Shown here: one piece after another, positions 1-62,411 of the stretch
How positions within the stretch are numbered: the first letter of the stretch is position 1
Layout: each line of letters opens with the position of its first letter
NCBI GenBank assembly: GCA_964513505.1
Contig: CAZENL010000004.1
Location: 1 to 62,411 of the forward strand
Reading direction: 5' to 3'
Origin: an uncultured Anaerolineaceae bacterium
GTDB taxonomy: Bacteria; Chloroflexota; Limnocylindria; Limnocylindrales; CSP1-4
DNA length: 62,411 bases
Made by a program: the position numbers and the translations under genes
The notes under the pieces: model-generated
The model's input: the letters and a program-made list of their open reading frames with translations, nothing else
Databases searched by the model: none
What the model was told of the DNA's origin: nothing

Positions 1-65
1 GCCGCTTAATTGCGGCGCGAAGTGTAAACGGCTTGGGACCGGCAATGTTCCGGGCGACGCCCAGC

Positions 66-434
66 TCAGGCCGGCGAGAAGACGCCCTCGCGGAGCCAGC
101 CATGCCAACCACACCCGGCATATTTTTCCGCCGGGTTCTCTGGATTGTGTGAAAGGCAGTTGATCGAGGGATGCAGCGTGGGCTTTTCGATATTGCCATC
201 CCAAGCCCAGACCTTGTTCTCGGGCGGCTTCTTTCCGTTGACGATCCAGATCGAGCCGCAGTTTCCATGCCCGAGCGGGCAACCGAAATTGAAGCGCCCG
301 CGCTGGCCTGGCGCCGGCGGAGCTGCCGCGCTCTGCCCCATAGTCTCGAAACGGAACTCGCCCGGAGCTCGCGGGAATGGCGTCATCACCGGATGCCCGG
401 GATCGAGAGCAATATGTTTTCCCTCGACGCTCAT
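66..434 (-). CDS. DUF6527-like Cys/His protein
   Basis: Start moved to MSVEGK (ATGA overlap at 431-434). Motifs FGCP..GNCG, WAWDGNIEKPTLHPSI, CGWHGWLREG. Confidence 0.7.
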   Translation of the reverse strand: MSVEGKHIALDPGHPVMTPFPRAPGEFRFETMGQSAAAPPAPGQRGRFNFGCPLGHGNCGSIWIVNGKKPPENKVWAWDGNIEKPTLHPSINCLSHNPENPAEKYAGCGWHGWLREGVFSPA

Positions 435-1585
435 GCCGCGATCAGCTTCCGCAGCTCGGGCCCACAATGCACATCGACGACAAGGTGGATGCGCTCCACA
501 TCGGATGGATTGACCACCGCATGAGGCTTGCGGGTGTCGATATAGCAGAGCGTCCCTTGCGGGAAGTGGAGCTGCCATTCCCGCCCATCGAGCGCCCAGG
601 AGCGGAAGACGCAGCGCGGATCGGTGACGATCGGGATATGCAGCCGGGCGATCTGGCCATCCTTGGTCCCGGCCTCGGGATCGGTGATATCGCTATGGCG
701 GGTGAGCTCGCCATTGCCGGCGGCCAGGCGCATGAAGCGCACGCGCTGCTTCTTGCCGGGGATGCGATCGACCAGCGCCATGGTGCTGACCATGATCTGC
801 CCGAGCGCCGTCAAGCCGCACTCGGCCTTCATGCGCTCCGGGTTCTTGGCCTTCCAGTCTTTCGACATTTCGGAGGGCTTGATGATGAAGCTGGTATCGG
901 ATGGATCGAAGCCGGCCAGGGCGAAGCTCGTCCAGCTCTTGCGCTTGTTGTAGCTGGAATAATGCTGAGCCCACCGGCCGCTCTCGATGTGGTCGAGCTC
1001 GCGCCGCACGCCGGCGAGATCTTCGGGGCTGGCGGCGCCATCGCCGCGGAGGCTGATCACCTTGATGCCGGGCACATCGGCCGGATCGAGCTGCTCGATG
1101 ACCGGCGGCGGCCCAAACCACCAAAGGCCCTTTAAGTCCGAGCTGGCGGCGATCTTCGTCATGGCGCGCCGGAAGCCCATGGTTTCGAGAAGCAGGCACA
1201 GCGCCGGGTTCTCGACATGGCCCTCCAGCCAGGCGCGCTTCGCGCCGGAGCGCTCGATCAGGGTGTTGATGATCTTCCGCTTCCCGCCAGGCGAGCCGGC
1301 GATCGAGCGGATGAAAAGATCGCCAGCCTCGATCTTGGCGACGCGGCCGGCGAAATCGGTGTGGCTGGAGCCGATCGTATGGTGGCGAAACATGGCGATC
1401 GCTTCGAGCTTGCCGTCGATCGCCGTCCACATGAGCTGCCCGGCCGCCCTGGCATCGGCGACGTCACGCTCTTTCGGCAGGCCGAAGGCGCCGTAGCAAT
1501 GGGCTTTGAACTCGGCGCGGTAGAGCGCGGCCGCTTCCTTGAGGAAGCTCATGGGAAATCCGCGGGACCATTCCGGCGCCGTCAT
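431..1585 (-). CDS. GNAT-like domain fused to Asp/Asn beta-hydroxylase-like 2OG-Fe(II) oxygenase
   Basis: N-half AWLEGHVENPALCLLLETMGFR fits the GNAT beta5-alpha4 end. C-half has RVRFMRL, HSD, RLHIPIVT and IDTRKPHAVVN..RIHLVVD (HxD...H jelly-roll). Confidence 0.7.
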   Translation of the reverse strand: MTAPEWSRGFPMSFLKEAAALYRAEFKAHCYGAFGLPKERDVADARAAGQLMWTAIDGKLEAIAMFRHHTIGSSHTDFAGRVAKIEAGDLFIRSIAGSPGGKRKIINTLIERSGAKRAWLEGHVENPALCLLLETMGFRRAMTKIAASSDLKGLWWFGPPPVIEQLDPADVPGIKVISLRGDGAASPEDLAGVRRELDHIESGRWAQHYSSYNKRKSWTSFALAGFDPSDTSFIIKPSEMSKDWKAKNPERMKAECGLTALGQIMVSTMALVDRIPGKKQRVRFMRLAAGNGELTRHSDITDPEAGTKDGQIARLHIPIVTDPRCVFRSWALDGREWQLHFPQGTLCYIDTRKPHAVVNPSDVERIHLVVDVHCGPELRKLIAA

Positions 1586-1586
1586 G

Positions 1587-1796
1587 TCAGCCGATATCGA
1601 TATCGGCGCGAGAGAGCATGTAGATCAAAAGGAGCAAGCAGATGAGCAGGATCGCCAAGAAGGCGACCGCGACCCATCCGGCGGTCCACCACCAATTCAG
1701 TCCGAAAACATGATGGGCCAACCAGCCGACGAAGCCGAGGAGTCCGGCGATGAGGGCCGCGCTGGTGATTTGAAATCCGAGAGTTTGCCAGTCCAT
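1587..1796 (-). CDS. small two-TM membrane protein
   Basis: Start MDWQTLG; two hydrophobic stretches; fills the gap between neighbours. Confidence 0.55.
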   Translation of the reverse strand: MDWQTLGFQITSAALIAGLLGFVGWLAHHVFGLNWWWTAGWVAVAFLAILLICLLLLIYMLSRADIDIG

Positions 1797-1828
1797 GAGC
1801 CACGCCCCCTTGATGCCGAGGCTCAGCT

Positions 1829-2569
1829 TTACACCGCCGGCGGCCGATCGCCCAGCACATTCCACATGAGCCGGCGGCCGCGCCCGCGCGCCATGAGCTG
1901 CTCCCATGCTTTGCGATCGTAGTTTCCGCAGCTCGGGAACGGGGAGCTGGCCGGCGTCTCCTCCGCGAAATCATAGGGGCAGGGCACCAGCTCGACGTTT
2001 GGCGGGAAGGCCTGCTTCTGATTCCGGCTGGCCAGCCCGACAGTCACGCCAAAGACCCGGCTCTGGGGGAAGGCCCGGCCGAGGCAGCGCGCCAGCATCC
2101 CCGAGCCCGTCGCGCACCAAACCTCGTCCACCGGCCCAGCCTGAGCGGCCACCCGGGCCATGACCGCCTCGAAGGGGCTGGTGGCGCCGGGGATATCGAA
2201 GCCCAGCGGCAGGAAGAGCGCGCCAGCCTGGGCGGCATAAGACCGGGCCCGGTGCTGGACAACGCTCATGCGGCCGGCCGGGACTTGGAAGAGCGTCGCG
2301 CCATTGCGGAAGGCCGCCTTCTGGCGCCAGTGGAATTCCTTGCGCTTGGCATAAAACAGCGTGACGGCCACGCCCTTGCGGCGCCCATAGACCGAGAGCG
2401 CATAGGGCGCGCCGCCGCAAAATGGACCGCCGAAGACGATTTCCTTCGCGCCGGCGACGATGTGCGGGAGAAACCTGATCTTGGAGCCGCCGTCGAGCAA
2501 ATCCTCGCGGACAACCAGCACGCCGCCATGCTCCTCGATGATCGGAGCGGCTTCGTACCACTCAGGCAT
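1829..2569 (-). CDS. PLP-dependent fold-type II enzyme (ACC deaminase/D-Cys desulfhydrase-like)
   Basis: Start MPEWYE. VVREDLLDGGSKIR (Schiff-base Lys) and VWCATGSGML (phosphate loop). Confidence 0.7.
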   Translation of the reverse strand: MPEWYEAAPIIEEHGGVLVVREDLLDGGSKIRFLPHIVAGAKEIVFGGPFCGGAPYALSVYGRRKGVAVTLFYAKRKEFHWRQKAAFRNGATLFQVPAGRMSVVQHRARSYAAQAGALFLPLGFDIPGATSPFEAVMARVAAQAGPVDEVWCATGSGMLARCLGRAFPQSRVFGVTVGLASRNQKQAFPPNVELVPCPYDFAEETPASSPFPSCGNYDRKAWEQLMARGRGRRLMWNVLGDRPPAV

Positions 2570-2939
2570 TGCCGGCGGCTTCTGCCAGCGTGAGGAAGCT
2601 GCTCGGCCGAGCATTGTCGCGCTGCCGCTCCATCGCCAGCTTGCAACACTTTTCGAGCTGGACGAGGAGCTCCTCATGCTTGTCGATGCCGAGCTGCTCC
2701 TTCAGAGCGGCGTTCATCGCCTTGGTGCTGCGATCGATATCCTCCCGCGTCTCGCGGATGAGCTGGCGGCCGACGCCTGGCGGGAACAAGTGCTTGCACC
2801 CATCGCATTGCAGCGCCGCCGCCCAGCATCCTTCGGCCACATCGTATTCGGCGCCGAAGAGAACCTCGCCGCTGCCCTTGGTGATGACGAAATGGAGGAA
2901 CGCCTTGAGGTTGGCCTTCAGCGCGGCGGTGTCAGTCAT
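2562..2939 (-). CDS. hypothetical protein with CxxC
   Basis: Start MTDTAA, ATGA-coupled; contains CDGC. Confidence 0.6.
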   Translation of the reverse strand: MTDTAALKANLKAFLHFVITKGSGEVLFGAEYDVAEGCWAAALQCDGCKHLFPPGVGRQLIRETREDIDRSTKAMNAALKEQLGIDKHEELLVQLEKCCKLAMERQRDNARPSSFLTLAEAAGNA

Positions 2940-3133
2940 GTCGTCTTCCTTAAACGCTCGGCGGCATCGGCCGCAATCACTTCCGCATCGGTCGCGAGCT
3001 GGAGCCATCCTTCGGCCACGGATGGATAGGGCGTCTCGGCGGCGCGTTGCCGGCAGCGCTCAGCCAACAGGCCCATCCGCTCTGGAATGCCAGGGAGCGC
3101 GGCGCGGGCGGCGGCGAGATCGGCTTCGATCAA
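2936..3133 (-). CDS. hypothetical protein
   Basis: TTGA overlap upstream and ATGA overlap downstream. Confidence 0.55.
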   Translation of the reverse strand: MIEADLAAARAALPGIPERMGLLAERCRQRAAETPYPSVAEGWLQLATDAEVIAADAAERLRKTT

Positions 3134-4749
3134 GTTATCTCGCCCCCGATATCCTTGGCCGTCACCTTCTCGCCGAACTCGCCCGGGGGAGCTGCTGGCT
3201 CCATGCCTTCCGGCTCGCCGAACTCGACGGGCCCGATCGCCTCGGTGGCTTTGACAGGATCGCCCTTCACGAAGATCAGAACGTCTTGATGGGTCTTTCC
3301 CAGCTTGCGGCTCGTCTCGAAGGCCCGGCCGGCGCGCATGGCGAGAGAGCCGGCGCTGGTGACGAGGATCGCATGGTTGTAGAGGCGCAGCCCGGCCTCC
3401 TCGAAGGCCCTGATCGTGTCCATGTGGAAGCCGCGGTAAAGACCCTTCTCATCGCGAAGATCGCCGACAACGAAGATGGCGAAGCGATCGTCGGCCAGAA
3501 GCTCGCAGCTCGCCTCGATGATCTTGTTGTAGGCCGCGATGAACTTCCCATATTCCATCGTGCTCAGGTCTTTGGGATCGTCGCTGTAGCGCTCGAGATC
3601 GGAATATGGCGGGCAGGAGAAGATCAGGTCGGCCGGCATTCCCTTCGCGCCCTTAGTGAGCTGACCGATCTTGAGGCTATCGCCTTTGATCCATTCGGGC
3701 GCCGGCGCCTTGCACAGCTTCTTGCCCTGGGCGCGGTTGGCGGCGATCTGCTCTTCCCGAAGATCGACGCCCATGTAGCGGCGCCCGAGCTTGCTGGCGA
3801 CGATGCCGCGCACGGAGCCGCCGGCGAAGGGATCGAGCACCAGCCCCTTGGGCGGGCAAAACCAGCGATAAGCCAGCTCGGCCAGGACCGGATCGAAGAT
3901 CGAAGTGCCACCGCCTGACTCTTCGTTTTCTCCGCCAGGGCCTTGGCGATAGATGCTATTGGGACCGCCGCCGCCGGGCGTGGCATCGCGAGCCGCTGTA
4001 TCGGCCTTTTTATTGCCGAACTCCTTGAGCGCCTTCTGCTCTATCGCGTCATCATCGAGGCCGTCAGTGCGGCACTTCGCAACATAAGCCACGACATTTC
4101 GGTAATGACCGGGAATGACAAGGGCGAGACGATCTTGCAGTGACTTCTTGAGCAGGTTTCCGCCGCGGCCGACTTCGCTCTCGATCCCCAGCGCCAGCCA
4201 GGCGCGCTTCCGATCCTGCCACCAGCCTTCGCGGGCATTGAGCACGGAGAAGGGCACGGCGAAGAACTTGTCGGCGAGGTTGCCGATCGTCGGCTTGCGG
4301 CCATCGGTGGGCGCGGCCGGGGCGCCGCTGGAGAAGACATTGAGCTCGGCCAGCTCGAAGCCGGTCAGCGAAAGATCGAAGGCGGCGGTTTGCAGCTCGC
4401 CGAGCTCGGTGCGCAACAGGCCCTCGTCCCACCCGCCGCTGAGCGTGCTCTTGTTGTCCCAAAGCCGGTAGGCCTTAACCTGATCGGAGTTCCAGCCGCG
4501 CGCCACCAGCACCGGGACTTCCTCCATCGGCGGATCGAGCTGGGAGGCGGCGAAGCGGCGATGGCCGGCGATGATCCCGCCAAGCTCATCGACGAGGATC
4601 GGATACGTCCAGCCATATTCGTCGATCGCGCGCCGGGCCGCGAGGATATCGGCCTCGCTATGGGTGCGGGCGTTCTTGGCATAGGGCTTGATGCGCTCGA
4701 CGCCCCAGAGCTCGACCTTCGTCGCGGGCCAGTCCTTCGGATCGATCAT
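3130..4749 (-). CDS. ParB/Srx domain fused to amino (N4/N6)-type DNA methyltransferase with CPPY motif
   Basis: Start MIDPKDW. ParB: IKPYAKNARTH, YGWTYPILVD, IIAGHRR. MTase: VLDPFAGGSVRG (motif I), LIFSCPPY (motif IV). Confidence 0.85.
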   Translation of the reverse strand: MIDPKDWPATKVELWGVERIKPYAKNARTHSEADILAARRAIDEYGWTYPILVDELGGIIAGHRRFAASQLDPPMEEVPVLVARGWNSDQVKAYRLWDNKSTLSGGWDEGLLRTELGELQTAAFDLSLTGFELAELNVFSSGAPAAPTDGRKPTIGNLADKFFAVPFSVLNAREGWWQDRKRAWLALGIESEVGRGGNLLKKSLQDRLALVIPGHYRNVVAYVAKCRTDGLDDDAIEQKALKEFGNKKADTAARDATPGGGGPNSIYRQGPGGENEESGGGTSIFDPVLAELAYRWFCPPKGLVLDPFAGGSVRGIVASKLGRRYMGVDLREEQIAANRAQGKKLCKAPAPEWIKGDSLKIGQLTKGAKGMPADLIFSCPPYSDLERYSDDPKDLSTMEYGKFIAAYNKIIEASCELLADDRFAIFVVGDLRDEKGLYRGFHMDTIRAFEEAGLRLYNHAILVTSAGSLAMRAGRAFETSRKLGKTHQDVLIFVKGDPVKATEAIGPVEFGEPEGMEPAAPPGEFGEKVTAKDIGGEIT

Positions 4750-5006
4750 GGCTCGATCCCCGGCATCTTGGCGTGGTGGGTGAAATGGTTGGCCTTGTCC
4801 GTGATGGCGGCGATGGCGATCGGCGTCACGCCATAGAGCGGGTCGTTGGCCCAGCCCGTTCCAACCCAGCAATTATTCTTCGCATCCCAGCGCAGCACGA
4901 AGGCCCAGCCTTCAGCATTGAAGCCGAGCCATTGCCCGGGAGCGCCAGGCGGCGGGAGGCCGGGATCGATGCGATAACCGCCGGTCATCGAGCACATGCC
5001 GAGCAT
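4746..5006 (-). CDS. hypothetical protein
   Basis: Start MLGMCS after an RBS-like AAGAAGG; ATGA-coupled to the MTase. Confidence 0.55.
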   Translation of the reverse strand: MLGMCSMTGGYRIDPGLPPPGAPGQWLGFNAEGWAFVLRWDAKNNCWVGTGWANDPLYGVTPIAIAAITDKANHFTHHAKMPGIEP

Positions 5007-5008
5007 GG

Positions 5009-5257
5009 TCAGGCCTTCTTCGCTGGATATTGGATTTCGACGGGAATGCCGCGCACCCGATATTCCTCCTCCAGCGCCCGGGAGAAGGGAATGTGGCCGG
5101 CGACGCTGGAGCGATTCTCGCCCGAATAGAGCACGCACCGGGTCGCGTTGATCGGAAACCATGAAGCCCAGACTTGGCCAGTCTTCGGCGCGCGGATCAC
5201 AGCCTGGATGGGCCATCCCATGATTGCGGCGATCGTGGCGTCCGGGCTTCTGCTCAC
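5009..5257 (-). CDS. hypothetical protein
   Basis: GTGA overlap with the upstream gene; tiles the operon. Confidence 0.5.
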   Translation of the reverse strand: MSRSPDATIAAIMGWPIQAVIRAPKTGQVWASWFPINATRCVLYSGENRSSVAGHIPFSRALEEEYRVRGIPVEIQYPAKKA

Positions 5258-5634
5258 TTCGGCCTCTGGCTTGGAAGCAGCGGCGGGGTCTTTTCCTCCG
5301 GCTTCATGTCCCCGGCATATACCAAAGCGCGCATGTCGTGAAGATGGTCGCGGAGGGCCGCGACTTCCCGGCCGTGGTCAGCCCAGCCGGCGGGGCGCAT
5401 CCCGTTCTCCCAAGCGCAATCGATCGCCGCCTGAAGGAAGGCGCGGGCCTCGTCGGCCTGCCCCCATCCTGAGCGGATCGCCTCGGGGCCGGGCGACATG
5501 GGCGCGATCGTCTCCATCTTGAAGCCGGCGACGAATTCCACCGGATCGCCGAAGGAGTGCTCGCCGCCCTTGCGGATGAGAAGGCGCGAGCTGGCGTCGA
5601 TCATCCGGCTATCGAGGAACATCTTCCAGCTCAT
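5254..5634 (-). CDS. hypothetical phage protein
   Basis: 126 aa with phage-like composition; tiles the operon. Confidence 0.65.
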   Translation of the reverse strand: MSWKMFLDSRMIDASSRLLIRKGGEHSFGDPVEFVAGFKMETIAPMSPGPEAIRSGWGQADEARAFLQAAIDCAWENGMRPAGWADHGREVAALRDHLHDMRALVYAGDMKPEEKTPPLLPSQRPK

Positions 5635-5647
5635 GACAGGCCCTCCG

Positions 5648-5842
5648 TTATCGCTTGGTGATTTTTAGACCGGCGGTGTTGAAAGCGCCCATCAGGGATG
5701 CGCCCGCTTCCGTCGCCGTCATGCCGAGCCGGGCCTTCATGTGCCACCATTCGGTGAAGGTGGCCTCGATAAGCTGGCGCTCCGCGTTGGCCTTTCGTGT
5801 GGCCTTCGCTGCGGCAACAGCACGTTTCATTCCTTCTCCCAT
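5648..5842 (-). CDS. hypothetical protein
   Basis: GGAG RBS before MGEGMK. Confidence 0.55.
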   Translation of the reverse strand: MGEGMKRAVAAAKATRKANAERQLIEATFTEWWHMKARLGMTATEAGASLMGAFNTAGLKITKR

Positions 5843-5852
5843 ATTCCGCTCC

Positions 5853-6197
5853 TCAATAACGCTGCTTGGGACGGGGATCGAAGCCAAGGGCCTTCATCCA
5901 GCCGCAGACCATTTCGCCAAAGGCGTGCATCAGCAGCAGGACCGGATAGAGCAGCCAGACCGACAGGCTCAAGCCAACCGTGATGCAAAGGTCGCCGGGG
6001 TCGCTCCAGTAGTCAAAAACAGCGTCTGCCACAGCACACTTTGGAACACCCGGTTTGCAATAAACTGGGTGATACAAAACCGTTGACAGGTGAACTGAGA
6101 AAACCACCCAGCCGACATAAGCCAGAATGAAAAGCAGCCCGGCAATCTGTTCCGTAATCTCGCGGCGCGGTTCCCGCCCCATGTTTGAAAGTGCCAT
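5853..6197 (-). CDS. two-TM membrane protein in AT-richer island
   Basis: GGAG RBS; two hydrophobic segments flank a Cys-containing loop. Confidence 0.6.
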   Translation of the reverse strand: MALSNMGREPRREITEQIAGLLFILAYVGWVVFSVHLSTVLYHPVYCKPGVPKCAVADAVFDYWSDPGDLCITVGLSLSVWLLYPVLLLMHAFGEMVCGWMKALGFDPRPKQRY

Positions 6198-6208
6198 GTT
6201 TTCGCTCC

Positions 6209-6382
6209 TTAGTCCTGTTCCACAGAAACGGCGTCTTCCTTGTCCGCCAGCTTTTCCAGCATGGCGAAAACCGTCGCGTAAAGCGCTGCCAGCATTGCCT
6301 CGCCATGCTCCGGGTCAGATGAGTATTTAGCATTATTAGTCTTTACCAAGTCTTCAAGCAGTTTGCGGTAGGTCGTGAACAT
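6209..6382 (-). CDS. 57-aa hypothetical protein (below ORF-track cutoff)
   Basis: Hand translation MFTTYRKLLEDLVKTNNAKYSSDPEHGEAMLAALYATVFAMLEKLADKEDAVSVEQD; GGAG RBS. Confidence 0.6.
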   Translation of the reverse strand: MFTTYRKLLEDLVKTNNAKYSSDPEHGEAMLAALYATVFAMLEKLADKEDAVSVEQD

Positions 6383-6390
6383 GGTCGCTC

Positions 6391-6585
6391 CTACTTTTCA
6401 GCCGCTGCAATGGCGGCGATATGCTTCTTCCTATCTTCCTGGCCTTGAACGTTCCCAAGCTGCCACGCGGCAGTAAGTTCTGGGACTGCAAAGAGAGCGA
6501 AGCGACAGTTTGAAATGTTGGGGCCATAAAATCCAGCATCGTGCCCGGCACGCTTGGCGCTTTCGATGCTTTCAGGATGGAACAT
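6391..6585 (-). CDS. hypothetical protein
   Basis: Start MFHPES; tiles the operon. Confidence 0.55.
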   Translation of the reverse strand: MFHPESIESAKRAGHDAGFYGPNISNCRFALFAVPELTAAWQLGNVQGQEDRKKHIAAIAAAEK

Positions 6586-6596
6586 CTTTCGTCCGC

Positions 6597-6800
6597 CTAT
6601 TCTTTCGGGAAGCATTGGATTTCGACCAGCTCGCCGGTCAGCGAGTCATCGAATTGCTCGACCTTCAGATTAAGCGCCTTGCACTTCGCGACGGCCGCGC
6701 CGACTTCTGCCGGCGTCATCGGCTTGTGGCATCCCGCGAGGAGGAGGAGCGCGCCGATAGCAATGGCCCAGCTCGCCAGCTTTGCGCTTTTGGCGCTCAT
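6597..6800 (-). CDS. small lipoprotein
   Basis: Signal peptide with lipobox LLAG-C. Confidence 0.7.
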   Translation of the reverse strand: MSAKSAKLASWAIAIGALLLLAGCHKPMTPAEVGAAVAKCKALNLKVEQFDDSLTGELVEIQCFPKE

Positions 6801-7009
6801 ACGATCACCCCTTCGACGCGATCAAAGACTTCGATTGCCGTGCAGCCTGGCGCGAGCATGATCGCGGCGCCCATGCGCCGCGCGCCGGCAAGATCGGGGC
6901 TCCAGCCGATCACGCTCTTCTCGGCCTTCGGATATCCGGTGGCGCGGACTTCGAACCGCTGGCCGCGATCGCCCACGTTGGTGTGCGGCTGGCCGCCGGA
7001 GTGCGTCAT
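6797..7009 (-). CDS. hypothetical protein
   Basis: Start MTHSGG; ATGA overlaps at both ends. Confidence 0.6.
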   Translation of the reverse strand: MTHSGGQPHTNVGDRGQRFEVRATGYPKAEKSVIGWSPDLAGARRMGAAIMLAPGCTAIEVFDRVEGVIV

Positions 7010-7251
7010 GCGCGCCTCATTGTCCTGGCCGCCACCAGCTCGTTGCGATAGGCGACGGCGAGATGATCCCAGCGCACGGCGGCCAGCATGTGATCGTCTT
7101 TGCCGCGAGGCGCCAAGCATTGCTCAGCAAAGCCACGCTCGTTGGCGGCCGCTTGCATGGCGCCGCAGATATCGGCCTCAATTTCAGCGTCGCTGCGGAT
7201 GCGCGGAGGAGCTGGCGGTTCATACCTTGGCCGCTTCGATCCGAGCCTCAT
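7006..7251 (-). CDS. hypothetical protein
   Basis: ATGA overlaps at both ends. Confidence 0.55.
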   Translation of the reverse strand: MRLGSKRPRYEPPAPPRIRSDAEIEADICGAMQAAANERGFAEQCLAPRGKDDHMLAAVRWDHLAVAYRNELVAARTMRRA

Positions 7252-7643
7252 TGCTTCGGCCCCTTCGCCGCCGCCATGTGGGCGAGATAGCCGATATACT
7301 TCGGATCATCGAGCGGGCGGCCGCCGGTGATGGCGCGCGAGAAGTCCGGCTTCGGCTTGGCCTGCTCGATGCAGGCGCGGATCACGGCGCGCTCCATGTC
7401 TGGATTGACAAAATCGGCCGCTTTGATTTCGGCGCCATGCGCCTTGCAGACCTCGATCCCGATGAAGAGCTGGAGCGGCTCCATCTCGCTTGTCGATGCC
7501 TGCCGGTTCTTCGGCGGCACGCCATATCCCTCGAAGGGGACGAGCAGCACGATCGTGCCGGTGGCGAAGTGCTGGCAATCCTTGCGCTGGCAGCGGCGCA
7601 GCGGCGTCTCGATGCCGAGGGCAATCCGGGAGGTTTCAGTCAT
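7248..7643 (-). CDS. hypothetical protein, possibly Zn-binding
   Basis: CQRKDC and CKAH; ATGA-coupled. Confidence 0.6.
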   Translation of the reverse strand: MTETSRIALGIETPLRRCQRKDCQHFATGTIVLLVPFEGYGVPPKNRQASTSEMEPLQLFIGIEVCKAHGAEIKAADFVNPDMERAVIRACIEQAKPKPDFSRAITGGRPLDDPKYIGYLAHMAAAKGPKQ

Positions 7644-7903
7644 GGCTTCGGCACCAGCGCAACGATGCGGGAGCGGAAGGCGGCATCGTTGGCTATTGTC
7701 TCGACGAGCTGGTCGAGCTGGCGCTGGAGCATGGCGGTGGATTGGCGCGCCCTGGCATAGAACTCAGCCTCGGCGCTGGGATGGCCGAGGAGCGCCGCCG
7801 GCACGATGAAGGCCTCGGCGATCTTCTGGCGCATGTGGGCCATCGATTCGTTGAGGCTATCGAGCGCCGGCCCACCACCGATCAATTCGACCGTGATGGT
7901 CAT
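7640..7903 (-). CDS. hypothetical protein
   Basis: ATGA-coupled. Confidence 0.55.
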   Translation of the reverse strand: MTITVELIGGGPALDSLNESMAHMRQKIAEAFIVPAALLGHPSAEAEFYARARQSTAMLQRQLDQLVETIANDAAFRSRIVALVPKP

Positions 7904-8271
7904 GATCCGCGCGCCGCTTTGCGGGCCAGCATCATCGCCTTGCCGAGCATGATGCCGGCGGAGCGCACGCCTTGCGCCATTTTGGATCGCACGCGGGCGG
8001 CCTTCTGGGCCTTGCGGTTGCGCGCGGCCTCAGCGGCCGCTTGGCGCTCACGATAGCCGCCAGAACTACCGCGGCCGCCTAGGCGGAGGAATGGCCGGCC
8101 GAAGCCGTGCTCCTTGCGCCAACGGGCGCCGATCACTTCGATCATGCTTTTGCCGTGGTTGCGCCGATCGATATCATTTTCGAGCTCAGCGATCACGCAA
8201 GGGGCGATGACACTGCGAAGCTGCTCGATCGGCGCGCCCTTGGCATGAAGGCGGAAGGCTTTGTTGGACAT
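7900..8271 (-). CDS. basic hypothetical protein
   Basis: Start MSNKAF after CAAGAGGAG RBS. Confidence 0.6.
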   Translation of the reverse strand: MSNKAFRLHAKGAPIEQLRSVIAPCVIAELENDIDRRNHGKSMIEVIGARWRKEHGFGRPFLRLGGRGSSGGYRERQAAAEAARNRKAQKAARVRSKMAQGVRSAGIMLGKAMMLARKAARGS

Positions 8272-8305
8272 TTCGCAGAACTCCTCTTGAAAACGGAAGG
8301 CTCGA

Positions 8306-8839
8306 TCAGGCGGCTTTGAGCTCCGAAGTGCGGGCATCGTAGGCCGCTGCCCAGAGCGGGAGAAGATCGCCGGCGTTCTTGGCGTTGGCCAGGGCGCCGC
8401 GGATATCCACATCGAGCTGGGCGAGCTGCTCGGCCGAGGCGCTCTTGGATTCCTCGATCGTCTTTTCGAGCAGGGCTTCGTTCAGATCGCCCTCGGCGTC
8501 TTCATCGGCCGTCACTTCCCGATCGCTGCCTGTCTTCTCGCCGGCGTTGTGCTCGGTGGTCTGCACGCGAGCCCCCGCCCGATCCTGCCGCTGCTGCTGC
8601 GGGTCTCTCCGCTGCTGATCGGTCAGCTCCAGCTCATCCTTGACTTCGGCGAAGCGGGCGACATTGGGCGGATCGCACGCGCGATAGGTGCGCACCGCCG
8701 GCGGGTCCAGGCCTGCCGCTGGCTCCAGCGTGAAGAGGCGGCCGTTGACATGGACGGCGGCGTGGGGATGGCCATCGTTCTCGATATCGTAATTTCCGGC
8801 ATCTTTGCCGGCGGCGTCGATGAGGCGGATGCGCTTCAT
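8306..8839 (-). CDS. hypothetical protein
   Basis: 177 aa with an acidic, low-complexity centre; ATGA-coupled. Confidence 0.6.
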   Translation of the reverse strand: MKRIRLIDAAGKDAGNYDIENDGHPHAAVHVNGRLFTLEPAAGLDPPAVRTYRACDPPNVARFAEVKDELELTDQQRRDPQQQRQDRAGARVQTTEHNAGEKTGSDREVTADEDAEGDLNEALLEKTIEESKSASAEQLAQLDVDIRGALANAKNAGDLLPLWAAAYDARTSELKAA

Positions 8840-9150
8840 GGGAGAATCTCCGGGTAGAGGGTTGGCCCTAACGAAACAGCCGGGCGAAGCATATCCATCG
8901 GCGCCGGGTGTTTGGCAAGGGGGAGGCGATAGTCGCCGCGCCCCAGCGACACAAAATCGGCCATGATCGATTGATTGATGGCGTACTCGATATCCGCCAA
9001 GATTTGCTCAGGAGTGGCGTCAACCCAAGGTTCGCCCAGCAGAAACCCGGGCCCGACAGACCAGCTTGCGGTGGTGCTTTCGGCCAGGACGATCGGCGCG
9101 ACCGCCGCGCTGGCCAGCATCCCGGCAAGGAAGCCGCGCCGCGTGGTCAT
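8836..9150 (-). CDS. Tat-signal protein
   Basis: N-terminus MTTRRGFLAGMLASAAVAP. Confidence 0.6.
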   Translation of the reverse strand: MTTRRGFLAGMLASAAVAPIVLAESTTASWSVGPGFLLGEPWVDATPEQILADIEYAINQSIMADFVSLGRGDYRLPLAKHPAPMDMLRPAVSLGPTLYPEILP

Positions 9151-9395
9151 GCGCCGCCCTGGCCATCGGCCAAGCGATTGGGCGTGAGCCGATCCTCAGC
9201 TCGCAGCTTCATCGGCTTCTCGAAGCGATAGGCCCAGCCACAGACCTTGCGGCCGCCGCCCTCGGTGAAGGCGACGAGGGGATGATCGATGCAGTAGGTT
9301 TCGCCGTCGAAGAGCACGGCGCGCGGCGGCGCATCGAGGCGGAGGAAGCCGAACTCGGCGACGGTTTGCTGGCCGTCGAAGAGGATCACTCGCAT
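9147..9395 (-). CDS. hypothetical protein
   Basis: Tiles the operon. Confidence 0.5.
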   Translation of the reverse strand: MRVILFDGQQTVAEFGFLRLDAPPRAVLFDGETYCIDHPLVAFTEGGGRKVCGWAYRFEKPMKLRAEDRLTPNRLADGQGGA

Positions 9396-9571
9396 CGGCT
9401 GAGGTTCCTGCGCTCGCGGTGGGTTTCATTGCTGATCGCGCCGCTCATCGATCGGCATGGGCGGCCAGGCTCAGCGGCGCAAAGCGGGCAATCGATCGAC
9501 CGCTCGCGCTGGAGCGAGGCGGTGACGGGCCGGCCGGGCGGCTTCGGGCGCGGATGGGCGAGCTCGCTCAT
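9386..9571 (-). CDS. small zinc-finger protein
   Basis: CPLCAAEPGRPC...H..R; start MSELAH by ATGA overlap. Confidence 0.6.
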   Translation of the reverse strand: MSELAHPRPKPPGRPVTASLQRERSIDCPLCAAEPGRPCRSMSGAISNETHRERRNLSRCE

Positions 9572-9954
9572 GCCGTGATCTTTTTCTGAGCGCTGCCGGG
9601 GAGCGCGCGGATGCGCGCTGCGATTTCGTCTGCTGTCTCGCAGGCATACTCCTTTGCGGTGCGCTCGCCTTCGCGGCCATAGGCGTCGCAGAGCTTCGCA
9701 GCTTCCTCCAGCGCCGCCTCGCGCGTCGGCTTCCTGATCTGATCGAGCGCGTCCTCCAGCGTGTCGTGCTTGATGACGCACGCCGGCTTCCGCATTGGGT
9801 TGCCTAGCGGAACAGGCTGGCCGCCGAAGACACACTCGTTGGGATTGGCGACCGCCAGCCTCCGGGCATCTTCGCCATCGGTGAAAAGACCGATGCAGAC
9901 GAAATCTTCGGCGGCCGTCTGCCATTGCCAAACCGAAATCAAAGGCAAGTTCAT
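9568..9954 (-). CDS. hypothetical phage protein
   Basis: REAALEEAAKLC...ADEIAARIRAL, a common phage motif. Confidence 0.6.
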   Translation of the reverse strand: MNLPLISVWQWQTAAEDFVCIGLFTDGEDARRLAVANPNECVFGGQPVPLGNPMRKPACVIKHDTLEDALDQIRKPTREAALEEAAKLCDAYGREGERTAKEYACETADEIAARIRALPGSAQKKITA

Positions 9955-10274
9955 GCCGCCCTCCGTGCGCGCTCGCCGGCGAAAGCCTTGGCGGCCGTCT
10001 CGTAGAAAACCCGGACGCTGAAGGGCGCGTGGGGCGAAAGCTTCAGGCGCTCGCCCATGATGCGGCCCTCGGCCTCGTTGAGCTCATCGCCGGTCAAATC
10101 CGGGAGCGGCTTGGCGCAATCCCCAGCCCAGACGCGGAAGCCATCGGCCAGATCGTCATCGATCGCGCGGAGGAACTGGCGGGCGAGCACCGCCTCATCC
10201 CGATCGGGATCGCGCCCGGGCATATCCAGCACGCGGCCGGCGATGAAGATCGCCCTTTCGCGCTCGTCGCTCAT
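9951..10274 (-). CDS. hypothetical protein
   Basis: ATGA-coupled. Confidence 0.6.
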   Translation of the reverse strand: MSDERERAIFIAGRVLDMPGRDPDRDEAVLARQFLRAIDDDLADGFRVWAGDCAKPLPDLTGDELNEAEGRIMGERLKLSPHAPFSVRVFYETAAKAFAGERARRAA

Positions 10275-10765
10275 GACTTGGCCTTTCGATTGGCTTGCTC
10301 CGCCAGCGCCCAGGCGGCGCCGCGAGCAAAGGCATCGGCGGCGATGAGACGGCCGAGCTCCCCAGCTCGATCGAGCGCTCGCCGGATTTCGGGATCGCGG
10401 GCATAGGCGTCGAAGGCCTCATGCGGGCCGCGCCGGCGCCCTTCGACGAGGAAGTGATACTGATCGCGGAAGAACTGGCGAGCGTGCGACATAGCTTTGC
10501 CGGCCGAGTCGCATGTCTTGCATCCGTCCGGGATATGATCGGAGCCGATCGCCAGCACAGCGTCGGCGGCTTGCGCCAGGCCGGCGGTGTTGAAGAACCC
10601 GAAGACGCGGCCCTCCCATTCCAGCCCATCCGCATCGTCGAGCGCCGGCAGGATCACCAGCACCGCGCCCTTCATGGTCAGGCCGTGGTCGCTGGCGATC
10701 ATCGCCGCCAGCTCGTTGACGAGGCGGCCGTGGCCGTGCTCGCAATCTTGGCGATCGACGCTCAT
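10271..10765 (-). CDS. hypothetical protein
   Basis: ATGA-coupled; CxxC. Confidence 0.6.
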   Translation of the reverse strand: MSVDRQDCEHGHGRLVNELAAMIASDHGLTMKGAVLVILPALDDADGLEWEGRVFGFFNTAGLAQAADAVLAIGSDHIPDGCKTCDSAGKAMSHARQFFRDQYHFLVEGRRRGPHEAFDAYARDPEIRRALDRAGELGRLIAADAFARGAAWALAEQANRKAKS

Positions 10766-11004
10766 AACGCGGCCTTCGCGATCGCCGCGCGGGCTTCCAG
10801 CATGGCCATCGCATCGATGTAGGCGATGCCGGCGCGCTGCTCAGGCGTGGCGAGGCCTTCGTCGAAGCAATCCCGCGCGTGAATTCCCGCCAGCGCTTGC
10901 CCCGCGAAATAGTCGAGGAGCGACATGCCGTGCCAGCCCTCGTCCTTCAGGCTCACATCAGGGTGAAGCGGAAACGCCGGGCCGCCAGCCTTCGCGCCGC
11001 TCAT
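10762..11004 (-). CDS. conserved phage hypothetical (GGPAFP...GMSLLDYFA family)
   Basis: Start MSGAKA; recognisable GGPAFP and GMSL.DYFAGQAL motifs. Confidence 0.75.
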   Translation of the reverse strand: MSGAKAGGPAFPLHPDVSLKDEGWHGMSLLDYFAGQALAGIHARDCFDEGLATPEQRAGIAYIDAMAMLEARAAIAKAAL

Positions 11005-11243
11005 GCTGGCCTCCGTGCCGTCAGCATGGCGCGAAGCCAGCCGCAAAGATGGAAGATGGCCTGCCATAAGCTGAAGATCGCCGTGATGCTGCCGACGAAG
11101 AACCGAGCGACGCCGAGCGGGCTGAGCACGCCGGGCGGCTCGATCGCGCCGGGAGCCCAGCTCGCCGCAACACTCGCGAGCGCGATGAATAGCAGCGCCA
11201 GCTCAAGCCGGTCCACGATTTCGTAGCGGTTGGGCGCTCTCAT
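11001..11243 (-). CDS. two-TM membrane protein
   Basis: Hydrophobic segments; ATGA-coupled. Confidence 0.55.
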   Translation of the reverse strand: MRAPNRYEIVDRLELALLFIALASVAASWAPGAIEPPGVLSPLGVARFFVGSITAIFSLWQAIFHLCGWLRAMLTARRPA

Positions 11244-11659
11244 GACGCGCTCGCTTCCGCCGCCAGGCGCCGGTTCTGGGCCACTTGCCGGATCGCGCGC
11301 ACCAGCCCCACCGTGATTTCCGGCTGCACCAGCGTGTCGGGCTTCACATCGTCGATATCGCTCGACATGAGCCCGAGGCCTTCGCCGCCGCCGTCGAATT
11401 CATGGAGAATCCAGCGCAGCAAGTAGGCCGTCTCCTCGCCGCATGTGCAGGGCCCGAGCTTTTCGGCGAGCTCGCAGCCCACATCGTGCTTGACGCCGGC
11501 GAGAGGCCGATCCTCCCGCGTCTCGGCGTATTGGTGGGCGCGCGTCGTGGCCAGCGGGCCGGTGAAGGACGTCACCATTTCGTTGCGGCCGAGAATACTC
11601 TCGACCACCCGCCACTCCTTGCCGTCCGCGGATTGAAGAATTTCCAGTTTGCCAGTCAT
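11240..11659 (-). CDS. hypothetical protein, first gene of the left accessory operon
   Basis: Start MTGKLE after AAGAGGAG RBS. Confidence 0.65.
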   Translation of the reverse strand: MTGKLEILQSADGKEWRVVESILGRNEMVTSFTGPLATTRAHQYAETREDRPLAGVKHDVGCELAEKLGPCTCGEETAYLLRWILHEFDGGGEGLGLMSSDIDDVKPDTLVQPEITVGLVRAIRQVAQNRRLAAEASAS

Positions 11660-11682
11660 GTCGCAAAGTCTCCTCTTGATGG

Positions 11683-11697
11683 TTAATGGATCGTTAA
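11683..11697 (-). promoter_or_regulatory. CtrA-type full binding site
   Basis: Minus strand reads TTAA-cgatcca-TTAAC, the TTAA-N7-TTAAC consensus, in the intergenic gap. Confidence 0.7.
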
Positions 11698-11716
11698 GCC
11701 TTCTCAAAAATCGCGG

Positions 11717-12067
11717 CTATCCTGCCCCGCCCTCTTCAGAATGAAAAGCCGCCAGTTCGGCCTCCGAAAATGGCTGGAAAATCCAAGGTTGCGAGCCGAG
11801 CGGCGCCTGGGCGTCGCAAAGCCCGACAATTTCGCCATCCCGGATCGCGAGCGACGGCTCAAGGCCGGATACCCAGCGGGACAGGAGAGCCCGCGCCAGC
11901 CGGGCTTGACGGCGCGCTCGGCGCAAATGCGCGGCCTCGATCATTTCCGCCAGCTCGCCCAGGGGAAGCGGCTCAAAGACCGGACAGTCGGAATAGCGGA
12001 AAGGCAGCTCCAGCTTTTTATGCACCGCAAGCTCAGGGGCGGCCGGGCCGGGCCGGTCGATCGTCAT
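11717..12067 (-). CDS. hypothetical protein
   Basis: Start MTIDRP, ATGA-coupled to the initiator. Confidence 0.5.
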   Translation of the reverse strand: MTIDRPGPAAPELAVHKKLELPFRYSDCPVFEPLPLGELAEMIEAAHLRRARRQARLARALLSRWVSGLEPSLAIRDGEIVGLCDAQAPLGSQPWIFQPFSEAELAAFHSEEGGAG

Positions 12068-13104
12068 GAGCCCCACCCGGGCGGAGGCGGATCAGTCTTC
12101 AGCGGCATCCGCAGCTTCTTCCGGTCCTGATTTCGGCTGAGCCGGGGCTGCTCGTCCAGCAGCACCTTGGGATAAGCGCAATCGGGCTCGTCGGGGTTTG
12201 GGCCGCCATCGAGGGGCCAGATGCCGTGCTTCCGCCAGCTATAGACCGAGAGGCGCATACTCCAGAGGCGATCGGCGTCGAATACCCCCGGTTGTGCGGT
12301 CGATGGCACTCGCGCTTTGACGGCGGCATGGAGCCAGCTCAGCCAGTCGGCGGGTTGGTTGTGCTCGGCGGTCTCGATGGCGGCGCGGAGGATGGCAGGA
12401 TCATCGCCGAGGGCCTTGAGCCATTTGCCGATGACGGGGCGGAGCTGCTGGCCGGTCTTTCCGGTGTTCGAATGCAGGGCGAAGAGGCCCTCGTTAAACA
12501 GCCAAGTCCGATCGTCGGGCGAGGGGGTGATGGGTGGGAGAATGACTTCGCCTTGCGGCGCTGGAGGCGCCGGTTCCGAAGGAACCGCCGTACTTACTTT
12601 CTTCTTTCTCTCTTCTCTATCCCTGTCCCTGTCTATTGCTAAAGGGTCGCTAAGGCCCGGCTTTGGGGTGGCTTTAGCCCTGCCATGATCCGTTTTTTGC
12701 TTATGTTCCCATAACTTAGCGGCGCCTTTTTTGCCGTTATCGCTCGCGGTGCGCTTTTCGGCCCATGCGGAGAGCACCAGCTCAGCGATCACGCGGTGGT
12801 AAAGGCGCCCATCGGAGCACCGAATCCAGCCGTGAAGAGCGCGCTCGCGCACCAGCGCCCAGGCGGCGGCGGGGAGCTCAGCCAGGCGGGCGAGCTGGGC
12901 GTCGCCGGCGGGCAGCGAGCCGGCGGGCACCTGATCGTAGGACTTGAGCCAGAGCGTCACCCCCGCCCGCCACTCGTCGCCGTTGGCGAGGGCATGGAAT
13001 TCCGACCCGAAGAGCCGGGCCCGATATAAGGGGGTGAAGCCGAAGGCGCGAAGATCGACGCCGGGCGGGACAAAAGGCTCAGGGGGATCGATTAGATCAG
13101 CCAT
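12064..13104 (-). CDS. DUF1376/YdaU-type phage replication initiator
   Basis: DLRAFGFTPLY..RLFGSEF, WRAGVTLWLKSYDQVPAGSLP..DAQLARLA, LHGWIRCSDGRLYH; adjacent to DnaB. Confidence 0.8.
   Translation of the reverse strand: MADLIDPPEPFVPPGVDLRAFGFTPLYRARLFGSEFHALANGDEWRAGVTLWLKSYDQVPAGSLPAGDAQLARLAELPAAAWALVRERALHGWIRCSDGRLYHRVIAELVLSAWAEKRTASDNGKKGAAKLWEHKQKTDHGRAKATPKPGLSDPLAIDRDRDREERKKKVSTAVPSEPAPPAPQGEVILPPITPSPDDRTWLFNEGLFALHSNTGKTGQQLRPVIGKWLKALGDDPAILRAAIETAEHNQPADWLSWLHAAVKARVPSTAQPGVFDADRLWSMRLSVYSWRKHGIWPLDGGPNPDEPDCAYPKVLLDEQPRLSRNQDRKKLRMPLKTDPPPPGWGS
12638..12720. repeat. candidate iterons/origin inside the initiator gene
   Basis: GCTAA(A/G) at 12638 and 12649 (+) and at 12672-12678 and 12715-12720 (-), within an AT-richer stretch. 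Confidence 0.35.
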
Positions 13105-13219
13105 GGCGTGCCCCTCCTATGGGCGGTGCGCCGGCGGCGGCCCCGGATAGGAGCCGGGCGAAGGGATGCCTCCCACCGCCGCCGGTGCCAAACCCTTTAA
13201 GCTGATTCGCGGCGATCAT
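13097..13219 (-). CDS. 40-aa bridging ORF between dnaB and initiator
   Basis: ATGA overlap with the dnaB stop; ends inside the initiator start. Confidence 0.35.
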   Translation of the reverse strand: MIAANQLKGFGTGGGGRHPFARLLSGAAAGAPPIGGARHG

Positions 13220-14715
13220 GGGCCGCCGCCCTGCATTTGGCGCCACAAGCTCATTTCCGCCTGCTCAGGCTTCGGCTCCAAGTCGCTGAATTGGGTGTAC
13301 TTTTCCTCGAAGTTGACGATCGCCGACCCGATCGCGCCCATGCGCTGCTTGGCGGCGAAGATTTCCGCCTTCCCTTCGTGCTTTTCGACCGCGGCGTCGT
13401 GCTTGCCCTTCTCCTCGCCGCTGGCGCGCTCGCCCGGGGGATTTCGATTGAGGTAGTAGATTTCCCGGTGAATGAACCAGACCGCGTCGGCGTTCTGCTC
13501 GATCGCCGCCGAGCCATAAAGATCGGTCAGCACCGGCCGATTGCTGTGCCGCTTGTTGGCATCGCGATTGACATGGGACACCAGCGCGATCGCGATATTG
13601 AACTCGGTCGCCATGTCCTTCAAATCACTGGTGATCTGCTGGATTTGATCCTTCTCATCGTCGCGCGGATTCTTGGGCTTGACGAAGCGAAGATGATCGA
13701 TCCCGACGAGCGAGACGCCGCGCTTCGATCGACGGCGCCTGGCCTGGACGCGGGCGCGCATCTGGGCCACGGAAAGCCGGCGCGAGCCGTCCACTTGATA
13801 GGGCAGCTCGGGGAATTGGCTGGCGGCCAGGGCGAGGCGCTCCATTTCCTTCGGGCTGGTGCGGCCCCGGCGCATGATATCGGACGGCACCTTGGCGATC
13901 ATCGCCAGCTCGCGGGTCGCGACTTGCTGGGCCATCATTTCCAGCGAGAAGAACATCGCCTCCTCCGGCATGGGCGCGCCGGCCTCCAGAGCTTCGATCG
14001 ATGCGTTGGCCATGAGAATGTGCTGGAGAAGGCTGGTTTTACCCATGTTGGGCGCGCCGCCGAGAATGGTCAGGTCGCCGCGGTACAGGCCGCCCAGCTT
14101 CTCGTCGACAAGCCAGAGCCCGGAAGTCAGGCAAACCCCCGCCGGCTGGTTCATCGCATCCTCCGCCTGCTGGGCGGCCTGCTGGACGGCTTCGCGGATC
14201 GGGATCGATACGACGCTGCGCTGGGAGCCTTGGCTGGCCTCGAAGAGCTGCTCGGCCGCCCGATCGGCGATCTCTTGCGCCTTCGTCTCCAGCGGCGGGT
14301 TGTAGGCTTCCTCGATCGCGATTTCGGCCGCGCGGATGATCGATCGCCGGATGGCCAGATCCCGGAGAATGTCGCAAAAGTCCCGTATGTTCGGGAGCGC
14401 CGGCGCCGCCTTCCGCAGCGCATCGAGGTAGGGCTGGCCGCCGACTTCCATGATGCCGGGATCGGCCTTCATGGCGGCGTGAAGGGTCAGCGCCGTGATC
14501 TTGCGGTCCTGCGCCGCCAGCTCGCCGATCGTCTTGTAGATGCGGCCATGGAGGGGATCGTAAAAGTGCTCCGGCTGGAGCAGCTCGACCGCCCGCCAAT
14601 AGCTGTTGCCGTCCTGAAGGAAGGAGCCGAGGAGGGCCTGCTCGACGTCGATATCATAGGGCACATGCTCGTAGGCCTTGGGCCCGGCCGGCTCGTCGCG
14701 CGGATCGCCGCTCAT
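13216..14715 (-). CDS. dnaB: replicative DNA helicase DnaB
   Basis: PYDIDVEQALLG; Walker A GGAPNMGKT; FFSLEM; GIDHLRFV; LVSHVNR; LYGSAAIEQNAD. Confidence 0.95.
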   Translation of the reverse strand: MSGDPRDEPAGPKAYEHVPYDIDVEQALLGSFLQDGNSYWRAVELLQPEHFYDPLHGRIYKTIGELAAQDRKITALTLHAAMKADPGIMEVGGQPYLDALRKAAPALPNIRDFCDILRDLAIRRSIIRAAEIAIEEAYNPPLETKAQEIADRAAEQLFEASQGSQRSVVSIPIREAVQQAAQQAEDAMNQPAGVCLTSGLWLVDEKLGGLYRGDLTILGGAPNMGKTSLLQHILMANASIEALEAGAPMPEEAMFFSLEMMAQQVATRELAMIAKVPSDIMRRGRTSPKEMERLALAASQFPELPYQVDGSRRLSVAQMRARVQARRRRSKRGVSLVGIDHLRFVKPKNPRDDEKDQIQQITSDLKDMATEFNIAIALVSHVNRDANKRHSNRPVLTDLYGSAAIEQNADAVWFIHREIYYLNRNPPGERASGEEKGKHDAAVEKHEGKAEIFAAKQRMGAIGSAIVNFEEKYTQFSDLEPKPEQAEMSLWRQMQGGGP

Positions 14716-14915
14716 TGGCCGCGCTCCCGCTTCTCAGCCGCCAGCTTCTCTTGATGATAGGTCTGCATTCGCGCCCGGAATTCCTCTTCGGGCGTGCGCT
14801 CGATGATGTGCGGGAAATGGCCCCGATCCTGCTGGTGGCGCGCCAAATCCTCGGGCGTCCGAAATTGCTTCGGGCACATCGGGCAGCGCGGGCCCTGGCC
14901 ATGCTTATTCGCCAT
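14712..14915 (-). CDS. C2H2 zinc-finger protein
   Basis: CPMC-PKQ-F-RTPED-L-AR-H-QQDRG-H. Confidence 0.7.
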   Translation of the reverse strand: MANKHGQGPRCPMCPKQFRTPEDLARHQQDRGHFPHIIERTPEEEFRARMQTYHQEKLAAEKRERGQ

Positions 14916-15081
14916 GTTTAGGCCGCCTGTATCGCCCGAGGTCTGGATCAAACACGCGGCCGCTTTCCTTCTGCTCGGGCTGCTCCGGCGCATCGCCCAG
15001 GATTTGATCGATCGAGCGCGGCCGCCGGCGGTGAGCGTGAAACTCTTCCGCCGCTTTCTTCAGGCCGGGAGGGAGAGCCAT
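14905..15081 (-). CDS. hypothetical protein
   Basis: Start MALPPG by TGATG overlap. Confidence 0.45.
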   Translation of the reverse strand: MALPPGLKKAAEEFHAHRRRPRSIDQILGDAPEQPEQKESGRVFDPDLGRYRRPKHGE

Positions 15082-15698
15082 CACGGCCAGTCCGTCTTGC
15101 GATCGAGCGCGGCGCGGCAGGGCGGAATCCAGGCCAGCCGGGGCTCGCCGCGGGCGCGCTGTTCCCAGACGAGCCAGCAATAGCTCGTCGCCGTCGAAGC
15201 CTTGCGATCGAGGCGCCCCTTCACCATCGCGACGCGCTCGACGAATTGGGCCATGACGCTGGGCGGCCGCCGGCGGAAGAGCCGCTCATACCGGCCGCTG
15301 CTCTCGATGAAGACGCTGCGGACGAGGATGGCGACGCCTTCTTCGGCCAGCTCCAGGCCTCGATCGACGAATTCCTCGGCCAGGCGGAAGGGCGGGTTGG
15401 TGATTATCCAATCGACGCGCCCACACCAATCGGGCGTGAAGCGCTGAAGGAAATCATGGATCGGCGTCTCGCCGTAATCGTGCACATCGCTCGATCGGAC
15501 AGAGCGCATATATTCGGCCATGGGCCGCGCCATCGCGCCATCGCCGCAGGCCGGGTCCCAGCCGACCTCAGCATGGCGGGGGCCGATCACATGCTCGAAG
15601 AGAGCGCGCGTCGCCCAGGGTGGGGTGGGAAAGAAGTCGAGAGAATCGTTCGGTTCCGAACGCTGGGCCATTACCGCATGGGAACGGTTCTGGCTCAT
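15081..15698 (-). CDS. N6-adenine-type DNA methyltransferase
   Basis: DFFPTPPW, WDPACGDG, WIITNPPF. Confidence 0.85.
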   Translation of the reverse strand: MSQNRSHAVMAQRSEPNDSLDFFPTPPWATRALFEHVIGPRHAEVGWDPACGDGAMARPMAEYMRSVRSSDVHDYGETPIHDFLQRFTPDWCGRVDWIITNPPFRLAEEFVDRGLELAEEGVAILVRSVFIESSGRYERLFRRRPPSVMAQFVERVAMVKGRLDRKASTATSYCWLVWEQRARGEPRLAWIPPCRAALDRKTDWP

Positions 15699-15787
15699 CC
15701 GGCTCGCCGCCCGAGCGGCAAGGGGGCTGCGGCGGCTTCCGCAAGCTGTGTGGGGGCCGGTAGGCCCTGACCGTTAAGGATTGGCAT
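15695..15787 (-). CDS. 30-aa ORF coupled to the MTase
   Basis: AAGAGG RBS; MPILNGQGLPAPTQLAEAAAAPLPLGRRAG; ATGA overlap. Confidence 0.4.
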   Translation of the reverse strand: MPILNGQGLPAPTQLAEAAAAPLPLGRRAG

Positions 15788-15850
15788 TTTCGCAAACTGC
15801 CTCTTGGTGGTGGACGGTTCGCTGATTCGCGGCAGGCGTGGCAAGCGGAA

Positions 15851-16348
15851 TCACCCGGCCAGGATGCCCGATCGGCGGTAATGCTTGGCGATCCCGAAGT
15901 CCCAGATGCCGCCGGCCTCGGCCGCATTATGGTCCTGATAGGTGTAGCCGAGCTGATCGCAGCGCTTCATCGCCCCGCGCTTCCCCTCTTCGGTGGAGAC
16001 GCGGGCGGTGCCGAGGAAATGGCGGCGCCAGATGCCGCACTCGACTGTTTCGACGGAGGCCCCAGCTCGGCAGGCGGCCTCGCGCGCCACGGCTTGGAGG
16101 CTTATCAGGAGGAACGCGCTGTAGGCACTATGCTCGGAGTCGACCACTTGCATGGCGGCCTCGATGAGGACGCGCTCGATCTTTTCAAATCGGCATGTCA
16201 TGGCCACCCATTCGCGGAGGCCGACGAGCGCGCGATCGAGGTTGAGCTGGCCTTCGGGCAGCTTCACCACGGCCGTGCGCGGGCGGGGCGCATCGGCCCC
16301 GCCCCACGCTGCGCCGGTTGTCAGGCTTATATCCAGCGCGAGAAGCAT
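15851..16348 (-). CDS. RuvC-like Holliday junction resolvase
   Basis: LLALDISLTTG, VLIEAA, W+RHFLG, HNAAEAGGI. Confidence 0.8.
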   Translation of the reverse strand: MLLALDISLTTGAAWGGADAPRPRTAVVKLPEGQLNLDRALVGLREWVAMTCRFEKIERVLIEAAMQVVDSEHSAYSAFLLISLQAVAREAACRAGASVETVECGIWRRHFLGTARVSTEEGKRGAMKRCDQLGYTYQDHNAAEAGGIWDFGIAKHYRRSGILAG

Positions 16349-16956
16349 TACTGCGTCGCGGTGCCGGCCGGCCTGGCCGCGGCCGCTTCGCCCGGGCTTT
16401 GCGCCATGGCTTTGCGGATTTCCTCGGCGCTCAGATTCTCGGCGCCGGGCGCCATCGAGGCGTTGACGAAGCGATATTCGTCCAGATAGGCCTCGGCCGC
16501 CGCCGAACCTTCAGCGAAGCGGCATTCCGGGGCTTTGCCCTGCCGGGCGGCGATGCGCGCTTCGGCTCTCGCCTGGGCGATATCATCGTCAAACATGGCG
16601 TCGAAGACGTTGAGCTGGAAGGGCGCGCCGATCGCCTTGAGGCCGACGCCGAAGGATTCCAGATAATGCCGGGCCGAAATCGGGTCGCCGTCTTGGAGGT
16701 GCATCAAATCCTTGAGCAGCTCCTTGGAAATCATTTCGGCGGCCGCGGCCTCATAGGCTTTCGAGACGCTGGCCTTCATGTCCTTGAGCTTCTTCTCCCA
16801 GGCGCGCACGTTGGAAAGATGGTGCTCGATGCGCGGCCCCTCGGGGAGCTTCATCTGCTTCGACGGGCCGACTTTCGTCTCGACCGTCTCGTCTTGCGTT
16901 GGGGCTTTGGCGCGCCGGGCGCCTTGCTTCTTCCTTGATCCTTTGGATTTCGCCAC
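16348..16956 (-). CDS. GapR-like nucleoid protein with RMF-like C-terminus
   Basis: EKKLKDMKASVSKAYEAAAAEMISKELLKDLMHLQ resembles the DUF2312 helix pattern. C-terminal ARIAARQGKAPECRF..GS...AY. Confidence 0.5.
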   Translation of the reverse strand: MAKSKGSRKKQGARRAKAPTQDETVETKVGPSKQMKLPEGPRIEHHLSNVRAWEKKLKDMKASVSKAYEAAAAEMISKELLKDLMHLQDGDPISARHYLESFGVGLKAIGAPFQLNVFDAMFDDDIAQARAEARIAARQGKAPECRFAEGSAAAEAYLDEYRFVNASMAPGAENLSAEEIRKAMAQSPGEAAAARPAGTATQ

Positions 16957-17013
16957 TCGGGCCTCCTGATTGCGTTGCGGAACGCTGAGGAGACACCGGC
17001 GTGGTGGAAATTG

Positions 17014-17241
17014 CTACCGGGCGCCGGTGTATTTTTCGCCCTGCTTGGCGCACCAGCCCCGAAGGATATCGGCCTCCCGGACCCGCTTCTTCGACCACGC
17101 CATGATCTTCAGGATCGTTTCGGGCATGGGGTATCGACTCCCCGTCTCGGCGGTGTGGAAGGCGGCCGGCGATATTTTTGCCTGAAAAGCGGCGGTTTCT
17201 TGGGAAATCCCAAGCTTCAATCGATAGGAGCGCAGGTTCAT
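17014..17241 (-). CDS. XRE-family HTH regulator (Cro-like)
   Basis: MNLRSYRLKLGISQETAAFQAKISPAAFHTAETGSRYPMPETILKI; no peptidase domain. Confidence 0.85.
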   Translation of the reverse strand: MNLRSYRLKLGISQETAAFQAKISPAAFHTAETGSRYPMPETILKIMAWSKKRVREADILRGWCAKQGEKYTGAR

Positions 17242-17247
17242 GGCGCC

Positions 17248-17276
17248 CTTATCCAGCATCCGCCGGGCCCCTTCAA
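17248..17276 (-). promoter_or_regulatory. sigma70-like promoter, probably leaderless, for the XRE gene
   Basis: TTGAAG-N17-GATAAG, then 6 nt and the ATG; no SD. Confidence 0.5.
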
Positions 17277-17291
17277 GCTGAAAAGCTCGCC

Positions 17292-17320
17292 TTGCTACCT
17301 CTCCCGGGCTTGGCCATATT
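17292..17320 (+). promoter_or_regulatory. sigma70-like rightward promoter
   Basis: TTGCTA-N17-CATATT, divergent from the XRE promoter. Confidence 0.55.
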
Positions 17321-17372
17321 CGGCGCCGGTCAAGGGGCGAATCTCCGCCCCGGTACTTTTGAGAGGCAAGCC

Positions 17373-17528
17373 ATGCGACACCCGATCACCCGCCGCCCCC
17401 TGAATTGGCGGTGGCCAATGCGGCTCCCCTTCAAGAACCCCGACGAAATGTGGTGGACGCTGACGAGCTGGGCGGTCGCCGCCATTCTCATCGCCTTCGG
17501 CTTCATCATCATCCACTCGCCAGGCTGA
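17373..17528 (+). CDS. small single-TM protein
   Basis: GAGAGG RBS; C-terminal WAVAAILIAFGFIII. Confidence 0.45.
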   Translation: MRHPITRRPLNWRWPMRLPFKNPDEMWWTLTSWAVAAILIAFGFIIIHSPG

Positions 17529-17530
17529 GC

Positions 17531-17998
17531 GTGTCGCCCACGCTCCGCCAGCCGACGCCGGCCGCCGCCGCATATCGGTGGTATGCCGCCGCGCTCAGCG
17601 CGAAGCCGGGCGATGATGCGCGGGCCTTCGATGAAGACGAGCCGCAGCCCGGGTTCTATAAGCGCCGGTTCAATCGGGAAGGCGTCTTCGTTCCGGCGAG
17701 GATCTGGCTGATCCAATATGTCGCCGATGGGGAGCTGATCGCTCCTGAGCTGATCGCCTGCGAAATCGGCGGCGATCGCTTCGATCCTCGTCACGCGGAG
17801 GGCCCTTTCGGCCTGCCGCTATGGTGCGTGCTGGCGGAGAACCCCATCACGAAAGCAGAATATGACCACATGATGCGCGTCCGGGCATGGGCGAAGACAT
17901 TCCGCCCCGATCAGCCTGAAGCCGCGCCGATGAAATCCGTGGATTTGTTCACGGTTAAACCGCCCACATGGGGCAAACGCAGCAAGAGGAAGCCATGA
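17531..17998 (+). CDS. conserved alphaproteobacterial phage hypothetical
   Basis: DEPQPGFYKRRFNREGVFVPARIW; GTG start assumed. Confidence 0.65.
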   Translation: MSPTLRQPTPAAAAYRWYAAALSAKPGDDARAFDEDEPQPGFYKRRFNREGVFVPARIWLIQYVADGELIAPELIACEIGGDRFDPRHAEGPFGLPLWCVLAENPITKAEYDHMMRVRAWAKTFRPDQPEAAPMKSVDLFTVKPPTWGKRSKRKP

Positions 17999-19125
17999 GC
18001 GAAGCACACGAAATCCCCCCGACCGTCGATAGCGCCATCAAGAAGGCGGTGCTCGGCGACAATTCCAGCAATGTGCCGGAAGATTTCCGCATCACCGTCA
18101 CGCCGCCCGAGGACATTACGCCCTATCTCGGCCGGCAATATGCCGATATCACCACCCGCTTCGCTGAGCTCTCCGCCTCGGCCGAGGCGATGCCCGACAC
18201 CATCGAGAACGATATCGAATCCGGGAAGGCCGGCGACTTGGTGAAGGAAATCCGCCTCTGGGACAAGAAGGCGGATGGCGCACGCTCGATCGAGAAGGAG
18301 CCATTCCAGAAGGGCGGCGCGACGGTGGACTCCTTCTTTAAGAACATGACCGAGAAGCTGGAGAAGGCGAAGAAGCGCGTTCTCGAAGTGCAGACCACCT
18401 ATCTCAACAAGAAGAAGGACGAGGAGCGCCGCCGGCTTGAGGCCGAGGCCCTGAAGAAGCGCGAGGCTGAGGAAAAGGCGCGCGTCGAAGCCGCCCAGGC
18501 CGAGGAGCGCAAGCGTGTGGCAGAAGAAGCCCGCGTCGCCGCTGAGGCCGCCGCCACCGAGGCCCGCGAAAACAAGGACGAGCTTGAGCAAGGGCGCCTC
18601 GATGCCGAGACCGCGCTGGCCAACGCCAAGCTCAAGAAGGCCATCGCTCGGCGGGATCGTGACGAGGATGCCTTCAGTGCCGCCTCTGTTGAGGTCACCA
18701 ACGCCATCGCCAGTCTCGCCGACGCCAAGGAGCGTCTGCGGGGCGCGCGTGAGGCTCAGCGCGTGGCCCTGGCCGATGCGGAGAAGAAGGCCAAGGAGCT
18801 GCGCACAGCCACCACCGCCGCGAACAATGCCGGTGACACCGCTGAGCGCGAAGGCGCCGGCGCGGCCAAGATCGAGAAGAAGCTGGAGAAGGCCAGCGAC
18901 GGCGATCTTTCCCGCACTCGCGGCGAGCATGGCAGCGTCAACACGCTCGCAAGGCATTGGGAGGCGACGATCGTCGATATGCAGCTCGTTCACGAGAACG
19001 TCGCGCTCATCATCGGCCTGATCGATCCCGATGTGATCCAAGTCGCCGTCAATAAGCGCATGAGGGCCGGCAACCGCGATGTGCCCGGCGTCACCTACGA
19101 AGAAGTCTCAGACGCCCGTTCCTAA
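17995..19125 (+). CDS. Gp157/Gam-like coiled-coil protein of the recombination module
   Basis: Start MSEAHE (ATGA). N- and C-terminal parts resemble Bet-associated proteins; long Ala/Glu coiled coil. Confidence 0.5.
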   Translation: MSEAHEIPPTVDSAIKKAVLGDNSSNVPEDFRITVTPPEDITPYLGRQYADITTRFAELSASAEAMPDTIENDIESGKAGDLVKEIRLWDKKADGARSIEKEPFQKGGATVDSFFKNMTEKLEKAKKRVLEVQTTYLNKKKDEERRRLEAEALKKREAEEKARVEAAQAEERKRVAEEARVAAEAAATEARENKDELEQGRLDAETALANAKLKKAIARRDRDEDAFSAASVEVTNAIASLADAKERLRGAREAQRVALADAEKKAKELRTATTAANNAGDTAEREGAGAAKIEKKLEKASDGDLSRTRGEHGSVNTLARHWEATIVDMQLVHENVALIIGLIDPDVIQVAVNKRMRAGNRDVPGVTYEEVSDARS

Positions 19126-19153
19126 TCCACCAACCCCCGAAAGGATTTTCAGC

Positions 19154-20500
19154 ATGAATACCCAAACCGCAAAGCCGTCGCAGACCGCAGAGCAAGCCCA
19201 GCCCGCTCAGCCGCTGGCGGTCGCCGGCACCGGGAAAGCCGTCGCGCGCATCGCGCCGGCGCGCCTTCCCTATCATCCGGCGATCGAGGGCACCTTCGGC
19301 GTCGATCGCAGCCAATGGCGAGCGCTGACCGATAGTATCTTCCCGATGGCCAAGACCACGGAAGCGGTCATCTTGGCGCTCTCCTACTGCAAGGCCCGCC
19401 ACCTCGATATTATGAAGAAGCCGGTCCATATCGTGCCGATGTGGAACAGCGAGCTCAAGAAGGAGGTCGAGACTGTTTGGCCTGCCATCACCGAGCATCG
19501 CATCACGGCGCACCGCACCGGCCAATATGCCGGCACCGATGCGACGCTCTTCGGCGAGCAGAAGACGAAGCACTTCGAGGCCAAGGTCCAGTCGGGAAAG
19601 AACGCCGGCAAAATCTATAAGGCCGATGTGACGTTTCCAGAATGGGCTCAGGTAACGGTCTATCGCCTTGTCGCTGGCCAGCGCTGCGCCTTCCCGGGGC
19701 CGCGGGTTTACTTCGAGGAATTCTTCGGCATGACGGCCGGCCTGCCGGTGCCGAATTCCCGCTGGGCGCGCTCGCCCTCGCAAATGCTGGAGAAGTGCGC
19801 CGAGGCCGGCGCGCTCCGCAAAGCCTTCACCGAGGAAATCGGCGCCGATCCGATCGCCGAGGAAATGGAAGGCCGGATCATCGATCAAGTGCTCTCGCAA
19901 ATGAAGAAGGCGCGCCCCAACCAGCCGCTCAACACTTCGGCGCATTTCGTGCCGGAGAACGAAGTGGTCGACTCCAGCGCTGAGGCGGCGGCCGAGGATG
20001 GCGAAGCGGCTGAAGAAGGCCACGATCCCGAAACCGGCGAAGTGGTCGAGGAAGGCTCGGCCGCCACGGCGGAAGCCGCCAAGCCCGATCGCGGCGCCGA
20101 CTGGCTGGCGGCCCGGATCGCCTCGATCGCCGGCGTCACCGATCGCGCTCTGCTGGCCCAGAAGGACAAGGCGGTGCGCGAAGTGATCGCCAACGAAGAG
20201 CGGCCCGATCTTCTCCCGAAATGGGAAGAGGCGCTCAAGGCCGCGCTCGATGCGCTGCCGGCGGAGACGGTCAAGGCGGCCGAGGCTCCGAAGGGCGAGA
20301 CGAAGGCGCTCAGCGCGGCCGATCAGGAATACGAGGACTGGAAGGCCGATCAATACGCGCTGCTCAAGAACGCCAAGCTCACGCGGACGGTCGATGATCT
20401 TCAGGAGCTCACCGTCAAAGAGCTCCGCGAGGCTGATCGTCCTGCCTACGTCGAGGCCTGCAACGCCAAGGCGAAAGAGCTGCTGAGCGGCAAGAAGTAA
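19154..20500 (+). CDS. bet: Red-beta (Bet) single-strand annealing protein
   Basis: YCKARHLDIMKKPVHIVPMW, RITAHRTGQYAG, WARSPSQMLEKCAEAGALRKAF. Confidence 0.85.
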   Translation: MNTQTAKPSQTAEQAQPAQPLAVAGTGKAVARIAPARLPYHPAIEGTFGVDRSQWRALTDSIFPMAKTTEAVILALSYCKARHLDIMKKPVHIVPMWNSELKKEVETVWPAITEHRITAHRTGQYAGTDATLFGEQKTKHFEAKVQSGKNAGKIYKADVTFPEWAQVTVYRLVAGQRCAFPGPRVYFEEFFGMTAGLPVPNSRWARSPSQMLEKCAEAGALRKAFTEEIGADPIAEEMEGRIIDQVLSQMKKARPNQPLNTSAHFVPENEVVDSSAEAAAEDGEAAEEGHDPETGEVVEEGSAATAEAAKPDRGADWLAARIASIAGVTDRALLAQKDKAVREVIANEERPDLLPKWEEALKAALDALPAETVKAAEAPKGETKALSAADQEYEDWKADQYALLKNAKLTRTVDDLQELTVKELREADRPAYVEACNAKAKELLSGKK

Positions 20501-20533
20501 ACCCACCAACCAATCCTCAAGAGGAATTCCATC

Positions 20534-21994
20534 ATGCAATCAATTCAGAATGTCGCCCTCGACAAGCTCCGCTTCGGCCATGAATTCAAAGGCGGCTCGC
20601 TTAATGTCCGGCAATCCGGCCGCGATGATGTTGACGCCCTGATCGCTTCCATCAAGGCCGAGGGGCTGCTCCAGCCTCTCGCCTCATGGGAGCGTGAAGG
20701 CGTTTTCTATATCTTAGACGGCAACCGCCGCCTGGCCGCGCTGAAAAAGATCGGCAAGCCAGTGCCGGAGAATTGGCTGCATGTCATCGAGGCCGACAGT
20801 ATCGAAGACGCCCAGGCGAAGAGCTTGGCGGCCAACATCATGGCCGTGCCGCTCGATCCGGTTGACCGCTTCGAGGCCTTCGCCTCTCTCCAGCCGAAGT
20901 TCACCGCCGAGCAGATCGCGGCGCGATATGGCACCACGAAGAAGCTGGTCGAGCGCAGCCTCATCCTCGCAAAGCTCTCGCCGACGATCAGGACGGCGCT
21001 CCGCAAAAACGAGCTCGATTACGAGGCCGCCTGCGCCTTCACCATCGAGCCCGATCCGAAGCGCCAGGAGGCCATCTTCAAGAAGCTGAAGGCGCGCGGA
21101 AACTGGTGCCTGCGTCGCTATGATATCCGCGAGGCAATCACCGGCGATCAGGATGATATCGCCGGCATGTTGAAATTCGTCGGCGCCGCGGCCGCCAAGG
21201 AGGCGGGCGTGACGGAAGTGGACGATCTATTCGCCGAAAAGGGCGACGCGCCCAAAGTGGTGCAGAATGTCGGCGCGCTGGAGAAGCTCGTCCAGGCGAA
21301 GATCAGCAGCACGAAGAGCAAGCTGCTGGCCGAGGGCTGGGGCAGCGTGGTGATGGAAGACAGCCTCGAATATGGCTGGGAGCGTTGGGCCCGCTCGCCG
21401 GCAGCAAAGGGCGCCGATCGCAAGAAGCTCATGGTGGTGCTGGAGCTCAAAGGCGGAGTTCTCAAGCAGCATCTGGGCCTCCATAAATCGAAGCAGCGCG
21501 TCGCCGTCGAGCAGAAGGCCGAGAAGAAGAAGGCCAGCCCGAACGCGCTGAGCAATGCGCTCAAGGAGCGGCTGGAGTACGTTCTCATCAAGGCCACCCG
21601 CACGGCGATCTTGAACGAGAGCTGGAAAGACCCCCGGGCGGCCATCTTCACCGCGATCGTCGCTGCGGATATTGACCGCCATCGCTTCATCCAGCAGATG
21701 CCAACCTATTTGGGCTCGAAGCTGGCCAGCATCCGGGACTCAATATCGGCCGATGTGATGAAGGCGGCGCTGCTCAAGCACTTCGATCCGAAGGACTACT
21801 TCCCGCGCGCCCCCAAGGGCGTGGTGCTGAAGGCGATCGCGGAATCCCTTGTCCAGGCCCCGGCCGATCTGAAAACGAAAACCAAGGCCGTGATCTGGAA
21901 ATTCGCCATCGCCCATGTCGGCAAGACCGAATGGTTGCCGCCTGAGCTGCGCACCGCCCACTATGCCGCCAAGAAGGGCGCGAAGAAGCGCTGA
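20534..21994 (+). CDS. ParB/RepB/Spo0J-family protein
   Basis: LIASIKAEGLLQPL, YILDGNRRLAAL, ANIMAVPLDPVDRFEAF, followed by an HTH. Confidence 0.85.
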   Translation: MQSIQNVALDKLRFGHEFKGGSLNVRQSGRDDVDALIASIKAEGLLQPLASWEREGVFYILDGNRRLAALKKIGKPVPENWLHVIEADSIEDAQAKSLAANIMAVPLDPVDRFEAFASLQPKFTAEQIAARYGTTKKLVERSLILAKLSPTIRTALRKNELDYEAACAFTIEPDPKRQEAIFKKLKARGNWCLRRYDIREAITGDQDDIAGMLKFVGAAAAKEAGVTEVDDLFAEKGDAPKVVQNVGALEKLVQAKISSTKSKLLAEGWGSVVMEDSLEYGWERWARSPAAKGADRKKLMVVLELKGGVLKQHLGLHKSKQRVAVEQKAEKKKASPNALSNALKERLEYVLIKATRTAILNESWKDPRAAIFTAIVAADIDRHRFIQQMPTYLGSKLASIRDSISADVMKAALLKHFDPKDYFPRAPKGVVLKAIAESLVQAPADLKTKTKAVIWKFAIAHVGKTEWLPPELRTAHYAAKKGAKKR

Positions 21995-22035
21995 TTGATC
22001 CCTCCATCATTTCCACCAACCGAAAGGACTTCACC

Positions 22036-22404
22036 ATGAAACGCTTTTCCATCCTCGCCGCCTGCCTCCTGCTCTCCGGCTGCGTCGGCTCTCCCGCTCA
22101 GAACTACGTCCCGGCGATCGATCTTCAGGGCGTCGATATGAGCCGCTACCAAGCCGACTTGAAGGATTGTCAGGGCTACGGCGCGACCCATGATCCGGCC
22201 AGGGCGGCGGCGAACAGCGCCATCGCCGGCGCGATTGTCGGCGCTCTCCTCGGCGCCGCGATCGGGGGCGGCCGCATGGTCGCGACTGGCGCGGCGATCG
22301 GCGGCACGGAAGCCGGCGCCGCCGGCGGAGTGCGGGCGGCCGAGACAGCCCAGCTCGTAGTTCAACGCTGCATGGCCGGCCGCGGCTACCGCGTGTTGGA
22401 TTAG
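22036..22404 (+). CDS. glycine-zipper lipoprotein
   Basis: Lipobox LLSG-C; AIAGAIVGALLGAAIGG zipper; QRCMAGRGY. Confidence 0.8.
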   Translation: MKRFSILAACLLLSGCVGSPAQNYVPAIDLQGVDMSRYQADLKDCQGYGATHDPARAAANSAIAGAIVGALLGAAIGGGRMVATGAAIGGTEAGAAGGVRAAETAQLVVQRCMAGRGYRVLD

Positions 22405-22407
22405 GCC

Positions 22408-24261
22408 ATGAGCAAAACGGCGATCCCGGACGAGGCCCTCGACGATCGGCTGGGCTTCGTCGGCACCAGCGGCAGCGGCAAAACCTACGGCGCGAAGGGG
22501 CGCGTCGAGCGCCTCCTCAAGCTGGGCCATCGGGCGGTGATCGTCGATGCTCTCGATGTGTGGTGGGGGCTTCGCCTTTCGCCGGATGGCAAGAAGGCCG
22601 GCTTCGATGTGGCGGTGCTGGGCGGCAAGCACGGCGACATGCCGATCAACGAGCATTCGGGCGCCCTGATCGGCGAGGCGGTGGCCACCAGCTCGGAGAG
22701 CTGCATCGTCTCGCTCGGCGGGATGAAGACGCAGGCGGCCAGGCAGCGCTTCATGCTGGCCTTCCTCGACGCCGTTTATGAGCACACCGATCCCGATCGC
22801 GGCGATCCCTATCATTTCGTGGTGGATGAGGCCGATCTTTGGGCGCCGCAAAAGCCCATGGGGAATGAAGCGATGCTCTGCCACTTGATGGAGGAGATCG
22901 TGCGGCGCGGCCGCGTGAAGGGCTTCATCCCTTGGGTGATTACCCAGCGGCCGGCGGTCATTAACAAAAACGTGCTGAGCATGGTGGACGGGCTTATCGC
23001 CTTGAAGCTGACCAGCTCGCAGGATCGCGACGCGCTCTGGGCGTGGGTCGAGGGCCAGGGCGATCGGCAGGAGGGAAAGGCGATGATCGCCCAGCTCCCG
23101 GCGCTCCAGCGCGGCGAAGGCATCATCTGGATACCCAGTCGCCACATTCTGAAGACGGCGCAATTCCCGGAGAATTCGACCTTCGATAGCTCGCGCACCC
23201 CGAAGCGGGGCGAGAAGAAGATCGACGCCAAGCTCCAGCCGCTCAATATCGAGGCGCTGAAATCCCGGCTCGTCACCGTCGAGCAGGAGGCGAAGGCGAA
23301 CGATCCCAAGTCCCTCAAGATCAGGATCGCCGAGCTGGAGCGCGAACTGGCGAAGGCGTCCATCCCGAAGGGCGGCTTAAAGGAAATCGATCATGGCATG
23401 ATCTTTGCCGCCGCCCAGGAGGCGCGCGCGATCGGCCGGGAGGAAGGCTTCCTCGTCGGCCACCATGTCGGCGCCGGACTGGCTGGAGTGGTCGGCAAGT
23501 GGATGCGCGAGAGCATCAAGGGGATCGGCGATCAGCTCAACGGCCGGCTGGACGAAGGGATCGCGCTCGCCCAGGCGCAAGAGTTTACCGAGGAGCAGGC
23601 AGGCTTTGCCGGTGTCGGCGGCGAGGCGGTGCTCAAGAAGCTCAGGAAGGGCCTGATCGTCGAGAAGGGCAGCGAGCGGGCGAAGCTCTTGTCGGCCGCT
23701 CCAGCCGCGCCGGCTCCGCGCGCCGCTACCGACCGGATGCCGCTCCCGGTCCGGGCCGCCCCGCCGCCCGCCGCCATCGATCCCGAGCTCGGCCGGGCAA
23801 AGCAGGCGATCCTCGATGCTCTGGCATGGTGGGAAAGCATCGGCCGCCACGCGATCGATAGAGTGGTGCTGGCCTTCCTGATCGGCGTTTCCAACAAGAG
23901 CTCAGGGCATCAAAACAACCTCGGCGCCCTCCGCACCGCCGGCCTGATCGAATATCCCCCAGGCGGCGGCATGGCGGAGCTCACGCCGGCGGGCCGGGCC
24001 AAGGCCAACCCGCCCGAGGCGGTGCTGGATTCCGCCGCCCTCCAGCAGCGCATCCTCGGCAAGCTCAACCCGCCCATGCGCGCGATCGTCGAGCTGCTCC
24101 TCGATGGCCGCGAGCGATCGAAGGATGAGCTGGCCGAAGAGCTGGGCGTCTCGGCGAAATCCAGCGGCCACCAAAACAATCTCGGCTCACTTCGCACCAT
24201 GGGCTTCATCACCTATCCCAAAGCCGGATCGGTGGTGATCGGCTCTTCCATGTTTATCTGA
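22408..24261 (+). CDS. HerA/DUF87-like P-loop ATPase with tandem C-terminal wHTH domains
   Basis: GTSGSGKT, FVVDEAD, RGRVKG..VITQRPA; KSSGHQNNLG occurs twice at the C-terminus. Confidence 0.8.
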   Translation: MSKTAIPDEALDDRLGFVGTSGSGKTYGAKGRVERLLKLGHRAVIVDALDVWWGLRLSPDGKKAGFDVAVLGGKHGDMPINEHSGALIGEAVATSSESCIVSLGGMKTQAARQRFMLAFLDAVYEHTDPDRGDPYHFVVDEADLWAPQKPMGNEAMLCHLMEEIVRRGRVKGFIPWVITQRPAVINKNVLSMVDGLIALKLTSSQDRDALWAWVEGQGDRQEGKAMIAQLPALQRGEGIIWIPSRHILKTAQFPENSTFDSSRTPKRGEKKIDAKLQPLNIEALKSRLVTVEQEAKANDPKSLKIRIAELERELAKASIPKGGLKEIDHGMIFAAAQEARAIGREEGFLVGHHVGAGLAGVVGKWMRESIKGIGDQLNGRLDEGIALAQAQEFTEEQAGFAGVGGEAVLKKLRKGLIVEKGSERAKLLSAAPAAPAPRAATDRMPLPVRAAPPPAAIDPELGRAKQAILDALAWWESIGRHAIDRVVLAFLIGVSNKSSGHQNNLGALRTAGLIEYPPGGGMAELTPAGRAKANPPEAVLDSAALQQRILGKLNPPMRAIVELLLDGRERSKDELAEELGVSAKSSGHQNNLGSLRTMGFITYPKAGSVVIGSSMFI

Positions 24262-24271
24262 GGAGGAAAGC

Positions 24272-24640
24272 ATGACACCCAATCGACAAAGACAGGCGCA
24301 CGAATATCTTGAGCTCAAGCAGCGCGGCTTCTCTTTCGCCGAGGTCGCCGCGATGAAGGGCCTCACGCCGGCAGCGGTGACAGGCTGTGTCGCCGAGCTC
24401 AGGGCTGAGCTCAAGCGCATCCATGGCCCCCAGCATCTTGTCGCCCATAACGCGGCGCTTTCGGTGCGGGCCCGGTGGATTCTCCGCAATGTCGGGGTCG
24501 CCTCGCTCTTCGATCTTCCCAGCCTCCAGCCATCGCCGGAGGCCTATCTCATGCGGACGCCATGCTGCGGCGGCAAAACCGTCAAGGAGATAATGGCCGC
24601 CCGGGCTGCGGTGGTGGCAGGGATGAAGGCGGCGGAATGA
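24272..24640 (+). CDS. HTH plus RNA polymerase alpha-CTD-like protein
   Basis: N-terminal GFSFAEVAAMKGLTPAAV. LSVRARWILR..DL..LMRTPCCGGKTVKEI aligns to alphaCTD LTVRSANCLK..DL..LLKTPNLGKKSLTEI. Confidence 0.7.
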   Translation: MTPNRQRQAHEYLELKQRGFSFAEVAAMKGLTPAAVTGCVAELRAELKRIHGPQHLVAHNAALSVRARWILRNVGVASLFDLPSLQPSPEAYLMRTPCCGGKTVKEIMAARAAVVAGMKAAE

Positions 24641-24828
24641 AGCCGGTCAAGCACAGCGAGATTTGCGCGCGGTGCGGCAAAGCCCGGCAAGTGATCTGGC
24701 ATGGGCGCTATACTGCGTCGGAATTCTACCCGCCTGGCGCTTGCACCCAGACAGACCAATGCGAGCGGGAAATGCTGGCGGCCGCGAAGAAGATCGAAAA
24801 ATCAAGAGGAGAGAAGAATGCGAGTTGA
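24637..24828 (+). CDS. small Cys-rich protein
   Basis: Start MKPVKH (ATGA); CARC...C...C. Confidence 0.5.
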   Translation: MKPVKHSEICARCGKARQVIWHGRYTASEFYPPGACTQTDQCEREMLAAAKKIEKSRGEKNAS

Positions 24829-25570
24829 AACAGATGTGATGCTGGTGCTGGAGCGGTCGGGCACGCATGGGAACGAGCTGCACTTGCCGCCAGAGAAGCT
24901 CGATCGGCCGATGTATGAGCGCGTCGCCAAGGTGATCGAGGCCTGCGGCGGCAAATGGAACCGAAAAGCGAAAGCCCACCTGTTCGACGGGCCGGCGGTC
25001 GATGCGATCGATGCGGTGCTCTTGAACGGCGAAGTCGCGAAGCCGCAGGATTTTGGCTTCTTCGAGACGCCGCCCGAGTTGGTGGTGCGCGTGATGTACG
25101 AGGCGCAAATCAGCGAGGGCATGGAAGTGCTGGAGCCCTCGGCCGGCACCGGCCGCCTAGCAGATGCGGCGCGCGATGTTGGCGCTAATGTCCTGTGCGT
25201 CGAGCTCCAGCAAAAGAATTGCGAGGCGCTCCGGGCCAAGAAGCATCACTTCATCCCCACCACGGATTTCCTCACCTTCGAGCGGCCGATCCTGCCGGCG
25301 CGCTTCGATCGCGTGGTGATGAACCCGCCCTTCGCGCGCTCGGCCGATGTGAAGCACATCTTGCACGCCTATTCGATGCTCAAGCCAGGCGGCCGTCTGG
25401 TGTCGATCGCCGGCGCCGGCGTCCTCTTCCGGCAGGACCGGCTATATCAGGAGCTCCGCCAGCTCGCGGCCGCGCACGGCTCGATGGAGCCGCTCCCGGA
25501 GGGCAGCTTCAAGAGCGCCGGCACGATGGTGAATACGGCGCTGGTGATTCTCGATGCCGATCCGGCCTGA
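24818..25570 (+). CDS. N6-adenine-type SAM-dependent methyltransferase
   Basis: FGFFETP, VLEPSAGTG, VVMNPPF. Confidence 0.85.
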   Translation: MRVETDVMLVLERSGTHGNELHLPPEKLDRPMYERVAKVIEACGGKWNRKAKAHLFDGPAVDAIDAVLLNGEVAKPQDFGFFETPPELVVRVMYEAQISEGMEVLEPSAGTGRLADAARDVGANVLCVELQQKNCEALRAKKHHFIPTTDFLTFERPILPARFDRVVMNPPFARSADVKHILHAYSMLKPGGRLVSIAGAGVLFRQDRLYQELRQLAAAHGSMEPLPEGSFKSAGTMVNTALVILDADPA

Positions 25571-25985
25571 GAACGCAGCGCGCTACCCAAAGGACTGGCC
25601 GGAAATCAGCCGGCGGGTGCGCGATGCCGCCGGCAACAAGTGCGAATGGTGCGGCGTGCCGAACGGCGAGCTCGGCGGCCGCCTTCCTTCCGGGACATGG
25701 TGCCGCGCTGCCGGCTGGGATCATCCTGCCGATCGGCCGGTCGAGGGCGGAAGCCACCCATGCCATGCCCCCGGCTCGGACAAGTGCGTGATGCTGAGGA
25801 TTGTCCGCATTGTGTTGACCGTCGCCCATCTGGATCACCAGCCCGAGAATTGCGATCGTGCGAACCTGAAGGCGCTCTGTCAGCGCTGCCATAATAGCTA
25901 CGACATGCCGCACCGCCGCGCCGGCATCGAAGAACGGGCTCGGGTCGGCCGGGCGCTCGGCGATCTATTCGAGGAGAAGCCTTGA
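25554..25985 (+). CDS. HNH endonuclease-like protein
   Basis: RYPKDW, CEWCG, LTVAHLDHQPENC..NLKALCQRCHNSYD. Confidence 0.85.
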   Translation: MPIRPENAARYPKDWPEISRRVRDAAGNKCEWCGVPNGELGGRLPSGTWCRAAGWDHPADRPVEGGSHPCHAPGSDKCVMLRIVRIVLTVAHLDHQPENCDRANLKALCQRCHNSYDMPHRRAGIEERARVGRALGDLFEEKP

Positions 25986-26221
25986 TGCAACGGGCCGATC
26001 TCTTCCCAACGGCGCCGCGCTTCTACAAAAAGCGGCGCGGCGTTCTGGGCCATGTGATTGACGCGGGCAATGGCTGCGGCGGCGCCGAGCCCGGCCGGAA
26101 CATTTGGGCTCGGTTGCGGTGCAGACGCGGGCACGAATGGGAAGTATTTTCAGGCCATACCGTCACCGAACTCAAGCGCGGCATTCCGTGCCCGACATGC
26201 AATGAGGAGAAGAGCGAATGA
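25985..26221 (+). CDS. zinc-ribbon protein
   Basis: CRRGHEW...CPTC. Confidence 0.6.
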   Translation: MQRADLFPTAPRFYKKRRGVLGHVIDAGNGCGGAEPGRNIWARLRCRRGHEWEVFSGHTVTELKRGIPCPTCNEEKSE

Positions 26222-26619
26222 TGAAGTCGCTGGCAGAGCACACCGCGGCCGTCGCCGCCTTCCTCGCCGAGCTGGCCGAGACGATGGGGGTGGATCTGGA
26301 GCCCGAAGGCGAGAAGATCAGCGTCGCCGAAATGTGCCAGCTCATCCTCGGCCGCGCCCGCGCCGATCGGGAGGCCGCCGTGGTGATATGCCCGCTGCGC
26401 CTCCAGCTCGTCGATCCGGGGAGCCTGAGCTGCCGCCATCAAGCCGGCACCACGCCGGCGTCTAATTTCGGAATGGTCGAATTCCTATTCGCTGGCCGCG
26501 ACGCGCTCGATCGGGCGGATGCCCTGCACGATGCGCTGCTGGCCCTCATCGCTTTCGTCGATCCCGCCAGGCCCGGGCCCGATGATCACCGCAACCGGCC
26601 GATCGAGAGGAAGACATGA
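26218..26619 (+). CDS. hypothetical protein
   Basis: ATGA-coupled. Confidence 0.55.
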   Translation: MMKSLAEHTAAVAAFLAELAETMGVDLEPEGEKISVAEMCQLILGRARADREAAVVICPLRLQLVDPGSLSCRHQAGTTPASNFGMVEFLFAGRDALDRADALHDALLALIAFVDPARPGPDDHRNRPIERKT

Positions 26620-27125
26620 CGAAGAAAGCCACCGCACGGCTCAGCGCCGCCGCATCCGCCAAGCTGCTAGAAGAAGTCGAAGAATGGCGCCGCGAAGCAA
26701 AGGCCAGCGATCAACAAGTCACCCGCCGGACTGAAGAGCTGCTCCAAGCCCAGCAGCGCATCCGGGATATGGGGAAGGAGCTCGACGAGGCGCGCGGCAA
26801 GATCACCGAGCGCGAGAAGGATTTGATGGGCGATCTGCAATCGAAGGAGCGGGCGGTCAACAAGCTCAAATCGAAGCTGTTCTCCTGCCTTCAGGAGCTG
26901 TGGGCGACGAAAGGCTATCTCGCCCGGGTGGCCGAGGACGATGCGATCCGGGAGCTGGGGCCTTCAGCGCCGGCGCCCGTCTCGGAGGCCCGGCTTCCAC
27001 CCCCGGCGCCAGTCAGCCGGCGCATGGGCCCGGGCTTCCTTGCCCCGGAGGAGCCCGCCCCGGTCGATCCCCATGCTTTCGGCCGGGATCAGCGCCCTCC
27101 GCCCACGCCTTGGTTCAATCTCTGA
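26616..27125 (+). CDS. coiled-coil hypothetical protein
   Basis: ATGA-coupled; heptad-rich with a Pro-rich tail. Confidence 0.6.
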   Translation: MTKKATARLSAAASAKLLEEVEEWRREAKASDQQVTRRTEELLQAQQRIRDMGKELDEARGKITEREKDLMGDLQSKERAVNKLKSKLFSCLQELWATKGYLARVAEDDAIRELGPSAPAPVSEARLPPPAPVSRRMGPGFLAPEEPAPVDPHAFGRDQRPPPTPWFNL

Positions 27126-27233
27126 GGCCAGCGCCTCACAGCCACGGCGATCCCCCTGCTCCGGCAACGGTGCAGGGGGCCCGGCCCAGCCGGCCGCTGT
27201 AGCCCCTCCCTAGAGCCAGGTCCCTGATCGACC

Positions 27234-27258
27234 GGAACCGGCCCGGCCGGGGGGCGTT
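27234..27258 (+). promoter_or_regulatory. EcfG (sigmaT/RpoE2) general-stress promoter
   Basis: GGAAC-N16-CGTT, 38 nt before the DUF3309 ATG. Confidence 0.7.
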
Positions 27259-27296
27259 CCTTCTGATCGATTTCCCGCGAAAAGAAGGATTTCCCC

Positions 27297-27452
27297 ATGC
27301 TCGGCCCGATCCTGCTCGTCTTGCTTGTTCTCGCCCTGATCGGCGCTTGGCCTTCCTGGCCGCATTCCGCCGGCTGGGGATACGGCCCCTCCGGCGGCCT
27401 GGGCCTTCTCCTGATCGTTCTGCTGGTGCTGCTATTCGCCGGCCGCCTCTGA
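27297..27452 (+). CDS. DUF3309-family small membrane protein (below ORF-track cutoff)
   Basis: Hand translation MLGPILLVLLVLALIGAWPSWPHSAGWGYGPSGGLGLLLIVLLVLLFAGRL; AAGGA RBS. Confidence 0.85.
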   Translation: MLGPILLVLLVLALIGAWPSWPHSAGWGYGPSGGLGLLLIVLLVLLFAGRL

Positions 27453-27555
27453 GGCTTGTCCCGATCGATTGACCGTGCGACCAATCGATTCGCGGGTGCC
27501 GAGACGGGCGGCCTCGGCCCGCCCCTGATCCAGCCGCCAGCAGCAAGGGCATCCC

Positions 27556-27762
27556 ATGAGCGGCCAGCAGACCGGCAAAGTGAAGTTTTTCAACGAGGCG
27601 AAGGCCTTCGGTTTCATCGCCCCCGATGGCGGCGGGAAGGATATCTTCGTGCACAAGACCGGTCTCGGCCGGGGCGTCGTTCTCACCGAAGGCCAGAAGG
27701 TGAGCTTCCGGACCGAGAGCGATCAGAAGGGCGTCAAGGCGGTTGACGTCGAGCTGGGCTGA
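27556..27762 (+). CDS. cspA: cold-shock domain protein (CspA family)
   Basis: TGKVKFFNEAKAFGFI (RNP1), DIFVH (RNP2), GQKVSF. Confidence 0.95.
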   Translation: MSGQQTGKVKFFNEAKAFGFIAPDGGGKDIFVHKTGLGRGVVLTEGQKVSFRTESDQKGVKAVDVELG

Positions 27763-27835
27763 AAAGAAAAAGGCGGCCGGGGATTAAGCCGGCCGCCAGT
27801 TAAGGGAGGAAACGCCCAGGAAGGGCGGCGGCTTC
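27763..27835 (-). ncRNA. alpha-r8/suhB (MmgR-like) small RNA
   Basis: Minus strand: hairpin CGCCC-UUCCU-GGGCG, then UUUCCUCCCU, UAACU, and terminator GGCGGCCGG-N8-CCGGCCGCC-UUUUU. 5' end is approximate. Confidence 0.75.
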
Positions 27836-27890
27836 GCAATCAAGGATCGCAATACCGCGCGGGAGTTCTCTACCACATCGCCGGAAAGAA

Positions 27891-27919
27891 AAAAGGCCCC
27901 GAGCTGATCGGGGCCTTTT
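27891..27919. terminator. bidirectional intrinsic terminator ending the late operon
   Basis: AAAAGGCCCC-N9-GGGGCCTTTT. Confidence 0.8.
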
Positions 27920-27941
27920 GAGTTTCGAGCATGGAGGAGTG

Positions 27942-28391
27942 CTAGGGACACGACTGAAGTGGATACTGAAGCCCGGCCGACACCCTCATATAGCTGACCT
28001 GAAGGTCGCTGATTTGCGCCGATATACTTTCAGCCAAAGGGGTATTGTTGGCGCGCCGAGCGGAACACTCCGTCGCGTGCATCCCGATAATCTGCCCGGC
28101 GATGATCGTCGCCTTTAGATCGTTGGTGTCAGCGCGCATCGCCGTCTTCATTTCAGCAATGCTCGCCTCGGCAGTTTTGAAGCGGGCGTTTACATCGGCC
28201 GCCTGGGCGAAGCCCATAAAACCGAAGGTGTTGAGGAAGCCCCACATCGCCGCCGCCTGAAGCATCGCCAGGCCATAGCCGCAGACGATCGAGTAGGCCA
28301 CTGTGGTGCGCCAGCGATACTCCGGCGTCGGGGCGCCATCCTCCGGCGGCTTCAGAGCCGCGGCGACGTCTTTGATGAAATCGGTCGGCAT
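27942..28391 (-). CDS. membrane protein of the lysis region
   Basis: N-terminal TM followed by a helical domain. Confidence 0.6.
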   Translation of the reverse strand: MPTDFIKDVAAALKPPEDGAPTPEYRWRTTVAYSIVCGYGLAMLQAAAMWGFLNTFGFMGFAQAADVNARFKTAEASIAEMKTAMRADTNDLKATIIAGQIIGMHATECSARRANNTPLAESISAQISDLQVSYMRVSAGLQYPLQSCP

Positions 28392-28403
28392 GGCGATCGA
28401 TCC

Positions 28404-28739
28404 TTATTTGATGAAACTGTGGAAGAGGGAAATGGCTGCGAAGATCATCGCGGCGGCCCCAACGATCCAGCCCCAGCCATCGCTAATCCCGCGGCCGCGC
28501 CCTTCTCTCTGATCGCTGTTGGAAGTCACCCGCGAAAGGCGGTCGTTTATGGCGGCGGTGATCCCGCTGGAGGCATTCTCAGCTTTGAGATTGGCTTCCT
28601 TCGCGGCGGCGAGAGCGGCGTCAACGGCTTTGCCGTTGTCTTCAAATCGCTGCGAATGGCGCTTGTCTACCGCCTCGATCTTTTCTTCGAGGCGGAGGAC
28701 GATCTGGTCGATGAGTTCGCGCGAATGGCGCTTCGACAA
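28404..28739 (-). CDS. coiled-coil protein with C-terminal TM
   Basis: TTG start with GGAG; ends WGWIVGAAAMIFAAISLF. Confidence 0.6.
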   Translation of the reverse strand: MSKRHSRELIDQIVLRLEEKIEAVDKRHSQRFEDNGKAVDAALAAAKEANLKAENASSGITAAINDRLSRVTSNSDQREGRGRGISDGWGWIVGAAAMIFAAISLFHSFIK

Positions 28740-28762
28740 GACCGTCTCTCCATGGGTAGCAT

Positions 28763-29089
28763 TTAAGAGGTTGCGGCGGCCGCCTGCTTGGCCTTGATAT
28801 CGGCCATGAGAGTTTCGTAGGCCGATTCCTCGCCCACCGCATAGGCGTCGAGCTCGGTCTGCGTCGGCGGCGTGCTGCTCTGGAACTGAGCGTAGAGCTT
28901 CTCGGCCTCCGGGATGCCGGCCTCGATGCCCTGGGCGATCTTCACGCCGATGGCGATCGCGGCGCCGGAGCCGGGGAAGGCGACGCCAAGCACCGTCTCA
29001 AGGACGGGCAGCGCGTCGGAAAGAACGGAGACGGCTTGGTCGAGCTCGGAGGGGGCCGCGGCGGCGGCCTGGGTGGCGGGATCGCTCAA
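28763..29089 (-). CDS. hypothetical protein of the lysis region
   Basis: ATGA/TGA-coupled to the lipoprotein. Confidence 0.6.
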   Translation of the reverse strand: MSDPATQAAAAAPSELDQAVSVLSDALPVLETVLGVAFPGSGAAIAIGVKIAQGIEAGIPEAEKLYAQFQSSTPPTQTELDAYAVGEESAYETLMADIKAKQAAAATS

Positions 29090-29472
29090 TGGGAAACTCC
29101 TTGCAAGGTGGCGTAGCTGTTGTAAGCGGCGAGCGCCTCGTTGAAGGCGGCCAGCGCGATCGCGGTCAGCGCGCTATTGCCGGAGCTGTTCGCCTGCTCG
29201 GCCTTGACGAGGGCGTTGTGGACGGCCGGCACCAGCACGCTCAGCTCGGAGAGCACCGCCGGGCTGGGGTTGCCGTTCTTGACATAGAGATCGAGCGCCT
29301 TCTCGGCGAGCGTTGTGGCCTGGGCGGCTTCGGCGACCGTCTTCGCCTGCGTCGGCGATGCGCCGCTGGTGGCGACCACCACATCGGAGACGGCGCTGCT
29401 GAACCATGTGCAGCCGGAAAGAGAGAACGCGGCGGCGAGGGCCAGGCCGGCGACGAGGGTCTTGAGGCGCAT
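29086..29472 (-). CDS. lipoprotein, possible spanin component
   Basis: Lipobox SLSG-C; lies after holin and endolysin. Confidence 0.65.
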   Translation of the reverse strand: MRLKTLVAGLALAAAFSLSGCTWFSSAVSDVVVATSGASPTQAKTVAEAAQATTLAEKALDLYVKNGNPSPAVLSELSVLVPAVHNALVKAEQANSSGNSALTAIALAAFNEALAAYNSYATLQGVSH

Positions 29473-29481
29473 GGGGACTCC

Positions 29482-29733
29482 TTAGAGCTTGGCCGCTGCC
29501 GAGGGCGTGACGGTCGTGGTGTAGAAGGTCTTGGCGATGATGGTCGACAGGCCGCCGATGATGGTGATGGCGATCGTCGCGTCATGTGCATAAGGCGCCG
29601 GCAGGAAAGGGGCGACCTGATTGAGCAGCTCGTTTGCCGAGACGAGGAAGGCGGTCGCGCCGGCGAGCCAGTTGACCTTCGAGGCCCAGGCTGACTTGAC
29701 GGTGACGGTGACTGGCTGGCCGCTTGAGCTCAT
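29482..29733 (-). CDS. putative holin
   Basis: 83 aa, two TMs, KSAWASKVNW motif, next to the endolysin. Confidence 0.6.
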   Translation of the reverse strand: MSSSGQPVTVTVKSAWASKVNWLAGATAFLVSANELLNQVAPFLPAPYAHDATIAITIIGGLSTIIAKTFYTTTVTPSAAAKL

Positions 29734-29786
29734 CGATCGATCCCCTTCGATTCCTTCGGCAAGCTACGTCCGGGGATGGCTCCGGG

Positions 29787-30314
29787 TCAATGCCCGTCAA
29801 CAGACCAGTGCGGCGCGTCGGCCGGCAGCTTTATGACGCCGAAGCTGGCCCCGATCGGCCAAAGATCGGCCTGGGCGGCGCAGGAATGAACGATCCCGCG
29901 CGCATCGGCCACCCGGATGGAGCCCTTCCATGAAACCGTCATGTCGATCGCCTGCCGCTTGGTGTGCTGGCTTACGAGCGCGGCAGGATAGGCGATCCCA
30001 TACCCCTCCTTCATGGCGGTGGCCGCCAGCCTGGCGCCGGTGTAATCGCCGGCATGGGTCCAGTCGATATCGACGCCGGCGAGCACAGGCACATCGGCCG
30101 GCTGCACTTCGCCGCTGGCGATCATGCAGCACCAGTGCATGAGGAAGGCCCGCTCGCTCGGCCGCCATGTCGCCCCGATCGAGATGGCGGCGCCGGCGCC
30201 CTCCAGCGACGCGATGAAGGAACGGACGCTATTCTGGAAGGGCTGGGCCAGATCCTCGATCGCCGCGCTGCCGGGGAAGCGAGGGCACCATTGCGGTCCT
30301 GAGAATTCCAGCAT
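29787..30314 (-). CDS. peptidase M15-like endolysin
   Basis: ATWRP, SQHTKRQAID (SxHx6D), DAPHWS. Confidence 0.75.
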   Translation of the reverse strand: MLEFSGPQWCPRFPGSAAIEDLAQPFQNSVRSFIASLEGAGAAISIGATWRPSERAFLMHWCCMIASGEVQPADVPVLAGVDIDWTHAGDYTGARLAATAMKEGYGIAYPAALVSQHTKRQAIDMTVSWKGSIRVADARGIVHSCAAQADLWPIGASFGVIKLPADAPHWSVDGH

Positions 30315-30323
30315 GTCGCGCTC

Positions 30324-33300
30324 CTAGTTATAGATGAAGGTGGCGGTGGCCACGCCGCCGTCGCCGGGGACGTTACCAGAACCGCCGCCGCCATCGGCGC
30401 CGCCGCCGCCCGAGCCGCTCCCTGATCCGCCGCCGGCGCCAACGCTGCCAACGCCACCGGGTGTGCCGGCTGCGCCGCCAGTCTGCACCGAGCCAGTCGG
30501 CACGGCCGTGCCGGTTTGCGTCGCTGTCCCGCCGGCGCCAAAGCCGGCCGCCACGGCGCCAACGCCGCCATGGCTGGTCAGCGTGAGCGTGCCGGCATGG
30601 ATCGGGCCCGTCACGGTCGAAACGACGCCGCTGGTCCCGGTGGTATTGGTGCCCAGAGCGCCCGGCCCGGCCGCGCCCAGGGACCAATTCAAGCTGCCCC
30701 CATTATCGAAAGCCGGCGTGAGCGGATAGGTGACGTCATTGAGGCCGCCTTCGCCAGAGCCGCCGCCCCATGTGGTGCCATCGCCGCAGGCGCCGGCGGC
30801 GCCGGAGCCCTGAAGAAGTATCTGCACGGAAGTCGCGCCGGCGGGAATGGTGTCGGTTCCGGTGAGAGCTGCTCCCCCAACCGCGCCCATATAGCTCCGC
30901 GTGACAGGGAAGGCGGGCGTGCCGCCGCTGATATTCAGGTTGAAGGTGGCGAGGTTGCCGAGCTGGAAGGAAATGTCCTGAGCGGCGATGACGAAATCCC
31001 AATTCCCGGGCCCGACCGCGGCCGTGGTGGCGGCGGTGGTGCGGCTGGCCGTGCTCAGCAGCGTGAAGCCGGTCGGGAAGACATTGCCGTGCGGCCCATA
31101 ATAGATGTTGTAGCCGCGCACCGAATTGAAGGGCAGATCAATCCAAGTCAGGTTGACCACGTTGCCGCTCTGCGTCGCGCCGAAGCCGGAGACGGCTGGG
31201 AGCTTCGGGGGCGCGCCCAGGGTGATCGTATAGGGCGAAACATCGCTCAGGCTTTGCAGGCCGCCGCCGCGATTGTTGATCGCCAAGATTTTGAAATACA
31301 TCGTCTGCCCGACCTGATCGGGCGTGAAGGGGATGCGGCCGAGGAGGGCGTCGATCTTGACGAAGGGATCGCCGGTCAGATGGCCGACGATCGCCGAGCC
31401 CTGCTGGCCGCGCCGCAAATAGGTTGTGAGGTCGTAATGGTTCGCCGAGGTCAGCGTCGCCGTCGAATAGCTGACATACTCGAGCCCGGCCGCGCCGCCC
31501 ACCATGCAGACGGTGTTGCCCTGATCCGCGTCGGTATTGCTCCCGCTCCCCAGCTCGCCCGCGCTCTGGGCGAGATTGACGGAGAGCGTGTTGACGCCAT
31601 CGGGATCGGCGCCGGCCGGGAAATTGGCCGTGAGGAGGCCCATGGTGGTGGCGCCATTCACGGAGTCGATCAGCTTGTAGGGGCCGCCGGAATCGCTGGC
31701 GCCCCAGATTTGCGCGCCGCCGAAGATCGCCGGGCTGCTCCCGGAAATCGCCACGCCCATTTCGAGGCCTTGGTTGGTGGCCAGCGCCGGCGGAATGGCG
31801 AAGACGATCGGATCATTCACATCGCCCGGGTCCACATCAAAGTCCGGATCGAAGCCGCTGCCTGGCTTGAGCGTGAACTGCGCCGGCAGGCCCGCGCTAT
31901 CGACGAAAATCTCGGCGGTGCAATCGAAGCCGCCATCATCGCGCTCGTCGATCTGGGTCAGCCGCACCGGAATGCGGGTGATGCCGGGGAAGTTCGGATC
32001 GGTGACAGTCTCGAAATCCATCGGGTCGAAAAGGACATATCGCGGATCGACGGAGAATTTGGCGGTGTTGCTGATCGCCTCGTCTTGGAGCTGGAGGAAG
32101 GCGCTGGTGTTGGCCGCATTGAGGTCGCAAAACATCTGCGCCGAAGCGGTGCCCTGCGGCGAGCGCTCCCCATATTGCTGGCGATGGGCCATATCGAAGG
32201 CGGTGGCCTCCGCCGGCGCGTACTGATTGGCGCGATCGAGGCAATCGAGGCGAAAGGTGTTGACCTGATCGAGGATGTTCTTGCGGCTGATCTGGACCGG
32301 ATCGTTGCCCGTCTCGATAAAATCGTCATATCCAAGATCGAAGTCGGGCGCGGTGTCGGGCGTGAAAGTGTAGCCATTCGCGGTCAGGGCATTGACGCTG
32401 CGCGGGATGAACTGGATCACGCCTGAGGACTCGACCACATCGGCATAGGTGTTCGTGACAATCTCGTCGATCATCGAGCTCGCATTGGTCTGCGAGCTAT
32501 AGGCGGGGGAAATCCAGAGCCCCAGCGCCAGCGATGAGTTCTGATATTTGGTCAGCGCGACGATCGAGGCATATCGGACATGTGGGTGCGTGCCGGAGAG
32601 CGAGCTGTGGAAGGTATATTCGCCCGTTGTCTCGTTGAAGGCATACTCGGTGGCGGCCGCCGGCACGCCGGCGACGCATGTCAGGAGGGCGCCCGCGGCG
32701 TTGGTGGCATTGATGTTGAAAAGGAAGTTCGGGACCGTCACCTTGTAGGGCGCGCCCGGCACTGTCACGGCATCATTGACGGTCGCCACATCGCCCACAT
32801 CGCCGGCCTGAAGGCCAGCGCCCTCGATCGGATCGGTGAGCAGGAAGGCGACGATCAGGCTGGGATCGGCATCGCCGCCATTCTGGCATCCGTTGCCGCC
32901 ATAGGTGCCCGGCGCGCTGCCGGCGAATATCCAGCCGCCCTCGAAATTGTAGCTCGGGATATTGGCCGAAGTGCCGAGATTGGCGTCGGGCACGCCCAGA
33001 TAGGCGATCCCGCTGTAGCCGATCGCCTCGGTCGGATGGTTGGAGACGAGGAAGCTCCAGGGCGATTGCCCGATCAGCCCGTCGAATAGGCTGAAGGGCG
33101 CGTAGCCAGCTTGGAGGGTCTGGGAAATCCAAGTGTTGTAGATGTTCGCGATCCCGCTCGGGCCGCCTGAGCTGAGCCCGTAAGCGAAGCTGGCGAGATA
33201 CTGCGTTTGTGATCCAGCGCCGCCGCCCTTGCCGCCGCCGCCGATGATGCCGCCCTTGCCGCCGCCGCTGCTGGGATTGTTGACGGTGATGGATTTAAAA

Positions 33301-33449
33301 TCACCATACCAAAGCAGATTGCCCGCCTGGCGCGATGTGCCGAAATAAAGCGGGATGCAAATGCCATAGACCGAAGACTGGATCGGCATCTTCGTGAGCG
33401 TTGGCGGCGCGGTGGTTTTGAGGCTGGTCCCAGCTCCGAAGAACGCCAT
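30324..33449 (-). CDS. tail tip/host-specificity protein (J-like)
   Basis: SVYGICIPLYFGT..AGNLLWYGDF; phage-tail_3-like centre; FN3-like domain; Gly-rich C-terminus. Confidence 0.85.
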   Translation of the reverse strand: MAFFGAGTSLKTTAPPTLTKMPIQSSVYGICIPLYFGTSRQAGNLLWYGDFKSITVNNPSSGGGKGGIIGGGGKGGGAGSQTQYLASFAYGLSSGGPSGIANIYNTWISQTLQAGYAPFSLFDGLIGQSPWSFLVSNHPTEAIGYSGIAYLGVPDANLGTSANIPSYNFEGGWIFAGSAPGTYGGNGCQNGGDADPSLIVAFLLTDPIEGAGLQAGDVGDVATVNDAVTVPGAPYKVTVPNFLFNINATNAAGALLTCVAGVPAAATEYAFNETTGEYTFHSSLSGTHPHVRYASIVALTKYQNSSLALGLWISPAYSSQTNASSMIDEIVTNTYADVVESSGVIQFIPRSVNALTANGYTFTPDTAPDFDLGYDDFIETGNDPVQISRKNILDQVNTFRLDCLDRANQYAPAEATAFDMAHRQQYGERSPQGTASAQMFCDLNAANTSAFLQLQDEAISNTAKFSVDPRYVLFDPMDFETVTDPNFPGITRIPVRLTQIDERDDGGFDCTAEIFVDSAGLPAQFTLKPGSGFDPDFDVDPGDVNDPIVFAIPPALATNQGLEMGVAISGSSPAIFGGAQIWGASDSGGPYKLIDSVNGATTMGLLTANFPAGADPDGVNTLSVNLAQSAGELGSGSNTDADQGNTVCMVGGAAGLEYVSYSTATLTSANHYDLTTYLRRGQQGSAIVGHLTGDPFVKIDALLGRIPFTPDQVGQTMYFKILAINNRGGGLQSLSDVSPYTITLGAPPKLPAVSGFGATQSGNVVNLTWIDLPFNSVRGYNIYYGPHGNVFPTGFTLLSTASRTTAATTAAVGPGNWDFVIAAQDISFQLGNLATFNLNISGGTPAFPVTRSYMGAVGGAALTGTDTIPAGATSVQILLQGSGAAGACGDGTTWGGGSGEGGLNDVTYPLTPAFDNGGSLNWSLGAAGPGALGTNTTGTSGVVSTVTGPIHAGTLTLTSHGGVGAVAAGFGAGGTATQTGTAVPTGSVQTGGAAGTPGGVGSVGAGGGSGSGSGGGGADGGGGSGNVPGDGGVATATFIYN

Positions 33450-33450
33450 C

Positions 33451-33957
33451 TTATGTCCACCCCTTGAGGGCGAAGAAGCGCCGCGGCCGTGGCTGATTGC
33501 GGAGCGCCCTTATCTCAAAGACGCTGTTCAGATAGCCGGCTCTGTCCGCATCCTCGAAGCTGACCGGCCGGGCGGTATAGGCATGGAGGACGCGGGGCCA
33601 TTCGACCACGATCGCGCCATGGGAGAATGTCCAGCCCATCCGCCAGAGCACAAGATCGCCGGGCTTGACGGCGCGCTCCGGCGGGGCGGCAACCTCGTCG
33701 CAATATCGCAGGATCGCGTTCATGTAGAGCTCGGCCTCGGCTTCCTTGCCGGGCTCCGGCTTGTTCATGTGCCAGTCTTTTGAATAGTGCGGCAGCTTGG
33801 CGATCGGCGGGATCAGCCCAGCGTTCTCGAAGGCACCGACGAGGAATGTCAGGCAATCGGCGCCGGCGCCCTTAACGCGCGCCTCCGGGTGATAGGGCGT
33901 GCCCTGCCATTCGATCGCCTCGGCGACCAGCTTCGCGCGCTCCAGCTCCTCGGTCAT
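33451..33957 (-). CDS. NlpC/P60 tail peptidase
   Basis: WQGTPYH..GADCLTFL, SHGAIV; start MTEELE. Confidence 0.9.
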   Translation of the reverse strand: MTEELERAKLVAEAIEWQGTPYHPEARVKGAGADCLTFLVGAFENAGLIPPIAKLPHYSKDWHMNKPEPGKEAEAELYMNAILRYCDEVAAPPERAVKPGDLVLWRMGWTFSHGAIVVEWPRVLHAYTARPVSFEDADRAGYLNSVFEIRALRNQPRPRRFFALKGWT

Positions 33958-34865
33958 ACGCCCACCACCGGCTGAGGGATGAAGGGCTGTCCGCGATAGC
34001 GCAGCGCGACATTCGTGGCGTTGTAGAATTTCGGGCACCCGTTGACGCCGGTCAGGGATTTATCGCAGCCCTGATAAAGCGTGAAAGTGTCGCCGACGCC
34101 CAGCGCGCCAGGCAGCGGGTTCAAAAGCGTGATGTTGGCATTCGCGCCGGCGCCGCATGTCCGCACCGTGCGCTTATTCCCGTTCAAGGCTCCGCTGGTG
34201 ATCAGCACCATCCCGAGATTGTAGAGCCCGGCCGGCGCGTTGCCGGCGACATTGGCCGCCACGATCTTGTTCGGCGTGCAGCCGGCGGCGGCCGCGCAAT
34301 TCTCCTTAAAGGCGTTGATGTTCACGCCGCAGGCGGTGTCGCCCAGATTGTTCAAGCACCCCGACTCATAGACATTCCGCGGGAGCTGCTGGTTGAGGAG
34401 CTGCTTCTTGCTGTTGACGGTGAAGGTGACGAAGGACTGGCCGATCGGATCGGGCTGGGCGATCAGGCCGATGAATTTGCGGATCAGGCCGACGCGGGTA
34501 TCGCCATAAGTCGGCATGTTGGCCTGAAGGAGCTGGACCTTCGCGCCGTCGAATATCCCCTCATAGCAGGCTTGGAGGAAAGGCAGCGAGCCGATCATGG
34601 CGGCGCCGGGAATCACATCGAATGTCAGCGTGTCCACTTCGGTGCCGACGCGCCAAGAGCACTTCGCCTTGCTCCCGCTCCGATCGAAATATGGCCCCGT
34701 TTGCCCGCCGGCGGAATAGAGCTCGCCATCGCCGGTCACATCGACGTCGCCATTGGTGTAGAGCAGCCGCCCGCCGCCGTTGGCCAGATCGATCTTCCAA
34801 AGATCGACTTGGAAATAGCGCCGGGTGGCGAAGAGGGTGAGGAGCTCCGGGCTGACTGGCTTCAT
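33954..34865 (-). CDS. DUF2163 hub protein (GTA-like)
   Basis: Start MKPVSP; CLNNLGDTACGVN, GDTFTLYQGCDKS...C..F..RGQPFIP. Confidence 0.85.
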   Translation of the reverse strand: MKPVSPELLTLFATRRYFQVDLWKIDLANGGGRLLYTNGDVDVTGDGELYSAGGQTGPYFDRSGSKAKCSWRVGTEVDTLTFDVIPGAAMIGSLPFLQACYEGIFDGAKVQLLQANMPTYGDTRVGLIRKFIGLIAQPDPIGQSFVTFTVNSKKQLLNQQLPRNVYESGCLNNLGDTACGVNINAFKENCAAAAGCTPNKIVAANVAGNAPAGLYNLGMVLITSGALNGNKRTVRTCGAGANANITLLNPLPGALGVGDTFTLYQGCDKSLTGVNGCPKFYNATNVALRYRGQPFIPQPVVGV

Positions 34866-35071
34866 CCGGCGAGCTTCTCGTCTTTGGCGATGCTGGAGAG
34901 GATGGCCGGCGTCTCGATCGAGCAATCCTCGCCGAAGAAGGCCAGGATGCCGCCCGGCTTGCCGAAGGCCTTCCCGATGAGCCGGCGCGCCTCGATGACA
35001 GTCGGCGCCGCGACGCGGGCGCTTACGAGCTGCCGATCCTTGTCCGTGCAGTTGAAAATCCAAAGCTTCAT
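34862..35071 (-). CDS. small hypothetical inserted in the tail-tip module
   Basis: ATGA overlaps at both ends. Confidence 0.6.
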   Translation of the reverse strand: MKLWIFNCTDKDRQLVSARVAAPTVIEARRLIGKAFGKPGGILAFFGEDCSIETPAILSSIAKDEKLAG

Positions 35072-35706
35072 TTCAGGCTCGTGAAGGTTTGCTTGTCCAG
35101 CTTGTAGATATTCTGCCCGAAGCGGCCGAAGTCCATCGTGTCATCGTCGAAGGAGCAGGGGAAGTAGTAGCTGAAGTCAGCGGTGATCGGCAACGCGGCC
35201 GCCGGCACATGGCCGGCGAGGAAGGTGACGAGGCCCGGCGTCCCTGAGCTCCAATCCGTCACCGAATAGTCCACCCCCTGCGTCTTCAGGACGGCGTTCA
35301 CATAGAGGTTGAAAGTGGCGCCGAGGTTGGGCGCGAGGATCGGCGCCGTCGCGCCGCCCGATGTGCGCTGGAGCTGATAGGTGGTGGCCAGCAGCCCGCT
35401 GGTGTTGGCGATCGCCTGGCCGACTACGACATTGTCGTTCGGGTCTTGGAAGAGGAAGGAATCGAAGGCGCCCTTGAGCTTCTCGAAGAAGCCGCGGAGC
35501 TGCTCCAGCTCGGTGAAGGTGCTCGGCCCGAACAGGCCTGTGCGGAGGAAGTTGAAAGTAACCGTCCACTGATACAGCGGCGACGCCCATTGCGCGATCG
35601 AGACGATCTTGCCGCTGACCGCCTTCGGCTTGCGGGTCGAGAACATCGAGGTCCGGTCGATCGTAATGTCGCGGCCCTTGAGGGTCGGGAAAACGGTGGT
35701 GCTCAT
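35068..35706 (-). CDS. DUF2460 distal tail protein
   Basis: GFFEKLKGAFDSFLFQDPND, ITADFSYYFPCSFDDD. Confidence 0.85.
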   Translation of the reverse strand: MSTTVFPTLKGRDITIDRTSMFSTRKPKAVSGKIVSIAQWASPLYQWTVTFNFLRTGLFGPSTFTELEQLRGFFEKLKGAFDSFLFQDPNDNVVVGQAIANTSGLLATTYQLQRTSGGATAPILAPNLGATFNLYVNAVLKTQGVDYSVTDWSSGTPGLVTFLAGHVPAAALPITADFSYYFPCSFDDDTMDFGRFGQNIYKLDKQTFTSLK

Positions 35707-38186
35707 GACGCCATCGCCTTCATCGCCCGGGAGCCGTTCCGCATCTTGCCGGCCAGCATCCCAACCAGCGTGTCGGCATGATCCTCCAGCTTGCCGGCGA
35801 AGCTGGCGCTGTCGAGCGTCTCCGCATGAACATGGGCGTGCAGGTTGTAGGTATCCCCGCCGCCGCCACCACCGCCCCCGCCGCTTTCGAAGAAGTCGCG
35901 CATGGGATCGGCGATGTTGCGCGGCATGACGCTCTCCTCCTCATGGAGGTTATAGAGGCCGCCGCCGCCGACATTGTAGGAGCCGCCCTGGGCGGAAGTC
36001 AGCACATCGAAAGCCGAGACGGCCGTGAAGGCCACGCCGGCGGCGATCGGCGCGAGGATGGGGCCGACGATCGGGATGCCGACCACGGCGGAATAGGCAC
36101 CCGCCGCCGCCTTGTAGGCATCATTGAGGATCGAGGCGCTTCCCGACGCCACATCGGCGGCCGCGCCGGCGGCATGGGCCGCTTCCTTCGTGGCCAGGCG
36201 CGCGGCCTCGCCGGCAGCGGTGGCGCCCGTCTTCTGGCCTTCGGTGAGCAGATGGACGAGGAGGCCGCCCTTCGCCGTCATTTCATCCGAATTGAGGCCG
36301 AGCTGATTGTAGAGAACCTTGGCGGTGTAATACTCCAGATCCGAGGCAATCTCGTCCTCGACTTCCCGCTGGGCGAACTGCGCCAGCGATTGCGTGAGGT
36401 TGCCGCGGCCGGAGAAGATGCCCTGCACAAGCTGGCGCTCGGCCGAAGTGATGGTGTTGACCATCGACTTATAATCGGCCGTCCGCTTGTTGAGCTCCTT
36501 GTTGTTATCGTCTGTTTCCTGCCGGCCGAGCGCCGCAAGCTCGGCGTGCTCGCGAGCCTTGATTTCCGCGATCTGATTTTCGGCCTTGTCGGCCGCCACC
36601 ACATCAGTCTCGTTGGCGAGCAGATCGGCATTGACGGCCAGAATGTCGAGGTCGGCCATTTCCTCGACGAGCTTCTCCTCGATTTTGAGCTTCTGCTGCG
36701 CGGTGATTTCATGGGCGGCAACCTCGCGATCGAGGTCTTGTTTCTTGGCCTCCAGCCCGATCTTGGAAATCGCGATCGTGCTCGCCAAATCCTGCCGGCG
36801 GATGGCGTCTTCCTGCTCCCCCTCATGCTTGAGCTCGGCGATGAGCTTCTCGCCCTTTTCCTTGCTGGTACGCGCCTCGTCGTTCATTTCCAGAACGGCG
36901 ATTTCGAGCTCCTCGGCCGCCAAGCGGCGGCGCTCGGCGAGGGTTTTCGCGTTGGCCGTCGCGTCGATCTTGTTGAGCTCTTCGGAGAGCTTCTGGGCGG
37001 CGGCAAGGAATGGCGAGGCGTCCTGGCCGGATAGCTGGGCCGCGGCAGCATTGGCCTGCTGCTGGATTAACTCCTTTTGGAGCGTCTGCTGTTCGGTGAG
37101 CTTGTCGTTGATCTTCGCGGCCGCTTCTAGCTGGGCCTTATAACCAGCGGCCGCCTCCTGCTGGCCCTGCGTTGCCTCATCCTTGCGGATCTGCGCTAGG
37201 CGTTGCTCGGCCGCCTCTAGCTGGTTAAGAAGCGCGAGCTGTGTCTGCCCGGATGATGGTCCGATCCCGACAGTGGCGAGCTCAGCTTTGATCGATTTTA
37301 TGTTCTGGAGTTCGTCATAGACCTTGTCGCCCAGCGACTTTTCATAGGTGCCGGTATTCTGGAAGAGGTCTTTCAGAATTTCCGAGACGGCCTTCGCTTG
37401 CTGGCCCGTCTCGATCAAGTTCTGGATGTTCTGAAACTGCTGCGGCTGTAGATTGAGCAGCTCCCGGTCGAGCTTCTCGAAGCCCTCCATGTTGAGATTG
37501 GTCAGGCTCTCGCTCAGCTTGCCGACCGCCTCCGGGCCTTCCTTGCCGTAAAGGCGGATAAAGGCGGGAAGAAGCTGCTCTGTTTCGGCAGCGAGCGTCG
37601 CGCTGATATCGGCGTGGGTGGCGATGAAGTGCTCGAAGGCGTTCGCGGCGTCCTTCGTCACCCCGGGCATCTGCCGCATCAAATCAAGATTGAGCGCAAC
37701 CTCTTCCTTGGAGAATGTCGCGCCCCGGCCAGTCAGCTCGAAGCCACTGGCTAGATTGTCGAGGTTTTTCTTTGCCTCTAGCGACTCATAAATCAGGTAG
37801 CCGATACCACCGACGAGCGCGAGCGTGGCCGCGCCAGCGATCAGCATGGCCGAGGAGGCGCCGGTCAGCGCCTGCACTTCGATCATCAAGGAGCCGGGGA
37901 TGCGGGAGAGGCGGCCGGAGAGCGCTTCGTGGGCGATAACCATCGCCTCGGTGACGGCGCGGTTCTTCCCCATGTGGCCGCTTGCCACTTCGGCCGCGTC
38001 GCCGACTTCCTGAATTGCCGGCGCGACTTTCTGGGCGGCGACGGCGCCGGCCGTGAGCTTGGCGCCCCAAGCCTCGGCCGCGACATTCATCGCATTGATT
38101 TCATCCGTCGCCGCAGCGGTGCTCGCCGCCAGGCTGGGATCGATCGTGCCGGTAATCCTGACTTCAACCGTTCCGCCGGATGACAT
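35703..38186 (-). CDS. tape measure protein
   Basis: 827 aa, Ala-rich and helical, between the chaperones and Dit; ends AQGGSYNVGGGG..LHEEESVMP. About 120 nm tail by the ~0.15 nm/aa rule of thumb. Confidence 0.9.
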   Translation of the reverse strand: MSSGGTVEVRITGTIDPSLAASTAAATDEINAMNVAAEAWGAKLTAGAVAAQKVAPAIQEVGDAAEVASGHMGKNRAVTEAMVIAHEALSGRLSRIPGSLMIEVQALTGASSAMLIAGAATLALVGGIGYLIYESLEAKKNLDNLASGFELTGRGATFSKEEVALNLDLMRQMPGVTKDAANAFEHFIATHADISATLAAETEQLLPAFIRLYGKEGPEAVGKLSESLTNLNMEGFEKLDRELLNLQPQQFQNIQNLIETGQQAKAVSEILKDLFQNTGTYEKSLGDKVYDELQNIKSIKAELATVGIGPSSGQTQLALLNQLEAAEQRLAQIRKDEATQGQQEAAAGYKAQLEAAAKINDKLTEQQTLQKELIQQQANAAAAQLSGQDASPFLAAAQKLSEELNKIDATANAKTLAERRRLAAEELEIAVLEMNDEARTSKEKGEKLIAELKHEGEQEDAIRRQDLASTIAISKIGLEAKKQDLDREVAAHEITAQQKLKIEEKLVEEMADLDILAVNADLLANETDVVAADKAENQIAEIKAREHAELAALGRQETDDNNKELNKRTADYKSMVNTITSAERQLVQGIFSGRGNLTQSLAQFAQREVEDEIASDLEYYTAKVLYNQLGLNSDEMTAKGGLLVHLLTEGQKTGATAAGEAARLATKEAAHAAGAAADVASGSASILNDAYKAAAGAYSAVVGIPIVGPILAPIAAGVAFTAVSAFDVLTSAQGGSYNVGGGGLYNLHEEESVMPRNIADPMRDFFESGGGGGGGGGDTYNLHAHVHAETLDSASFAGKLEDHADTLVGMLAGKMRNGSRAMKAMAS

Positions 38187-38878
38187 TTATTCCTCAAACT
38201 CTGGGAGTGTTGCAGCCTCGGGGATTTGGGGCTCTGGCTCAGGCTCGGTGCTTGGGCGACGCCAGCCAAGGCGCGCCTCGAAATACATCGCGAGGAAATA
38301 CTCGGGCGGCGGGTCTTGGGCGAGAACCTTTCGCTGAGCTCGCAGGCGCCGCATCGTCAGAGCGTCTTCCCAATAATCCGGCGTGCAGCCGAAATATCGG
38401 CAGGATCGGGCGATGATCGCGTCCCAATCCCACTCAGGCTCTAAGCGACGGGCGCGGGCACTTCCCCCGGCTCTTCGCCCTCCTGGGGCGCGTCGCCGTC
38501 TTTGGGCGCATCTGGCGCCTTCCTCGGCACCAGCACGAAGAGGCCGGATTGCCGGCGCACGATCAGGAAGGCGGCGAAGAGCTGGGAGTCCTTGGGCTTC
38601 AGCTCGTCGAAGGCCTCGCGGGTGAGCTCGGGCTCGGCGCGGGTCAGGCCCCAGAATACCACATCGAGCATATCGCCATACATTGCGTCCGGCATGTGGA
38701 CGAAGCGATAGCCGGCGGTCTGCCCTTCCTTCGTCTCGGCGTTGGTGCCGTCGAGAAAATCGGTGATGGCGATGATCTTCGCCCGCACATTCCTGAGCTG
38801 CTTGGCGCCCAGCTCGGGGAGTTGCCATTCGCGGCCGCCATAAATGACGGGTAAAACTTCCTCTTGCTGCTCACTCAT
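38187..38878 (-). CDS. tail assembly chaperone, -1 frameshift-extended (GT) form
   Basis: The -1 frame is open to 38187 (EWDWDAIIARSCRYFG..WEDALTMRRL) and has no start of its own. Confidence 0.65.
38441..38878 (-). CDS. tail assembly chaperone (G form)
   Basis: 145 aa, upstream of the TMP. Confidence 0.75.
   Translation of the reverse strand: MSEQQEEVLPVIYGGREWQLPELGAKQLRNVRAKIIAITDFLDGTNAETKEGQTAGYRFVHMPDAMYGDMLDVVFWGLTRAEPELTREAFDELKPKDSQLFAAFLIVRRQSGLFVLVPRKAPDAPKDGDAPQEGEEPGEVPAPVA
38462..38468 (-). other. programmed -1 frameshift slippery site GGGGGAA
   Basis: CCG GGG GAA lies 7 codons before the G stop, as in other G/GT chaperone pairs. Confidence 0.6.
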
Positions 38879-39228
38879 TGAAAAGCTCGGACCTTTCGGG
38901 CCGCCTCCTTGGCTTCGGGAACGCTCGCGACTCCTTGTACCCCAACCTTTGGGATTATCAAGGAACTGTCGAGGTACTTATCCCCGAGCCGCGTGAGCGC
39001 CTCCAGAAGAGCGTGGCGGTTAAGCGCGATATCGATCGGCGTCTCGTAGCGGAGCGGCGGCTGCATCCGGCGGAAGCGATATTCCGCGATCTTCTTGCCG
39101 ACGAAGGCGATCGCGGCGCGGGCCTCCAGCTCCGAAAGCGAAAACGCCACCATGATATCCGCGATCGGGACACCATTGATGGCGTTTTCAAAGACGAGCC
39201 GGCGCATCGCGCCGGTGATGACGGCCAC
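38875..39228 (-). CDS. hypothetical between tail tube and chaperone
   Basis: Start uncertain (GTG 39228 or ATG 39207); ATGA-coupled to the TAC. Confidence 0.55.
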   Translation of the reverse strand: MAVITGAMRRLVFENAINGVPIADIMVAFSLSELEARAAIAFVGKKIAEYRFRRMQPPLRYETPIDIALNRHALLEALTRLGDKYLDSSLIIPKVGVQGVASVPEAKEAARKVRAFQ

Positions 39229-39232
39229 GGCT

Positions 39233-39985
39233 TTATGCCGCTTCGGCGAAGGACATGGTGCCGAGCTGGCCGGTGGTATCGACGGCCGACATGAAGCCAA
39301 AGGTCGGCTTGGTGTAATCGTCCAGCTTGGTGGCCAGGCCGGTATCCGTCGCGATGTTGTTGTTGAGGGTGAGCACGGACTGTTCCGTTCCCCAAACGAA
39401 CTGCATCACGGCGGTGAAGTTGCCGATCTTTCCCATCGGCTGATTGGTGATCGTCACCAGCTCGCCCGGGGTGGCCACCGTGTATTGATAGCTGATCGCC
39501 ACCGGCGTGTTGGCATCGGCCGCCGCGAAGGTATAGGTGCCGGCAGCGACCGAATACTGGCCAGTGACGGGGCCCGCGGCGACGCGGACCATCATCAAGC
39601 CAGTGGTCAGATTGCGGACGCCGAGGTTGACGGTCCATGTGCCGGCATTCGTCACCGCCACGGTATAGGGGCCAGCGCCCGGGATGGCCTGAAGCTCGCT
39701 GTTGGCGATATTGATCTGGCCAGCCACGCCCGTCACGCCGAAGAGAAGATCGGCGAACATGCGGGCATTGAGCGTGCCCATCGTCACCTTGCCGGAGATT
39801 TCCATCGTGCCAGAGCAAACATCCTCGGCGAGCTGGTTTTCGCCGAAGAGCGACTTGCCCGAGCGCTTGAAGTCGATCGATTGATCCTGCGGCACGGAGA
39901 AGCGCGTCGGCGTCGGCACCACCACGTTGTTGATGCCGAAGAAGCGCCCGGCGGCGAAGGCCTTCTGGCCATTAACTGCGGTCAT
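39233..39985 (-). CDS. major tail tube protein
   Basis: Position plus beta-rich sequence (QDQSIDF...LFGENQ...ISGK); no sheath gene nearby. Confidence 0.8.
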   Translation of the reverse strand: MTAVNGQKAFAAGRFFGINNVVVPTPTRFSVPQDQSIDFKRSGKSLFGENQLAEDVCSGTMEISGKVTMGTLNARMFADLLFGVTGVAGQINIANSELQAIPGAGPYTVAVTNAGTWTVNLGVRNLTTGLMMVRVAAGPVTGQYSVAAGTYTFAAADANTPVAISYQYTVATPGELVTITNQPMGKIGNFTAVMQFVWGTEQSVLTLNNNIATDTGLATKLDDYTKPTFGFMSAVDTTGQLGTMSFAEAA

Positions 39986-40028
39986 GATTTCAAATCCTCT
40001 TCAAGTTGGAACGGGTTGCGGGCGGCCT

Positions 40029-40202
40029 TTAGGACTTCGGGGCCAGGAGAGCCTTGAGCTTCTCCTTCGCCGTGAAGGCCTGATTGTAGGTTTCGGTGTT
40101 CTGGGCGATCGGCCCGTTGGAGAAGCTGGCCAGAAACCACGCATCGATCTGCGCCGCGGTTGTCGGGGCGGCGGCGGTCTGGGTGTCGGTATCGTTCGGC
40201 AT
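40029..40202 (-). CDS. 57-aa hypothetical (below ORF-track cutoff)
   Basis: Hand translation ...IDAWFLASFSNGPIAQNTETYNQAFTAKEKLKALLAPKS; GGAG RBS. Confidence 0.6.
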   Translation of the reverse strand: MPNDTDTQTAAAPTTAAQIDAWFLASFSNGPIAQNTETYNQAFTAKEKLKALLAPKS

Positions 40203-40212
40203 GGCTCAGCTC

Positions 40213-40695
40213 CTAGCTGTTGGGAAGGATGATTTCGACGGGAAGATAATACGCCGACTGGCGCTGGTCTGTCTTGGTGGAATTGTCGCCGTGATCCTTG
40301 GCGGCTGTGCCCTTGACCACGACGCGGGTGACGAGGCCGCCGAGCGTCTGCTCATCATCCTGCGGATTTGGCGGCAGGAGCGCCGCCTCGACGGCATCGG
40401 CCAGCGGATTGAGAATGGTGGAGCCAGGCACATCGGGCGGGTGGGTCGCGCCGATGATGAAGATCGTTGTCCACTTCTTCGAGCTGAGGCTGGTGCCTTG
40501 AAACAGCGTCTCCTCATTCCACTCGTACATCATCAAGATCGGCTGATCGGCCGGATCGATGCGCTGGACTTCCTTGATGGTCCGCGTCACCAGCCGGAAG
40601 GGCTTGGGGGCCAGGAGCTTTCCCTGCGGCAAGCCCTGAAGCGGGAGCACCAGCTTGAATAGGGCCTGATAAATGGCCTCGCGCGGCGCCGTCAT
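40213..40695 (-). CDS. tail terminator-like protein
   Basis: REAIYQALF..., TLGGLV; canonical position. Confidence 0.7.
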   Translation of the reverse strand: MTAPREAIYQALFKLVLPLQGLPQGKLLAPKPFRLVTRTIKEVQRIDPADQPILMMYEWNEETLFQGTSLSSKKWTTIFIIGATHPPDVPGSTILNPLADAVEAALLPPNPQDDEQTLGGLVTRVVVKGTAAKDHGDNSTKTDQRQSAYYLPVEIILPNS

Positions 40696-40696
40696 T

Positions 40697-41224
40697 TTAT
40701 CGAGTCCCCAGCGATGAGCCCAGAATTACGTCATCGACGATCGCGCGCATCCCGTTATTGAACGGGCCGAGCTGGCGGGCGAGCGCAAAGCGCATGTAAG
40801 GGTGCTCCGGGATCGGGATCGGGTGCGGCTTGGTCTTGCGGGTAAAGACCATCGTGCCTTGCTGGATGCCGCCTGAGAAGCCCCCGCCATTGCCGACGAA
40901 GAAAGCCTGAAACTTGTCGGAGCCGGGGTGCTGGATAACGCCCCCCTCCTCCTGAATTCTGGCGTAGGGAATGGCGATGCCATCGATCCAAACGACGCCG
41001 CTGATCCGGCCGGCCGTCTCTTCCTGCATTTGAGCCTGGACGGCGTTATACATCGGCCCTTCGCCGGTGCGGAACATCGAGAGGATGTTGGACTTCACGC
41101 CATCGCGGAGGGCGAGCGTTTGGTCGGCTATGAAGCCGCGCATCCGGGTTTGTATTTCCGGCGCCAATCCCATGAGGTTGACCATCGCCTCGCGCGCACC
41201 GATGAGAACCGCCCGGATCGGCAT
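40697..41224 (-). CDS. HK97 gp10-like tail completion protein
   Basis: IPYARIQEEGG, IPEHPYMRFAL. Confidence 0.7.
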   Translation of the reverse strand: MPIRAVLIGAREAMVNLMGLAPEIQTRMRGFIADQTLALRDGVKSNILSMFRTGEGPMYNAVQAQMQEETAGRISGVVWIDGIAIPYARIQEEGGVIQHPGSDKFQAFFVGNGGGFSGGIQQGTMVFTRKTKPHPIPIPEHPYMRFALARQLGPFNNGMRAIVDDVILGSSLGTR

Positions 41225-42066
41225 TAGATCGGCGGCGTCTCGTTGCCCGATTGCGACACCGGGATTTCGTTATCGTCCATGCCGATATTGAACTGCGGCG
41301 TGACGCGATCGGGATTGAGCTCCTGAAGGAGCTTGTCCGACTGGCTGATCCCGCCGGCATAGGGCATCGCGCCGGCGCCGGTGAGGAGCGCCTGATTGTC
41401 ATACTCGATCGCCGCCTGCCGATAGGCGCGGGACCGGGCGCTGAGCGTGGTGCGGAGGTCGCGATCGACGGTATCGGCTTCCCGGGCGAACTTGGCGGCC
41501 AGGCTCCGGCAGAGCACGGCGGCGGCGCCATAGGAGGAGGAGCGAAGATTGATCGCGTGCAGGATTTCCGGGTCCGTGAACTGCTGATCCTTATAAACCG
41601 TGTCGCCGATCAGGAAGCGCACGCTGTCCTTGGCGCACAGGCGCGGATCGCCGGAATAAGTCCAGAGCGGCGACTGGCGCACCGAAAGGCGGCCGATCTG
41701 GCTGGTGGCCACCTGATCGTCCAGCGTCGTGAGCCGGATCGAGTAGATGTAGAAGGCCATGAGCGCGGCCGTCTCAGCCGCGGTCAGGATGAGCTTGAAC
41801 TGGCCAGAGCTGCCATCGCCAACCACCGTGATGCCGTCGCCGACCGTCTTGGTGATGACGGCGGCGCTTTGAAGATCGCGCTGGATCGTGAAGGCGATGC
41901 CGAGGGTCGAAAGATTGACGGGCTCGGGCGGATCATCGCCGTTCTGGACGGTGAAGAAGAAGCAAACGGAGTCGCCGGTAAAGAAGTTGATATCGGCTTC
42001 CGTCACCGCGACGAGGAGCCCCGCGGAGTTCTGGAAGAAGAAAAAGAAGATCGGGCCGGTTGCCAT
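41224..42066 (-). CDS. head-tail adaptor with extra N-terminal BppU-like beta domain
   Basis: C-half WTYSGDP..VRFLIGDT..FTDPEI..AAAVLCRSLAAKFAR. N-half GDS..F.V...GITV.....GQFKLILTAAETAAL..YSIRL. Confidence 0.65.
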   Translation of the reverse strand: MATGPIFFFFFQNSAGLLVAVTEADINFFTGDSVCFFFTVQNGDDPPEPVNLSTLGIAFTIQRDLQSAAVITKTVGDGITVVGDGSSGQFKLILTAAETAALMAFYIYSIRLTTLDDQVATSQIGRLSVRQSPLWTYSGDPRLCAKDSVRFLIGDTVYKDQQFTDPEILHAINLRSSSYGAAAVLCRSLAAKFAREADTVDRDLRTTLSARSRAYRQAAIEYDNQALLTGAGAMPYAGGISQSDKLLQELNPDRVTPQFNIGMDDNEIPVSQSGNETPPI

Positions 42067-42525
42067 TTAGGCGAAGAAGCCGGCCGCGAAGTGGCCAGTT
42101 GCGATCGTGCTGAAAAGCTGGATGGCCCCGAGATAGGCGGGCGAGCCGCCATCGTCCCACTTGCCGCCGGGATAGTCCTGAGCCCCGGCCGGCTCCAGCC
42201 ACACCACCGCGCCGCCGTCGAATGTCAGCCTCAGAGGGGCCACATCGAGGTTCTGCACATAGCGGCGCTTGGCGGTCGGCTGGTCAGGAAGCGTCGCTGC
42301 CCCGGCAACGAGAGCGCCTGATCCATCCACTGTGCCAGCCGTTGCGGTGGCCGGGCTGAAAGAGACCGGCAGGCGGTAGCCTGGCGCATCATCGACCACA
42401 ACCTCGGAGCCATCCGGCCCCCACGCCATGAGGTTGATGACGGAATAAACGCTGCCGGCGACGCGGGCCCAGAATGTCGGGCCCGTTCCGATTTGTGCGC
42501 CAGCTTCAACGCCTGTTTTCGGCAT
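42067..42525 (-). CDS. putative virion accessory beta-sandwich protein
   Basis: Beta-rich; lies between the fibre and the adaptor. Confidence 0.55.
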   Translation of the reverse strand: MPKTGVEAGAQIGTGPTFWARVAGSVYSVINLMAWGPDGSEVVVDDAPGYRLPVSFSPATATAGTVDGSGALVAGAATLPDQPTAKRRYVQNLDVAPLRLTFDGGAVVWLEPAGAQDYPGGKWDDGGSPAYLGAIQLFSTIATGHFAAGFFA

Positions 42526-42540
42526 GGGGAAAGGCTCCTG

Positions 42541-45500
42541 TTAGCTGGCTTTGCGGAGGGTGGCGTGGATCGGCTGAGGATTGTCGTTCGCAGCCTTCAT
42601 CTTGAGCACGATGGCCGTCAAGGCCTCGACCTTGGCGCTGAGCTGGGCGCTCGCCTTGAGCTGGCCCTGGAGCTGGGCGATCTGCGCGCCCTGCTTCTTG
42701 ACCGTCGCCTCCAGCGCCGTGATCCGGCCGTCCTCGACCGCCTTAAGCGAGTAGAGGTCTTTGACGCCCCAGAGAGCGAGGAAAGCGAACGGCTCAGAGG
42801 CGGCGTGCCATAGGTCGTTCTTTTCCTGCGGGGGGGTAACGGCCCATCTTAGAGCCGCCGGCAGTGACGTATAAGCCTGCTGTGCGAAGACGCCAAAACG
42901 ACGCTCGGAAGGTCCGGTTTTTTGTATGTTCTGGTAGCGGTCGAACTCCGAAAGGTCGAGCGCTGCAATAGATTTGCGATACTCAGATTGATCCATTGCG
43001 CGCCTGATCTTTGTCCGAGCGTCAGAGATCGTCCCGTAGGTTCCGGTGATGTTGAAGGTTGATCCGGTCTGAGTAGCCTCAAGAACGGCGGCGCCACCGC
43101 CCTCGTAGAGCTTCCAAAAATTGTTGCCGGTGCCCTGATAGAAAACATACGTTCCGTCAGAGATACCAAAGGCGTATTGGCCTCCCGTAACGTAGAGTTT
43201 GTTTGTTGGGGTCGGAAAGGTCGTGGCGCCGATCAAAACACCGCCCGATGAATAAATTGTCCCCGCGCCAGTATTCGTCGTGCCGCCGACGAGGAAGCTG
43301 CCGTCAGTGCCAAGGTGAACCTTCTCGAAGCCATTGATATATAGCTTGATCGGTGCGGCAACATTTGTGCCAATCCCAATTCCATTCGTCCCCGTCGTTT
43401 GGATAGAGAGGCTGTCAACGATATTCAGTCCTGTGCCGCCGCTGCCCGTACCCCAATGAACCATATAGCTGTCTGTTGAGCCATTGTTGGCATGGAAACC
43501 AGCGTAGGCATTTGCGCCTGAACTTGTATTTATGGTTTTAAATTCGGTCGCAGCAGTTTGGTTGATCGTCTGTGTTACCAAACCGCTGAAGGTTGCCGCC
43601 GGCGCTGCGATAGTGCCAGTGAATGTTGCCGCCCCCGACGAGAAAGAACCGTCTGCACCACCCGCGCCGTAAACCTTTAGATTGTAAGATGTTTGCGAAG
43701 CCGGCGCGCCTCCAATACTGACCGTCGAATTACCGCCATTCGGGTTCCACAAGATCGTGGTGTAGCCGCCATTGCCTTTCAGGATATTGTTGTCAAATTC
43801 TACTTGACCGCTAAACGTCGCCGCCGCCGCCGTCAGCGTCCCGGTAGTGGTCGGGCTGGCCGAGAACATGAAATTGCCGGTGCCCGTCGCTCCCGTGCTG
43901 GTCACACCCTCGAACGTGGTGTGGCCGGTGACCGAAAGGGTGCCACCCAGCTTGGTTGCGCCGGCACCGACCCAAAGCGCATAGGGGTTGGTGATTGTGA
44001 CGCTGCCGGCGGCGAGCGGCGCGTTGTCGATATAGAGCGAGGCCGCGCTGTCGATCGTGACGGCCGAGCCATCGGTGATCGTCGGCTGATAGATCGAGAA
44101 CTTGTTGAAGCCCTTCGCCGTGGTGATGTGCGTGGTGCCGGTGACGGTGGTGGTCGCGCCGGTAACGTCCACATCATCGAGCGTGGCCGAGGCGGATGAG
44201 GCGATCGAGCTGGAGGCATTCGCCACCATCTGGGCCGTGCCGGTCAGGATGCCGGAGAAGTTGGCGGTCGCGGCGGTGAGTGTGCCCGTCAAAGTCTGAT
44301 TGGCGGAGAAGAGCAGGTTGCCCGTTCCGCTGGCGCCGGTCGGGGTGACGCCCTCGATCGTGGCATGGCCGGTGATATTCGGCGCATTGATGGTGGGCGT
44401 GGTCAGCGAGCCGTTGGTCGCGAAGACGAGGTTGCCGGTGCCGGTCTTGCCGGAGGCCACCGCCGTGTAGAAATCCGCGCCCGCCCCGCTGTTGAGGAAG
44501 GTCGCCATCCCCGCCGCCAGGCTGGAGACGCAGGAGCTGATCGAGCAGGCGGTGGCGTTAGTCAGGGTCAGCGAGGAGGGCGTGCCGCCCGCGCCATTGA
44601 ACAGCACCGGGGCGCCGGCCGAGCCGACATTGACCGCGAGCGCGGTCCCCACGCCGGTGCCGAGCCCTGTCAGGCCGCCGATCGGAAGGCCCGTCGCATT
44701 GGTCAGCGTGATCGAGGCCGGCGTGCCATAGGCGTTCGCGCCGCTGAAGGTCAGGGCGCCGGCGAGCGTCGAGCTGGAGGCGCCCAGCGCGATCGTGGTC
44801 GAGCCGATCGTGACGCTGGAATTGGTCAGCGACGCGTTGGCGATATTGCTGAGCGTGTTGCTGGAGCCGCTAATCGCCTTATTGGTCAGCGTCTGCGATC
44901 CGGTCAGCGTGGCGACGGTGCTGTCGATCGCGAACTGATTGGCGGAGAGCGTGAGGCCGGTGCCGGCGCTGTATTCGTTGACTCCCGCGATCTGGCCGAA
45001 GGTGATGTTTGTGACGCCGACCGTGATCGCGCTGGTGTTGGTATTCGTCCAGGCGGAGTTCTTCCAGAGCGTGCCGTTCTGGATGAAATAGGTCGAGGAG
45101 AGGATCTGCACCCCGGTGGTTGAGTCGGCGCAGCGCGTCCAGGCGCCGGCCGCCGAGACATAGCAGCCGTTGGTGGTCTGATCGGTTTCCGCCATGGCCA
45201 GCACGCGGCTGGCGCTGGTGAGCTGGCCGTCGATCGTCTGCTCGCCCGAGAGCGTGATGTTGGCCGTGGTGCGGACGAAAACCGCCTGCTTCCACTGGAT
45301 GCCATTGAGGGCGTTGGTGACGAAATTATAAACCGCGCTCTGAGTGGGGATGCGCGTCGCGCTCTGGGCCGCCAGCGCCGGATCATTGTCCACCACATTG
45401 GCCGCGAACATGGCCGTGGTCAGATTGGTGATCGAATTGTTGCTGGCGTTGATGCCCTTGTTGGTGAGCGTCTGGGAGCCCGAAAGCGTCGCCAGCGTCG

Positions 45501-46659
45501 CCACATCGCTCAGATCGGCCGAGGAGAGCACCACGGCGCCGGTCCGGCCGGCGACGGTGGTCACATTGGCGGTCAGCGCGCCGCCGGAGAAGCCCAGCCC
45601 GGCGCCCACGGTGACGTTGGAATTCCCGCCCGCCCCGTTGCCATAAAGGATCGAGGAGCCGGAAGTGGCCGGGTCATAATCGACCCCGGCCGTGGTGTTG
45701 GAGAAGCCGCCCGCGCCGTTGCCCTTCAGGATGGCCGAGCCGGAGGTCGCCGGGGCGTAGTCCGTGCCGCTGAGGGCGGCGGAGACGGTGCCGGCGGTTG
45801 CCTTGAGCAGGCCGGTCAGGCTGGCCGCGCCGCCCTGGGCGGCCGCCAAGTGCCCGCTGGTGATGTTGGAGGCGTTGGTGGTGTCCGTGGTCGCCGAGGC
45901 GGCCAAGCCGCTCACATCGCTCGCGGCGGGCTGGGCCTGAGCGACCGAGCCGTCCGTCCCGATTTGGGTAAGGAATTGATGGGAGACGGCCGCGAGGCTC
46001 TTGACGCCGCCCAGCGTGGTGGCGGCCGGGTTCGGCAAACGGGCGGCCGGGACCGTGCCGCTGGCCAGCGCCGAGGCGTTGAGGCTGGTCAGGGCGGCGC
46101 CGCTCAGGGCCGGGATATTGACCAGCGTGGTCGCGATCGAGCCGGCCGATGTGGTGACGTCGCCGGTCAGCGCCGGGAAGCGGGCGGCCGGGACCGTGCC
46201 GGTGATCAGATCGGTCGCCGAGCCGCTGGTGGCGATCGCCGCGAGCGTGGCGGCGCAGCCGGTGCTGCTGTCCGAAAGATCGGCGCAAGCGGGGCGCGCC
46301 TGGCCGACGCTGCCATCGGCCGTGAGGATCGAGGTCAGGAAGTTGTGCGAGACGGCCGCCTTGGAGAAGACGCCGCCAAGGCTGGCGACGCCCGGCAGGG
46401 GCAGGCGCGCGGCGGGCACGGTGCCGGTGGAAAGATCGGAGGCGCTCCCGCTCGTCGCGATCGGCGCCAAGCCCGACACATCGCCGGCCGCAAGGCTGAT
46501 CGATCCGCCCAGCGCAACGGCATGGGTGGAGATCGTGATTTGCGGGTTGGCGATGAAGCTGTTCGGGACCGGGACCGGGATGGCCTGCTTCAGGCCGGCC
46601 GAGCTGGCCGGGAGGGCCAGCGCCAGCAGCGCGAGTGCCGGGATGAGGAGCTTTTTCAT
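42541..46659 (-). CDS. large fibre/spike with N-terminal signal peptide and C-terminal peptidase S74 chaperone
   Basis: Start MKKLLIPALALLALALPASSA. Fibre motif VRTTANITLSGEQTIDG. S74 motif SDARTK..GVFAQQ plus a terminal coiled coil. Confidence 0.85.
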   Translation of the reverse strand: MKKLLIPALALLALALPASSAGLKQAIPVPVPNSFIANPQITISTHAVALGGSISLAAGDVSGLAPIATSGSASDLSTGTVPAARLPLPGVASLGGVFSKAAVSHNFLTSILTADGSVGQARPACADLSDSSTGCAATLAAIATSGSATDLITGTVPAARFPALTGDVTTSAGSIATTLVNIPALSGAALTSLNASALASGTVPAARLPNPAATTLGGVKSLAAVSHQFLTQIGTDGSVAQAQPAASDVSGLAASATTDTTNASNITSGHLAAAQGGAASLTGLLKATAGTVSAALSGTDYAPATSGSAILKGNGAGGFSNTTAGVDYDPATSGSSILYGNGAGGNSNVTVGAGLGFSGGALTANVTTVAGRTGAVVLSSADLSDVATLATLSGSQTLTNKGINASNNSITNLTTAMFAANVVDNDPALAAQSATRIPTQSAVYNFVTNALNGIQWKQAVFVRTTANITLSGEQTIDGQLTSASRVLAMAETDQTTNGCYVSAAGAWTRCADSTTGVQILSSTYFIQNGTLWKNSAWTNTNTSAITVGVTNITFGQIAGVNEYSAGTGLTLSANQFAIDSTVATLTGSQTLTNKAISGSSNTLSNIANASLTNSSVTIGSTTIALGASSSTLAGALTFSGANAYGTPASITLTNATGLPIGGLTGLGTGVGTALAVNVGSAGAPVLFNGAGGTPSSLTLTNATACSISSCVSSLAAGMATFLNSGAGADFYTAVASGKTGTGNLVFATNGSLTTPTINAPNITGHATIEGVTPTGASGTGNLLFSANQTLTGTLTAATANFSGILTGTAQMVANASSSIASSASATLDDVDVTGATTTVTGTTHITTAKGFNKFSIYQPTITDGSAVTIDSAASLYIDNAPLAAGSVTITNPYALWVGAGATKLGGTLSVTGHTTFEGVTSTGATGTGNFMFSASPTTTGTLTAAAATFSGQVEFDNNILKGNGGYTTILWNPNGGNSTVSIGGAPASQTSYNLKVYGAGGADGSFSSGAATFTGTIAAPAATFSGLVTQTINQTAATEFKTINTSSGANAYAGFHANNGSTDSYMVHWGTGSGGTGLNIVDSLSIQTTGTNGIGIGTNVAAPIKLYINGFEKVHLGTDGSFLVGGTTNTGAGTIYSSGGVLIGATTFPTPTNKLYVTGGQYAFGISDGTYVFYQGTGNNFWKLYEGGGAAVLEATQTGSTFNITGTYGTISDARTKIRRAMDQSEYRKSIAALDLSEFDRYQNIQKTGPSERRFGVFAQQAYTSLPAALRWAVTPPQEKNDLWHAASEPFAFLALWGVKDLYSLKAVEDGRITALEATVKKQGAQIAQLQGQLKASAQLSAKVEALTAIVLKMKAANDNPQPIHATLRKAS

Positions 46660-46661
46660 GT

Positions 46662-47132
46662 TTACCATTTCGCAAAGCCGGTGACGATCGGCGCGCCGGC
46701 GATGCAATAGATCGCCCCGCTATAGCCGGTGAAATCGTAGGAGCTGCCCTGAGGGATCGGGAAGCCGGTGCCGGTGGTGACGCCCGAGGTCTTGCCCCAA
46801 TAAACGACGCCGGTCGCCAGATTGTTGATGAGCTCGCGATGGATCGCGGCCGTGTCGCCATTGGCTACCAGTGTGGCCGATGTGCCGCAGCTTATCTGCG
46901 TCGGGGCGGTGGAATCGTTGCTCGTCTGTGGAGTGATCCAAACCGGCAAGCCGGTGGCGCCGCACGCGCCCGCCGTGAAGTTCGGGCTCGATGCCGGGTT
47001 GTAGCAATAGAGGATCGAGCGGCCGGGCGGCCACGCCGTGGTGAGCGGAATGCTCGCCGGCTGCGCCATCGCCGGGATGGTCGCGCCCAGGATGAGGAGG
47101 GCGGCCACGAAGAAGCTGCGGAAGGATTTCAT
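46662..47132 (-). CDS. signal-peptide protein in the structural operon
   Basis: MKSFRSFFVAALLILGATIPAMA-Q; 4 Cys. Confidence 0.7.
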   Translation of the reverse strand: MKSFRSFFVAALLILGATIPAMAQPASIPLTTAWPPGRSILYCYNPASSPNFTAGACGATGLPVWITPQTSNDSTAPTQISCGTSATLVANGDTAAIHRELINNLATGVVYWGKTSGVTTGTGFPIPQGSSYDFTGYSGAIYCIAGAPIVTGFAKW

Positions 47133-47196
47133 GCGGAGTATCTCCGGGAAGCTGAGCTGCCGCCGACCCGCGAGGGCCGGCGGCGAGCTGGGAGGC

Positions 47197-48225
47197 TTAG
47201 AGCTCGAAGGCCGAGACGCTCAAGTTCGCCAGGCCGATATGCGAGGCGTTGGCGACCGCCTTCGCCGCCAAATCGTACCAATAGGCGGTGCCGAGCGTAA
47301 GCCCGGTCACAACCACCTGCATCGAGAACGGCGTGAACACATCGGCGGCAACGACCGTCGCCGGGTTGGTGTATTCGAGAATGTTGCCAACCTGCGTTCC
47401 GGCGAGCGCCGCATTGCTGCCCGGCGCGGCGCCGGTTCCATACGAGAGCTGCGCCAGAATGCCGTCGCCGGCGGTGGTGACCGAGCTGATAAGATTGCCC
47501 GAGATCATCAAAACCACCTTGCCCGACTTGTTCGGGGTGATGGCGCCGGCAATGCCCTGCATCGTGAAGGCCGCGGTGCTGTTGGGCGCGGTCGGATTGG
47601 CCGGCTGCGCCTGATAAGTGGCAGCGGCCGAGGCGATCGTGGCGTTCCATTTGCCGGCGACCGTGCTCCAGAGAACGACCGTCTGACCCGGGGCCAGCCA
47701 ATAGGCGGTGGCGGTGGCGACGCCGTTGATGGTGTCGTTGACAGCGCCATAGACGGCGCAGCCTGCCGCGCCATTGTTGGTGATGACAGCAACGCCACCA
47801 CCACCAGCCGGCGGAGCGAGAACGCTATCCAGCGCCGTCGCGCAAACCGAAATGGTGTTGATGTTGGCCACAAGCGGGAGAGCGGCCGCCTTCGTGCCGC
47901 CGGCATGAGCGGTCAGCGCATCGGCAGAGGAGAACACCACATTGCCGCCAGCGGCCTCGAAGATCGTCCAAGTCGGCGACACGCTGGTGTTCGTGTTCAT
48001 GTAGAGCTTCTTGTTGGTCGTATCGACCAGCAGATCGCCCGGGAGCGCGATGCCGAAGAGCGTGCCCGCGCCGCCGTTAACCGGCGCGCCGGCATTGCTC
48101 CAGACATTCGGCATCTGAATGTTGGTGCCGCCGGCGTTGATCCAGATTGCGCTCGTCGAGAGCAGCAAGAGCTTGGCTTTGATTTTGCCCTTGAAGCGTT
48201 GCATTACGCCTGAATTGGAAGCCAT
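47197..48225 (-). CDS. putative head fibre/decoration protein
   Basis: Start MASNSG (AAAAGGAG RBS); Ala/Gly/Thr-rich and beta-rich; follows the capsid gene. Confidence 0.6.
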   Translation of the reverse strand: MASNSGVMQRFKGKIKAKLLLLSTSAIWINAGGTNIQMPNVWSNAGAPVNGGAGTLFGIALPGDLLVDTTNKKLYMNTNTSVSPTWTIFEAAGGNVVFSSADALTAHAGGTKAAALPLVANINTISVCATALDSVLAPPAGGGGVAVITNNGAAGCAVYGAVNDTINGVATATAYWLAPGQTVVLWSTVAGKWNATIASAAATYQAQPANPTAPNSTAAFTMQGIAGAITPNKSGKVVLMISGNLISSVTTAGDGILAQLSYGTGAAPGSNAALAGTQVGNILEYTNPATVVAADVFTPFSMQVVVTGLTLGTAYWYDLAAKAVANASHIGLANLSVSAFEL

Positions 48226-48281
48226 TGAAATCTCCTTTTGTCGTTGGAATTGTGGTTGTTGAGGGAGAGCGAAGTGGCGCT

Positions 48282-48743
48282 TTACTTCCCCGGCGCCGGC
48301 GGAGTGCGGCCCGCGCACAGGGCGTGGGCTTCTTCCTTGTTGAGCGGCGCCGGATTGAGGCGCAGCCCTTCGATTACATCATACCGGCCGAGGCCAGTGT
48401 GGATCGCATAGCGGAAGCCAGCAGCGCCGCCCTGGGCGAGCTGCTTCTCCAGCTCGGCGCAGCGGGCGAGAGCGGCCGCAAGCTGGGCGCTCCCATCGGC
48501 GCCGCCGGGCCGCATCGAGGTCAGCCGGATATAACCGGCGCTTTCGAGTTCGCGGCGGTTCTTCATCCGCAGGAGAACGTCGCTCGGGATATAGCGGCCG
48601 ACGCGGGCGCGGGCGGTGTTGCCCGGCTGGCGGCAATCATCCGGTGCATAGACCGGGAGCTCGAAGGATTTGCAGATCAGCGCGCCGGCGACTTGGGCGG
48701 CGGGGATTGGCGCGGGGGTAGCGCGTTGGTTGCGGTTGGCCAT
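48282..48743 (-). CDS. hypothetical head-module protein
   Basis: Start MANRNQ (AAGAGGA RBS). Confidence 0.6.
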   Translation of the reverse strand: MANRNQRATPAPIPAAQVAGALICKSFELPVYAPDDCRQPGNTARARVGRYIPSDVLLRMKNRRELESAGYIRLTSMRPGGADGSAQLAAALARCAELEKQLAQGGAAGFRYAIHTGLGRYDVIEGLRLNPAPLNKEEAHALCAGRTPPAPGK

Positions 48744-48765
48744 TGGTTCGTCCTCTTGCGATCGG

Positions 48766-48818
48766 AAAGAAAAGGAGGGCAAGGGCGCAGCAGCTCAGCC
48801 GCCGCGCCCCGCCTGCCC
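48766..48818 (-). terminator. intrinsic terminator/attenuator after the capsid gene
   Basis: GGGCGCGGC/GCTGCGCCC stem followed by CCTTTTCTTT on the minus strand. Confidence 0.5.
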
Positions 48819-48822
48819 CGGC

Positions 48823-49818
48823 TTAGTTGTTGGTGATGTTGTAGAAGAAGAAGCCCAGATCGGAGCCGACGAGCTTCATGTCGAAGCTCATTTCGGTTTC
48901 GATGCGGACCGTGCCCAGGCCGCGCAGCGGCACCGGGATATTGCTCACGCGGACGCCCATGTTGTTGAGGCCGGTGAAGCCCGCCCATGGGAAGACATAC
49001 CCCGCGCTCGGCACCATCAAGCCAGGCGCCGGCGCCGCATAAGCGAGCAGGGCATGGTTGCCGGTGACGAAGGAGAAGCTGTCAGCGGCGCCTTCCGCGG
49101 CGGAATTGTAAACCGCCTTGGAGACAACGACCTTCTCCACATCGAAGGCCTCGGCGAGGAGCTGCGGGGTGATTTTGCCCGCATAGGCCGGCGAGGTGTA
49201 CTTGATGCGATCGATCACCAGCGGGTGCTTCTTCAAGGCCTTATAGACCTTGTAGCCGAGCACCAGCACATTCGGCTCCATGCCGGTATTTTCCAGCACC
49301 ACAGTCTGGGCGTCGGAAATATCGGTGAAGGGATCGCCGTCCGCATCATTGTTCCAATAGGTGCGGGTGGTGGTGCCGTTGCCATTGGCCGCGCCGGCGA
49401 CTTCGTTCGCCCACAGGCCGGTGGTGAAGTACTTCGTGACGAAGATGCGGTCCTTCTTGATGAGCATCTTCTGCATGAGCATCCGGGTCGCCCCGATTTC
49501 CGGCTCGACGGCCGGATCGGCATTGCGGCGCATCTGCTCGCCGATATCCTGATGGAGCGCATAAACCGCCGCCAGATAGGAATCGGTGTCGAGGTTGTAG
49601 CCAGTGCCAGCCGACTCGGTGGCATCCGCGCGCTGCTGGGCTTCATCGCGGAAGAAGTCGCCCTTGCGATACCGGAAGTATTTGTCGGACTGGTGCTGGA
49701 CGGGCACCGGCGGGAAAACCACATCGGCGATGTAGGAGTCCGCCTTCTGAAGATAGGCGGTGGCGATCATCGATAGCGCTGCGTCAATATGGACAGCGCC
49801 CTGTGTTGGTTGCGGCAT
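48823..49818 (-). CDS. major capsid protein
   Basis: VHIDAALSMIATAY, IADVVFPPVPVQHQSDKY, PNVLVLGYKVYKALKKHPLVIDRIKY. Confidence 0.9.
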   Translation of the reverse strand: MPQPTQGAVHIDAALSMIATAYLQKADSYIADVVFPPVPVQHQSDKYFRYRKGDFFRDEAQQRADATESAGTGYNLDTDSYLAAVYALHQDIGEQMRRNADPAVEPEIGATRMLMQKMLIKKDRIFVTKYFTTGLWANEVAGAANGNGTTTRTYWNNDADGDPFTDISDAQTVVLENTGMEPNVLVLGYKVYKALKKHPLVIDRIKYTSPAYAGKITPQLLAEAFDVEKVVVSKAVYNSAAEGAADSFSFVTGNHALLAYAAPAPGLMVPSAGYVFPWAGFTGLNNMGVRVSNIPVPLRGLGTVRIETEMSFDMKLVGSDLGFFFYNITNN

Positions 49819-49919
49819 AGTCGTACTCCGATCTTTTCTGGGAGCGCTGCCCTTCAGCAGCTATTGAGAGGGGATCGCCCGGCTGGGATCAGCCGGGCTT
49901 CCCTCGGATGGCGAAAGGC

Positions 49920-50291
49920 TTAGGCGGTTGGGCCGGTCAGCATGACGGTGCCGAGCGTGCCGGCGGCCGCAGCTTCGAGAGCGACGCCAACCTGTACGCC
50001 GGCGCCCTTGGTGATCAGCTTGCCGCTGGCCGCCTCGACCTGAAGGGCATCGCCGGCGACAACGCCTGCGGTGCCGATCTGGGCCTTCGTGATGCCGACG
50101 AAGCCGATATCCGCAGCCTGGCCGGCGAGCGGCTGGTTCTGGAGGATGCCGGAAATGCCAACGGCGGCGCTGGCGAGAATGACCTGCCGGTCAGTGGTCG
50201 ATTGCACCACCGCGAAGAACTGCTTCGCGGAAAGATCGGTGCCGGCGACGCGCTGGCCGCCATCGTGCAGAAGAGGGCCTTCAGTGGCCAT
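49920..50291 (-). CDS. capsid cement/decoration protein (DUF2190-like)
   Basis: 123 aa; GILQNQP.AGQAADI..GITKA..G. Confidence 0.75.
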   Translation of the reverse strand: MATEGPLLHDGGQRVAGTDLSAKQFFAVVQSTTDRQVILASAAVGISGILQNQPLAGQAADIGFVGITKAQIGTAGVVAGDALQVEAASGKLITKGAGVQVGVALEAAAAGTLGTVMLTGPTA

Positions 50292-50357
50292 GGTGAACTC
50301 CTTGGGTTTTGCTGTTTCGGAAATGGACGGCCGGGAAGCCCGCGCCGCAGGCGCAGG

Positions 50358-51839
50358 CTAGGAGGGGCGGCCGACTTCGCTCTTGTAGAGCGCCACAGCC
50401 TCGGCCATGCCGTAAGTAGCCGGCGTCTCGTACACTTTGGCGAAGGCCTGATCGATGGTCAGGCCCTTCTCGATGCCCTGGAGCTCCTTGGCCTTGGCCA
50501 TGAGCTGATCGTAGCCCTTGCCGCCGGTCTGGGCGTTGGAGCCGCTCTCGCCGAAAAGCTTGCCGACGCGGATCTGCTCGCGCATCGCCTTGATCTCGGT
50601 TTCGAGCTTGCCGATCGACACCGCATCGCCGGTGAAGGCCTTGCGGAGCGTCTCGCCGAAATCGGCCGTGAAGCCCATGTCCGTGGCGCGCTTGGTGAAG
50701 TCGGCCACGGCGGCCGCCTCGTCGCGCTTCAGGATATCGGCCGCCTGGCTGGCGATCTTGGCGGCTTGGCTCTTGGCGAAATTGAAGCCGTTCTCGGTGG
50801 GGAAATCGGCCTTCGTGAGCACCGTGCCGTCTTCCGCCCGGAAGGCGTTGCCGGCGGCGATCGACTTGTTGATCTTCTCGACGCTCTCATCGTCATCGTC
50901 CATGGGATTGTCGGACATGTGCTTGTCGCGCTCGGCGGCCGACATGGCCTGGAAGGCATCCTTGCCGCCCTTCGGCATCTTGGCGCCCTTCTTGCCCATG
51001 AAGTCGGCGTGCTTGTCGCTCATCTTCTCGACCTTGCCCTCGGCGCCCTTCTTCTTGTCGGCCTCTTCCTTCTCGGCCATCGCCTTCAGAACATCGGCCT
51101 CGGTCGCCGTGGCGGGGAGCCCCAGCAGTTTCTTGATCGCTTCCATGTTGTGAACTCCGTCAGCATTCTCCGCGATCCCAGCGGCCAGGGCCTTCTTCAT
51201 CTCGTCGGGCATGACGCCCTTTAGATGGTCTGCAAACTGCTCGATGGTTTCCTCGATCAGCTTTTCCTTGTCGGCGGCATCGTCGCACAGGATCGAGCAG
51301 ATCGATTCCCGGAGCGTGTCCGTCGCTTCCCAGAACTCCGTGTAAAAGTCCTGGCTGATTTCCTTCGCCTTCAGCGCGTCATCGAAGAGCGTCGCCTCCT
51401 CGGGATCGCCGGCGCCCACATCCTTGGCGATCGCCGCCGCAAGGGCGCTCCCATCGCCGCCCAGCTCGGGGAAGAGCTTGGCGATCGGCGCCTCGATGGC
51501 CTTGACGAAGGCGGCGCGATCGACGCGCCAGGCTTCCGGCAGCTCCAGCTTGAGCACGGCCGCGCGCTCGATGATGTGCTTCTTGATCGCCGGCCGGGCT
51601 TTGGCCTTGACCAGCTCGTAGCCCTGCACCGCGAGCGGCAGATCGGCCGCCTTCTCGATCGGGAACATGCCGTGCGCGTCGATGCGCTTCATGTAGGCCG
51701 TCACTTCGGCCGGGACGGTCTTGGCCTTCTTGCTCAGCATGACCTTGACGCCTTCGCCGGCGCCGCGGGTGACGCTGGAGACTTCCTTCACCACGATATT
51801 GCGAAGGATATGGTGGGCGATCTTCTTGAAGTCGATCAT
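50358..51839 (-). CDS. capsid scaffold protein
   Basis: Start MIDFKK; KEVSSVTRGAG; FPI..AIKKHIIERAAVL (DUF6582-like); charged helical body. Confidence 0.7.
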   Translation of the reverse strand: MIDFKKIAHHILRNIVVKEVSSVTRGAGEGVKVMLSKKAKTVPAEVTAYMKRIDAHGMFPIEKAADLPLAVQGYELVKAKARPAIKKHIIERAAVLKLELPEAWRVDRAAFVKAIEAPIAKLFPELGGDGSALAAAIAKDVGAGDPEEATLFDDALKAKEISQDFYTEFWEATDTLRESICSILCDDAADKEKLIEETIEQFADHLKGVMPDEMKKALAAGIAENADGVHNMEAIKKLLGLPATATEADVLKAMAEKEEADKKKGAEGKVEKMSDKHADFMGKKGAKMPKGGKDAFQAMSAAERDKHMSDNPMDDDDESVEKINKSIAAGNAFRAEDGTVLTKADFPTENGFNFAKSQAAKIASQAADILKRDEAAAVADFTKRATDMGFTADFGETLRKAFTGDAVSIGKLETEIKAMREQIRVGKLFGESGSNAQTGGKGYDQLMAKAKELQGIEKGLTIDQAFAKVYETPATYGMAEAVALYKSEVGRPS

Positions 51840-51841
51840 TT

Positions 51842-52735
51842 TCAGGCTCCAGCCGGGATGAGGTGGCCGGAGCCACCGATCGAGAATTCGGCGCGCTCGC
51901 CGCGCTTGTGGGCCGCCCAAACATCGGCATCGTCCACCTTGAAGCCGGTCCACCAGCCTTCCATGCCGAGGTCGATGCCGAGCGCGTCCTGCTTCTGCTT
52001 CGTGAACATCATGCTTTCGACGAGCCGGCCGACGCCAATCTGATCGTGCATGTCGCCCTGAAGGCGCGAGTTCAAAACATAGTTGTAGGCAGCGGGCTCC
52101 ATTTCCTCGGGCGGAATGGCGTGGCCCTGCTTGTCGATGATGAGCTCGCCGCCCTTGGTCATCACGGAGGCCCAGCCGAAGAGGAGCTGCTGATCCTCGA
52201 CCGCCTTCGCCAGCTTGAAGGGGATCGAAATCCCCTTGAGCACATTGGTGACGGGCTCCAAATCCTTGAAGCGGACCGAGGCGGTTGTCTCGCCATTGAG
52301 CCATTGGGCGGCGAGGCGATGATGGCCGTCGCCGATATAGTTCTTGCCGGCATGGCGCACCACCACCGGGAGCTTCGCAGCCGCAACGCCGCTATCTTGG
52401 ATCGCCTTCACTTTCACCGGATCGACGCGATCCTGCATGGCATGGAGACTATCGAGCGGCACTTCGACCTGCGGAAGCTTCTCGCTATCGGTCAGCGCGC
52501 CGAAGAAGCGCGGAACCTGATCGGGGCGAAGCGAGCCCAGGGCGTTGGGATCGTAGAGGAAGGGCGATTTCGCGGTGCTCTCATCGTGCGGCTGGAGATC
52601 GCGCTTGGCGATGCCCGTCTTCAGCTCCGTGAATGAGCGCGCCTTCTTCTTGCCCCCGTTGCCGAGGGCGGTATCGACATGCACCGAGGCCGCCGAAATG
52701 TCCTTTACGAGCTGGGCGAAAGAGCGAGCGCTCAA
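51842..52735 (-). CDS. ParB/Srx domain fused to XkdF-like prohead protease
   Basis: TTG start (TTGA overlap). LHAMQDRV..PVVVRHAGKNYIGDGHHRLAA (ParB). QLLFGWAS..DKQGH..GDMH..GRLVES..FSIGG (XkdF). Confidence 0.75.
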   Translation of the reverse strand: MSARSFAQLVKDISAASVHVDTALGNGGKKKARSFTELKTGIAKRDLQPHDESTAKSPFLYDPNALGSLRPDQVPRFFGALTDSEKLPQVEVPLDSLHAMQDRVDPVKVKAIQDSGVAAAKLPVVVRHAGKNYIGDGHHRLAAQWLNGETTASVRFKDLEPVTNVLKGISIPFKLAKAVEDQQLLFGWASVMTKGGELIIDKQGHAIPPEEMEPAAYNYVLNSRLQGDMHDQIGVGRLVESMMFTKQKQDALGIDLGMEGWWTGFKVDDADVWAAHKRGERAEFSIGGSGHLIPAGA

Positions 52736-53196
52736 TTCAGAACCGAGCCGCCGATTGTGCCGGTGACATGGGCGGTGCCGGCATTGTTGGCTACCACCAC
52801 CGTGACGCGCCATGTCAGCGGGAGAGGCGAATTCGCGGCCGTGTTGGCGGCAACAACCACGCCGGGGTAAACCACCATTTCGATCGTGCCGGTTCCGGTC
52901 TGCGCCGCGCCGGCGAGGAGCGTGTAATACTTGCCGCTCGCCGCATCCTTGCCCTCGATCGTCACGGTGACGGTGGCGGTGGTCATCGTGGTCAGATCGA
53001 CGATGAAGATGCCGCCGCGCACCGAGCAGTTGGTTTGATCGGCGGAATGCAGCGTGGCGGCGAGCTGGGCCGTCATCGTCAAAAGCGGCGTGTCGGAATT
53101 CTTCCCCGAGCAGTTGTTGTCGGCCATCGCCGGCGAGCTGGCCAGCAGCGCGAAGGCGAACAGGAACGGGACCGCGAGGGCCTTGAGGAGGCGCAT
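52732..53196 (-). CDS. signal-peptide beta-sandwich protein in the head module
   Basis: MRLLKALAVPFLFAFALLASSPAMA-D; 2 Cys. Confidence 0.7.
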   Translation of the reverse strand: MRLLKALAVPFLFAFALLASSPAMADNNCSGKNSDTPLLTMTAQLAATLHSADQTNCSVRGGIFIVDLTTMTTATVTVTIEGKDAASGKYYTLLAGAAQTGTGTIEMVVYPGVVVAANTAANSPLPLTWRVTVVVANNAGTAHVTGTIGGSVLN

Positions 53197-53216
53197 GGGG
53201 TTTCCTTTCGGGAAAA

Positions 53217-54263
53217 CTAGAACGGGATCGCGGGAAGCTGGATCGGCGGGAGCTGTGCCGGGCGGCGAACGCCTGGCGCCGGCGCGCCGGTGAAGGGATT
53301 GGCAGAAACCCGGGAAAGATCGGTCACATACTTTTCCGAGCAGCGGCAGTTGACATGCGCGAGCGGCGCCATGATCGGGCCGTCCGCGCTCATATAGGGC
53401 TGGAAGACAGTCACGCCCCGGGGATTGAGCAGCGGGATCGAGGCGCAGATCGGGCAGAGCCGCTCGTCGATCGTCACTTGCCAGAAGCGCGTCACTTCGC
53501 TTTCGCGGAGCCGGCCGCCGCCAACCGCCTGCACATAGGCGTCGCGGATGCCGCCCACGGCCGCCTGCAAACTTTCCTGCTGGGCGATCGTCTGCGCCCG
53601 ATACATCAAGCGCCGCTCGGCCGAGGCCAGAACCAGTCGATCGACCGTCTCCTGCTTGGCCGGCGCGCCGTCCACTATGCTGCGGACGATCGGATCGAAG
53701 CGCGGATCGCGAAGAGCCCGGACAAGGGCCTGCGGATCGCCGTTCTCCAGCATCCGCCGGTAATTCGACAAGGCCAGAGCATCGCGCGGCGTCAAGCCGA
53801 TCACTTGCTTAAGCGCGCCGGCAATCTCAGCCGGATCGGCGCCCAGGCGAAGGGCCTGAAGGAGCTGCTGCCGCACCACATCGGCGGCCGGCCCGAGGAT
53901 GGAGCCGATGAATGTCTGCTGTGCGCCGGCGAGCTGGGCGGCGGCGACCAAAGGATCATAGACCACCAAGCCGCCAAGGCTCCCGGCCGTCTCAGCTTCG
54001 GCCGCATCGACGAAAGTATCGGCGACCGGCTTGTAGGCCTGCTTGAGCGCGTCGGCCACGCCCGGGCCGCCGAGGATGGTGGCGAGGCCGATCGTGTTGC
54101 CGCTGGCGATCATGCCCTTGAGATCGGCATGATCGAGGGCAGTTCCAAGGGCGGCCAGGCCGGCGGCGATGGCTTTGGTGATCCGGCTTTCCCGCTGCTC
54201 GGCGATCTGGATCGCAAGATCGTCGGGCCGCTGGTAATGCTCGGCCGCGAGAAGGCTAGGCAC
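53217..54263 (-). CDS. MuF/gp7-like minor head protein
   Basis: YRAQTIAQQES, RFWQVTIDERLCPIC, PLAHVNCRC. Confidence 0.85.
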   Translation of the reverse strand: MPSLLAAEHYQRPDDLAIQIAEQRESRITKAIAAGLAALGTALDHADLKGMIASGNTIGLATILGGPGVADALKQAYKPVADTFVDAAEAETAGSLGGLVVYDPLVAAAQLAGAQQTFIGSILGPAADVVRQQLLQALRLGADPAEIAGALKQVIGLTPRDALALSNYRRMLENGDPQALVRALRDPRFDPIVRSIVDGAPAKQETVDRLVLASAERRLMYRAQTIAQQESLQAAVGGIRDAYVQAVGGGRLRESEVTRFWQVTIDERLCPICASIPLLNPRGVTVFQPYMSADGPIMAPLAHVNCRCSEKYVTDLSRVSANPFTGAPAPGVRRPAQLPPIQLPAIPF

Positions 54264-55899
54264 CGGAACTTTTCCTGAAGTACCCGCGGAGCTTCTTCTT
54301 CGGCCGGGCCTTCGCGATCAACCCCTGCTTCTCCATGCGGCGGAGCAGGCTGGCGCGGATCATCTTCTGAAGATCATCGCCGGCGCCCTGATCGCCGACG
54401 CCCTCAGCGCCAGCGTCGCCAGCGGCGTCGAGGATCGAGCGGGCCTGCGAGTCCTCCGAAATGTCCGGGATGCCGGCGGCGTCGCGGAGATAATTCTCCA
54501 CCTCGTCATCCGGGAAGAGCCGGGCGCCCGCCTGCGACATGCGGAGGACGAAGTTGCTGAGCCCGTCCAGATCGATGCGCTGCGGCATGTCGGGCTGGAA
54601 GCGCGGCATGGTGTCGTAGCTGAAACCGTTCAGGCGCCAGAGCCGCGGCAGCAAATGATCGTTGAGCACATCGGCGTTTGACTGAAGCCAGCCCTCGATC
54701 GCCTGGAAGAAAAGATCGACCTTCGTCTCGGCGAGGTTTTGCGCGCCGCGCGAGGTATGGCCCATCGAAAGGAAGTCGGCCAGGACGCTGGTCATGATAT
54801 CGAGCTTGTAGCGCTCGATACTCTTGTCGCCATCGACGGAGCCTTTGCCGGCAGTCGGCGTTACCAGCTTGAAATCATACATCGGGATATTCGTCGGCTT
54901 CCCGTCCGCATCCCGGTAAGGCGTGCTCGGCAGGAGCGCGCCCATCTGCTCATCGATCCGCACGTTGGTGACGATGCGCCGATACATGGCCATGGCCGCC
55001 TGCGCCGGCCCGGCAATCGTCTCGTCATTGCTCGCCGCGTTCTCCACCAGCTCTTGCGGGATGGTGATGACCGGGAAGCCGGAGAAGCGCTCGAACATGA
55101 TCGCTTCCTGCTCTTCCATCCGCTTGGTGAAGAACCAAGGGCGATAGGCGGTGCGGAGGATCGAGTATCCCTCCGGGTTGTTCTTATGCGAGCGCGGCCG
55201 GAAGAGCAGCAGCTTCTCGATCGGAATGTCGATCAGCGGGCCGACCCATGGCTGCTGGGTCATGCCGAGGATTTCGCCATCGGTGTCGAAGAACCATTTC
55301 AGGACGGTATCCTGCCCGCGGATCGGGAGCTTGCGGATGCCGATCAGGCCGTCCTTGTACTTCGAGCGCGGGAGCTGCTTGCCGCCGGGGCCGTTGCCGG
55401 GATCGGGGCCGAGGCGGCGCTTGTAGCAAATCTCGTGCGGCGCATAGCCGTAGGGCAGCATCGAGAGCGTCTCGGTGATGAAATCGCTCCAAGTGTGGCT
55501 CATGTCCGACATAAGGCTTTCGACAAACTCGGCGCCGAATTGCGCTTCGGGTTTGTCGCTGGCGGCTTCCACCCGCCACTCGACTTGGCGCATGGATTGC
55601 TGGATCGCGAAGTTGATCGCCCCGATCGTGGGCGAGTTGTCCAGCATTTCGCGGTATGTCCGCGCGGCCTGGCGGCCGACGAGCTGGGGCAGGAATTCTT
55701 CCCGGACCCATCCGCCCCACTGGCGCAGGCCGGAAGAGCCAACATCGGAGAACGTCATCCCGGCCGACATGACAGGGATCGGCCAGCCGCCGGAGCCGTC
55801 CATCAAGGGATCGCGCGTCGGCAGCGGCGCGTCGCCGGGCTTCGGCACCGGCGTGGGCGGGAAGGCGTCGGGATTGAGGGGGCCGGCGGGATCGCTCAT
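54256..55899 (-). CDS. portal protein
   Basis: WGGWVREEFLPQL.G, YREMLDNSPTI, MLPYGY..HEI, NNPEGYSILR. Confidence 0.9.
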   Translation of the reverse strand: MSDPAGPLNPDAFPPTPVPKPGDAPLPTRDPLMDGSGGWPIPVMSAGMTFSDVGSSGLRQWGGWVREEFLPQLVGRQAARTYREMLDNSPTIGAINFAIQQSMRQVEWRVEAASDKPEAQFGAEFVESLMSDMSHTWSDFITETLSMLPYGYAPHEICYKRRLGPDPGNGPGGKQLPRSKYKDGLIGIRKLPIRGQDTVLKWFFDTDGEILGMTQQPWVGPLIDIPIEKLLLFRPRSHKNNPEGYSILRTAYRPWFFTKRMEEQEAIMFERFSGFPVITIPQELVENAASNDETIAGPAQAAMAMYRRIVTNVRIDEQMGALLPSTPYRDADGKPTNIPMYDFKLVTPTAGKGSVDGDKSIERYKLDIMTSVLADFLSMGHTSRGAQNLAETKVDLFFQAIEGWLQSNADVLNDHLLPRLWRLNGFSYDTMPRFQPDMPQRIDLDGLSNFVLRMSQAGARLFPDDEVENYLRDAAGIPDISEDSQARSILDAAGDAGAEGVGDQGAGDDLQKMIRASLLRRMEKQGLIAKARPKKKLRGYFRKSSGA

Positions 55900-55905
55900 C
55901 GCGCG

Positions 55906-57510
55906 TCAGCTTCCCATATCGGGGCGCGGCGCCGTCACGATGATCGGGGCCATGATCGGCGCTGTCATTCCCTCAATCTCCAAAATATCATTGAACGCGC
56001 CCGATGCGCCGTCAACCTGATCGTCATGTGGCGCGCCGGGGAAGAGCTCCAGCTCCTCCAGAAAGGTTTCGTTCCAAGGCCCCTTCACAAGATAGACGTT
56101 TTCGCCTTCCGCTTGCACCGATAGGGGCTCGGCCCGATCAACCTTGCTGCCCGTCTCGGGCCTGATCCGCACCTTCCAGCCCGCCAACATTTGAATGAAG
56201 GAGAGCTTCTGAGATTTGCCCGCCTGGCCCGGGTCTTGGGGAAGGCGAACGTAAACGTCTTTGCCGTCTGTCTCGGCGGTGTTCCTGATCGTGTTCGCGA
56301 CCAGCTTCGCGGAACCACGGAAGCGGATCACATGCTCGATATAGTAGGCCCCGCCGGATTTGACCATCTTCAGGCCGACCGTCCAGTCAGGATCGGTGCC
56401 CGGCGTCCGCTCGGAGGCCGCCAAATCCCAGCGGCGAACCCGGATGCCCTTCGCCGGCGCGGCGCCAACGATGGCGAAATTGCCCCGCTTGAAGAGGCCG
56501 CCTTCGCGCGGCACCGGCCGCTGCTGATACTGGCCGGCCGCGGCATAGGAGCCGAGCGTGGCCTTGTCGCGCTCGACCGCCGCCTTCGGGAAGCGGGCTG
56601 GGAAGAGCAGCTCGCCCTCCTCGGTGCGCGGATCGACGAAGCCGATTTCCGGGATCGAGCAGCGCCGGGCCAGCTCGAATTCCATCGGGCACATGAAATG
56701 AACATAGCCGCCCAGGGCGATGATCACCCCCGAAAGATCGTTGGAGTGAAGCCGCTGCATCACCACCACGATCACGGAGGCCATCGCGTCATTGACGCGG
56801 CTCGTCACCGCCTCGCGGAATGTCCGCGCCGTCTTTGCCCGATCGGTGTCGCTCTCGGCCGTATCGACGGAATGGGGATCGTCGATGATCACGCGATCGC
56901 CGCGGCCGACCGTCATGCTGGCCATCGGCACGGCCATTCGGCCGCCGTGCATCGAATTCTCGAAGTCAGCCTCTCCGGTGCGGATCAGCGTGATTTTGTC
57001 GCCCCATAGGGCCTGATACCAAGGCGAGGCCACAAGATCGCGCATCTTGCGGGAATCGCGCGTCGCCCATTCCTCCTTGTAGGAGGCGGTGAAATATCGC
57101 AGCCCCGGCTTGCCGCCCGGGCCCCATTCCCAAGCCGGCCAGAGCACCCCGATGAGGAGGGATTTCATCATGCCCGGCGGAATGTTGATGAGCAGGCGGG
57201 TGATCTTGCCGGCCGTCACGGCTTCGAGGAGCGTGCAGATCCACCGGATATGCCAGTTATCGACGAAGGCGGTGGTGGGCTCCAGCACATGCCAGGCGCG
57301 CTTGACGAATTCGTAAAAGGTTTTGCACTCGGCGCGGATGGCCTCGGCGTTGGCCTTGGTCTTTTCTAGCTCTTCAGCCTGTAAGCGCCGGACGCGCTCG
57401 GCCTTCAATCGTAACGCCCACTCCGCACTTGCTGAGAAGCCACGCGAGCTGCTCAAATTCCTTGACGGTGAGCTTGGTGAGGTCGAGGTCATTGAAAAGC
57501 GGCGCGCCAT
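55906..57510 (-). CDS. terL: terminase large subunit
   Basis: LLINIPPGMMKS, VIIDDPH, RRWDLAAS, HDDQVDG. The true start may be TTG at 57408. Confidence 0.95.
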   Translation of the reverse strand: MARRFSMTSTSPSSPSRNLSSSRGFSASAEWALRLKAERVRRLQAEELEKTKANAEAIRAECKTFYEFVKRAWHVLEPTTAFVDNWHIRWICTLLEAVTAGKITRLLINIPPGMMKSLLIGVLWPAWEWGPGGKPGLRYFTASYKEEWATRDSRKMRDLVASPWYQALWGDKITLIRTGEADFENSMHGGRMAVPMASMTVGRGDRVIIDDPHSVDTAESDTDRAKTARTFREAVTSRVNDAMASVIVVVMQRLHSNDLSGVIIALGGYVHFMCPMEFELARRCSIPEIGFVDPRTEEGELLFPARFPKAAVERDKATLGSYAAAGQYQQRPVPREGGLFKRGNFAIVGAAPAKGIRVRRWDLAASERTPGTDPDWTVGLKMVKSGGAYYIEHVIRFRGSAKLVANTIRNTAETDGKDVYVRLPQDPGQAGKSQKLSFIQMLAGWKVRIRPETGSKVDRAEPLSVQAEGENVYLVKGPWNETFLEELELFPGAPHDDQVDGASGAFNDILEIEGMTAPIMAPIIVTAPRPDMGS

Positions 57511-57880
57511 CTGCCCCGGTATGCTCGGTCCGTTCGGACCAACCGAACTTCTTGCCTTGGGTCTTGAGGACGAAGAAGCACGCGGCCTGCTCCGGCTTCA
57601 CTTCGGCTCGTATCTGGTTGCCGCCGGCGTCGAATTCCGCCTTCGCACCATACACGAAGCGGGCGGTCTGGGTAGCGGCGGCGCCGAGCAGCTTGGCCCG
57701 GCCCTGATCGATGTGCTCCCGATAGTGCTTGGTGAGCGTATTCTCGGCGATCCCGATCGTCTTGGCGATCAGCTCCAGAGGGAGGTTGGCCAGGGCCATT
57801 CCCCGAACCTGCCCTTGGAGCTCCGGCGTCGGCTGGTGTGCCCGCTGGCGGTGCTGAGACTTGGGCTTTCGCTTGGTCAT
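57374..57880 (-). CDS. terS: terminase small subunit
   Basis: HQPTPELQGQVRGMA..IAKTIGIAENTLTKHYRE, FVLKTQG..GWSE. Confidence 0.85.
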   Translation of the reverse strand: MTKRKPKSQHRQRAHQPTPELQGQVRGMALANLPLELIAKTIGIAENTLTKHYREHIDQGRAKLLGAAATQTARFVYGAKAEFDAGGNQIRAEVKPEQAACFFVLKTQGKKFGWSERTEHTGADGAPLFNDLDLTKLTVKEFEQLAWLLSKCGVGVTIEGRARPALTG

Positions 57881-57943
57881 CTATCGATCGATTTTCCGAG
57901 TGGCGGGAAGCCTGCGGCGGACCGGGTGAAAACCCCCAGCCCG

Positions 57944-58528
57944 CTAACCCATGAGCGCAATCGACTCTCGCGGAATCGAAATAGCACCTTTGCGCCCGAG
58001 CATGTCAAGCAGGATGCCGACCCGCTCCCGTCGATCGAAGGCGACGAGGCCGACCAATCCTTCGAGCGGCCCATCGATCACGCGGACGCGCGAGCCGGGT
58101 TTAAGCTGTTGTTTTTTCGGCGCGAGGAGCCGGAAGACGCCGCCAGAGGATGCCATCGCCTCCTTGAGGGCCGGAACGACCCGCGCCGGCAGGGCGAGCG
58201 GCGCCTTCGGTCGAAAGCGCCGGGCGATTTCCTCGCGGCTGGTCGGAATGCCGCTCGCTCGCTGGATGCCGAGGATCGTATGGACGCCCTTGAGCTGGAG
58301 GATTTTGGGCCAATCGTCCTCCGCATCCTCGGCGGCATCGAATTCGGCGAAGATGTAGCTGGGATAAAGCGGCCGCTGGACGATCGACTTCCGGCGGGCG
58401 TGGCTGATTTCCCGCTCCATGAGGGGGAGGAAGCTGCCGAAGCGCTGCTCTGGGATTTCGGCGATCGCTTGGCTGACTCTGGCCTCGTTGCCGGGAACGG
58501 TCTGGACAACATACCAAGCCCGCGCCAT
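57944..58528 (-). CDS. NusG/RfaH-family transcription antiterminator
   Basis: NGN domain WYVVQTVPGNE, PLYPSYIFAEF; KOW domain LKPGSRVRVIDGPLEGLVG. Confidence 0.9.
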   Translation of the reverse strand: MARAWYVVQTVPGNEARVSQAIAEIPEQRFGSFLPLMEREISHARRKSIVQRPLYPSYIFAEFDAAEDAEDDWPKILQLKGVHTILGIQRASGIPTSREEIARRFRPKAPLALPARVVPALKEAMASSGGVFRLLAPKKQQLKPGSRVRVIDGPLEGLVGLVAFDRRERVGILLDMLGRKGAISIPRESIALMG

Positions 58529-58847
58529 TCGTGCCTCAATCGATCAACCCCGGGCGGTTGTCGCACGGCTGGCGGCCGGCGGGCAAGTCGATCGATTGGG
58601 AAGGTGCCGGTCTTTCCCGGCTGTCAGACCGTCATCACGCTTTCTGCCGGCGCTCCGGCACCTGCCTCGGTCAGCGAGCTGGTTTCGAACCAGCAGATTA
58701 GTTGCCGGGCATTCCACCCAGCGGCGGCGATGATGGCCGCTCCACCCGCCTGCATGTCCAGGCGCGGCCCGTACCCGGGGCGCGGGGATACGATTGTCGA
58801 AAGTCTTGGCGGCCGGAGAATGCCGCGCGCCGTGGCCAGGCGCAAGC

Positions 58848-58878
58848 AAAAGGGGGCGCCCGATTGCCGAGCGCCCCC
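58848..58878 (-). terminator. intrinsic terminator in the late leader
   Basis: 8-bp GGGGGCGC/GCGCCCCC stem, then TTTT on the minus strand. Confidence 0.55.
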
Positions 58879-58974
58879 ACTTCTTCGCAGCCATGAGCGG
58901 GGGAAGCACCCCCCGGCGCCTTGCGGCGCAACAGCTCCTCTAACCGGGCCATCCTACTCCGCCGGCCGGAAATG

Positions 58975-59003
58975 AAAAGGCCCTGAGCATCGCCCAGGGC
59001 CTT
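58975..59003 (-). terminator. intrinsic terminator in the late leader
   Basis: AAGGCCCTG/CAGGGCCTT stem running into a T tract (..TTTTCATTT) on the minus strand. Confidence 0.6.
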
Positions 59004-59127
59004 CGCTTCATTCATCGGATGCTCACGGAGAAACGGTGGACCCGGGCGCATCTTTGCCCGGCATGAGGCCGGGACTTTGCTATCAGCGCAGGATCATGGC
59101 GGCCTCCTCTCGATCGAGGGAGCCAGC

Positions 59128-59307
59128 CTATCCGCCCAGCTCGGCAATCGCCAGATCGACGATATCCTGCCCGAAGCGGGCGATCAGGGAGCGCCGGGCC
59201 TGCCCGCCCCGGAATAGTCGCTGGATCAGGGCGATCCGGGCTGGGTAATGGGCGCGGAGCGCCGCTAGATGCCGCTCCTCCTCCAGCCATTCCCCAGAAA
59301 GCCCCAT
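59128..59307 (-). CDS. small hypothetical, first leftward gene
   Basis: GGAG RBS before MGLSGEW. Confidence 0.5.
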   Translation of the reverse strand: MGLSGEWLEEERHLAALRAHYPARIALIQRLFRGGQARRSLIARFGQDIVDLAIAELGG

Positions 59308-59400
59308 TTTCCGCTCCGACCGGCCCCGGCGACATAAAAGACCGGGGGGCTGAAAGATTAACACGAAAAGGGGCCATTACCCCAAGGGTTAGTCCGGGGA

Positions 59401-59428
59401 TTGCGACCACCGAGTAAAGACCTAGATT
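59401..59428 (+). promoter_or_regulatory. sigma70-like promoter of the right early operon
   Basis: TTGCGA-N16-TAGATT. Confidence 0.5.
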
Positions 59429-59477
59429 TTCAGGCTGAAGAGGCCCGATCCCCGGGCCTGATTCGAGAGGGCCTACC

Positions 59478-59657
59478 ATGCGAAAGATTTCCATCATCCT
59501 CGACGGCGGCGCCGGCGAGCTCGATCGCCGCGATATCGAAATCCCCAGCGCGGCGACTGGCGATCAGGCGGCCGAGGCCATCCGCGCCGCTGTAATCGAG
59601 CTTGCCGATTGCTCGATCCTCACGCCGGGCGACACGATCAAGATCGAGGAGGGCTGA
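59478..59657 (+). CDS. 59-aa hypothetical
   Basis: GAGAGG RBS; MRKISIILDGG...TIKIEEG. Confidence 0.6.
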   Translation: MRKISIILDGGAGELDRRDIEIPSAATGDQAAEAIRAAVIELADCSILTPGDTIKIEEG

Positions 59658-59660
59658 GCC

Positions 59661-59903
59661 ATGAAGGTGCGCCTTATCCAAATGATCGACGGCCAAATGG
59701 TGAAAAGCGAATTCGACAGCGCCGGCATGGTCGCGGCGATCGAGCTTCGCGGCTTCAAGCAGCGCGGCTTCAACAACCGCTCCGGGCAAATGCGCGAAGA
59801 GCTGCGGGGCTGGGCCACATTCGAGCGCCTTTGCGGCCCGATGTGGGATGGCGATGCCATCCGCTACGAGGACAAGGCCAGTTACGAGGCGCTTTCAACA
59901 TGA
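59661..59903 (+). CDS. hypothetical protein
   Basis: GGAGG RBS; tiles the operon. Confidence 0.65.
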   Translation: MKVRLIQMIDGQMVKSEFDSAGMVAAIELRGFKQRGFNNRSGQMREELRGWATFERLCGPMWDGDAIRYEDKASYEALST

Positions 59904-60112
59904 GCCGCGATCTTAGCGACAAGCAATTCCGCGAGGCTTTGAAGCGGAACGACTTCGGGCGGCCGATCCTCTTTTGGTGCGAGGACAAGAAGAACCCCGG
60001 CCATTCCTACGGGATGGTGGTCGGGAAAAGCGGCAAGCTCTACAAGCGCGAAACCATCGCGCATCTGCTGGCCAGCCGCAAAGCAACTGAGCTCGCGAAG
60101 GTGAAGCCATGA
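59900..60112 (+). CDS. hypothetical protein
   Basis: Start MSRDLS by ATGA overlap. Confidence 0.6.
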   Translation: MSRDLSDKQFREALKRNDFGRPILFWCEDKKNPGHSYGMVVGKSGKLYKRETIAHLLASRKATELAKVKP

Positions 60113-60318
60113 GCCAAGAGGACGCGAAAGACCTTGTGCATCAAGCGATGGTGGAGGCCACCAACCTCCTCGATCTTCTCGTCCGCGCCAATGTGGCGAA
60201 GACGGCCAAGGAGCGCACTGAGCTCATGGCGGGAAGCTCCAGCCGCGCGAGCAGGCTGGCCGAGGCGATCTATGCCGCCGAGGAAGCCGCCGCCGGCGCC
60301 GCCGGGGTGGCCGGATGA
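60109..60318 (+). CDS. hypothetical protein
   Basis: ATGA-coupled. Confidence 0.6.
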   Translation: MSQEDAKDLVHQAMVEATNLLDLLVRANVAKTAKERTELMAGSSSRASRLAEAIYAAEEAAAGAAGVAG

Positions 60319-60581
60319 GCAAGCCCATCCACCCCTCCGAGCTCGATGCGCGCCAGCGGATCGCCCGCGCCCAGAGCTTCTCGGTTTATCAATACCGCTA
60401 CCGGGCCCGCTACATGCGCGAAGGTTTCGGCTCGATCGCCGAGGCCGACGCCCATTCCAAAACGGTCGAAGCCGAATGGCCCGGCCGCCCGACGCTGATT
60501 TATGCGATGTGCGATGGCGTCGCTCTTCCCGTCCCTGCCGATCTGCGCGCGGCAGCTTCCGCGCAATCCTCGAAGGAATAG
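60315..60581 (+). CDS. hypothetical protein
   Basis: ATGA-coupled. Confidence 0.6.
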   Translation: MSKPIHPSELDARQRIARAQSFSVYQYRYRARYMREGFGSIAEADAHSKTVEAEWPGRPTLIYAMCDGVALPVPADLRAAASAQSSKE

Positions 60582-60585
60582 CCCC

Positions 60586-61032
60586 ATGAGAAAACTGCGC
60601 TTTGAAATTGAAGTCGATCTTGATGAGCTGCCGGCGCAAGAGCGCGCCGATCTGCTTCACAATTTGGGGGGAGCTGATAGCGAGCTCGGCACGATCGCCG
60701 ATATCGATATCAAGGAGCTCGGCGGCATGATCGCCTGCTCGATCGGCTGGGCTGAGGATTCCAAGGAGGCCGAATTCTGGGCCGGCTCGGATATGTTCGC
60801 CAAGTTCGCCGGCGTCAAGCTGGTGGGCGTCCGCGATATGGGCGCGATCGCGGCCGATCCGCGCTCGGCCTGGGGAACATGCGAGGCGCATCGGAACACT
60901 CTGGCGGCGCTCAAGGCGCTCCTGGCCGCGAAGCAGCATGGCAACGGGCTGGAAGCCTGGAACAAGATCACCGAGGCGGCGGAGCGCGCGATCGAGCAAT
61001 CCGAAGCGCTGCTCCCGAAGGCCACGCCATGA
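60586..61032 (+). CDS. hypothetical protein
   Basis: Start MRKLRF (AAGGA RBS). Confidence 0.6.
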   Translation: MRKLRFEIEVDLDELPAQERADLLHNLGGADSELGTIADIDIKELGGMIACSIGWAEDSKEAEFWAGSDMFAKFAGVKLVGVRDMGAIAADPRSAWGTCEAHRNTLAALKALLAAKQHGNGLEAWNKITEAAERAIEQSEALLPKATP

Positions 61033-61208
61033 GCCAGCTCGACACGCTCACGCACATCGTCCAGCGCCGCGAAACCGGCGGGGGCGGCGGCCAGTGGTGG
61101 CATACCATGGCCGCCTTCGATTGCGAGCCGGCGGCGATCGCCTATCTGGAGCGGATGCGGCCGCTCACCGCGGATTATCGCATCGAGCCGATCGAGGGGG
61201 CGAAATGA
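61029..61208 (+). CDS. hypothetical protein
   Basis: Start MSQLDT (ATGA). Confidence 0.55.
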   Translation: MSQLDTLTHIVQRRETGGGGGQWWHTMAAFDCEPAAIAYLERMRPLTADYRIEPIEGAK

Positions 61209-61429
61209 GCCAGCTCAAACTCTTCGTCTGGGACAATCCCTATCGCATCCCTTTCGGCGGCACGGTTTGCTTCGCCGTTGCCGAAAGCGTCGAGGCCGCC
61301 AAGGCTCAGCTTAAGGTGTCGGCCGGCTATTACGCCGGCATGGAAAGCCAAACGCCCCAGGAGAAGCTCGGCGATCCCGATCGAGTTCTCGATTTGCCGG
61401 CGGGGGAGTGGCATTCATGGAGCGAATGA
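61205..61429 (+). CDS. hypothetical protein
   Basis: Start MSQLKL (ATGA). Confidence 0.55.
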   Translation: MSQLKLFVWDNPYRIPFGGTVCFAVAESVEAAKAQLKVSAGYYAGMESQTPQEKLGDPDRVLDLPAGEWHSWSE

Positions 61430-61566
61430 CATGGCCAGAGAAGATCGAGGCGCGAGGCACTTTCAAGATCACATACATCGATCAGAAAGCCCTTTACCGC
61501 TTGATGCGAGCGGCGGGGTGGCGCGCTCTGGACGCCTGGAATTACGTCAAGGCGATGACGCCATGA
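61426..61566 (+). CDS. 46-aa hypothetical
   Basis: MTWPEKIEARG...VKAMTP; ATGA at both ends. Confidence 0.55.
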   Translation: MTWPEKIEARGTFKITYIDQKALYRLMRAAGWRALDAWNYVKAMTP

Positions 61567-62012
61567 CCCGCTACATCTTCCGATGCCAGAAGAAGGGCGG
61601 CTGCGGCAATGTCTGGGGCTTCGACTATGAGGAGCGCCGGGGGAAGAACTCTCCACCGACGCGCCTCTGGAAGCGGCCGAGCGATGGCGCCGAGATCCAG
61701 ATCGAGCCCGCCAGCGATCAGCGCGGCGGATGCCCGAAATGCGGGATCGGCGGCGTCCTTTCCAATCGGGTGGTGGGTGTCTTCTCCCATGCCGTGGGCT
61801 GCGATGCCCGATGCCGGGAGAGCGTCACCGGCAAATGCACTTGCGCCTGCGGCGGGGCCAATCATGGCTCGGCCTATATGCCCGCCAAGAAGGAGCCGAT
61901 CTGGGCTGAAACCGCTGGCAGGATCGCCGAGCTCCAAGCCGAGGGCCGCGCGATCGGCCGAGCCTTCGGCGATATGGCGGCCAAGGCTTGCGACCCAGCC
62001 GAAAAGACTTAG
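61563..62012 (+). CDS. Cys-rich (Zn-binding) protein
   Basis: CQKKGGC, CPKC, CDARC...CTCACGGANHG. Confidence 0.65.
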   Translation: MTRYIFRCQKKGGCGNVWGFDYEERRGKNSPPTRLWKRPSDGAEIQIEPASDQRGGCPKCGIGGVLSNRVVGVFSHAVGCDARCRESVTGKCTCACGGANHGSAYMPAKKEPIWAETAGRIAELQAEGRAIGRAFGDMAAKACDPAEKT

Positions 62013-62042
62013 ACCACCAACCACAAGAGGAGACTTTGCGAA

Positions 62043-62288
62043 ATGAAATTCCTTCTTTGCAGCTTCAACGACCTATGCCACGGCGCCGGCAATCTCGGGG
62101 CCAATCGGATCGGGCTCCAGCACGTTCCATTTACCGAAGATTCCATCATCCGCGCCGATGTGGTGGCGGTGCTCGGTTCCAACCGCGCGCTCATCCTGAA
62201 AAACAGGACAGGCCTGTTGGGCGTCGTTACCGGCGTAGCGAATGCGGCTGAGCTCACCGCTCTGATCGAGAGCGAGGCCTCGAAATGA
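62043..62288 (+). CDS. hypothetical protein
   Basis: AAGAGGAG RBS. Confidence 0.6.
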   Translation: MKFLLCSFNDLCHGAGNLGANRIGLQHVPFTEDSIIRADVVAVLGSNRALILKNRTGLLGVVTGVANAAELTALIESEASK

Positions 62289-62411
62289 AGCCGCTCGGCC
62301 GGCCGCCGGGACCTGGCGGCCCCTACAACCGCAAGAAGCCGAAGTCCGTCCGCGCCTGGGCGGTCATCACGGCAGACGAGAAGATCGATCCCAACCGGAT
62401 CAAGCTGCGCC
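62285..62411 (+). CDS. hypothetical protein running off the window end
   Basis: ATGA-coupled; no stop before 62411. Confidence 0.5.
   Translation, partial: MKPLGRPPGPGGPYNRKKPKSVRAWAVITADEKIDPNRIKLR

Follow-up and report, generated by a model that had tools for sequence, protein, structure and literature searches.

The window analyzed here, which is the whole stretch of 62,411 nucleotides, carries a near-complete siphovirus genome (~63 kb) on a circularly permuted contig. The element is a tailed dsDNA phage encoding terminase, portal, and an HK97-type capsid protein. Its late operon runs through terminase, portal, MuF, protease, MCP, and connector genes, and within it, all on the minus strand, are the genes for a long fibre and two small proteins, p156 and p154. 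The close relatives are all metagenomic and the proteins are known from genes alone. The host is probably diderm and alphaproteobacterial; the RcGTA-like distal tail module, lipobox proteins, and a Tat-type signal encoded by the genome point to the diderm envelope. The features discussed are:

57944..58528, minus strand: NusG-like protein at the head of the late operon (PF02357, E = 2.3e-15)
52732..53196, minus strand: p154, predicted secretory precursor of 154 aa, flanked by the MuF-like and prohead protease genes
53122..53196, minus strand: predicted p154 signal peptide, 25 codons, MRLLKALAVPFLFAFALLASSPAMA, with an A-x-A site and predicted cleavage before DNNC
47197..48225, minus strand: signal-less protein of 342 aa, immediately upstream of p156 and a candidate adaptor on the virion side
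46662..47132, minus strand: p156, predicted 156-aa secretory precursor with four cysteines, its stop overlapping the fibre start
47064..47132, minus strand: predicted p156 signal peptide, 23 codons, MKSFRSFFVAALLILGATIPAMA, with an A-x-A site and predicted cleavage before QPAS
42541..46668, minus strand: fibre gene, 1375 aa, an open reading frame and called gene placed by start codon analysis
46594..46668, minus strand: predicted fibre signal peptide, 25 codons, MVNMKKLLIPALALLALALPASSAG, assigned by n-h-c anatomy, predicted cleavage before LKQAIPVPVPNSF
46255..46287, minus strand: fibre cysteine pair 1, Cys128/Cys138 in 1375-aa numbering, from pairing statistics
45130..45165, minus strand: fibre cysteine pair 2, Cys502/Cys513 in 1375-aa numbering, inside a domain common to signal-less fibre and head-decoration proteins
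44530..44547, minus strand: fibre cysteine pair 3, Cys708/Cys713 in 1375-aa numbering, from pairing statistics
42541..43026, minus strand: S74-like C-terminal intramolecular chaperone/autoprotease region, from Ser1215 of SDARTK and followed by a coiled coil
42067..42525, minus strand: 152-aa signal-less, cysteine-free protein, 15 nt downstream of the fibre gene

The NusG-like gene at the operon head, in the same position in the relative L008, suggests that one antiterminated late transcript spans all three exported genes. Their embedding in the operon, the tight intergenic gaps, and the p156/fibre overlap also point to late co-expression. Between positions 40000 and 58000, promoter-like and terminator-like sites show no excess over expectation (4 versus 2.8 and 17 versus 12.9), in what is a weak consensus scan for an alphaproteobacterial host.

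Textbook signal peptides had been predicted for three genes of this operon, and n-h-c anatomy with small residues at -3 and -1 is present in all three. Each leader has a +2 n-region followed by an uncharged run of 18-20 residues with a mean Kyte-Doolittle value of 1.9-2.1. The residues before the cleavage site are S-A-G in the fibre and A-M-A in both p156 and p154, giving predicted mature N-termini of LKQ, QPA, and DNN, respectively. Signal peptides were called with a heuristic of our own that has a false-positive rate of roughly 5%; across the whole genome it flagged 8 of the 67 called proteins, including one obvious false positive, three lipoproteins, and one Tat-type protein. Each signal-encoding ATG is preceded by a Shine-Dalgarno sequence 6-12 nt upstream that is conserved in relatives; for p156 this is GGAG, 8-12 nt upstream and conserved in L001 and L002, and for p154 it is AAGGA. 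No conserved internal start was found, the internal Met codons of the window proteins being missing from the orthologues, and the fibre has no downstream in-frame start common to the three genomes. It had been recognized that true starts downstream of the hydrophobic segments would undo the prediction, and the Shine-Dalgarno positions and unconserved internal Met codons speak against such starts. For the fibre, the predicted gene and signal stand, but the start moves from ATG 46659 (1372 aa) to, most likely, ATG 46668, three codons upstream (1375 aa). The latter is favored because it overlaps the p156 stop (ATGGTAA) and because L001 has only the equivalent of this ATG.

The signals are also retained in every syntenic homologue: in 3 of 3 fibres, 4 of 4 p156 proteins, and all 12 close p154 orthologues. 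In the p156 orthologues the leader ends in A-x-A followed by QPA (4/4), and in the close p154 orthologues in A-x-A followed by xNC (12/12). The layout is kept while the sequence drifts, with leader identity of 45-59% compared to 54-73% for the next 40 residues; the fibre leaders of L001 and L002, for example, have diverged to 49% identity while the mature N-terminus is conserved at 73%. An n-h-c layout, a translated leader, and an architecture conserved among orthologues, the features expected of Sec/signal peptidase I substrates, are thus found in all three proteins. These sequence features strongly support all three gene products as true Sec-type precursors that signal peptidase I cleaves.

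The cysteines are exactly as originally described, with six in the fibre in three close pairs (125/135, 499/510, and 705/710 in 1372-aa numbering), four in p156 (43, 57, 82, and 143), and two in p154 (29 and 57). Three such tight pairs would arise from six cysteines randomly placed in 1350 residues with p = 7.6e-5, and two fibre relatives have 8 and 12 cysteines, likewise in close pairs only. Signals and specific cysteine pairs covary in four protein families or modules. In the fibre domain spanning residues 440-590, pair 2 is present in the signal-bearing clade only, while 41 of 41 signal-less homologues have I/V/L and A/S/T. In the p156 family, Cys82/Cys143 is found in 26 of 45 signal-bearing representatives versus 1 of 102 signal-less ones, and in the p154 family, Cys29/Cys57 is found in 13 of 18 versus 0 of 32; signal-less homologues have V, A, I, or L in place of the specific pair. 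A further module, from an unrelated phage group, is present at 62% identity in both a signal-bearing and a signal-less fibre, and the two copies differ precisely at two cysteines, where the signal-less fibre has Ala. Overall cysteine content follows the same division: 11.5 per 1000 aa in signal-bearing versus 3.4 in signal-less proteins among 120 fibre homologues, and medians of about 12.7 versus 2.0 among 76 IMG/VR fibres. Blocks of signal-bearing, cysteine-rich fibre-like proteins recur in the structural modules of several unrelated uncultured phages, and signal-bearing fibres occur across phage genomes of 43-65% GC. Roughly one in four fibre homologues carries a signal, and some of these are clearly cellular. 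Paired cysteines alone are not proof of a periplasmic route, since virion disulfides can form after release without export (PMC13576161). Together, the secure starts, retained signals, and signal-cysteine covariation lend strong support to the original prediction of export and disulfide bonding, and export with oxidative folding of the three proteins is very probable.

By architecture the fibre appears to be a virion-type protein: the N-terminus is conserved, the distal part varies, and the C-terminus is S74-like. It is a mosaic: the N-terminal 185 aa and residues 213-614 are common to relatives, while the distal 600 aa are unique (segment map against P0002 and P0003), and the mature N-terminus is conserved over only about 20-40 residues among three relatives. 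Its 517 homologues are mostly phage fibre-like proteins. Among cultured phages only one internal domain was matched, in proteins annotated as tail fibre or head decoration, and a PDB sequence search gave no match for the fibre, MAT fragments included, or for its S74 region. The S74 autocleaving chaperone of the original prediction is supported by motif and alignment, but the assignment is weaker than first stated, as the PF13884 match (E = 0.031, 15.0 bits) is below the 22-bit cut-off, though it covers model positions 1-56 of 58. The motif ISDARTK at residue 1215 of 1375 fits the S-D-x-x-x-K dyad in being ~150 aa from the C-terminus and after the fibre region. SDERIK, SDKRLK, and SDQRLK stand at equivalent places in homologues with PF13884 matches, and the fibre C-terminus aligns at 29% to that of P0003, which like P0002 carries a precomputed PF13884 match.

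The small proteins are less easily classified. The C-terminal ~80 aa of p156 correspond to phrog_30212, a domain of unknown function, and no cultured relatives of p156 were found in 50,697 phage records. The mature part of p154 is modelled by AlphaFold2 as a jelly-roll beta-sandwich (pLDDT 88.9) with generic fold matches only, the best compact one being PBSX XepA (PDB 6i56). Signal-less relatives of both p154 and p156 occupy head-module positions typical of particle proteins. L008 has a signal-bearing p154 without an exported fibre, so p154, p156, and the fibre are not one obligatory set.

Two signal-less neighbours vary with the fibre. The 342-aa protein has a core in common with a 144-aa protein of the fibre-less L008, to which a ~65-aa insertion and a ~147-aa C-terminal extension are added in fibre-bearing relatives only; it has no Pfam, PHROG, or PDB match. 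The 152-aa gene accompanies the cassette in L001 and L002 but is missing from L008. From their co-occurrence with the fibre in just three genomes, the 342-aa protein is the best adaptor candidate and the 152-aa protein a second possibility. A related arrangement is seen in the IMG/VR phages L019 and L021, where a separate signal-less 214-aa anchor protein corresponds to the domain that opens the signal-less full-length fibres of sister phages, and is followed after 2-4 nt by a signal-bearing distal fibre with 12 cysteines. No cultured relatives of the L019 exported fibre or its p156-like neighbour were found in 50,697 phage records. The predicted attachment of exported parts to virions at lysis is plausible, with indirect support both from the split fibre and from the extension that the 342-aa protein has in fibre-bearing relatives only.

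The most likely meaning of a signal-bearing long fibre and two small proteins amid head/neck genes is that these proteins acquire their fold in the host periplasm, separately from the remainder of the particle. There is strong support for the three precursors being products of the late structural transcript that cross unfolded into the diderm periplasm and are stabilized there by disulfides. Because the fibre has its own C-terminal S74-type chaperone, it can trimerize after translocation without cytoplasmic helpers, after which the chaperone would be cut off. The core particle (capsid, connector, tail, and the 1041-aa tip protein) would be built in the cytoplasm bearing a signal-less adaptor. 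The exported proteins would be accessory ornaments and not core parts: the fibre as a long appendage of side or head, p156 as its small partner coupled to it in translation, and p154 as a jelly-roll ornament. They would reach the particle only when inner-membrane holin lesions or lysis merge the compartments, the conserved mature fibre N-terminus LKQAIPVPVPNSFIANPQ then docking on the adaptor. Docking after compartment mixing would need to be fast and efficient. The benefit may be oxidative folding of parts that survive outside the cell, with a sticky receptor-binding fibre kept off the cytoplasmic assembly line. That the exported proteins are accessory virion ornaments docking in this way on a cytoplasmically assembled adaptor has, on the present gene-level evidence, a little less than an even chance.

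The main alternative, somewhat unlikely but to be taken seriously, is that the exported proteins never join the virion. The fibre, together with p156 and p154, would then work in the periplasm or envelope, or be freed at lysis, as a phage counterpart of the Bdellovibrio MAT fibres; by binding ligands of the host surface or envelope it could mask receptors on debris and on neighbouring cells, block superinfection, or serve as a soluble adhesin or decoy. Export itself is well supported, the signal-bearing fibre homologues include clearly cellular ones, the signal-bearing and signal-less fibres of sister phages have receptor-side modules in common, as a decoy might, and T5 Llp is a precedent for late-made receptor masking. 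The Bdellovibrio MAT fibres, which combine a signal peptide, a trimeric fibre, S74, and disulfides, show that the design works for surface fibres outside virions (PMC10769870), and a role in remodelling the host surface has been proposed for phage genes that encode Sec signals (PMC10367356). However, a Sec signal alone does not bring a 1350-aa trimer over the outer membrane, and the neighbouring genes encode no secretion partner. The split-fibre layout and the cassette-linked signal-less neighbours are hard to explain without virion contact, and the signal-less p154 and p156 relatives stand where particle proteins are typical. For the secreted adhesin or decoy, already offered as an alternative in the original prediction, a domain shared with the 1041-aa host-specificity protein would be expected; in this genome no domain is common to the two proteins, so the fibre is not a copy of the phage's own receptor binder.

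It is improbable that the signals are uncleaved anchors or SAR-like tethers that keep the proteins attached to the inner membrane on its periplasmic side, to be let go by depolarization when the holin triggers. The uncharged runs, at 18-20 residues, are rather long, and SAR endolysins and the long-debated T4 RI are phage precedents (PMC8385771). However, the small -3/-1 residues kept in all orthologues right behind the hydrophobic core, including the invariant A-x-A of p154 (12/12) and p156 (4/4), would be pointless for an uncleaved anchor, and the cores are rich in Leu, Phe, and Ile and not in the Gly, Ala, and Ser typical of SAR sequences. Marginally less probable again is that the genes are lysogenic-conversion morons encoding a prophage-expressed envelope adhesin like lambda Lom/Bor, unrelated to the lytic cycle. 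While lom sits among lambda tail genes and the MCP-to-connector cassette varies among relatives, the three genes have no promoter-like or terminator-like signal around them, with tight gaps and the p156/fibre overlap; no integrase or obvious lysogeny module is present among the called genes, the GC content is ordinary, and in two divergent phages p154 has an essential head gene on either side. Least probable is that the leaders are not export signals at all, but a gene-calling artefact, a propeptide removed by the prohead protease, or chance Ala/Leu-rich high-GC coding: such peptides do arise from high-GC DNA, the signal-like N-termini of P. gingivalis phage capsid proteins have been explained by prohead-protease cleavage (PMC10367356), and P0016, in the other phage L010, has an ATG at codon 28 from which translation would yield a protein lacking the signal and beginning with a canonical fibre N-terminus, but Shine-Dalgarno positions and the lack of conserved internal starts oppose an artefact, n-h-c and A-x-A are kept while the leaders diverge, the phenomenon spans 43-65% GC, and the coupling of leader and cysteine pair in four families would be left without explanation.

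Textbook tailed-phage morphogenesis is wholly cytoplasmic. If the exported parts do join the particle, host Sec, signal peptidase, and Dsb would become phage assembly factors and lysis timing an assembly step; virion proteomes and host-range determinants predicted by "cytoplasmic" logic would be incomplete, and receptor-binding proteins of this sort would have to be expressed in the periplasm when produced recombinantly. More tentatively still, tailed phages of diderms may have a second, periplasmic branch of morphogenesis, in which accessory fibres and small beta-sandwich ornaments are exported by Sec, receive disulfides from host Dsb, and are joined non-covalently to adaptors of cytoplasmically built particles between holin triggering and envelope rupture. 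Such a branch would have arisen repeatedly, as ordinary cytoplasmic fibre or decoration modules gained a signal peptide and cysteine pairs, sometimes with the fibre divided into an anchor that stays cytoplasmic and a shaft that is exported, and would seemingly be common in uncultured phages (about a quarter of sampled fibre homologues). Should the proteins never join the particle, secretion of large tail-fibre-like adhesins or decoys would be common among phages and would add an unrecognized level to how phages interact with hosts and with one another. In both cases, the covariation of signal peptide and cysteine pair provides a simple general rule for sorting structural-module proteins by folding compartment, usable on any phage catalogue.

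No prior description of an exported, disulfide-bonded fibre route in tailed phages was found. The original premise that structural proteins of tailed phages normally lack export signals is to be qualified: exported late-region proteins, such as the spanins, T4 RI, lambda Lom/Bor, and T5 Llp, are well known, but the kind of protein exported here is unusual. The spanins, the T4 antiholin RI, Lom/Bor, and Llp are alike in being phage-encoded, made late or from the prophage, and dependent on host Sec and signal peptidases (PMC8385771). They are small lysis, exclusion, or conversion proteins, however, and none is a mosaic, fibre-like protein bearing S74 or comes from a family with signal-less head-module members. 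The present genome also encodes lipoproteins of that late-exported kind. For genes of unknown function with Sec/SPI signals in P. gingivalis prophages, an effect on the host envelope has been suggested (Matrishin et al. 2023, PMC10367356), but that survey reports no fibre architecture, cysteine covariation, or link to structural cassettes or adaptors. The PBSX prophage protein XepA (PDB 6i56), named as exported, matches the p154 model with TM 0.53 and an rmsd of 3.3-4.3 A. The likeness is that of a generic beta-sandwich, identity is 12%, and XepA lies in the lysis cassette of a Gram-positive element; homology of the two is not claimed.

The MAT fibres of Bdellovibrio bacteriovorus are similar in that a signal peptide is followed by a long phage-tail-fibre-like trimer, and, like the present fibre, they often have an S74 end with SDxxxK, mosaic tips, disulfides, and action outside the cytoplasm (Caulton et al. 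2024, PMC10769870). MAT genes, however, are chromosomal genes of the predator, and their common ~130-aa N-terminal domain binds the predator's own surface (PMC10769870), while the gene described here lies in a phage late structural operon and encodes a different, short conserved N-terminus. A chromosomal, self-displayed member of the MAT family is rejected for this fibre, as its gene belongs to a phage late operon, on a contig of ~63 kb that is circularly permuted. The S74 fibres and spikes, such as the T5 L-shaped tail fibre pb1 and the K1F and phi92 endosialidases, are alike in having a C-terminal Ser-Lys chaperone that drives the folding of the trimer before being cut off, and in being, as the present fibre appears to be, accessory and exchangeable receptor-binding fibres. 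These lack a signal peptide and, once folded in the cytoplasm, are attached to the particle ahead of lysis, whereas the present fibre has a signal peptide and scores below the Pfam threshold. In filamentous phages, pIII and pVIII are virion proteins with signal peptides that are assembled outside the cytoplasm, and pIII is disulfide-bonded with the help of DsbA. Inoviruses, however, extrude through the envelope without lysis or a cytoplasmic capsid, while the phage described here is tailed and has an HK97-type capsid.

Three genes of the phage's late operon carry predicted Sec signal peptides: the fibre gene and two small genes, p156 and p154.

Late operon, first part (minus strand): NusG-like, terminase, Mu-type portal, MuF-like, p154, S78_2 prohead protease, scaffold, cement-like, major capsid protein (phrog_1005)
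Late operon, continued (minus strand): 153-aa protein, 342-aa protein, p156, fibre, 152-aa protein, connector proteins, tape measure, RcGTA-like distal tail, 1041-aa host-specificity protein
42541-46668, minus strand, fibre
46662-47132, minus strand, p156
52732-53196, minus strand, p154

All three N-termini have the features originally described: two residues are basic, 18-20 residues in a row lack charge (mean hydropathy 1.9-2.1), and those at -3 and -1 are small. The cysteines of all three proteins were found at the positions reported. The six cysteines of the fibre form three pairs with a spacing of at most 11 residues (p = 7.6e-5 if cysteines were placed at random), and in the two closest fibres, with 8 and 12 cysteines, all again lie in close pairs; in contrast, the 8 cysteines of the signal-less 1041-aa tip protein are scattered. 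The predicted fibre ORF exists, but its start is probably the ATG at 46668, overlapping the p156 stop codon, so that the protein has 1375 aa. An SDARTK motif supports the proposed C-terminal S74 chaperone, as does homology to relatives that are S74-positive; however, the Pfam match is sub-threshold, and this and phrog_30212 (p156) were the only matches when all cassette proteins were scanned against Pfam and PHROG.

Signals and cysteine pairs vary together in four families and several lineages, so that, on comparison of sequences, a link of these signals to an oxidising folding compartment is hard to escape. The p154 family has 61 relatives, including many signal-less members; its Cys29/Cys57 pair is present in 13/18 signal-flagged proteins (positive by a heuristic signal-peptide caller) but 0/32 signal-less ones. 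The p154 protein is predicted to be a jelly-roll beta-sandwich (AlphaFold2, pLDDT 89). A fold search returned generic jelly-roll matches only, and the best compact match, XepA (TM 0.53), was not accepted as a homologue because the resemblance is at the level of the generic fold. The p156 domain corresponds to phrog_30212, and among 164 representatives at ≤50% mutual identity the equivalents of Cys82 and Cys143 are both cysteine in 26 of 45 signal-flagged proteins versus 1 of 102 unflagged proteins, which have V/I/L and G/A at these positions. The sole unflagged protein with both cysteines resembles a missed signal. Fibre domain 440-590 also occurs in proteins of cultured phages whose annotation is tail fibre or head decoration; its cysteine pair occurs only in the signal-bearing clade and is absent from 41/41 signal-less homologues. 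In an unrelated group of IMG/VR phages (~50% GC), a signal-bearing and a signal-less fibre share a 277-aa module at 62% identity, and only the two cysteines differ, GGTNCSASSITCFNNITG in the former versus GGTNATSASITAFNNITG in the latter; the same change is found in a second repeat. Fibre homologues have 11.5 cysteines per 1000 aa when signal-bearing (mostly even numbers) versus 3.4 when signal-less, and of 76 IMG/VR fibres whose N-terminus is complete the 20 with signals have a median density of ~12.7 versus 2.0, although these signal-cysteine counts, in all families, ignore phylogeny and some clades represent single events. Virion disulfides can arise after release without export (PMC13576161), so the case rests on covariation with signals and not on paired cysteines alone. 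Taken with the leaders, this pattern makes export and oxidative folding of these proteins highly probable.

Signal-bearing, cysteine-rich fibre-like proteins are also found in the structural regions of several unrelated phages, in some as consecutive genes.

L011, 5763-14491: four consecutive large proteins with signal-like N-termini
L094, 4975-12617: five consecutive large proteins with signal-like N-termini
L042, 2714-8588: three consecutive large proteins with signal-like N-termini

The proteins of these runs have 8-21 cysteines each and lie directly downstream of large structural proteins without cysteines; the GC content of the phages is 55-58%. Elsewhere the exported fibre is immediately 3' of a capsid-like gene (L057) or in the same kind of slot, just before connector-like genes (L109). 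An SU10-like podovirus (L010) has a signal-bearing fibre-like protein in which an internal ATG could yield a signal-less form, and in loci L013-L022 two small signal-bearing proteins, one of them p156-like, are encoded ahead of the fibre genes.

The evidence reaches as far as export, and any function beyond it is inferred. Several features speak for a role in the virion. The three genes are apparently on a single late transcript, with no excess of promoter- or terminator-like sites and with a NusG-like gene at the operon head. The fibre is a mosaic with a conserved N-terminus and a variable distal part, as is typical of receptor-binding fibres, and its self-contained C-terminal chaperone suits it to folding once Sec has translocated it. 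Relatives of p154 and p156 that lack a signal are at head-module positions, either following the capsid gene or in the interval from portal to scaffold, and two prophages of Gram-positive bacteria suggest that the p154 family is tied to capsid-proximal spikes or fibres there too. The most telling observation on a virion role is a split fibre in two IMG/VR loci.

L031 (Cohnella prophage), 7851-9568: signal-less p154-like protein flanked by the capsid gene and a pectate-lyase-like spike gene, before connector genes
L033 (Paenibacillus prophage), 7935-10310: the same arrangement
L019 (IMG/VR), 6281-10886: separate signal-less 214-aa anchor protein, then 2-4 nt, then signal-bearing fibre
L021 (IMG/VR), 7298-12342: the same arrangement

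The signal-bearing fibres of L019 and L021 have 1319 or 1465 aa and six cysteine pairs, and the 214-aa protein ahead of them has the ~125-aa anchor domain with which a signal-less, cysteine-free fibre of sister phages starts. To judge from these sequences, the arrangement resembles a fibre divided in two, with the anchor borne by the particle in the cytoplasm and the shaft exported. The 342-aa protein encoded upstream of p156 has the same core as a 144-aa protein from a fibre-less relative (L008), but has an additional ~147-aa C-terminal extension that is present only in fibre-bearing genomes; the 152-aa gene downstream of the fibre shows the same co-occurrence. By analogy, this extension and the 152-aa protein hint at a counterpart of the split-fibre anchor. 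Exported ornaments would build up in the periplasm and attach to particles once holin lesions or lysis join the two compartments. Such docking on the virion is given slightly less than an even chance, and the proposal that exported fibres mark a genuinely new assembly branch is more tentative still.

The main rival is that the fibre is secreted and never part of a virion. The mosaic adhesive trimer (MAT) fibres of Bdellovibrio prove that the design is functional on cell surfaces, and modules common to exported and virion-type fibres would suit a receptor-masking decoy. However, a decoy copy is rejected for this genome, where the fibre has no domain in common with any other protein of the window; no route across the outer membrane is encoded nearby, and the cassette includes signal-less partners. 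It is less likely that the leaders are uncleaved anchors: p156 has A-x-A|QPA in 4/4 sequences, and close p154 orthologues have A-x-A followed by xNC in 12/12. The leaders are 45-59% identical versus 54-73% for the next 40 residues, the lower conservation expected of signal peptides. Nor are the exported genes likely to be morons; that idea is disfavoured by the lack of any excess of promoter- or terminator-like sites. That the leaders are artefacts is also less likely, since starts downstream of the hydrophobic segments, a concern of the original prediction, are rejected on comparison with relatives: a Shine-Dalgarno sequence 6-12 nt upstream of each signal-encoding ATG is conserved, internal Met codons in the c-regions of p156 and p154 are missing from orthologues, no in-frame start after the leader is common to the three fibres, and, contrary to a second such concern, syntenic homologues (L001, L002, and L008) retain their leaders.

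The window (64% GC) covers almost all of a ~63.45 kb metagenomic contig, and is considered a complete or near-complete phage genome because circularly permuted forms of that contig are present in other assemblies.

Other features of the window
431-1585, minus strand, 384-aa protein with Asp/Asn beta-hydroxylase (LpxO/AspH-type) domain (PF05118, E = 4.8e-10)
1829-2677, minus strand, neighbour of the hydroxylase gene, sub-threshold PLP-enzyme match
6597-6800, minus strand, predicted lipoprotein, lipobox LLAG|C
8836-9150, minus strand, 104-aa protein, N-terminus MTTRRGFLAGMLASAAVAPIVLA, twin-arginine (Tat) type signal
13216-14715, DnaB
19154-20500, RecT
20534-21994, ParB-like protein
22036-22404, plus strand, predicted lipoprotein, lipobox LLSG|C
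29086-29472, minus strand, predicted lipoprotein, lipobox LSG|C
41224-42066, minus strand, 280-aa connector-region protein (phrog_1732 and phrog_1084)
51842-52684, minus strand, prohead protease (Peptidase_S78_2), N-terminal part with ParB/sulfiredoxin-like DGHHRLAA motif
57944-58528, minus strand, NusG-like protein (PF02357, E = 2.3e-15), just upstream of the terminase genes

The NusG-like gene has the same place in L008 and probably encodes an antiterminator that the phage uses for its long late operon. The heuristic caller flagged 8 of 67 window proteins, including one obvious false positive, three lipoproteins, and one Tat-type protein; the last has no family match and the lipoproteins have no PHROG match. 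One lipoprotein (22036-22404) has a glycine-zipper segment and another (29086-29472) is part of a probable lysis cassette (27942-30314) that also encodes holin-like and membrane-anchored proteins. The hydroxylase is uncommon cargo for a phage and might act on host lipid A or on a phage protein, the equivalent of the protease gene in cultured relatives is annotated DNA methyltransferase/prohead protease, and the 280-aa protein is oddly phenylalanine-rich (N-terminus MATGPIFFFFFQ, with a second FFF run soon after). No integrase was recognisable among the window genes examined, and the phage may be either virulent or a plasmid-like prophage. Its host is probably diderm and alphaproteobacterial, to judge from the RcGTA-like tail genes together with several lipobox proteins and the Tat-type signal; a scan of genome contigs found only six distant signal-less p154 relatives and did not reveal the host. 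A broad p156 alignment (57 sequences) was too diverse for a locus scan.

The capsid protein shows ~42% identity to its counterparts in Roseobacter phage RDJLphi1, which is without a fibre cassette between its capsid and neck genes, and Pseudomonas phage KPP23. No nucleotide-level relative of the window was found among 50,697 phage records, no cultured relative of the operon by megablast, and none by tblastn with p156, with a p156-like protein that lacks a signal, or with the exported proteins of L019; the p154 family has one cultured match, a Ralstonia phage PQ43W protein annotated hypothetical. Neither the fibre or its C-terminus nor the 342-aa family or the p154 profile had a useful match in PDB sequence searches, an AlphaFold2 model of p156 from four sequences reached pLDDT 45, and profile-profile comparison showed no kinship among p154, p156-like, and 342-aa proteins.

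A full-text literature search, with most subscription journals outside its reach, found neither a report of Sec-exported fibres of tailed phages nor a description of the signal-cysteine rule, and such absence is not proof. The closest prior remark is a survey of P. gingivalis prophages with unexplained Sec signals on phage genes (PMC10367356). Among known systems, MAT fibres and S74-chaperoned cytoplasmic phage fibres (T5 pb1, endosialidases) are each alike in some features but unlike in a defining one; the same is true of small Sec-exported phage proteins (spanins, RI, Lom/Bor, Llp) and filamentous-phage coat proteins.

Follow-up and report, generated by a model that had tools for sequence, protein, structure and literature searches.

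Introduction

In phage lambda, the terminator tR', downstream of pR', insulates the early and late operons from one another. Among NusG paralogs, RfaH acts at the ops element and UpxY on the leader (5' UTR) of its own operon. In the modular theory of mosaic phage genomes, morons are exchangeable cassettes that lie between conserved linkers. LoaP acts on a leader hairpin (PMC12691694), and in Bartonella BaGTA a long attenuating leader before the capsid operon is overcome by a processive antiterminator (bioRxiv 10.1101/2024.11.20.624540). A survey of phage tmRNAs found them in 2.3% of phage genomes and counted 53 two-piece forms, 50 of which were marine or aquatic (PMC9004378).

Here, we analyze a gap of ~600 nt on the minus strand (58529-59127) that lies directly before a NusG-paralog gene, where the early and late regions of a phage meet. 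The phage genome is complete (~63 kb) and comes from rhizosphere metagenomes. The window is the whole stretch of DNA analyzed, 62,411 nt in length. We propose that the gap probably consists of three side-by-side modules, namely tandem terminators, the remnant of a tmRNA gene, and a late promoter (Table 1). The original prediction had read it as a single 600-nt structured leader. The features that it listed are all on the minus strand, ~1-20 nt from where it had placed them, but the notion of one leader is not supported; in relatives the structured part is replaced by tmRNA or absent. Comparisons were made with related phage loci (L004, L005, L007, L088/L089, L090, L091, L092, and L093) and with contigs of the same phage as the window (L009 and L010, the latter from run X2).

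Table 1. Features of the early/late junction and its flanking genes
Feature	Coordinates	Strand	Description or source
Small conserved ORF, 59 aa	59128..59307	-	Last early-rightward gene before the gap
SD-like GAGGAGG, then 4-codon mini-ORF (ATG ATC CTG CGC TGA)	59083..59109	-	Sequence reading
Conserved hairpin CCCGGC-CUCAU-GCCGGG	59057..59073	-	Comparison with L004 and L091
Conserved 32-nt motif UCCGUGAGCAUCCGAUGAAUGAAGCGAAGGCC	58998..59029	-	Runs into T1; SD-like GAG/GGGAG, 6-nt spacer, AUG
Predicted intrinsic terminator T1	58968..59003	-	12-13 bp stem, GAU loop, tail UUUUCAUUU
Twin hairpins GCGCC-GCAA-GGCGC and CGGGGGG-UGCU-UCCCCCG	58898..58929	-	Between T1 and T2
Predicted intrinsic terminator T2	58841..58878	-	Terminator scan; GGGGGCGCUCG-GCAAU-CGGGCGCCCCC, then UUUUGCUUGCG
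Promoter-like element TTGCGCC, 15 nt, GCATTCTC	58816..58845	-	Conserved in L004, preceding its tmRNA gene
Putative 5' remnant of tmRNA precursor CGCCAAGACUUUCGACAAUCG	58791..58811	-	blastn against L091
Cassette interior, ~180 nt	58611..58790	-	T-loop-like hairpin, GUGAUGA/CUGA boxes, most of the bistable domain
Putative 3' remnant of tmRNA coding piece CCGGCACCUUCCCA	58597..58610	-	3' arm of terminal hairpin and trailer
Late-promoter/operator-like block	58529..58596	-	TTGCCCG (58586-58580), 15 nt, GCGACAAC (58564-58557)
NusG paralog	57944..58528	-	Heads the packaging and structural operon

Results

The gap is non-coding and lies between two phage genes

In real genes of this region, GC content is ~45-49% at the second codon position and 77-85% at the third, and ORFs in the gap, on both strands, are flat at 60-76% across all three positions. 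These data confirm that the gap has no coding function, in agreement with the original prediction that it held no credible ORF: every ORF there, on either strand, is without codon periodicity. Candidate small proteins of 117, 121, 73, and 43 aa were rejected on the same ground and because their frame is not conserved.

The 59-aa ORF that precedes the gap has a coding signature (GC 78/47/78 by codon position), and L088 and L090 have homologs (57-76% identity) immediately before the tmRNA slot or nusG. A 61-aa counterpart holds that position in L005, with the C-terminal motif ...RFGQD[IL]VDLAIAEL.G common to both. Searches of Pfam, PHROG, and NCBIfam gave no match for this ORF. The gene after the gap encodes a NusG paralog (Pfam NusG, 2.3e-15; phrog_6386, antiterminator), whose best PDB match is NusG, with RfaH also matched; its NCBIfam scores of 66.9 bits for RfaH, 58.8 for UpxY, and 49.8 for LoaP are all below the cut-offs. 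When genome, viral, and metagenome collections were searched for NusG loci, the matches were limited to canonical NusG of Spirochaetaceae and to paralogs with 30% identity and a short gap upstream. The TerL relatives of the phage clade are Rhizobium, Agrobacterium, and Mesorhizobium prophages.

Predicted tandem terminators follow the early unit

T1 folds at -23.9 kcal/mol (z -4.5), a value reached by 0 of 200 shuffles, and T2 at -25.8 kcal/mol (z -3.2), reached by 1 of 200, with the tail UUUUGCUU. Read by eye in the aligned sequences, the T1 stems of L004 and L091 are altered yet paired (UA/GC to CG/AU) and retain the U-tract; at the T2 position, the same two loci have stems of different sequence that are still paired. 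With three lineages compared, this covariation is support, not statistics. T2 is also homologous to the terminator that precedes the tmRNA promoter of L088 (z 3.5; 2 of 200 shuffles). Judged from these sequences, T1 and T2 are genuine intrinsic terminators kept through compensatory stem changes, and termination is predicted at both. The two terminators of the original prediction are thus borne out, as stable GC-rich hairpins with U-tracts that relatives keep.

Several elements upstream of T1 are also conserved. At the position of the mini-ORF, L004 and L091 have GGAGG-N6-ATG-TGA, a start and then a stop. The hairpin at 59073-59057 is identical in L004 and reads CCUGGC-CUCAC-GCCAGG in L091, with one compensatory change of a C-G to a U-A pair; taken alone, it is no more stable than shuffles (z -0.12). 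A different hairpin had been proposed at 59062-59041 (CCGGGC-AAAGAU-GCCCGG), and it is mutually exclusive with this better conserved one. The 32-nt motif that runs into T1 has a single copy in the window, is near-identical in L004 and L091, and also occurs in other contigs, from four rhizosphere runs, with different flanks and its own hairpin. Exact-pattern scans of IMG/VR with cores of this motif gave 0 matches for 31 nt and 70 for 15 nt, all 70 being chance matches and many of them of the SD-ATG-AAT-GA type in unrelated genes; scans with two conserved 18-22-mers gave 2 chance matches and then 0.

Two other candidates in this module were rejected. The twin hairpins between T1 and T2 (58932-58898; z -2.4; 5 of 200 shuffles fold as well) comprise a GNRA hairpin at 58929-58916 and a second hairpin with two compensatory pairs relative to L004, but they are deleted in L091, so that there is no conserved RNA in the interval and the idea of a small RNA there was dropped. 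We also considered 59028-59018 as an antiterminator partner of the T1 3' half (10 of 11 bp), but this pairing is not kept in L004, L091, or the other contigs.

The cassette occupies the slot of a tmRNA gene

A two-piece (permuted) tmRNA gene of alphaproteobacterial type is present at the corresponding early-to-packaging junction in five related phage lineages. In four of the five (L004, L007, L088, and L091), it occupies the same slot as the cassette, with the small ORF or T2 on one side and nusG on the other. The L004 gene scores 81.7 bits with RF01849 (ARAGORN tag ANDNFVLADAATLKVAA), that of L088/L089 98.9 bits (tag ANDNVRMDQALAA), and that of L091 65.2 bits with RF04321 (tag ANDNFVRADVQALAA, by manual translation); the L007 gene is partial, cut by the contig end, and its 28.4 bits are below the gathering score of 50 (tag ANDNIDRAEALPIAA, by manual translation). 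The fifth lineage, L093, has a tmRNA together with a tRNA-Met, and its neighbourhood is rearranged: lysis genes precede terS, and no NusG gene was called there. The insert is missing from L090 and L092, whose nusG begins only 56-67 nt past the preceding gene.

The ends of such a gene are found in the window. The 5' remnant is identical to the L091 tmRNA-gene leader over 21 of 21 nt (blastn E 2.5e-6), and 13 nt are identical to L004; the 3' remnant equals the L007 tmRNA 3' end over 14 nt (z 3.4) and the L091 3' end over 12 nt (z 5.3; 0 of 300 shuffles). These first 21 and last 12-14 nt appear to be all that remains of a tmRNA gene here. Caulobacter-type promoters have the consensus TTGACGS-N10-14-GCTANAWC, and the element at 58816-58845 is called a putative promoter because it resembles this consensus.

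No tmRNA was detected in the window at the Rfam gathering score or, within 58200-59500, at E<=10, and ARAGORN called 0 genes; as positive controls, L004 (81.7 bits), L088 (98.9 bits), and L091 (65.2 bits) reached the gathering score. In the tRNA-like domain of a two-piece tmRNA, the T-arm leads into the acceptor 3' strand and ACCA, and a GGGG-type 5' strand further downstream carries G3-U70 and the AUAGGAUCGACG element. In that of L004, CGCCUCC-ACCA pairs with GGGGGCG, which is followed by AAAUAGGAUCGACG. In the window, the only T-arm-like hairpin, at 58694-58678, is followed by UCGCUGACC, with no complementary 5' strand visible and no GGAUCGAC motif. For the tag, taken as a resume codon and ANDN...AA followed by a stop, the window has no GCN-AAC-GAY frame, and the GCG at 58640-58638 runs straight into UGA UGA. 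Having neither a tRNA-like domain nor a tag reading frame, the interior cannot act as a tmRNA.

The interior resembles nothing else that we compared. Local and global alignments with the tmRNAs of L004, L088, and L091 gave z values of -1.0 to 2.2, among them -0.3 to -0.5 in local and -0.7 to 1.8 in global alignment; an nhmmer profile had no match, and blastn found nothing in phage or plasmid collections or in the loci compared. The sequence occurs only in sequencing runs that contain this phage, and none of the RNA runs contains the gap. By eye, a decayed tmRNA body had seemed to align (GGAGCGCCGGCAGAAA-GCG against AGCGGCGGCAACAACU-GCG, and CUGAC after the stop codon), but this alignment was dropped because the local, global, and nhmmer scores are all within the shuffle range.

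The slot content is seen changing between relatives and within one metagenome. In run X2, a second allele swaps ~212 nt (58600-58811) for 162 other letters and shares the promoter-like element up to ~58820; depths are 3.5 for the variant branch, 11.8 for the window-type branch, and 12-16 for the common flanks. Contigs of runs X2 and X5 break at 58599, which is explained by the bubble that two alleles create, and the assemblies of other samples continue across it. The region does not vary among the five contigs of this phage. One contig (L009) ends within the gap, at 58960.

The T-loop-like, box, and bistable elements are specific to one phage

The original prediction placed its regulatory elements in the 3' half of the gap. 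A cmscan against Rfam, the check suggested at the time, was run and found no family in the gap at the gathering score or E<=10, the only matches being chance ones to Plastid-ycf2 and SNORA76. The predicted T-loop hairpin is present, one base off, as GCUGG-UUCGAAA-CCAGC at 58694-58678 (z -3.6; 0 of 200 shuffles fold as well). Its minimum-energy fold, however, has 7 bp in the stem and 3 nt in the loop, it has no acceptor stem or D-arm partner to make a cloverleaf, and ARAGORN and Rfam call nothing at this site. The pattern of a 5-bp stem with a TTCRANN loop occurs 5 times in the window against 0.9 expected, and 4 of the 5 lie outside the gap.

The kink-turn-like boxes, GUGAUGA (58638-58632) and CUGA (58627-58624), are 4 nt apart within one loop of the predicted fold, and they are not conserved since the interior has no homolog. 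In a kink turn of the box C/D type, flanking helices bring RUGAUGA and CUGA together, and an L7Ae-type protein binds them; no dedicated protein of this type is known from Alphaproteobacteria. Both pairings claimed for the bistable domain are possible in the 3' domain (58668-58595; z -3.1; 0 of 200 shuffles fold as well): CCGGCACCU may pair either with AGGUGCCGG or locally as GCCGG-GAAAGA-CCGGC. The apparent bistability is accounted for by four copies of a self-complementary GCCGG/CCGGC arm, and the domain has no counterpart in relatives.

The 241-nt center as a whole (58830-58590) is no better folded than chance (z -0.45; 55 of 200 shuffles fold as well). In the place of the interior, L004, L007, L088, and L091 have a tmRNA gene, and L090 and L092 have nothing. 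Covariation in homologs, which had been proposed as a further check, is found in the stems of T1 and T2, which compensate in L004 and L091, but not in the interior, which has no homolog. On this comparative reading, the domain of the T-loop, kink-turn, and bistable fold does not qualify as a conserved riboregulator, and a false lead is removed: it would be GC-rich sequence of a single phage within the shell of a lost tmRNA gene.

A conserved block precedes nusG

The last 70 nt of the gap carry ATCGAT boxes at 58596-58591 and 58544-58539 and a GAGG before the ATG at 58528. A TTG...N14-15...-10-like pattern before nusG aligns in seven lineages, whatever the slot content, and the promoter-like block lies 35-70 nt before the nusG ATG in these seven; in L090, it begins with the small-ORF stop codon. 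We infer that this block is the promoter for nusG. A loading site for the NusG paralog, if there is one, is more probable within these 70 conserved nt than within the structured domain.

Discussion

We propose that the junction probably combines three independent modules. The first (59127-58841) would be the end of the early rightward unit, where transcription past the 59-aa ORF would meet T1 and T2 in tandem and stop, leaving the late operon insulated. The second (58845-58597) would be a promoter followed by an RNA-gene cassette. Here, the body of a two-piece tmRNA gene may have been lost or replaced, its ends surviving around ~180 nt of unrelated GC-rich sequence, and the cassette is most likely a remnant of recombination at the conserved flanking promoter blocks, with an interior that presumably has no function. 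The third (58596-58529) would act as a late promoter/operator driving nusG-terS-terL-portal with a 5' UTR of only ~20-30 nt. Two hairpins count against the cassette being a remnant: the 3' domain and the T-loop-like hairpin are individually more stable than shuffles, and a remnant need not be so stable. The promoter-like element that the cassette retains, with no terminator before nusG, also counts against it.

The same two hairpins, at 58694-58678 and 58668-58595, favor a functional and independent phage small RNA that would span the 212-nt cassette, start from the promoter-like element at 58845-58816, and replace the tmRNA as cargo. That element is kept and common to the tmRNA-bearing relatives, and the slot contents vary by lineage, with two alleles in one population, as expected of exchangeable cargo. 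Yet no homolog of the cassette was found, and hence neither conservation nor covariation; the whole center is no better folded than shuffles, and there is no terminator at the 3' end. The left breakpoint, moreover, falls inside the tmRNA precursor with 21 nt of its leader kept, which resembles an accident more than a clean gene exchange. We therefore regard a small RNA as unlikely, although among the three functions offered in the original prediction an independent phage ncRNA comes closest, in that the 3' half of the gap does lie in the RNA-gene slot of relatives behind a promoter-like element of its own.

The other two functions, a cis-acting antitermination RNA and a loading element for the NusG paralog, would make the gap or its 3' 280 nt a leader of the nusG operon, on which the paralog loads so that transcription continues past T1 and T2 or terminators further on. 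Among NCBIfam models, those of RfaH, UpxY, and LoaP give the paralog its highest scores; it heads a long one-strand operon, and BaGTA offers a precedent (bioRxiv 10.1101/2024.11.20.624540). Two strong terminators lie upstream, and none lies between the promoter-like element of the cassette and nusG; with that element kept, the cassette RNA would enter nusG as a ~280-nt leader. Against this, a loading site should be conserved with its protein, and the structured part is polymorphic and absent from all relatives; no leader of any kind is present in L090 and L092, and nusG has its own conserved promoter-like block. An E. coli-type ops is also missing from the coding strand of the gap: no ops-like GGCGGTAG (ops being GGCGGTAGnnTG) occurs in 58530-59127 at up to 2 mismatches. 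We think such a leader quite improbable; if there is a loading element, a family-specific one other than ops in 58596-58529 is the candidate rather than the hairpin domain. That the gap serves only as a site in the DNA, either a packaging start (pac/cos) adjacent to terS or a hotspot of recombination, is very hard to credit. It lies just upstream of terS-terL, contig L009 ends inside it, it holds palindromic ATCGAT boxes and GCCGGC arms, and a cassette swap has occurred here, but the breaks at 58599 reflect an allele bubble with continuous assemblies in other samples, and terminators and tmRNA synteny already explain most of the sequence.

The phages concerned form a small rhizosphere clade with two-piece tmRNA genes directly before a NusG-type late regulator. 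Two-piece phage tmRNAs were almost only marine or aquatic in the published survey (PMC9004378), and the present clade is from soil. The late block and the tandem terminators provide a defined starting point for testing the role of a phage NusG paralog. In a bolder and rather doubtful extension, the junction would be a dedicated slot for exchangeable RNA (tmRNA, tmRNA with tRNA-Met, or other cargo) with a conserved terminator-promoter module, and the 212-nt cargo would be a working RNA derived from tmRNA. If so, cargo without the tRNA-like and tag parts might act as a small regulatory RNA or, alternatively, as a 5' leader coupling the cassette promoter to the late operon headed by the NusG paralog, and T1 would be sensitive to translation on account of the conserved AUG leading into it.

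The junction shares parts of its layout with several known systems. As with lambda tR' and BaGTA, strong GC-rich hairpins with U-tracts separate an early unit from a long late operon, which is headed or controlled by a processive antiterminator-type protein. Here, in contrast, the terminators are upstream of the antiterminator-like gene and its promoter-like block, the regulator is a NusG paralog rather than a Q-type protein, and dependence on the paralog is only hypothetical. The RfaH, UpxY, and LoaP leaders likewise combine a NusG paralog as first gene of a long operon with untranslated sequence and terminators upstream; they differ in that there is no ops here, the "leader" is unconserved or absent among phages with orthologous paralogs, and the paralog in the window is below the cut-offs of all three families. 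As in morons, a unit of terminator, promoter, and cargo lies between two conserved genes, and the cargo differs among close relatives, with two alleles in one population; unlike in morons, an RNA gene, or what is left of one, takes the place of a protein gene here. With the two-piece tmRNA genes (RF01849 and RF04321), the window shares the slot, the upstream terminator and promoter module, and the first 21 and last 12-14 nt of the gene, and in the relatives of this phage, as in phage Melnitz (PMC9004378), the tmRNA sits immediately before a transcription factor gene. The window copy lacks the T-arm with acceptor and ACCA, the GGGG...AUAGGAUCGACG 5' end, and the resume codon and tag frame of these genes, and it is at most a remnant of one.

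Results

Architecture of the gap

We propose that the gap at 59127-58530 (minus strand) is most likely a composite, in which early transcription would stop at two intrinsic terminators, T1 and T2, a separate promoter that would formerly have driven a tmRNA would now drive, if anything, a non-tmRNA remnant, and the late operon would start from its own regulated promoter. The original prediction saw here a 600-nt structured leader. Each element it listed was located on the minus strand, within about 1-20 nt of where it had been placed, and the gap is indeed non-coding: all candidate ORFs on both strands have GC flat at 60-76% over codon positions, whereas real genes of this phage show 45-49% at the second position and 77-85% at the third. 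Individual hairpins exceed dinucleotide shuffles in stability, but the complete 241-nt centre does not (z -0.45). Neither Rfam nor ARAGORN found anything in the gap.

Features of the gap and its flanks, with stability against dinucleotide shuffles
Feature	Position	Strand	Stability z	Remark
Conserved 59-aa ORF	59307-59128	minus		flanks gap on one side
Hairpin	59073-59057	minus
32-nt motif	59029-58998	minus
T1	59003-58968	minus	-4.5
Hairpin pair	58932-58898	minus	-2.4
T2	58878-58841	minus	-3.2
Putative leader remnant	58811-58791	minus
T-loop-like hairpin		minus	-3.6
Domain	58668-58595	minus	-3.1
Putative tmRNA 3' remnant	58610-58597	minus
NusG paralog	58528-57944	minus		flanks gap on other side; heads terS, terL, portal and remaining structural operon

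The slot in related phages

Close homologues of the NusG paralog are few. The comparison set comprises eight lineages, on contigs reached via this protein and then via the 59-aa ORF and TerL.

Relatives and the content of the slot
Contig	Identity	Content	tmRNA score or remark
L004	NusG 80%	T1, T2, promoter, complete two-piece alphaproteobacterial tmRNA gene	RF01849 81.7 bits, RF04321 82.8 bits; ARAGORN tag ANDNFVLADAATLKVAA
L007	NusG 54%	tmRNA 3' part, contig ends inside	28.4 bits, under gathering score
L088/L089	59-aa ORF 76%	full tmRNA	98.9 bits
L091	TerL 77%	T1, T2 and tmRNA	RF04321 65.2 bits
L093	TerL 61%	tmRNA, then tRNA-Met	different neighbourhood: lysis genes before terS, no NusG gene called
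L005	NusG 64%	247 nt with degenerate tRNA-like piece
L090	59-aa ORF 57%	no insert; nusG 56 nt after preceding gene
L092	TerL 78%	no insert; nusG 67 nt after preceding gene

The ancestral cargo may have been a tmRNA with tRNA-Met, because fragments resembling a tRNA 5' half (GTAGCTCAG..AGAGC) follow the tmRNA in L004 (~780-810) and L088 (~3640-3665) and occur in the L005 gap (~4915-4940), and in L093 an intact tRNA-Met (3574-3649) lies directly 3' of the tmRNA. L091 (4940-5120) has a nusG paralog with no in-frame ATG, GTG or TTG ahead of the conserved RWY motif, and the gene caller gives only a 119-aa C-terminal ORF; the cause is a frameshift, a misassembly or decay of the gene. L088 carries a 16-codon, very basic mini-ORF (MRTNHIRKRASVKKKK, 2943-2993) behind a strong GGAGG, between its first terminator and the tmRNA module.

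A probable terminated 5' half

We read 59127-58841 as the terminated tail of an early rightward transcript. It is 83% identical to L004 (flanking genes, 83-90%), and in both L004 and L091 the stems of T1 and T2 differ in sequence while pairing and U-tracts are kept. T2 is homologous to the terminator before the L088 tmRNA promoter (z 3.5), and the hairpin at 59073-59057 has one compensatory pair in L091. The 32-nt motif leading into T1 hardly varies in L004 and L091. Contigs of four metagenomes carry it too, in other surroundings; because these resemble L091, such contigs most likely come from additional relatives in this phage group. The twin hairpins that separate T1 from T2 show covariation with L004 but have no counterpart in L091, and therefore define no conserved RNA.

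An SD-like GGGAG/GUGAG, a 6-nt spacer and AUG AAU GAR... occur in the window (58998-59029, minus strand), L004 (208-238), L091 (4237-4268) and L088 (3060-3083). The frame from this conserved AUG, MN[ENK]xK[AG], leads straight into the T1 5' arm, and its length is not conserved (9, 17, 29, 83 and 105 codons). T1 termination could depend on translation, because a ribosome starting at the AUG would melt T1. Just after the small ORF, L004 (~130-146) and L091 (~4147-4162) have a strong SD (GGAGG) with ATG-TGA, a start codon met at once by a stop, where the window has a strong SD and a 4-codon ORF (59083-59109, minus strand).

A swap-prone cassette with a proposed tmRNA-gene shell

After T2 lies a promoter-like element, TTGCGCC-N15-GCATTCTC, common to L004, where the tmRNA comes next. 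The 21-nt putative leader remnant is identical to the L091 pre-tmRNA leader (E 2.5e-6), and the last 12-14 nt of the centre (58845-58597) match the tmRNA 3' ends of L091 (z 5.3) and L007 (z 3.4) exactly. Between these remnants, the ~180-nt interior has no similarity to the relatives' tmRNAs detectable by local alignment, global alignment or a profile of four phage tmRNAs run with nhmmer (tmRNA-versus-tmRNA control, z 12.8). Nor does the centre have a T-arm with acceptor and ACCA, a GGGG...AUAGGAUCGACG or an ANDN... tag frame.

Among the matches listed, the interior is confined to sequencing runs containing this phage. In one of them, X2, a second branch (depth 3.5 versus 11.8, adding up to that of the common flanks) swaps ~212 nt (58600-58811) for 162 different letters, and the contigs of X2 (L010) and of a second run, X5, break at 58599 because of the allele junction there. 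Given the remnant ends, the unrelated interior lacking hallmarks and the second allele, we read the centre as a swap-prone cassette, in this phage foreign or scrambled sequence inside what would be a tmRNA-gene shell. In another assembly, the 54-kb contig L009 of the same phage stops at 58960, between T1 and T2, a break for which the allele bubble (58600-58819) offers no explanation.

A promoter-like block before nusG

Within the last 70 nt of the gap, a TTGNNNN-N14/15 block with a -10-like box (GCGACAAC in the window) aligns before nusG in seven lineages, whatever the slot content; in L090 it starts at the stop codon of the small ORF. The box differs between lineages, and we take it to fit the Caulobacter-type promoter consensus. 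ATCGAT boxes flank the block in the window, L005 and L092, less exactly in L004. Because the block lies directly before nusG, the predicted promoter position would leave a 5' UTR of only ~20-30 nt.

Discussion

That short predicted UTR argues against 600 nt serving as a nusG leader. That the gap serves the NusG paralog as leader or loading site is improbable on further grounds: although the protein's best model scores are RfaH, UpxY and LoaP, all under cut-offs, the gap contains no ops motif on its coding strand, and conservation of the protein does not extend to the candidate leader. We consider it somewhat less doubtful, yet still unlikely, that the cassette is a functional cargo small RNA. 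The T-loop proposed within it prefers a 7-bp stem and 3-nt loop, and has no acceptor or D-arm partner, and the window has five such patterns in all; the alternative pairing taken for bistability arises from four copies of a self-complementary GCCGG/CCGGC arm. A DNA-level pac or recombination site is the least probable reading, and very much so.

The window (64% G+C), assembled from rhizosphere metagenomes, looks like an entire phage genome that is circularly closed or circularly permuted, since the genes at its start (Asp/Arg hydroxylase, PALP enzyme and DNA methylase; 431-4872, minus strand) are those upstream of its end (59478-62411) in the longer, 63.4-kb contig L008. DnaB, RecT, a ParB-HTH protein, tail genes, a Mu-type portal and TerL each occur in single copy, and the ORFs scanned included no integrase. 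The host is probably a member of the Hyphomicrobiales, because TerL relatives at 55-59% identity are prophages of Rhizobium, Agrobacterium, Mesorhizobium and Aminobacter. At 27757-27833 (minus strand) the window matches RF00519 (suhB/mmgR, a small RNA of Alphaproteobacteria) over its full length (58.7 bits against a gathering score of 41, E 1.6e-9); the phage may here carry its own copy of a regulatory small RNA from the host.

Phage tmRNAs, two-piece ones included, are already known (PMC9004378), and in a gene transfer agent of Alphaproteobacteria, processive antiterminators have been described as overcoming long attenuating leaders (bioRxiv 10.1101/2024.11.20.624540). The novelty overall is modest: a remnant is all that the window contributes, while its relatives add soil-phage two-piece tmRNAs beside a NusG-type regulator, together with a visible cassette polymorphism.
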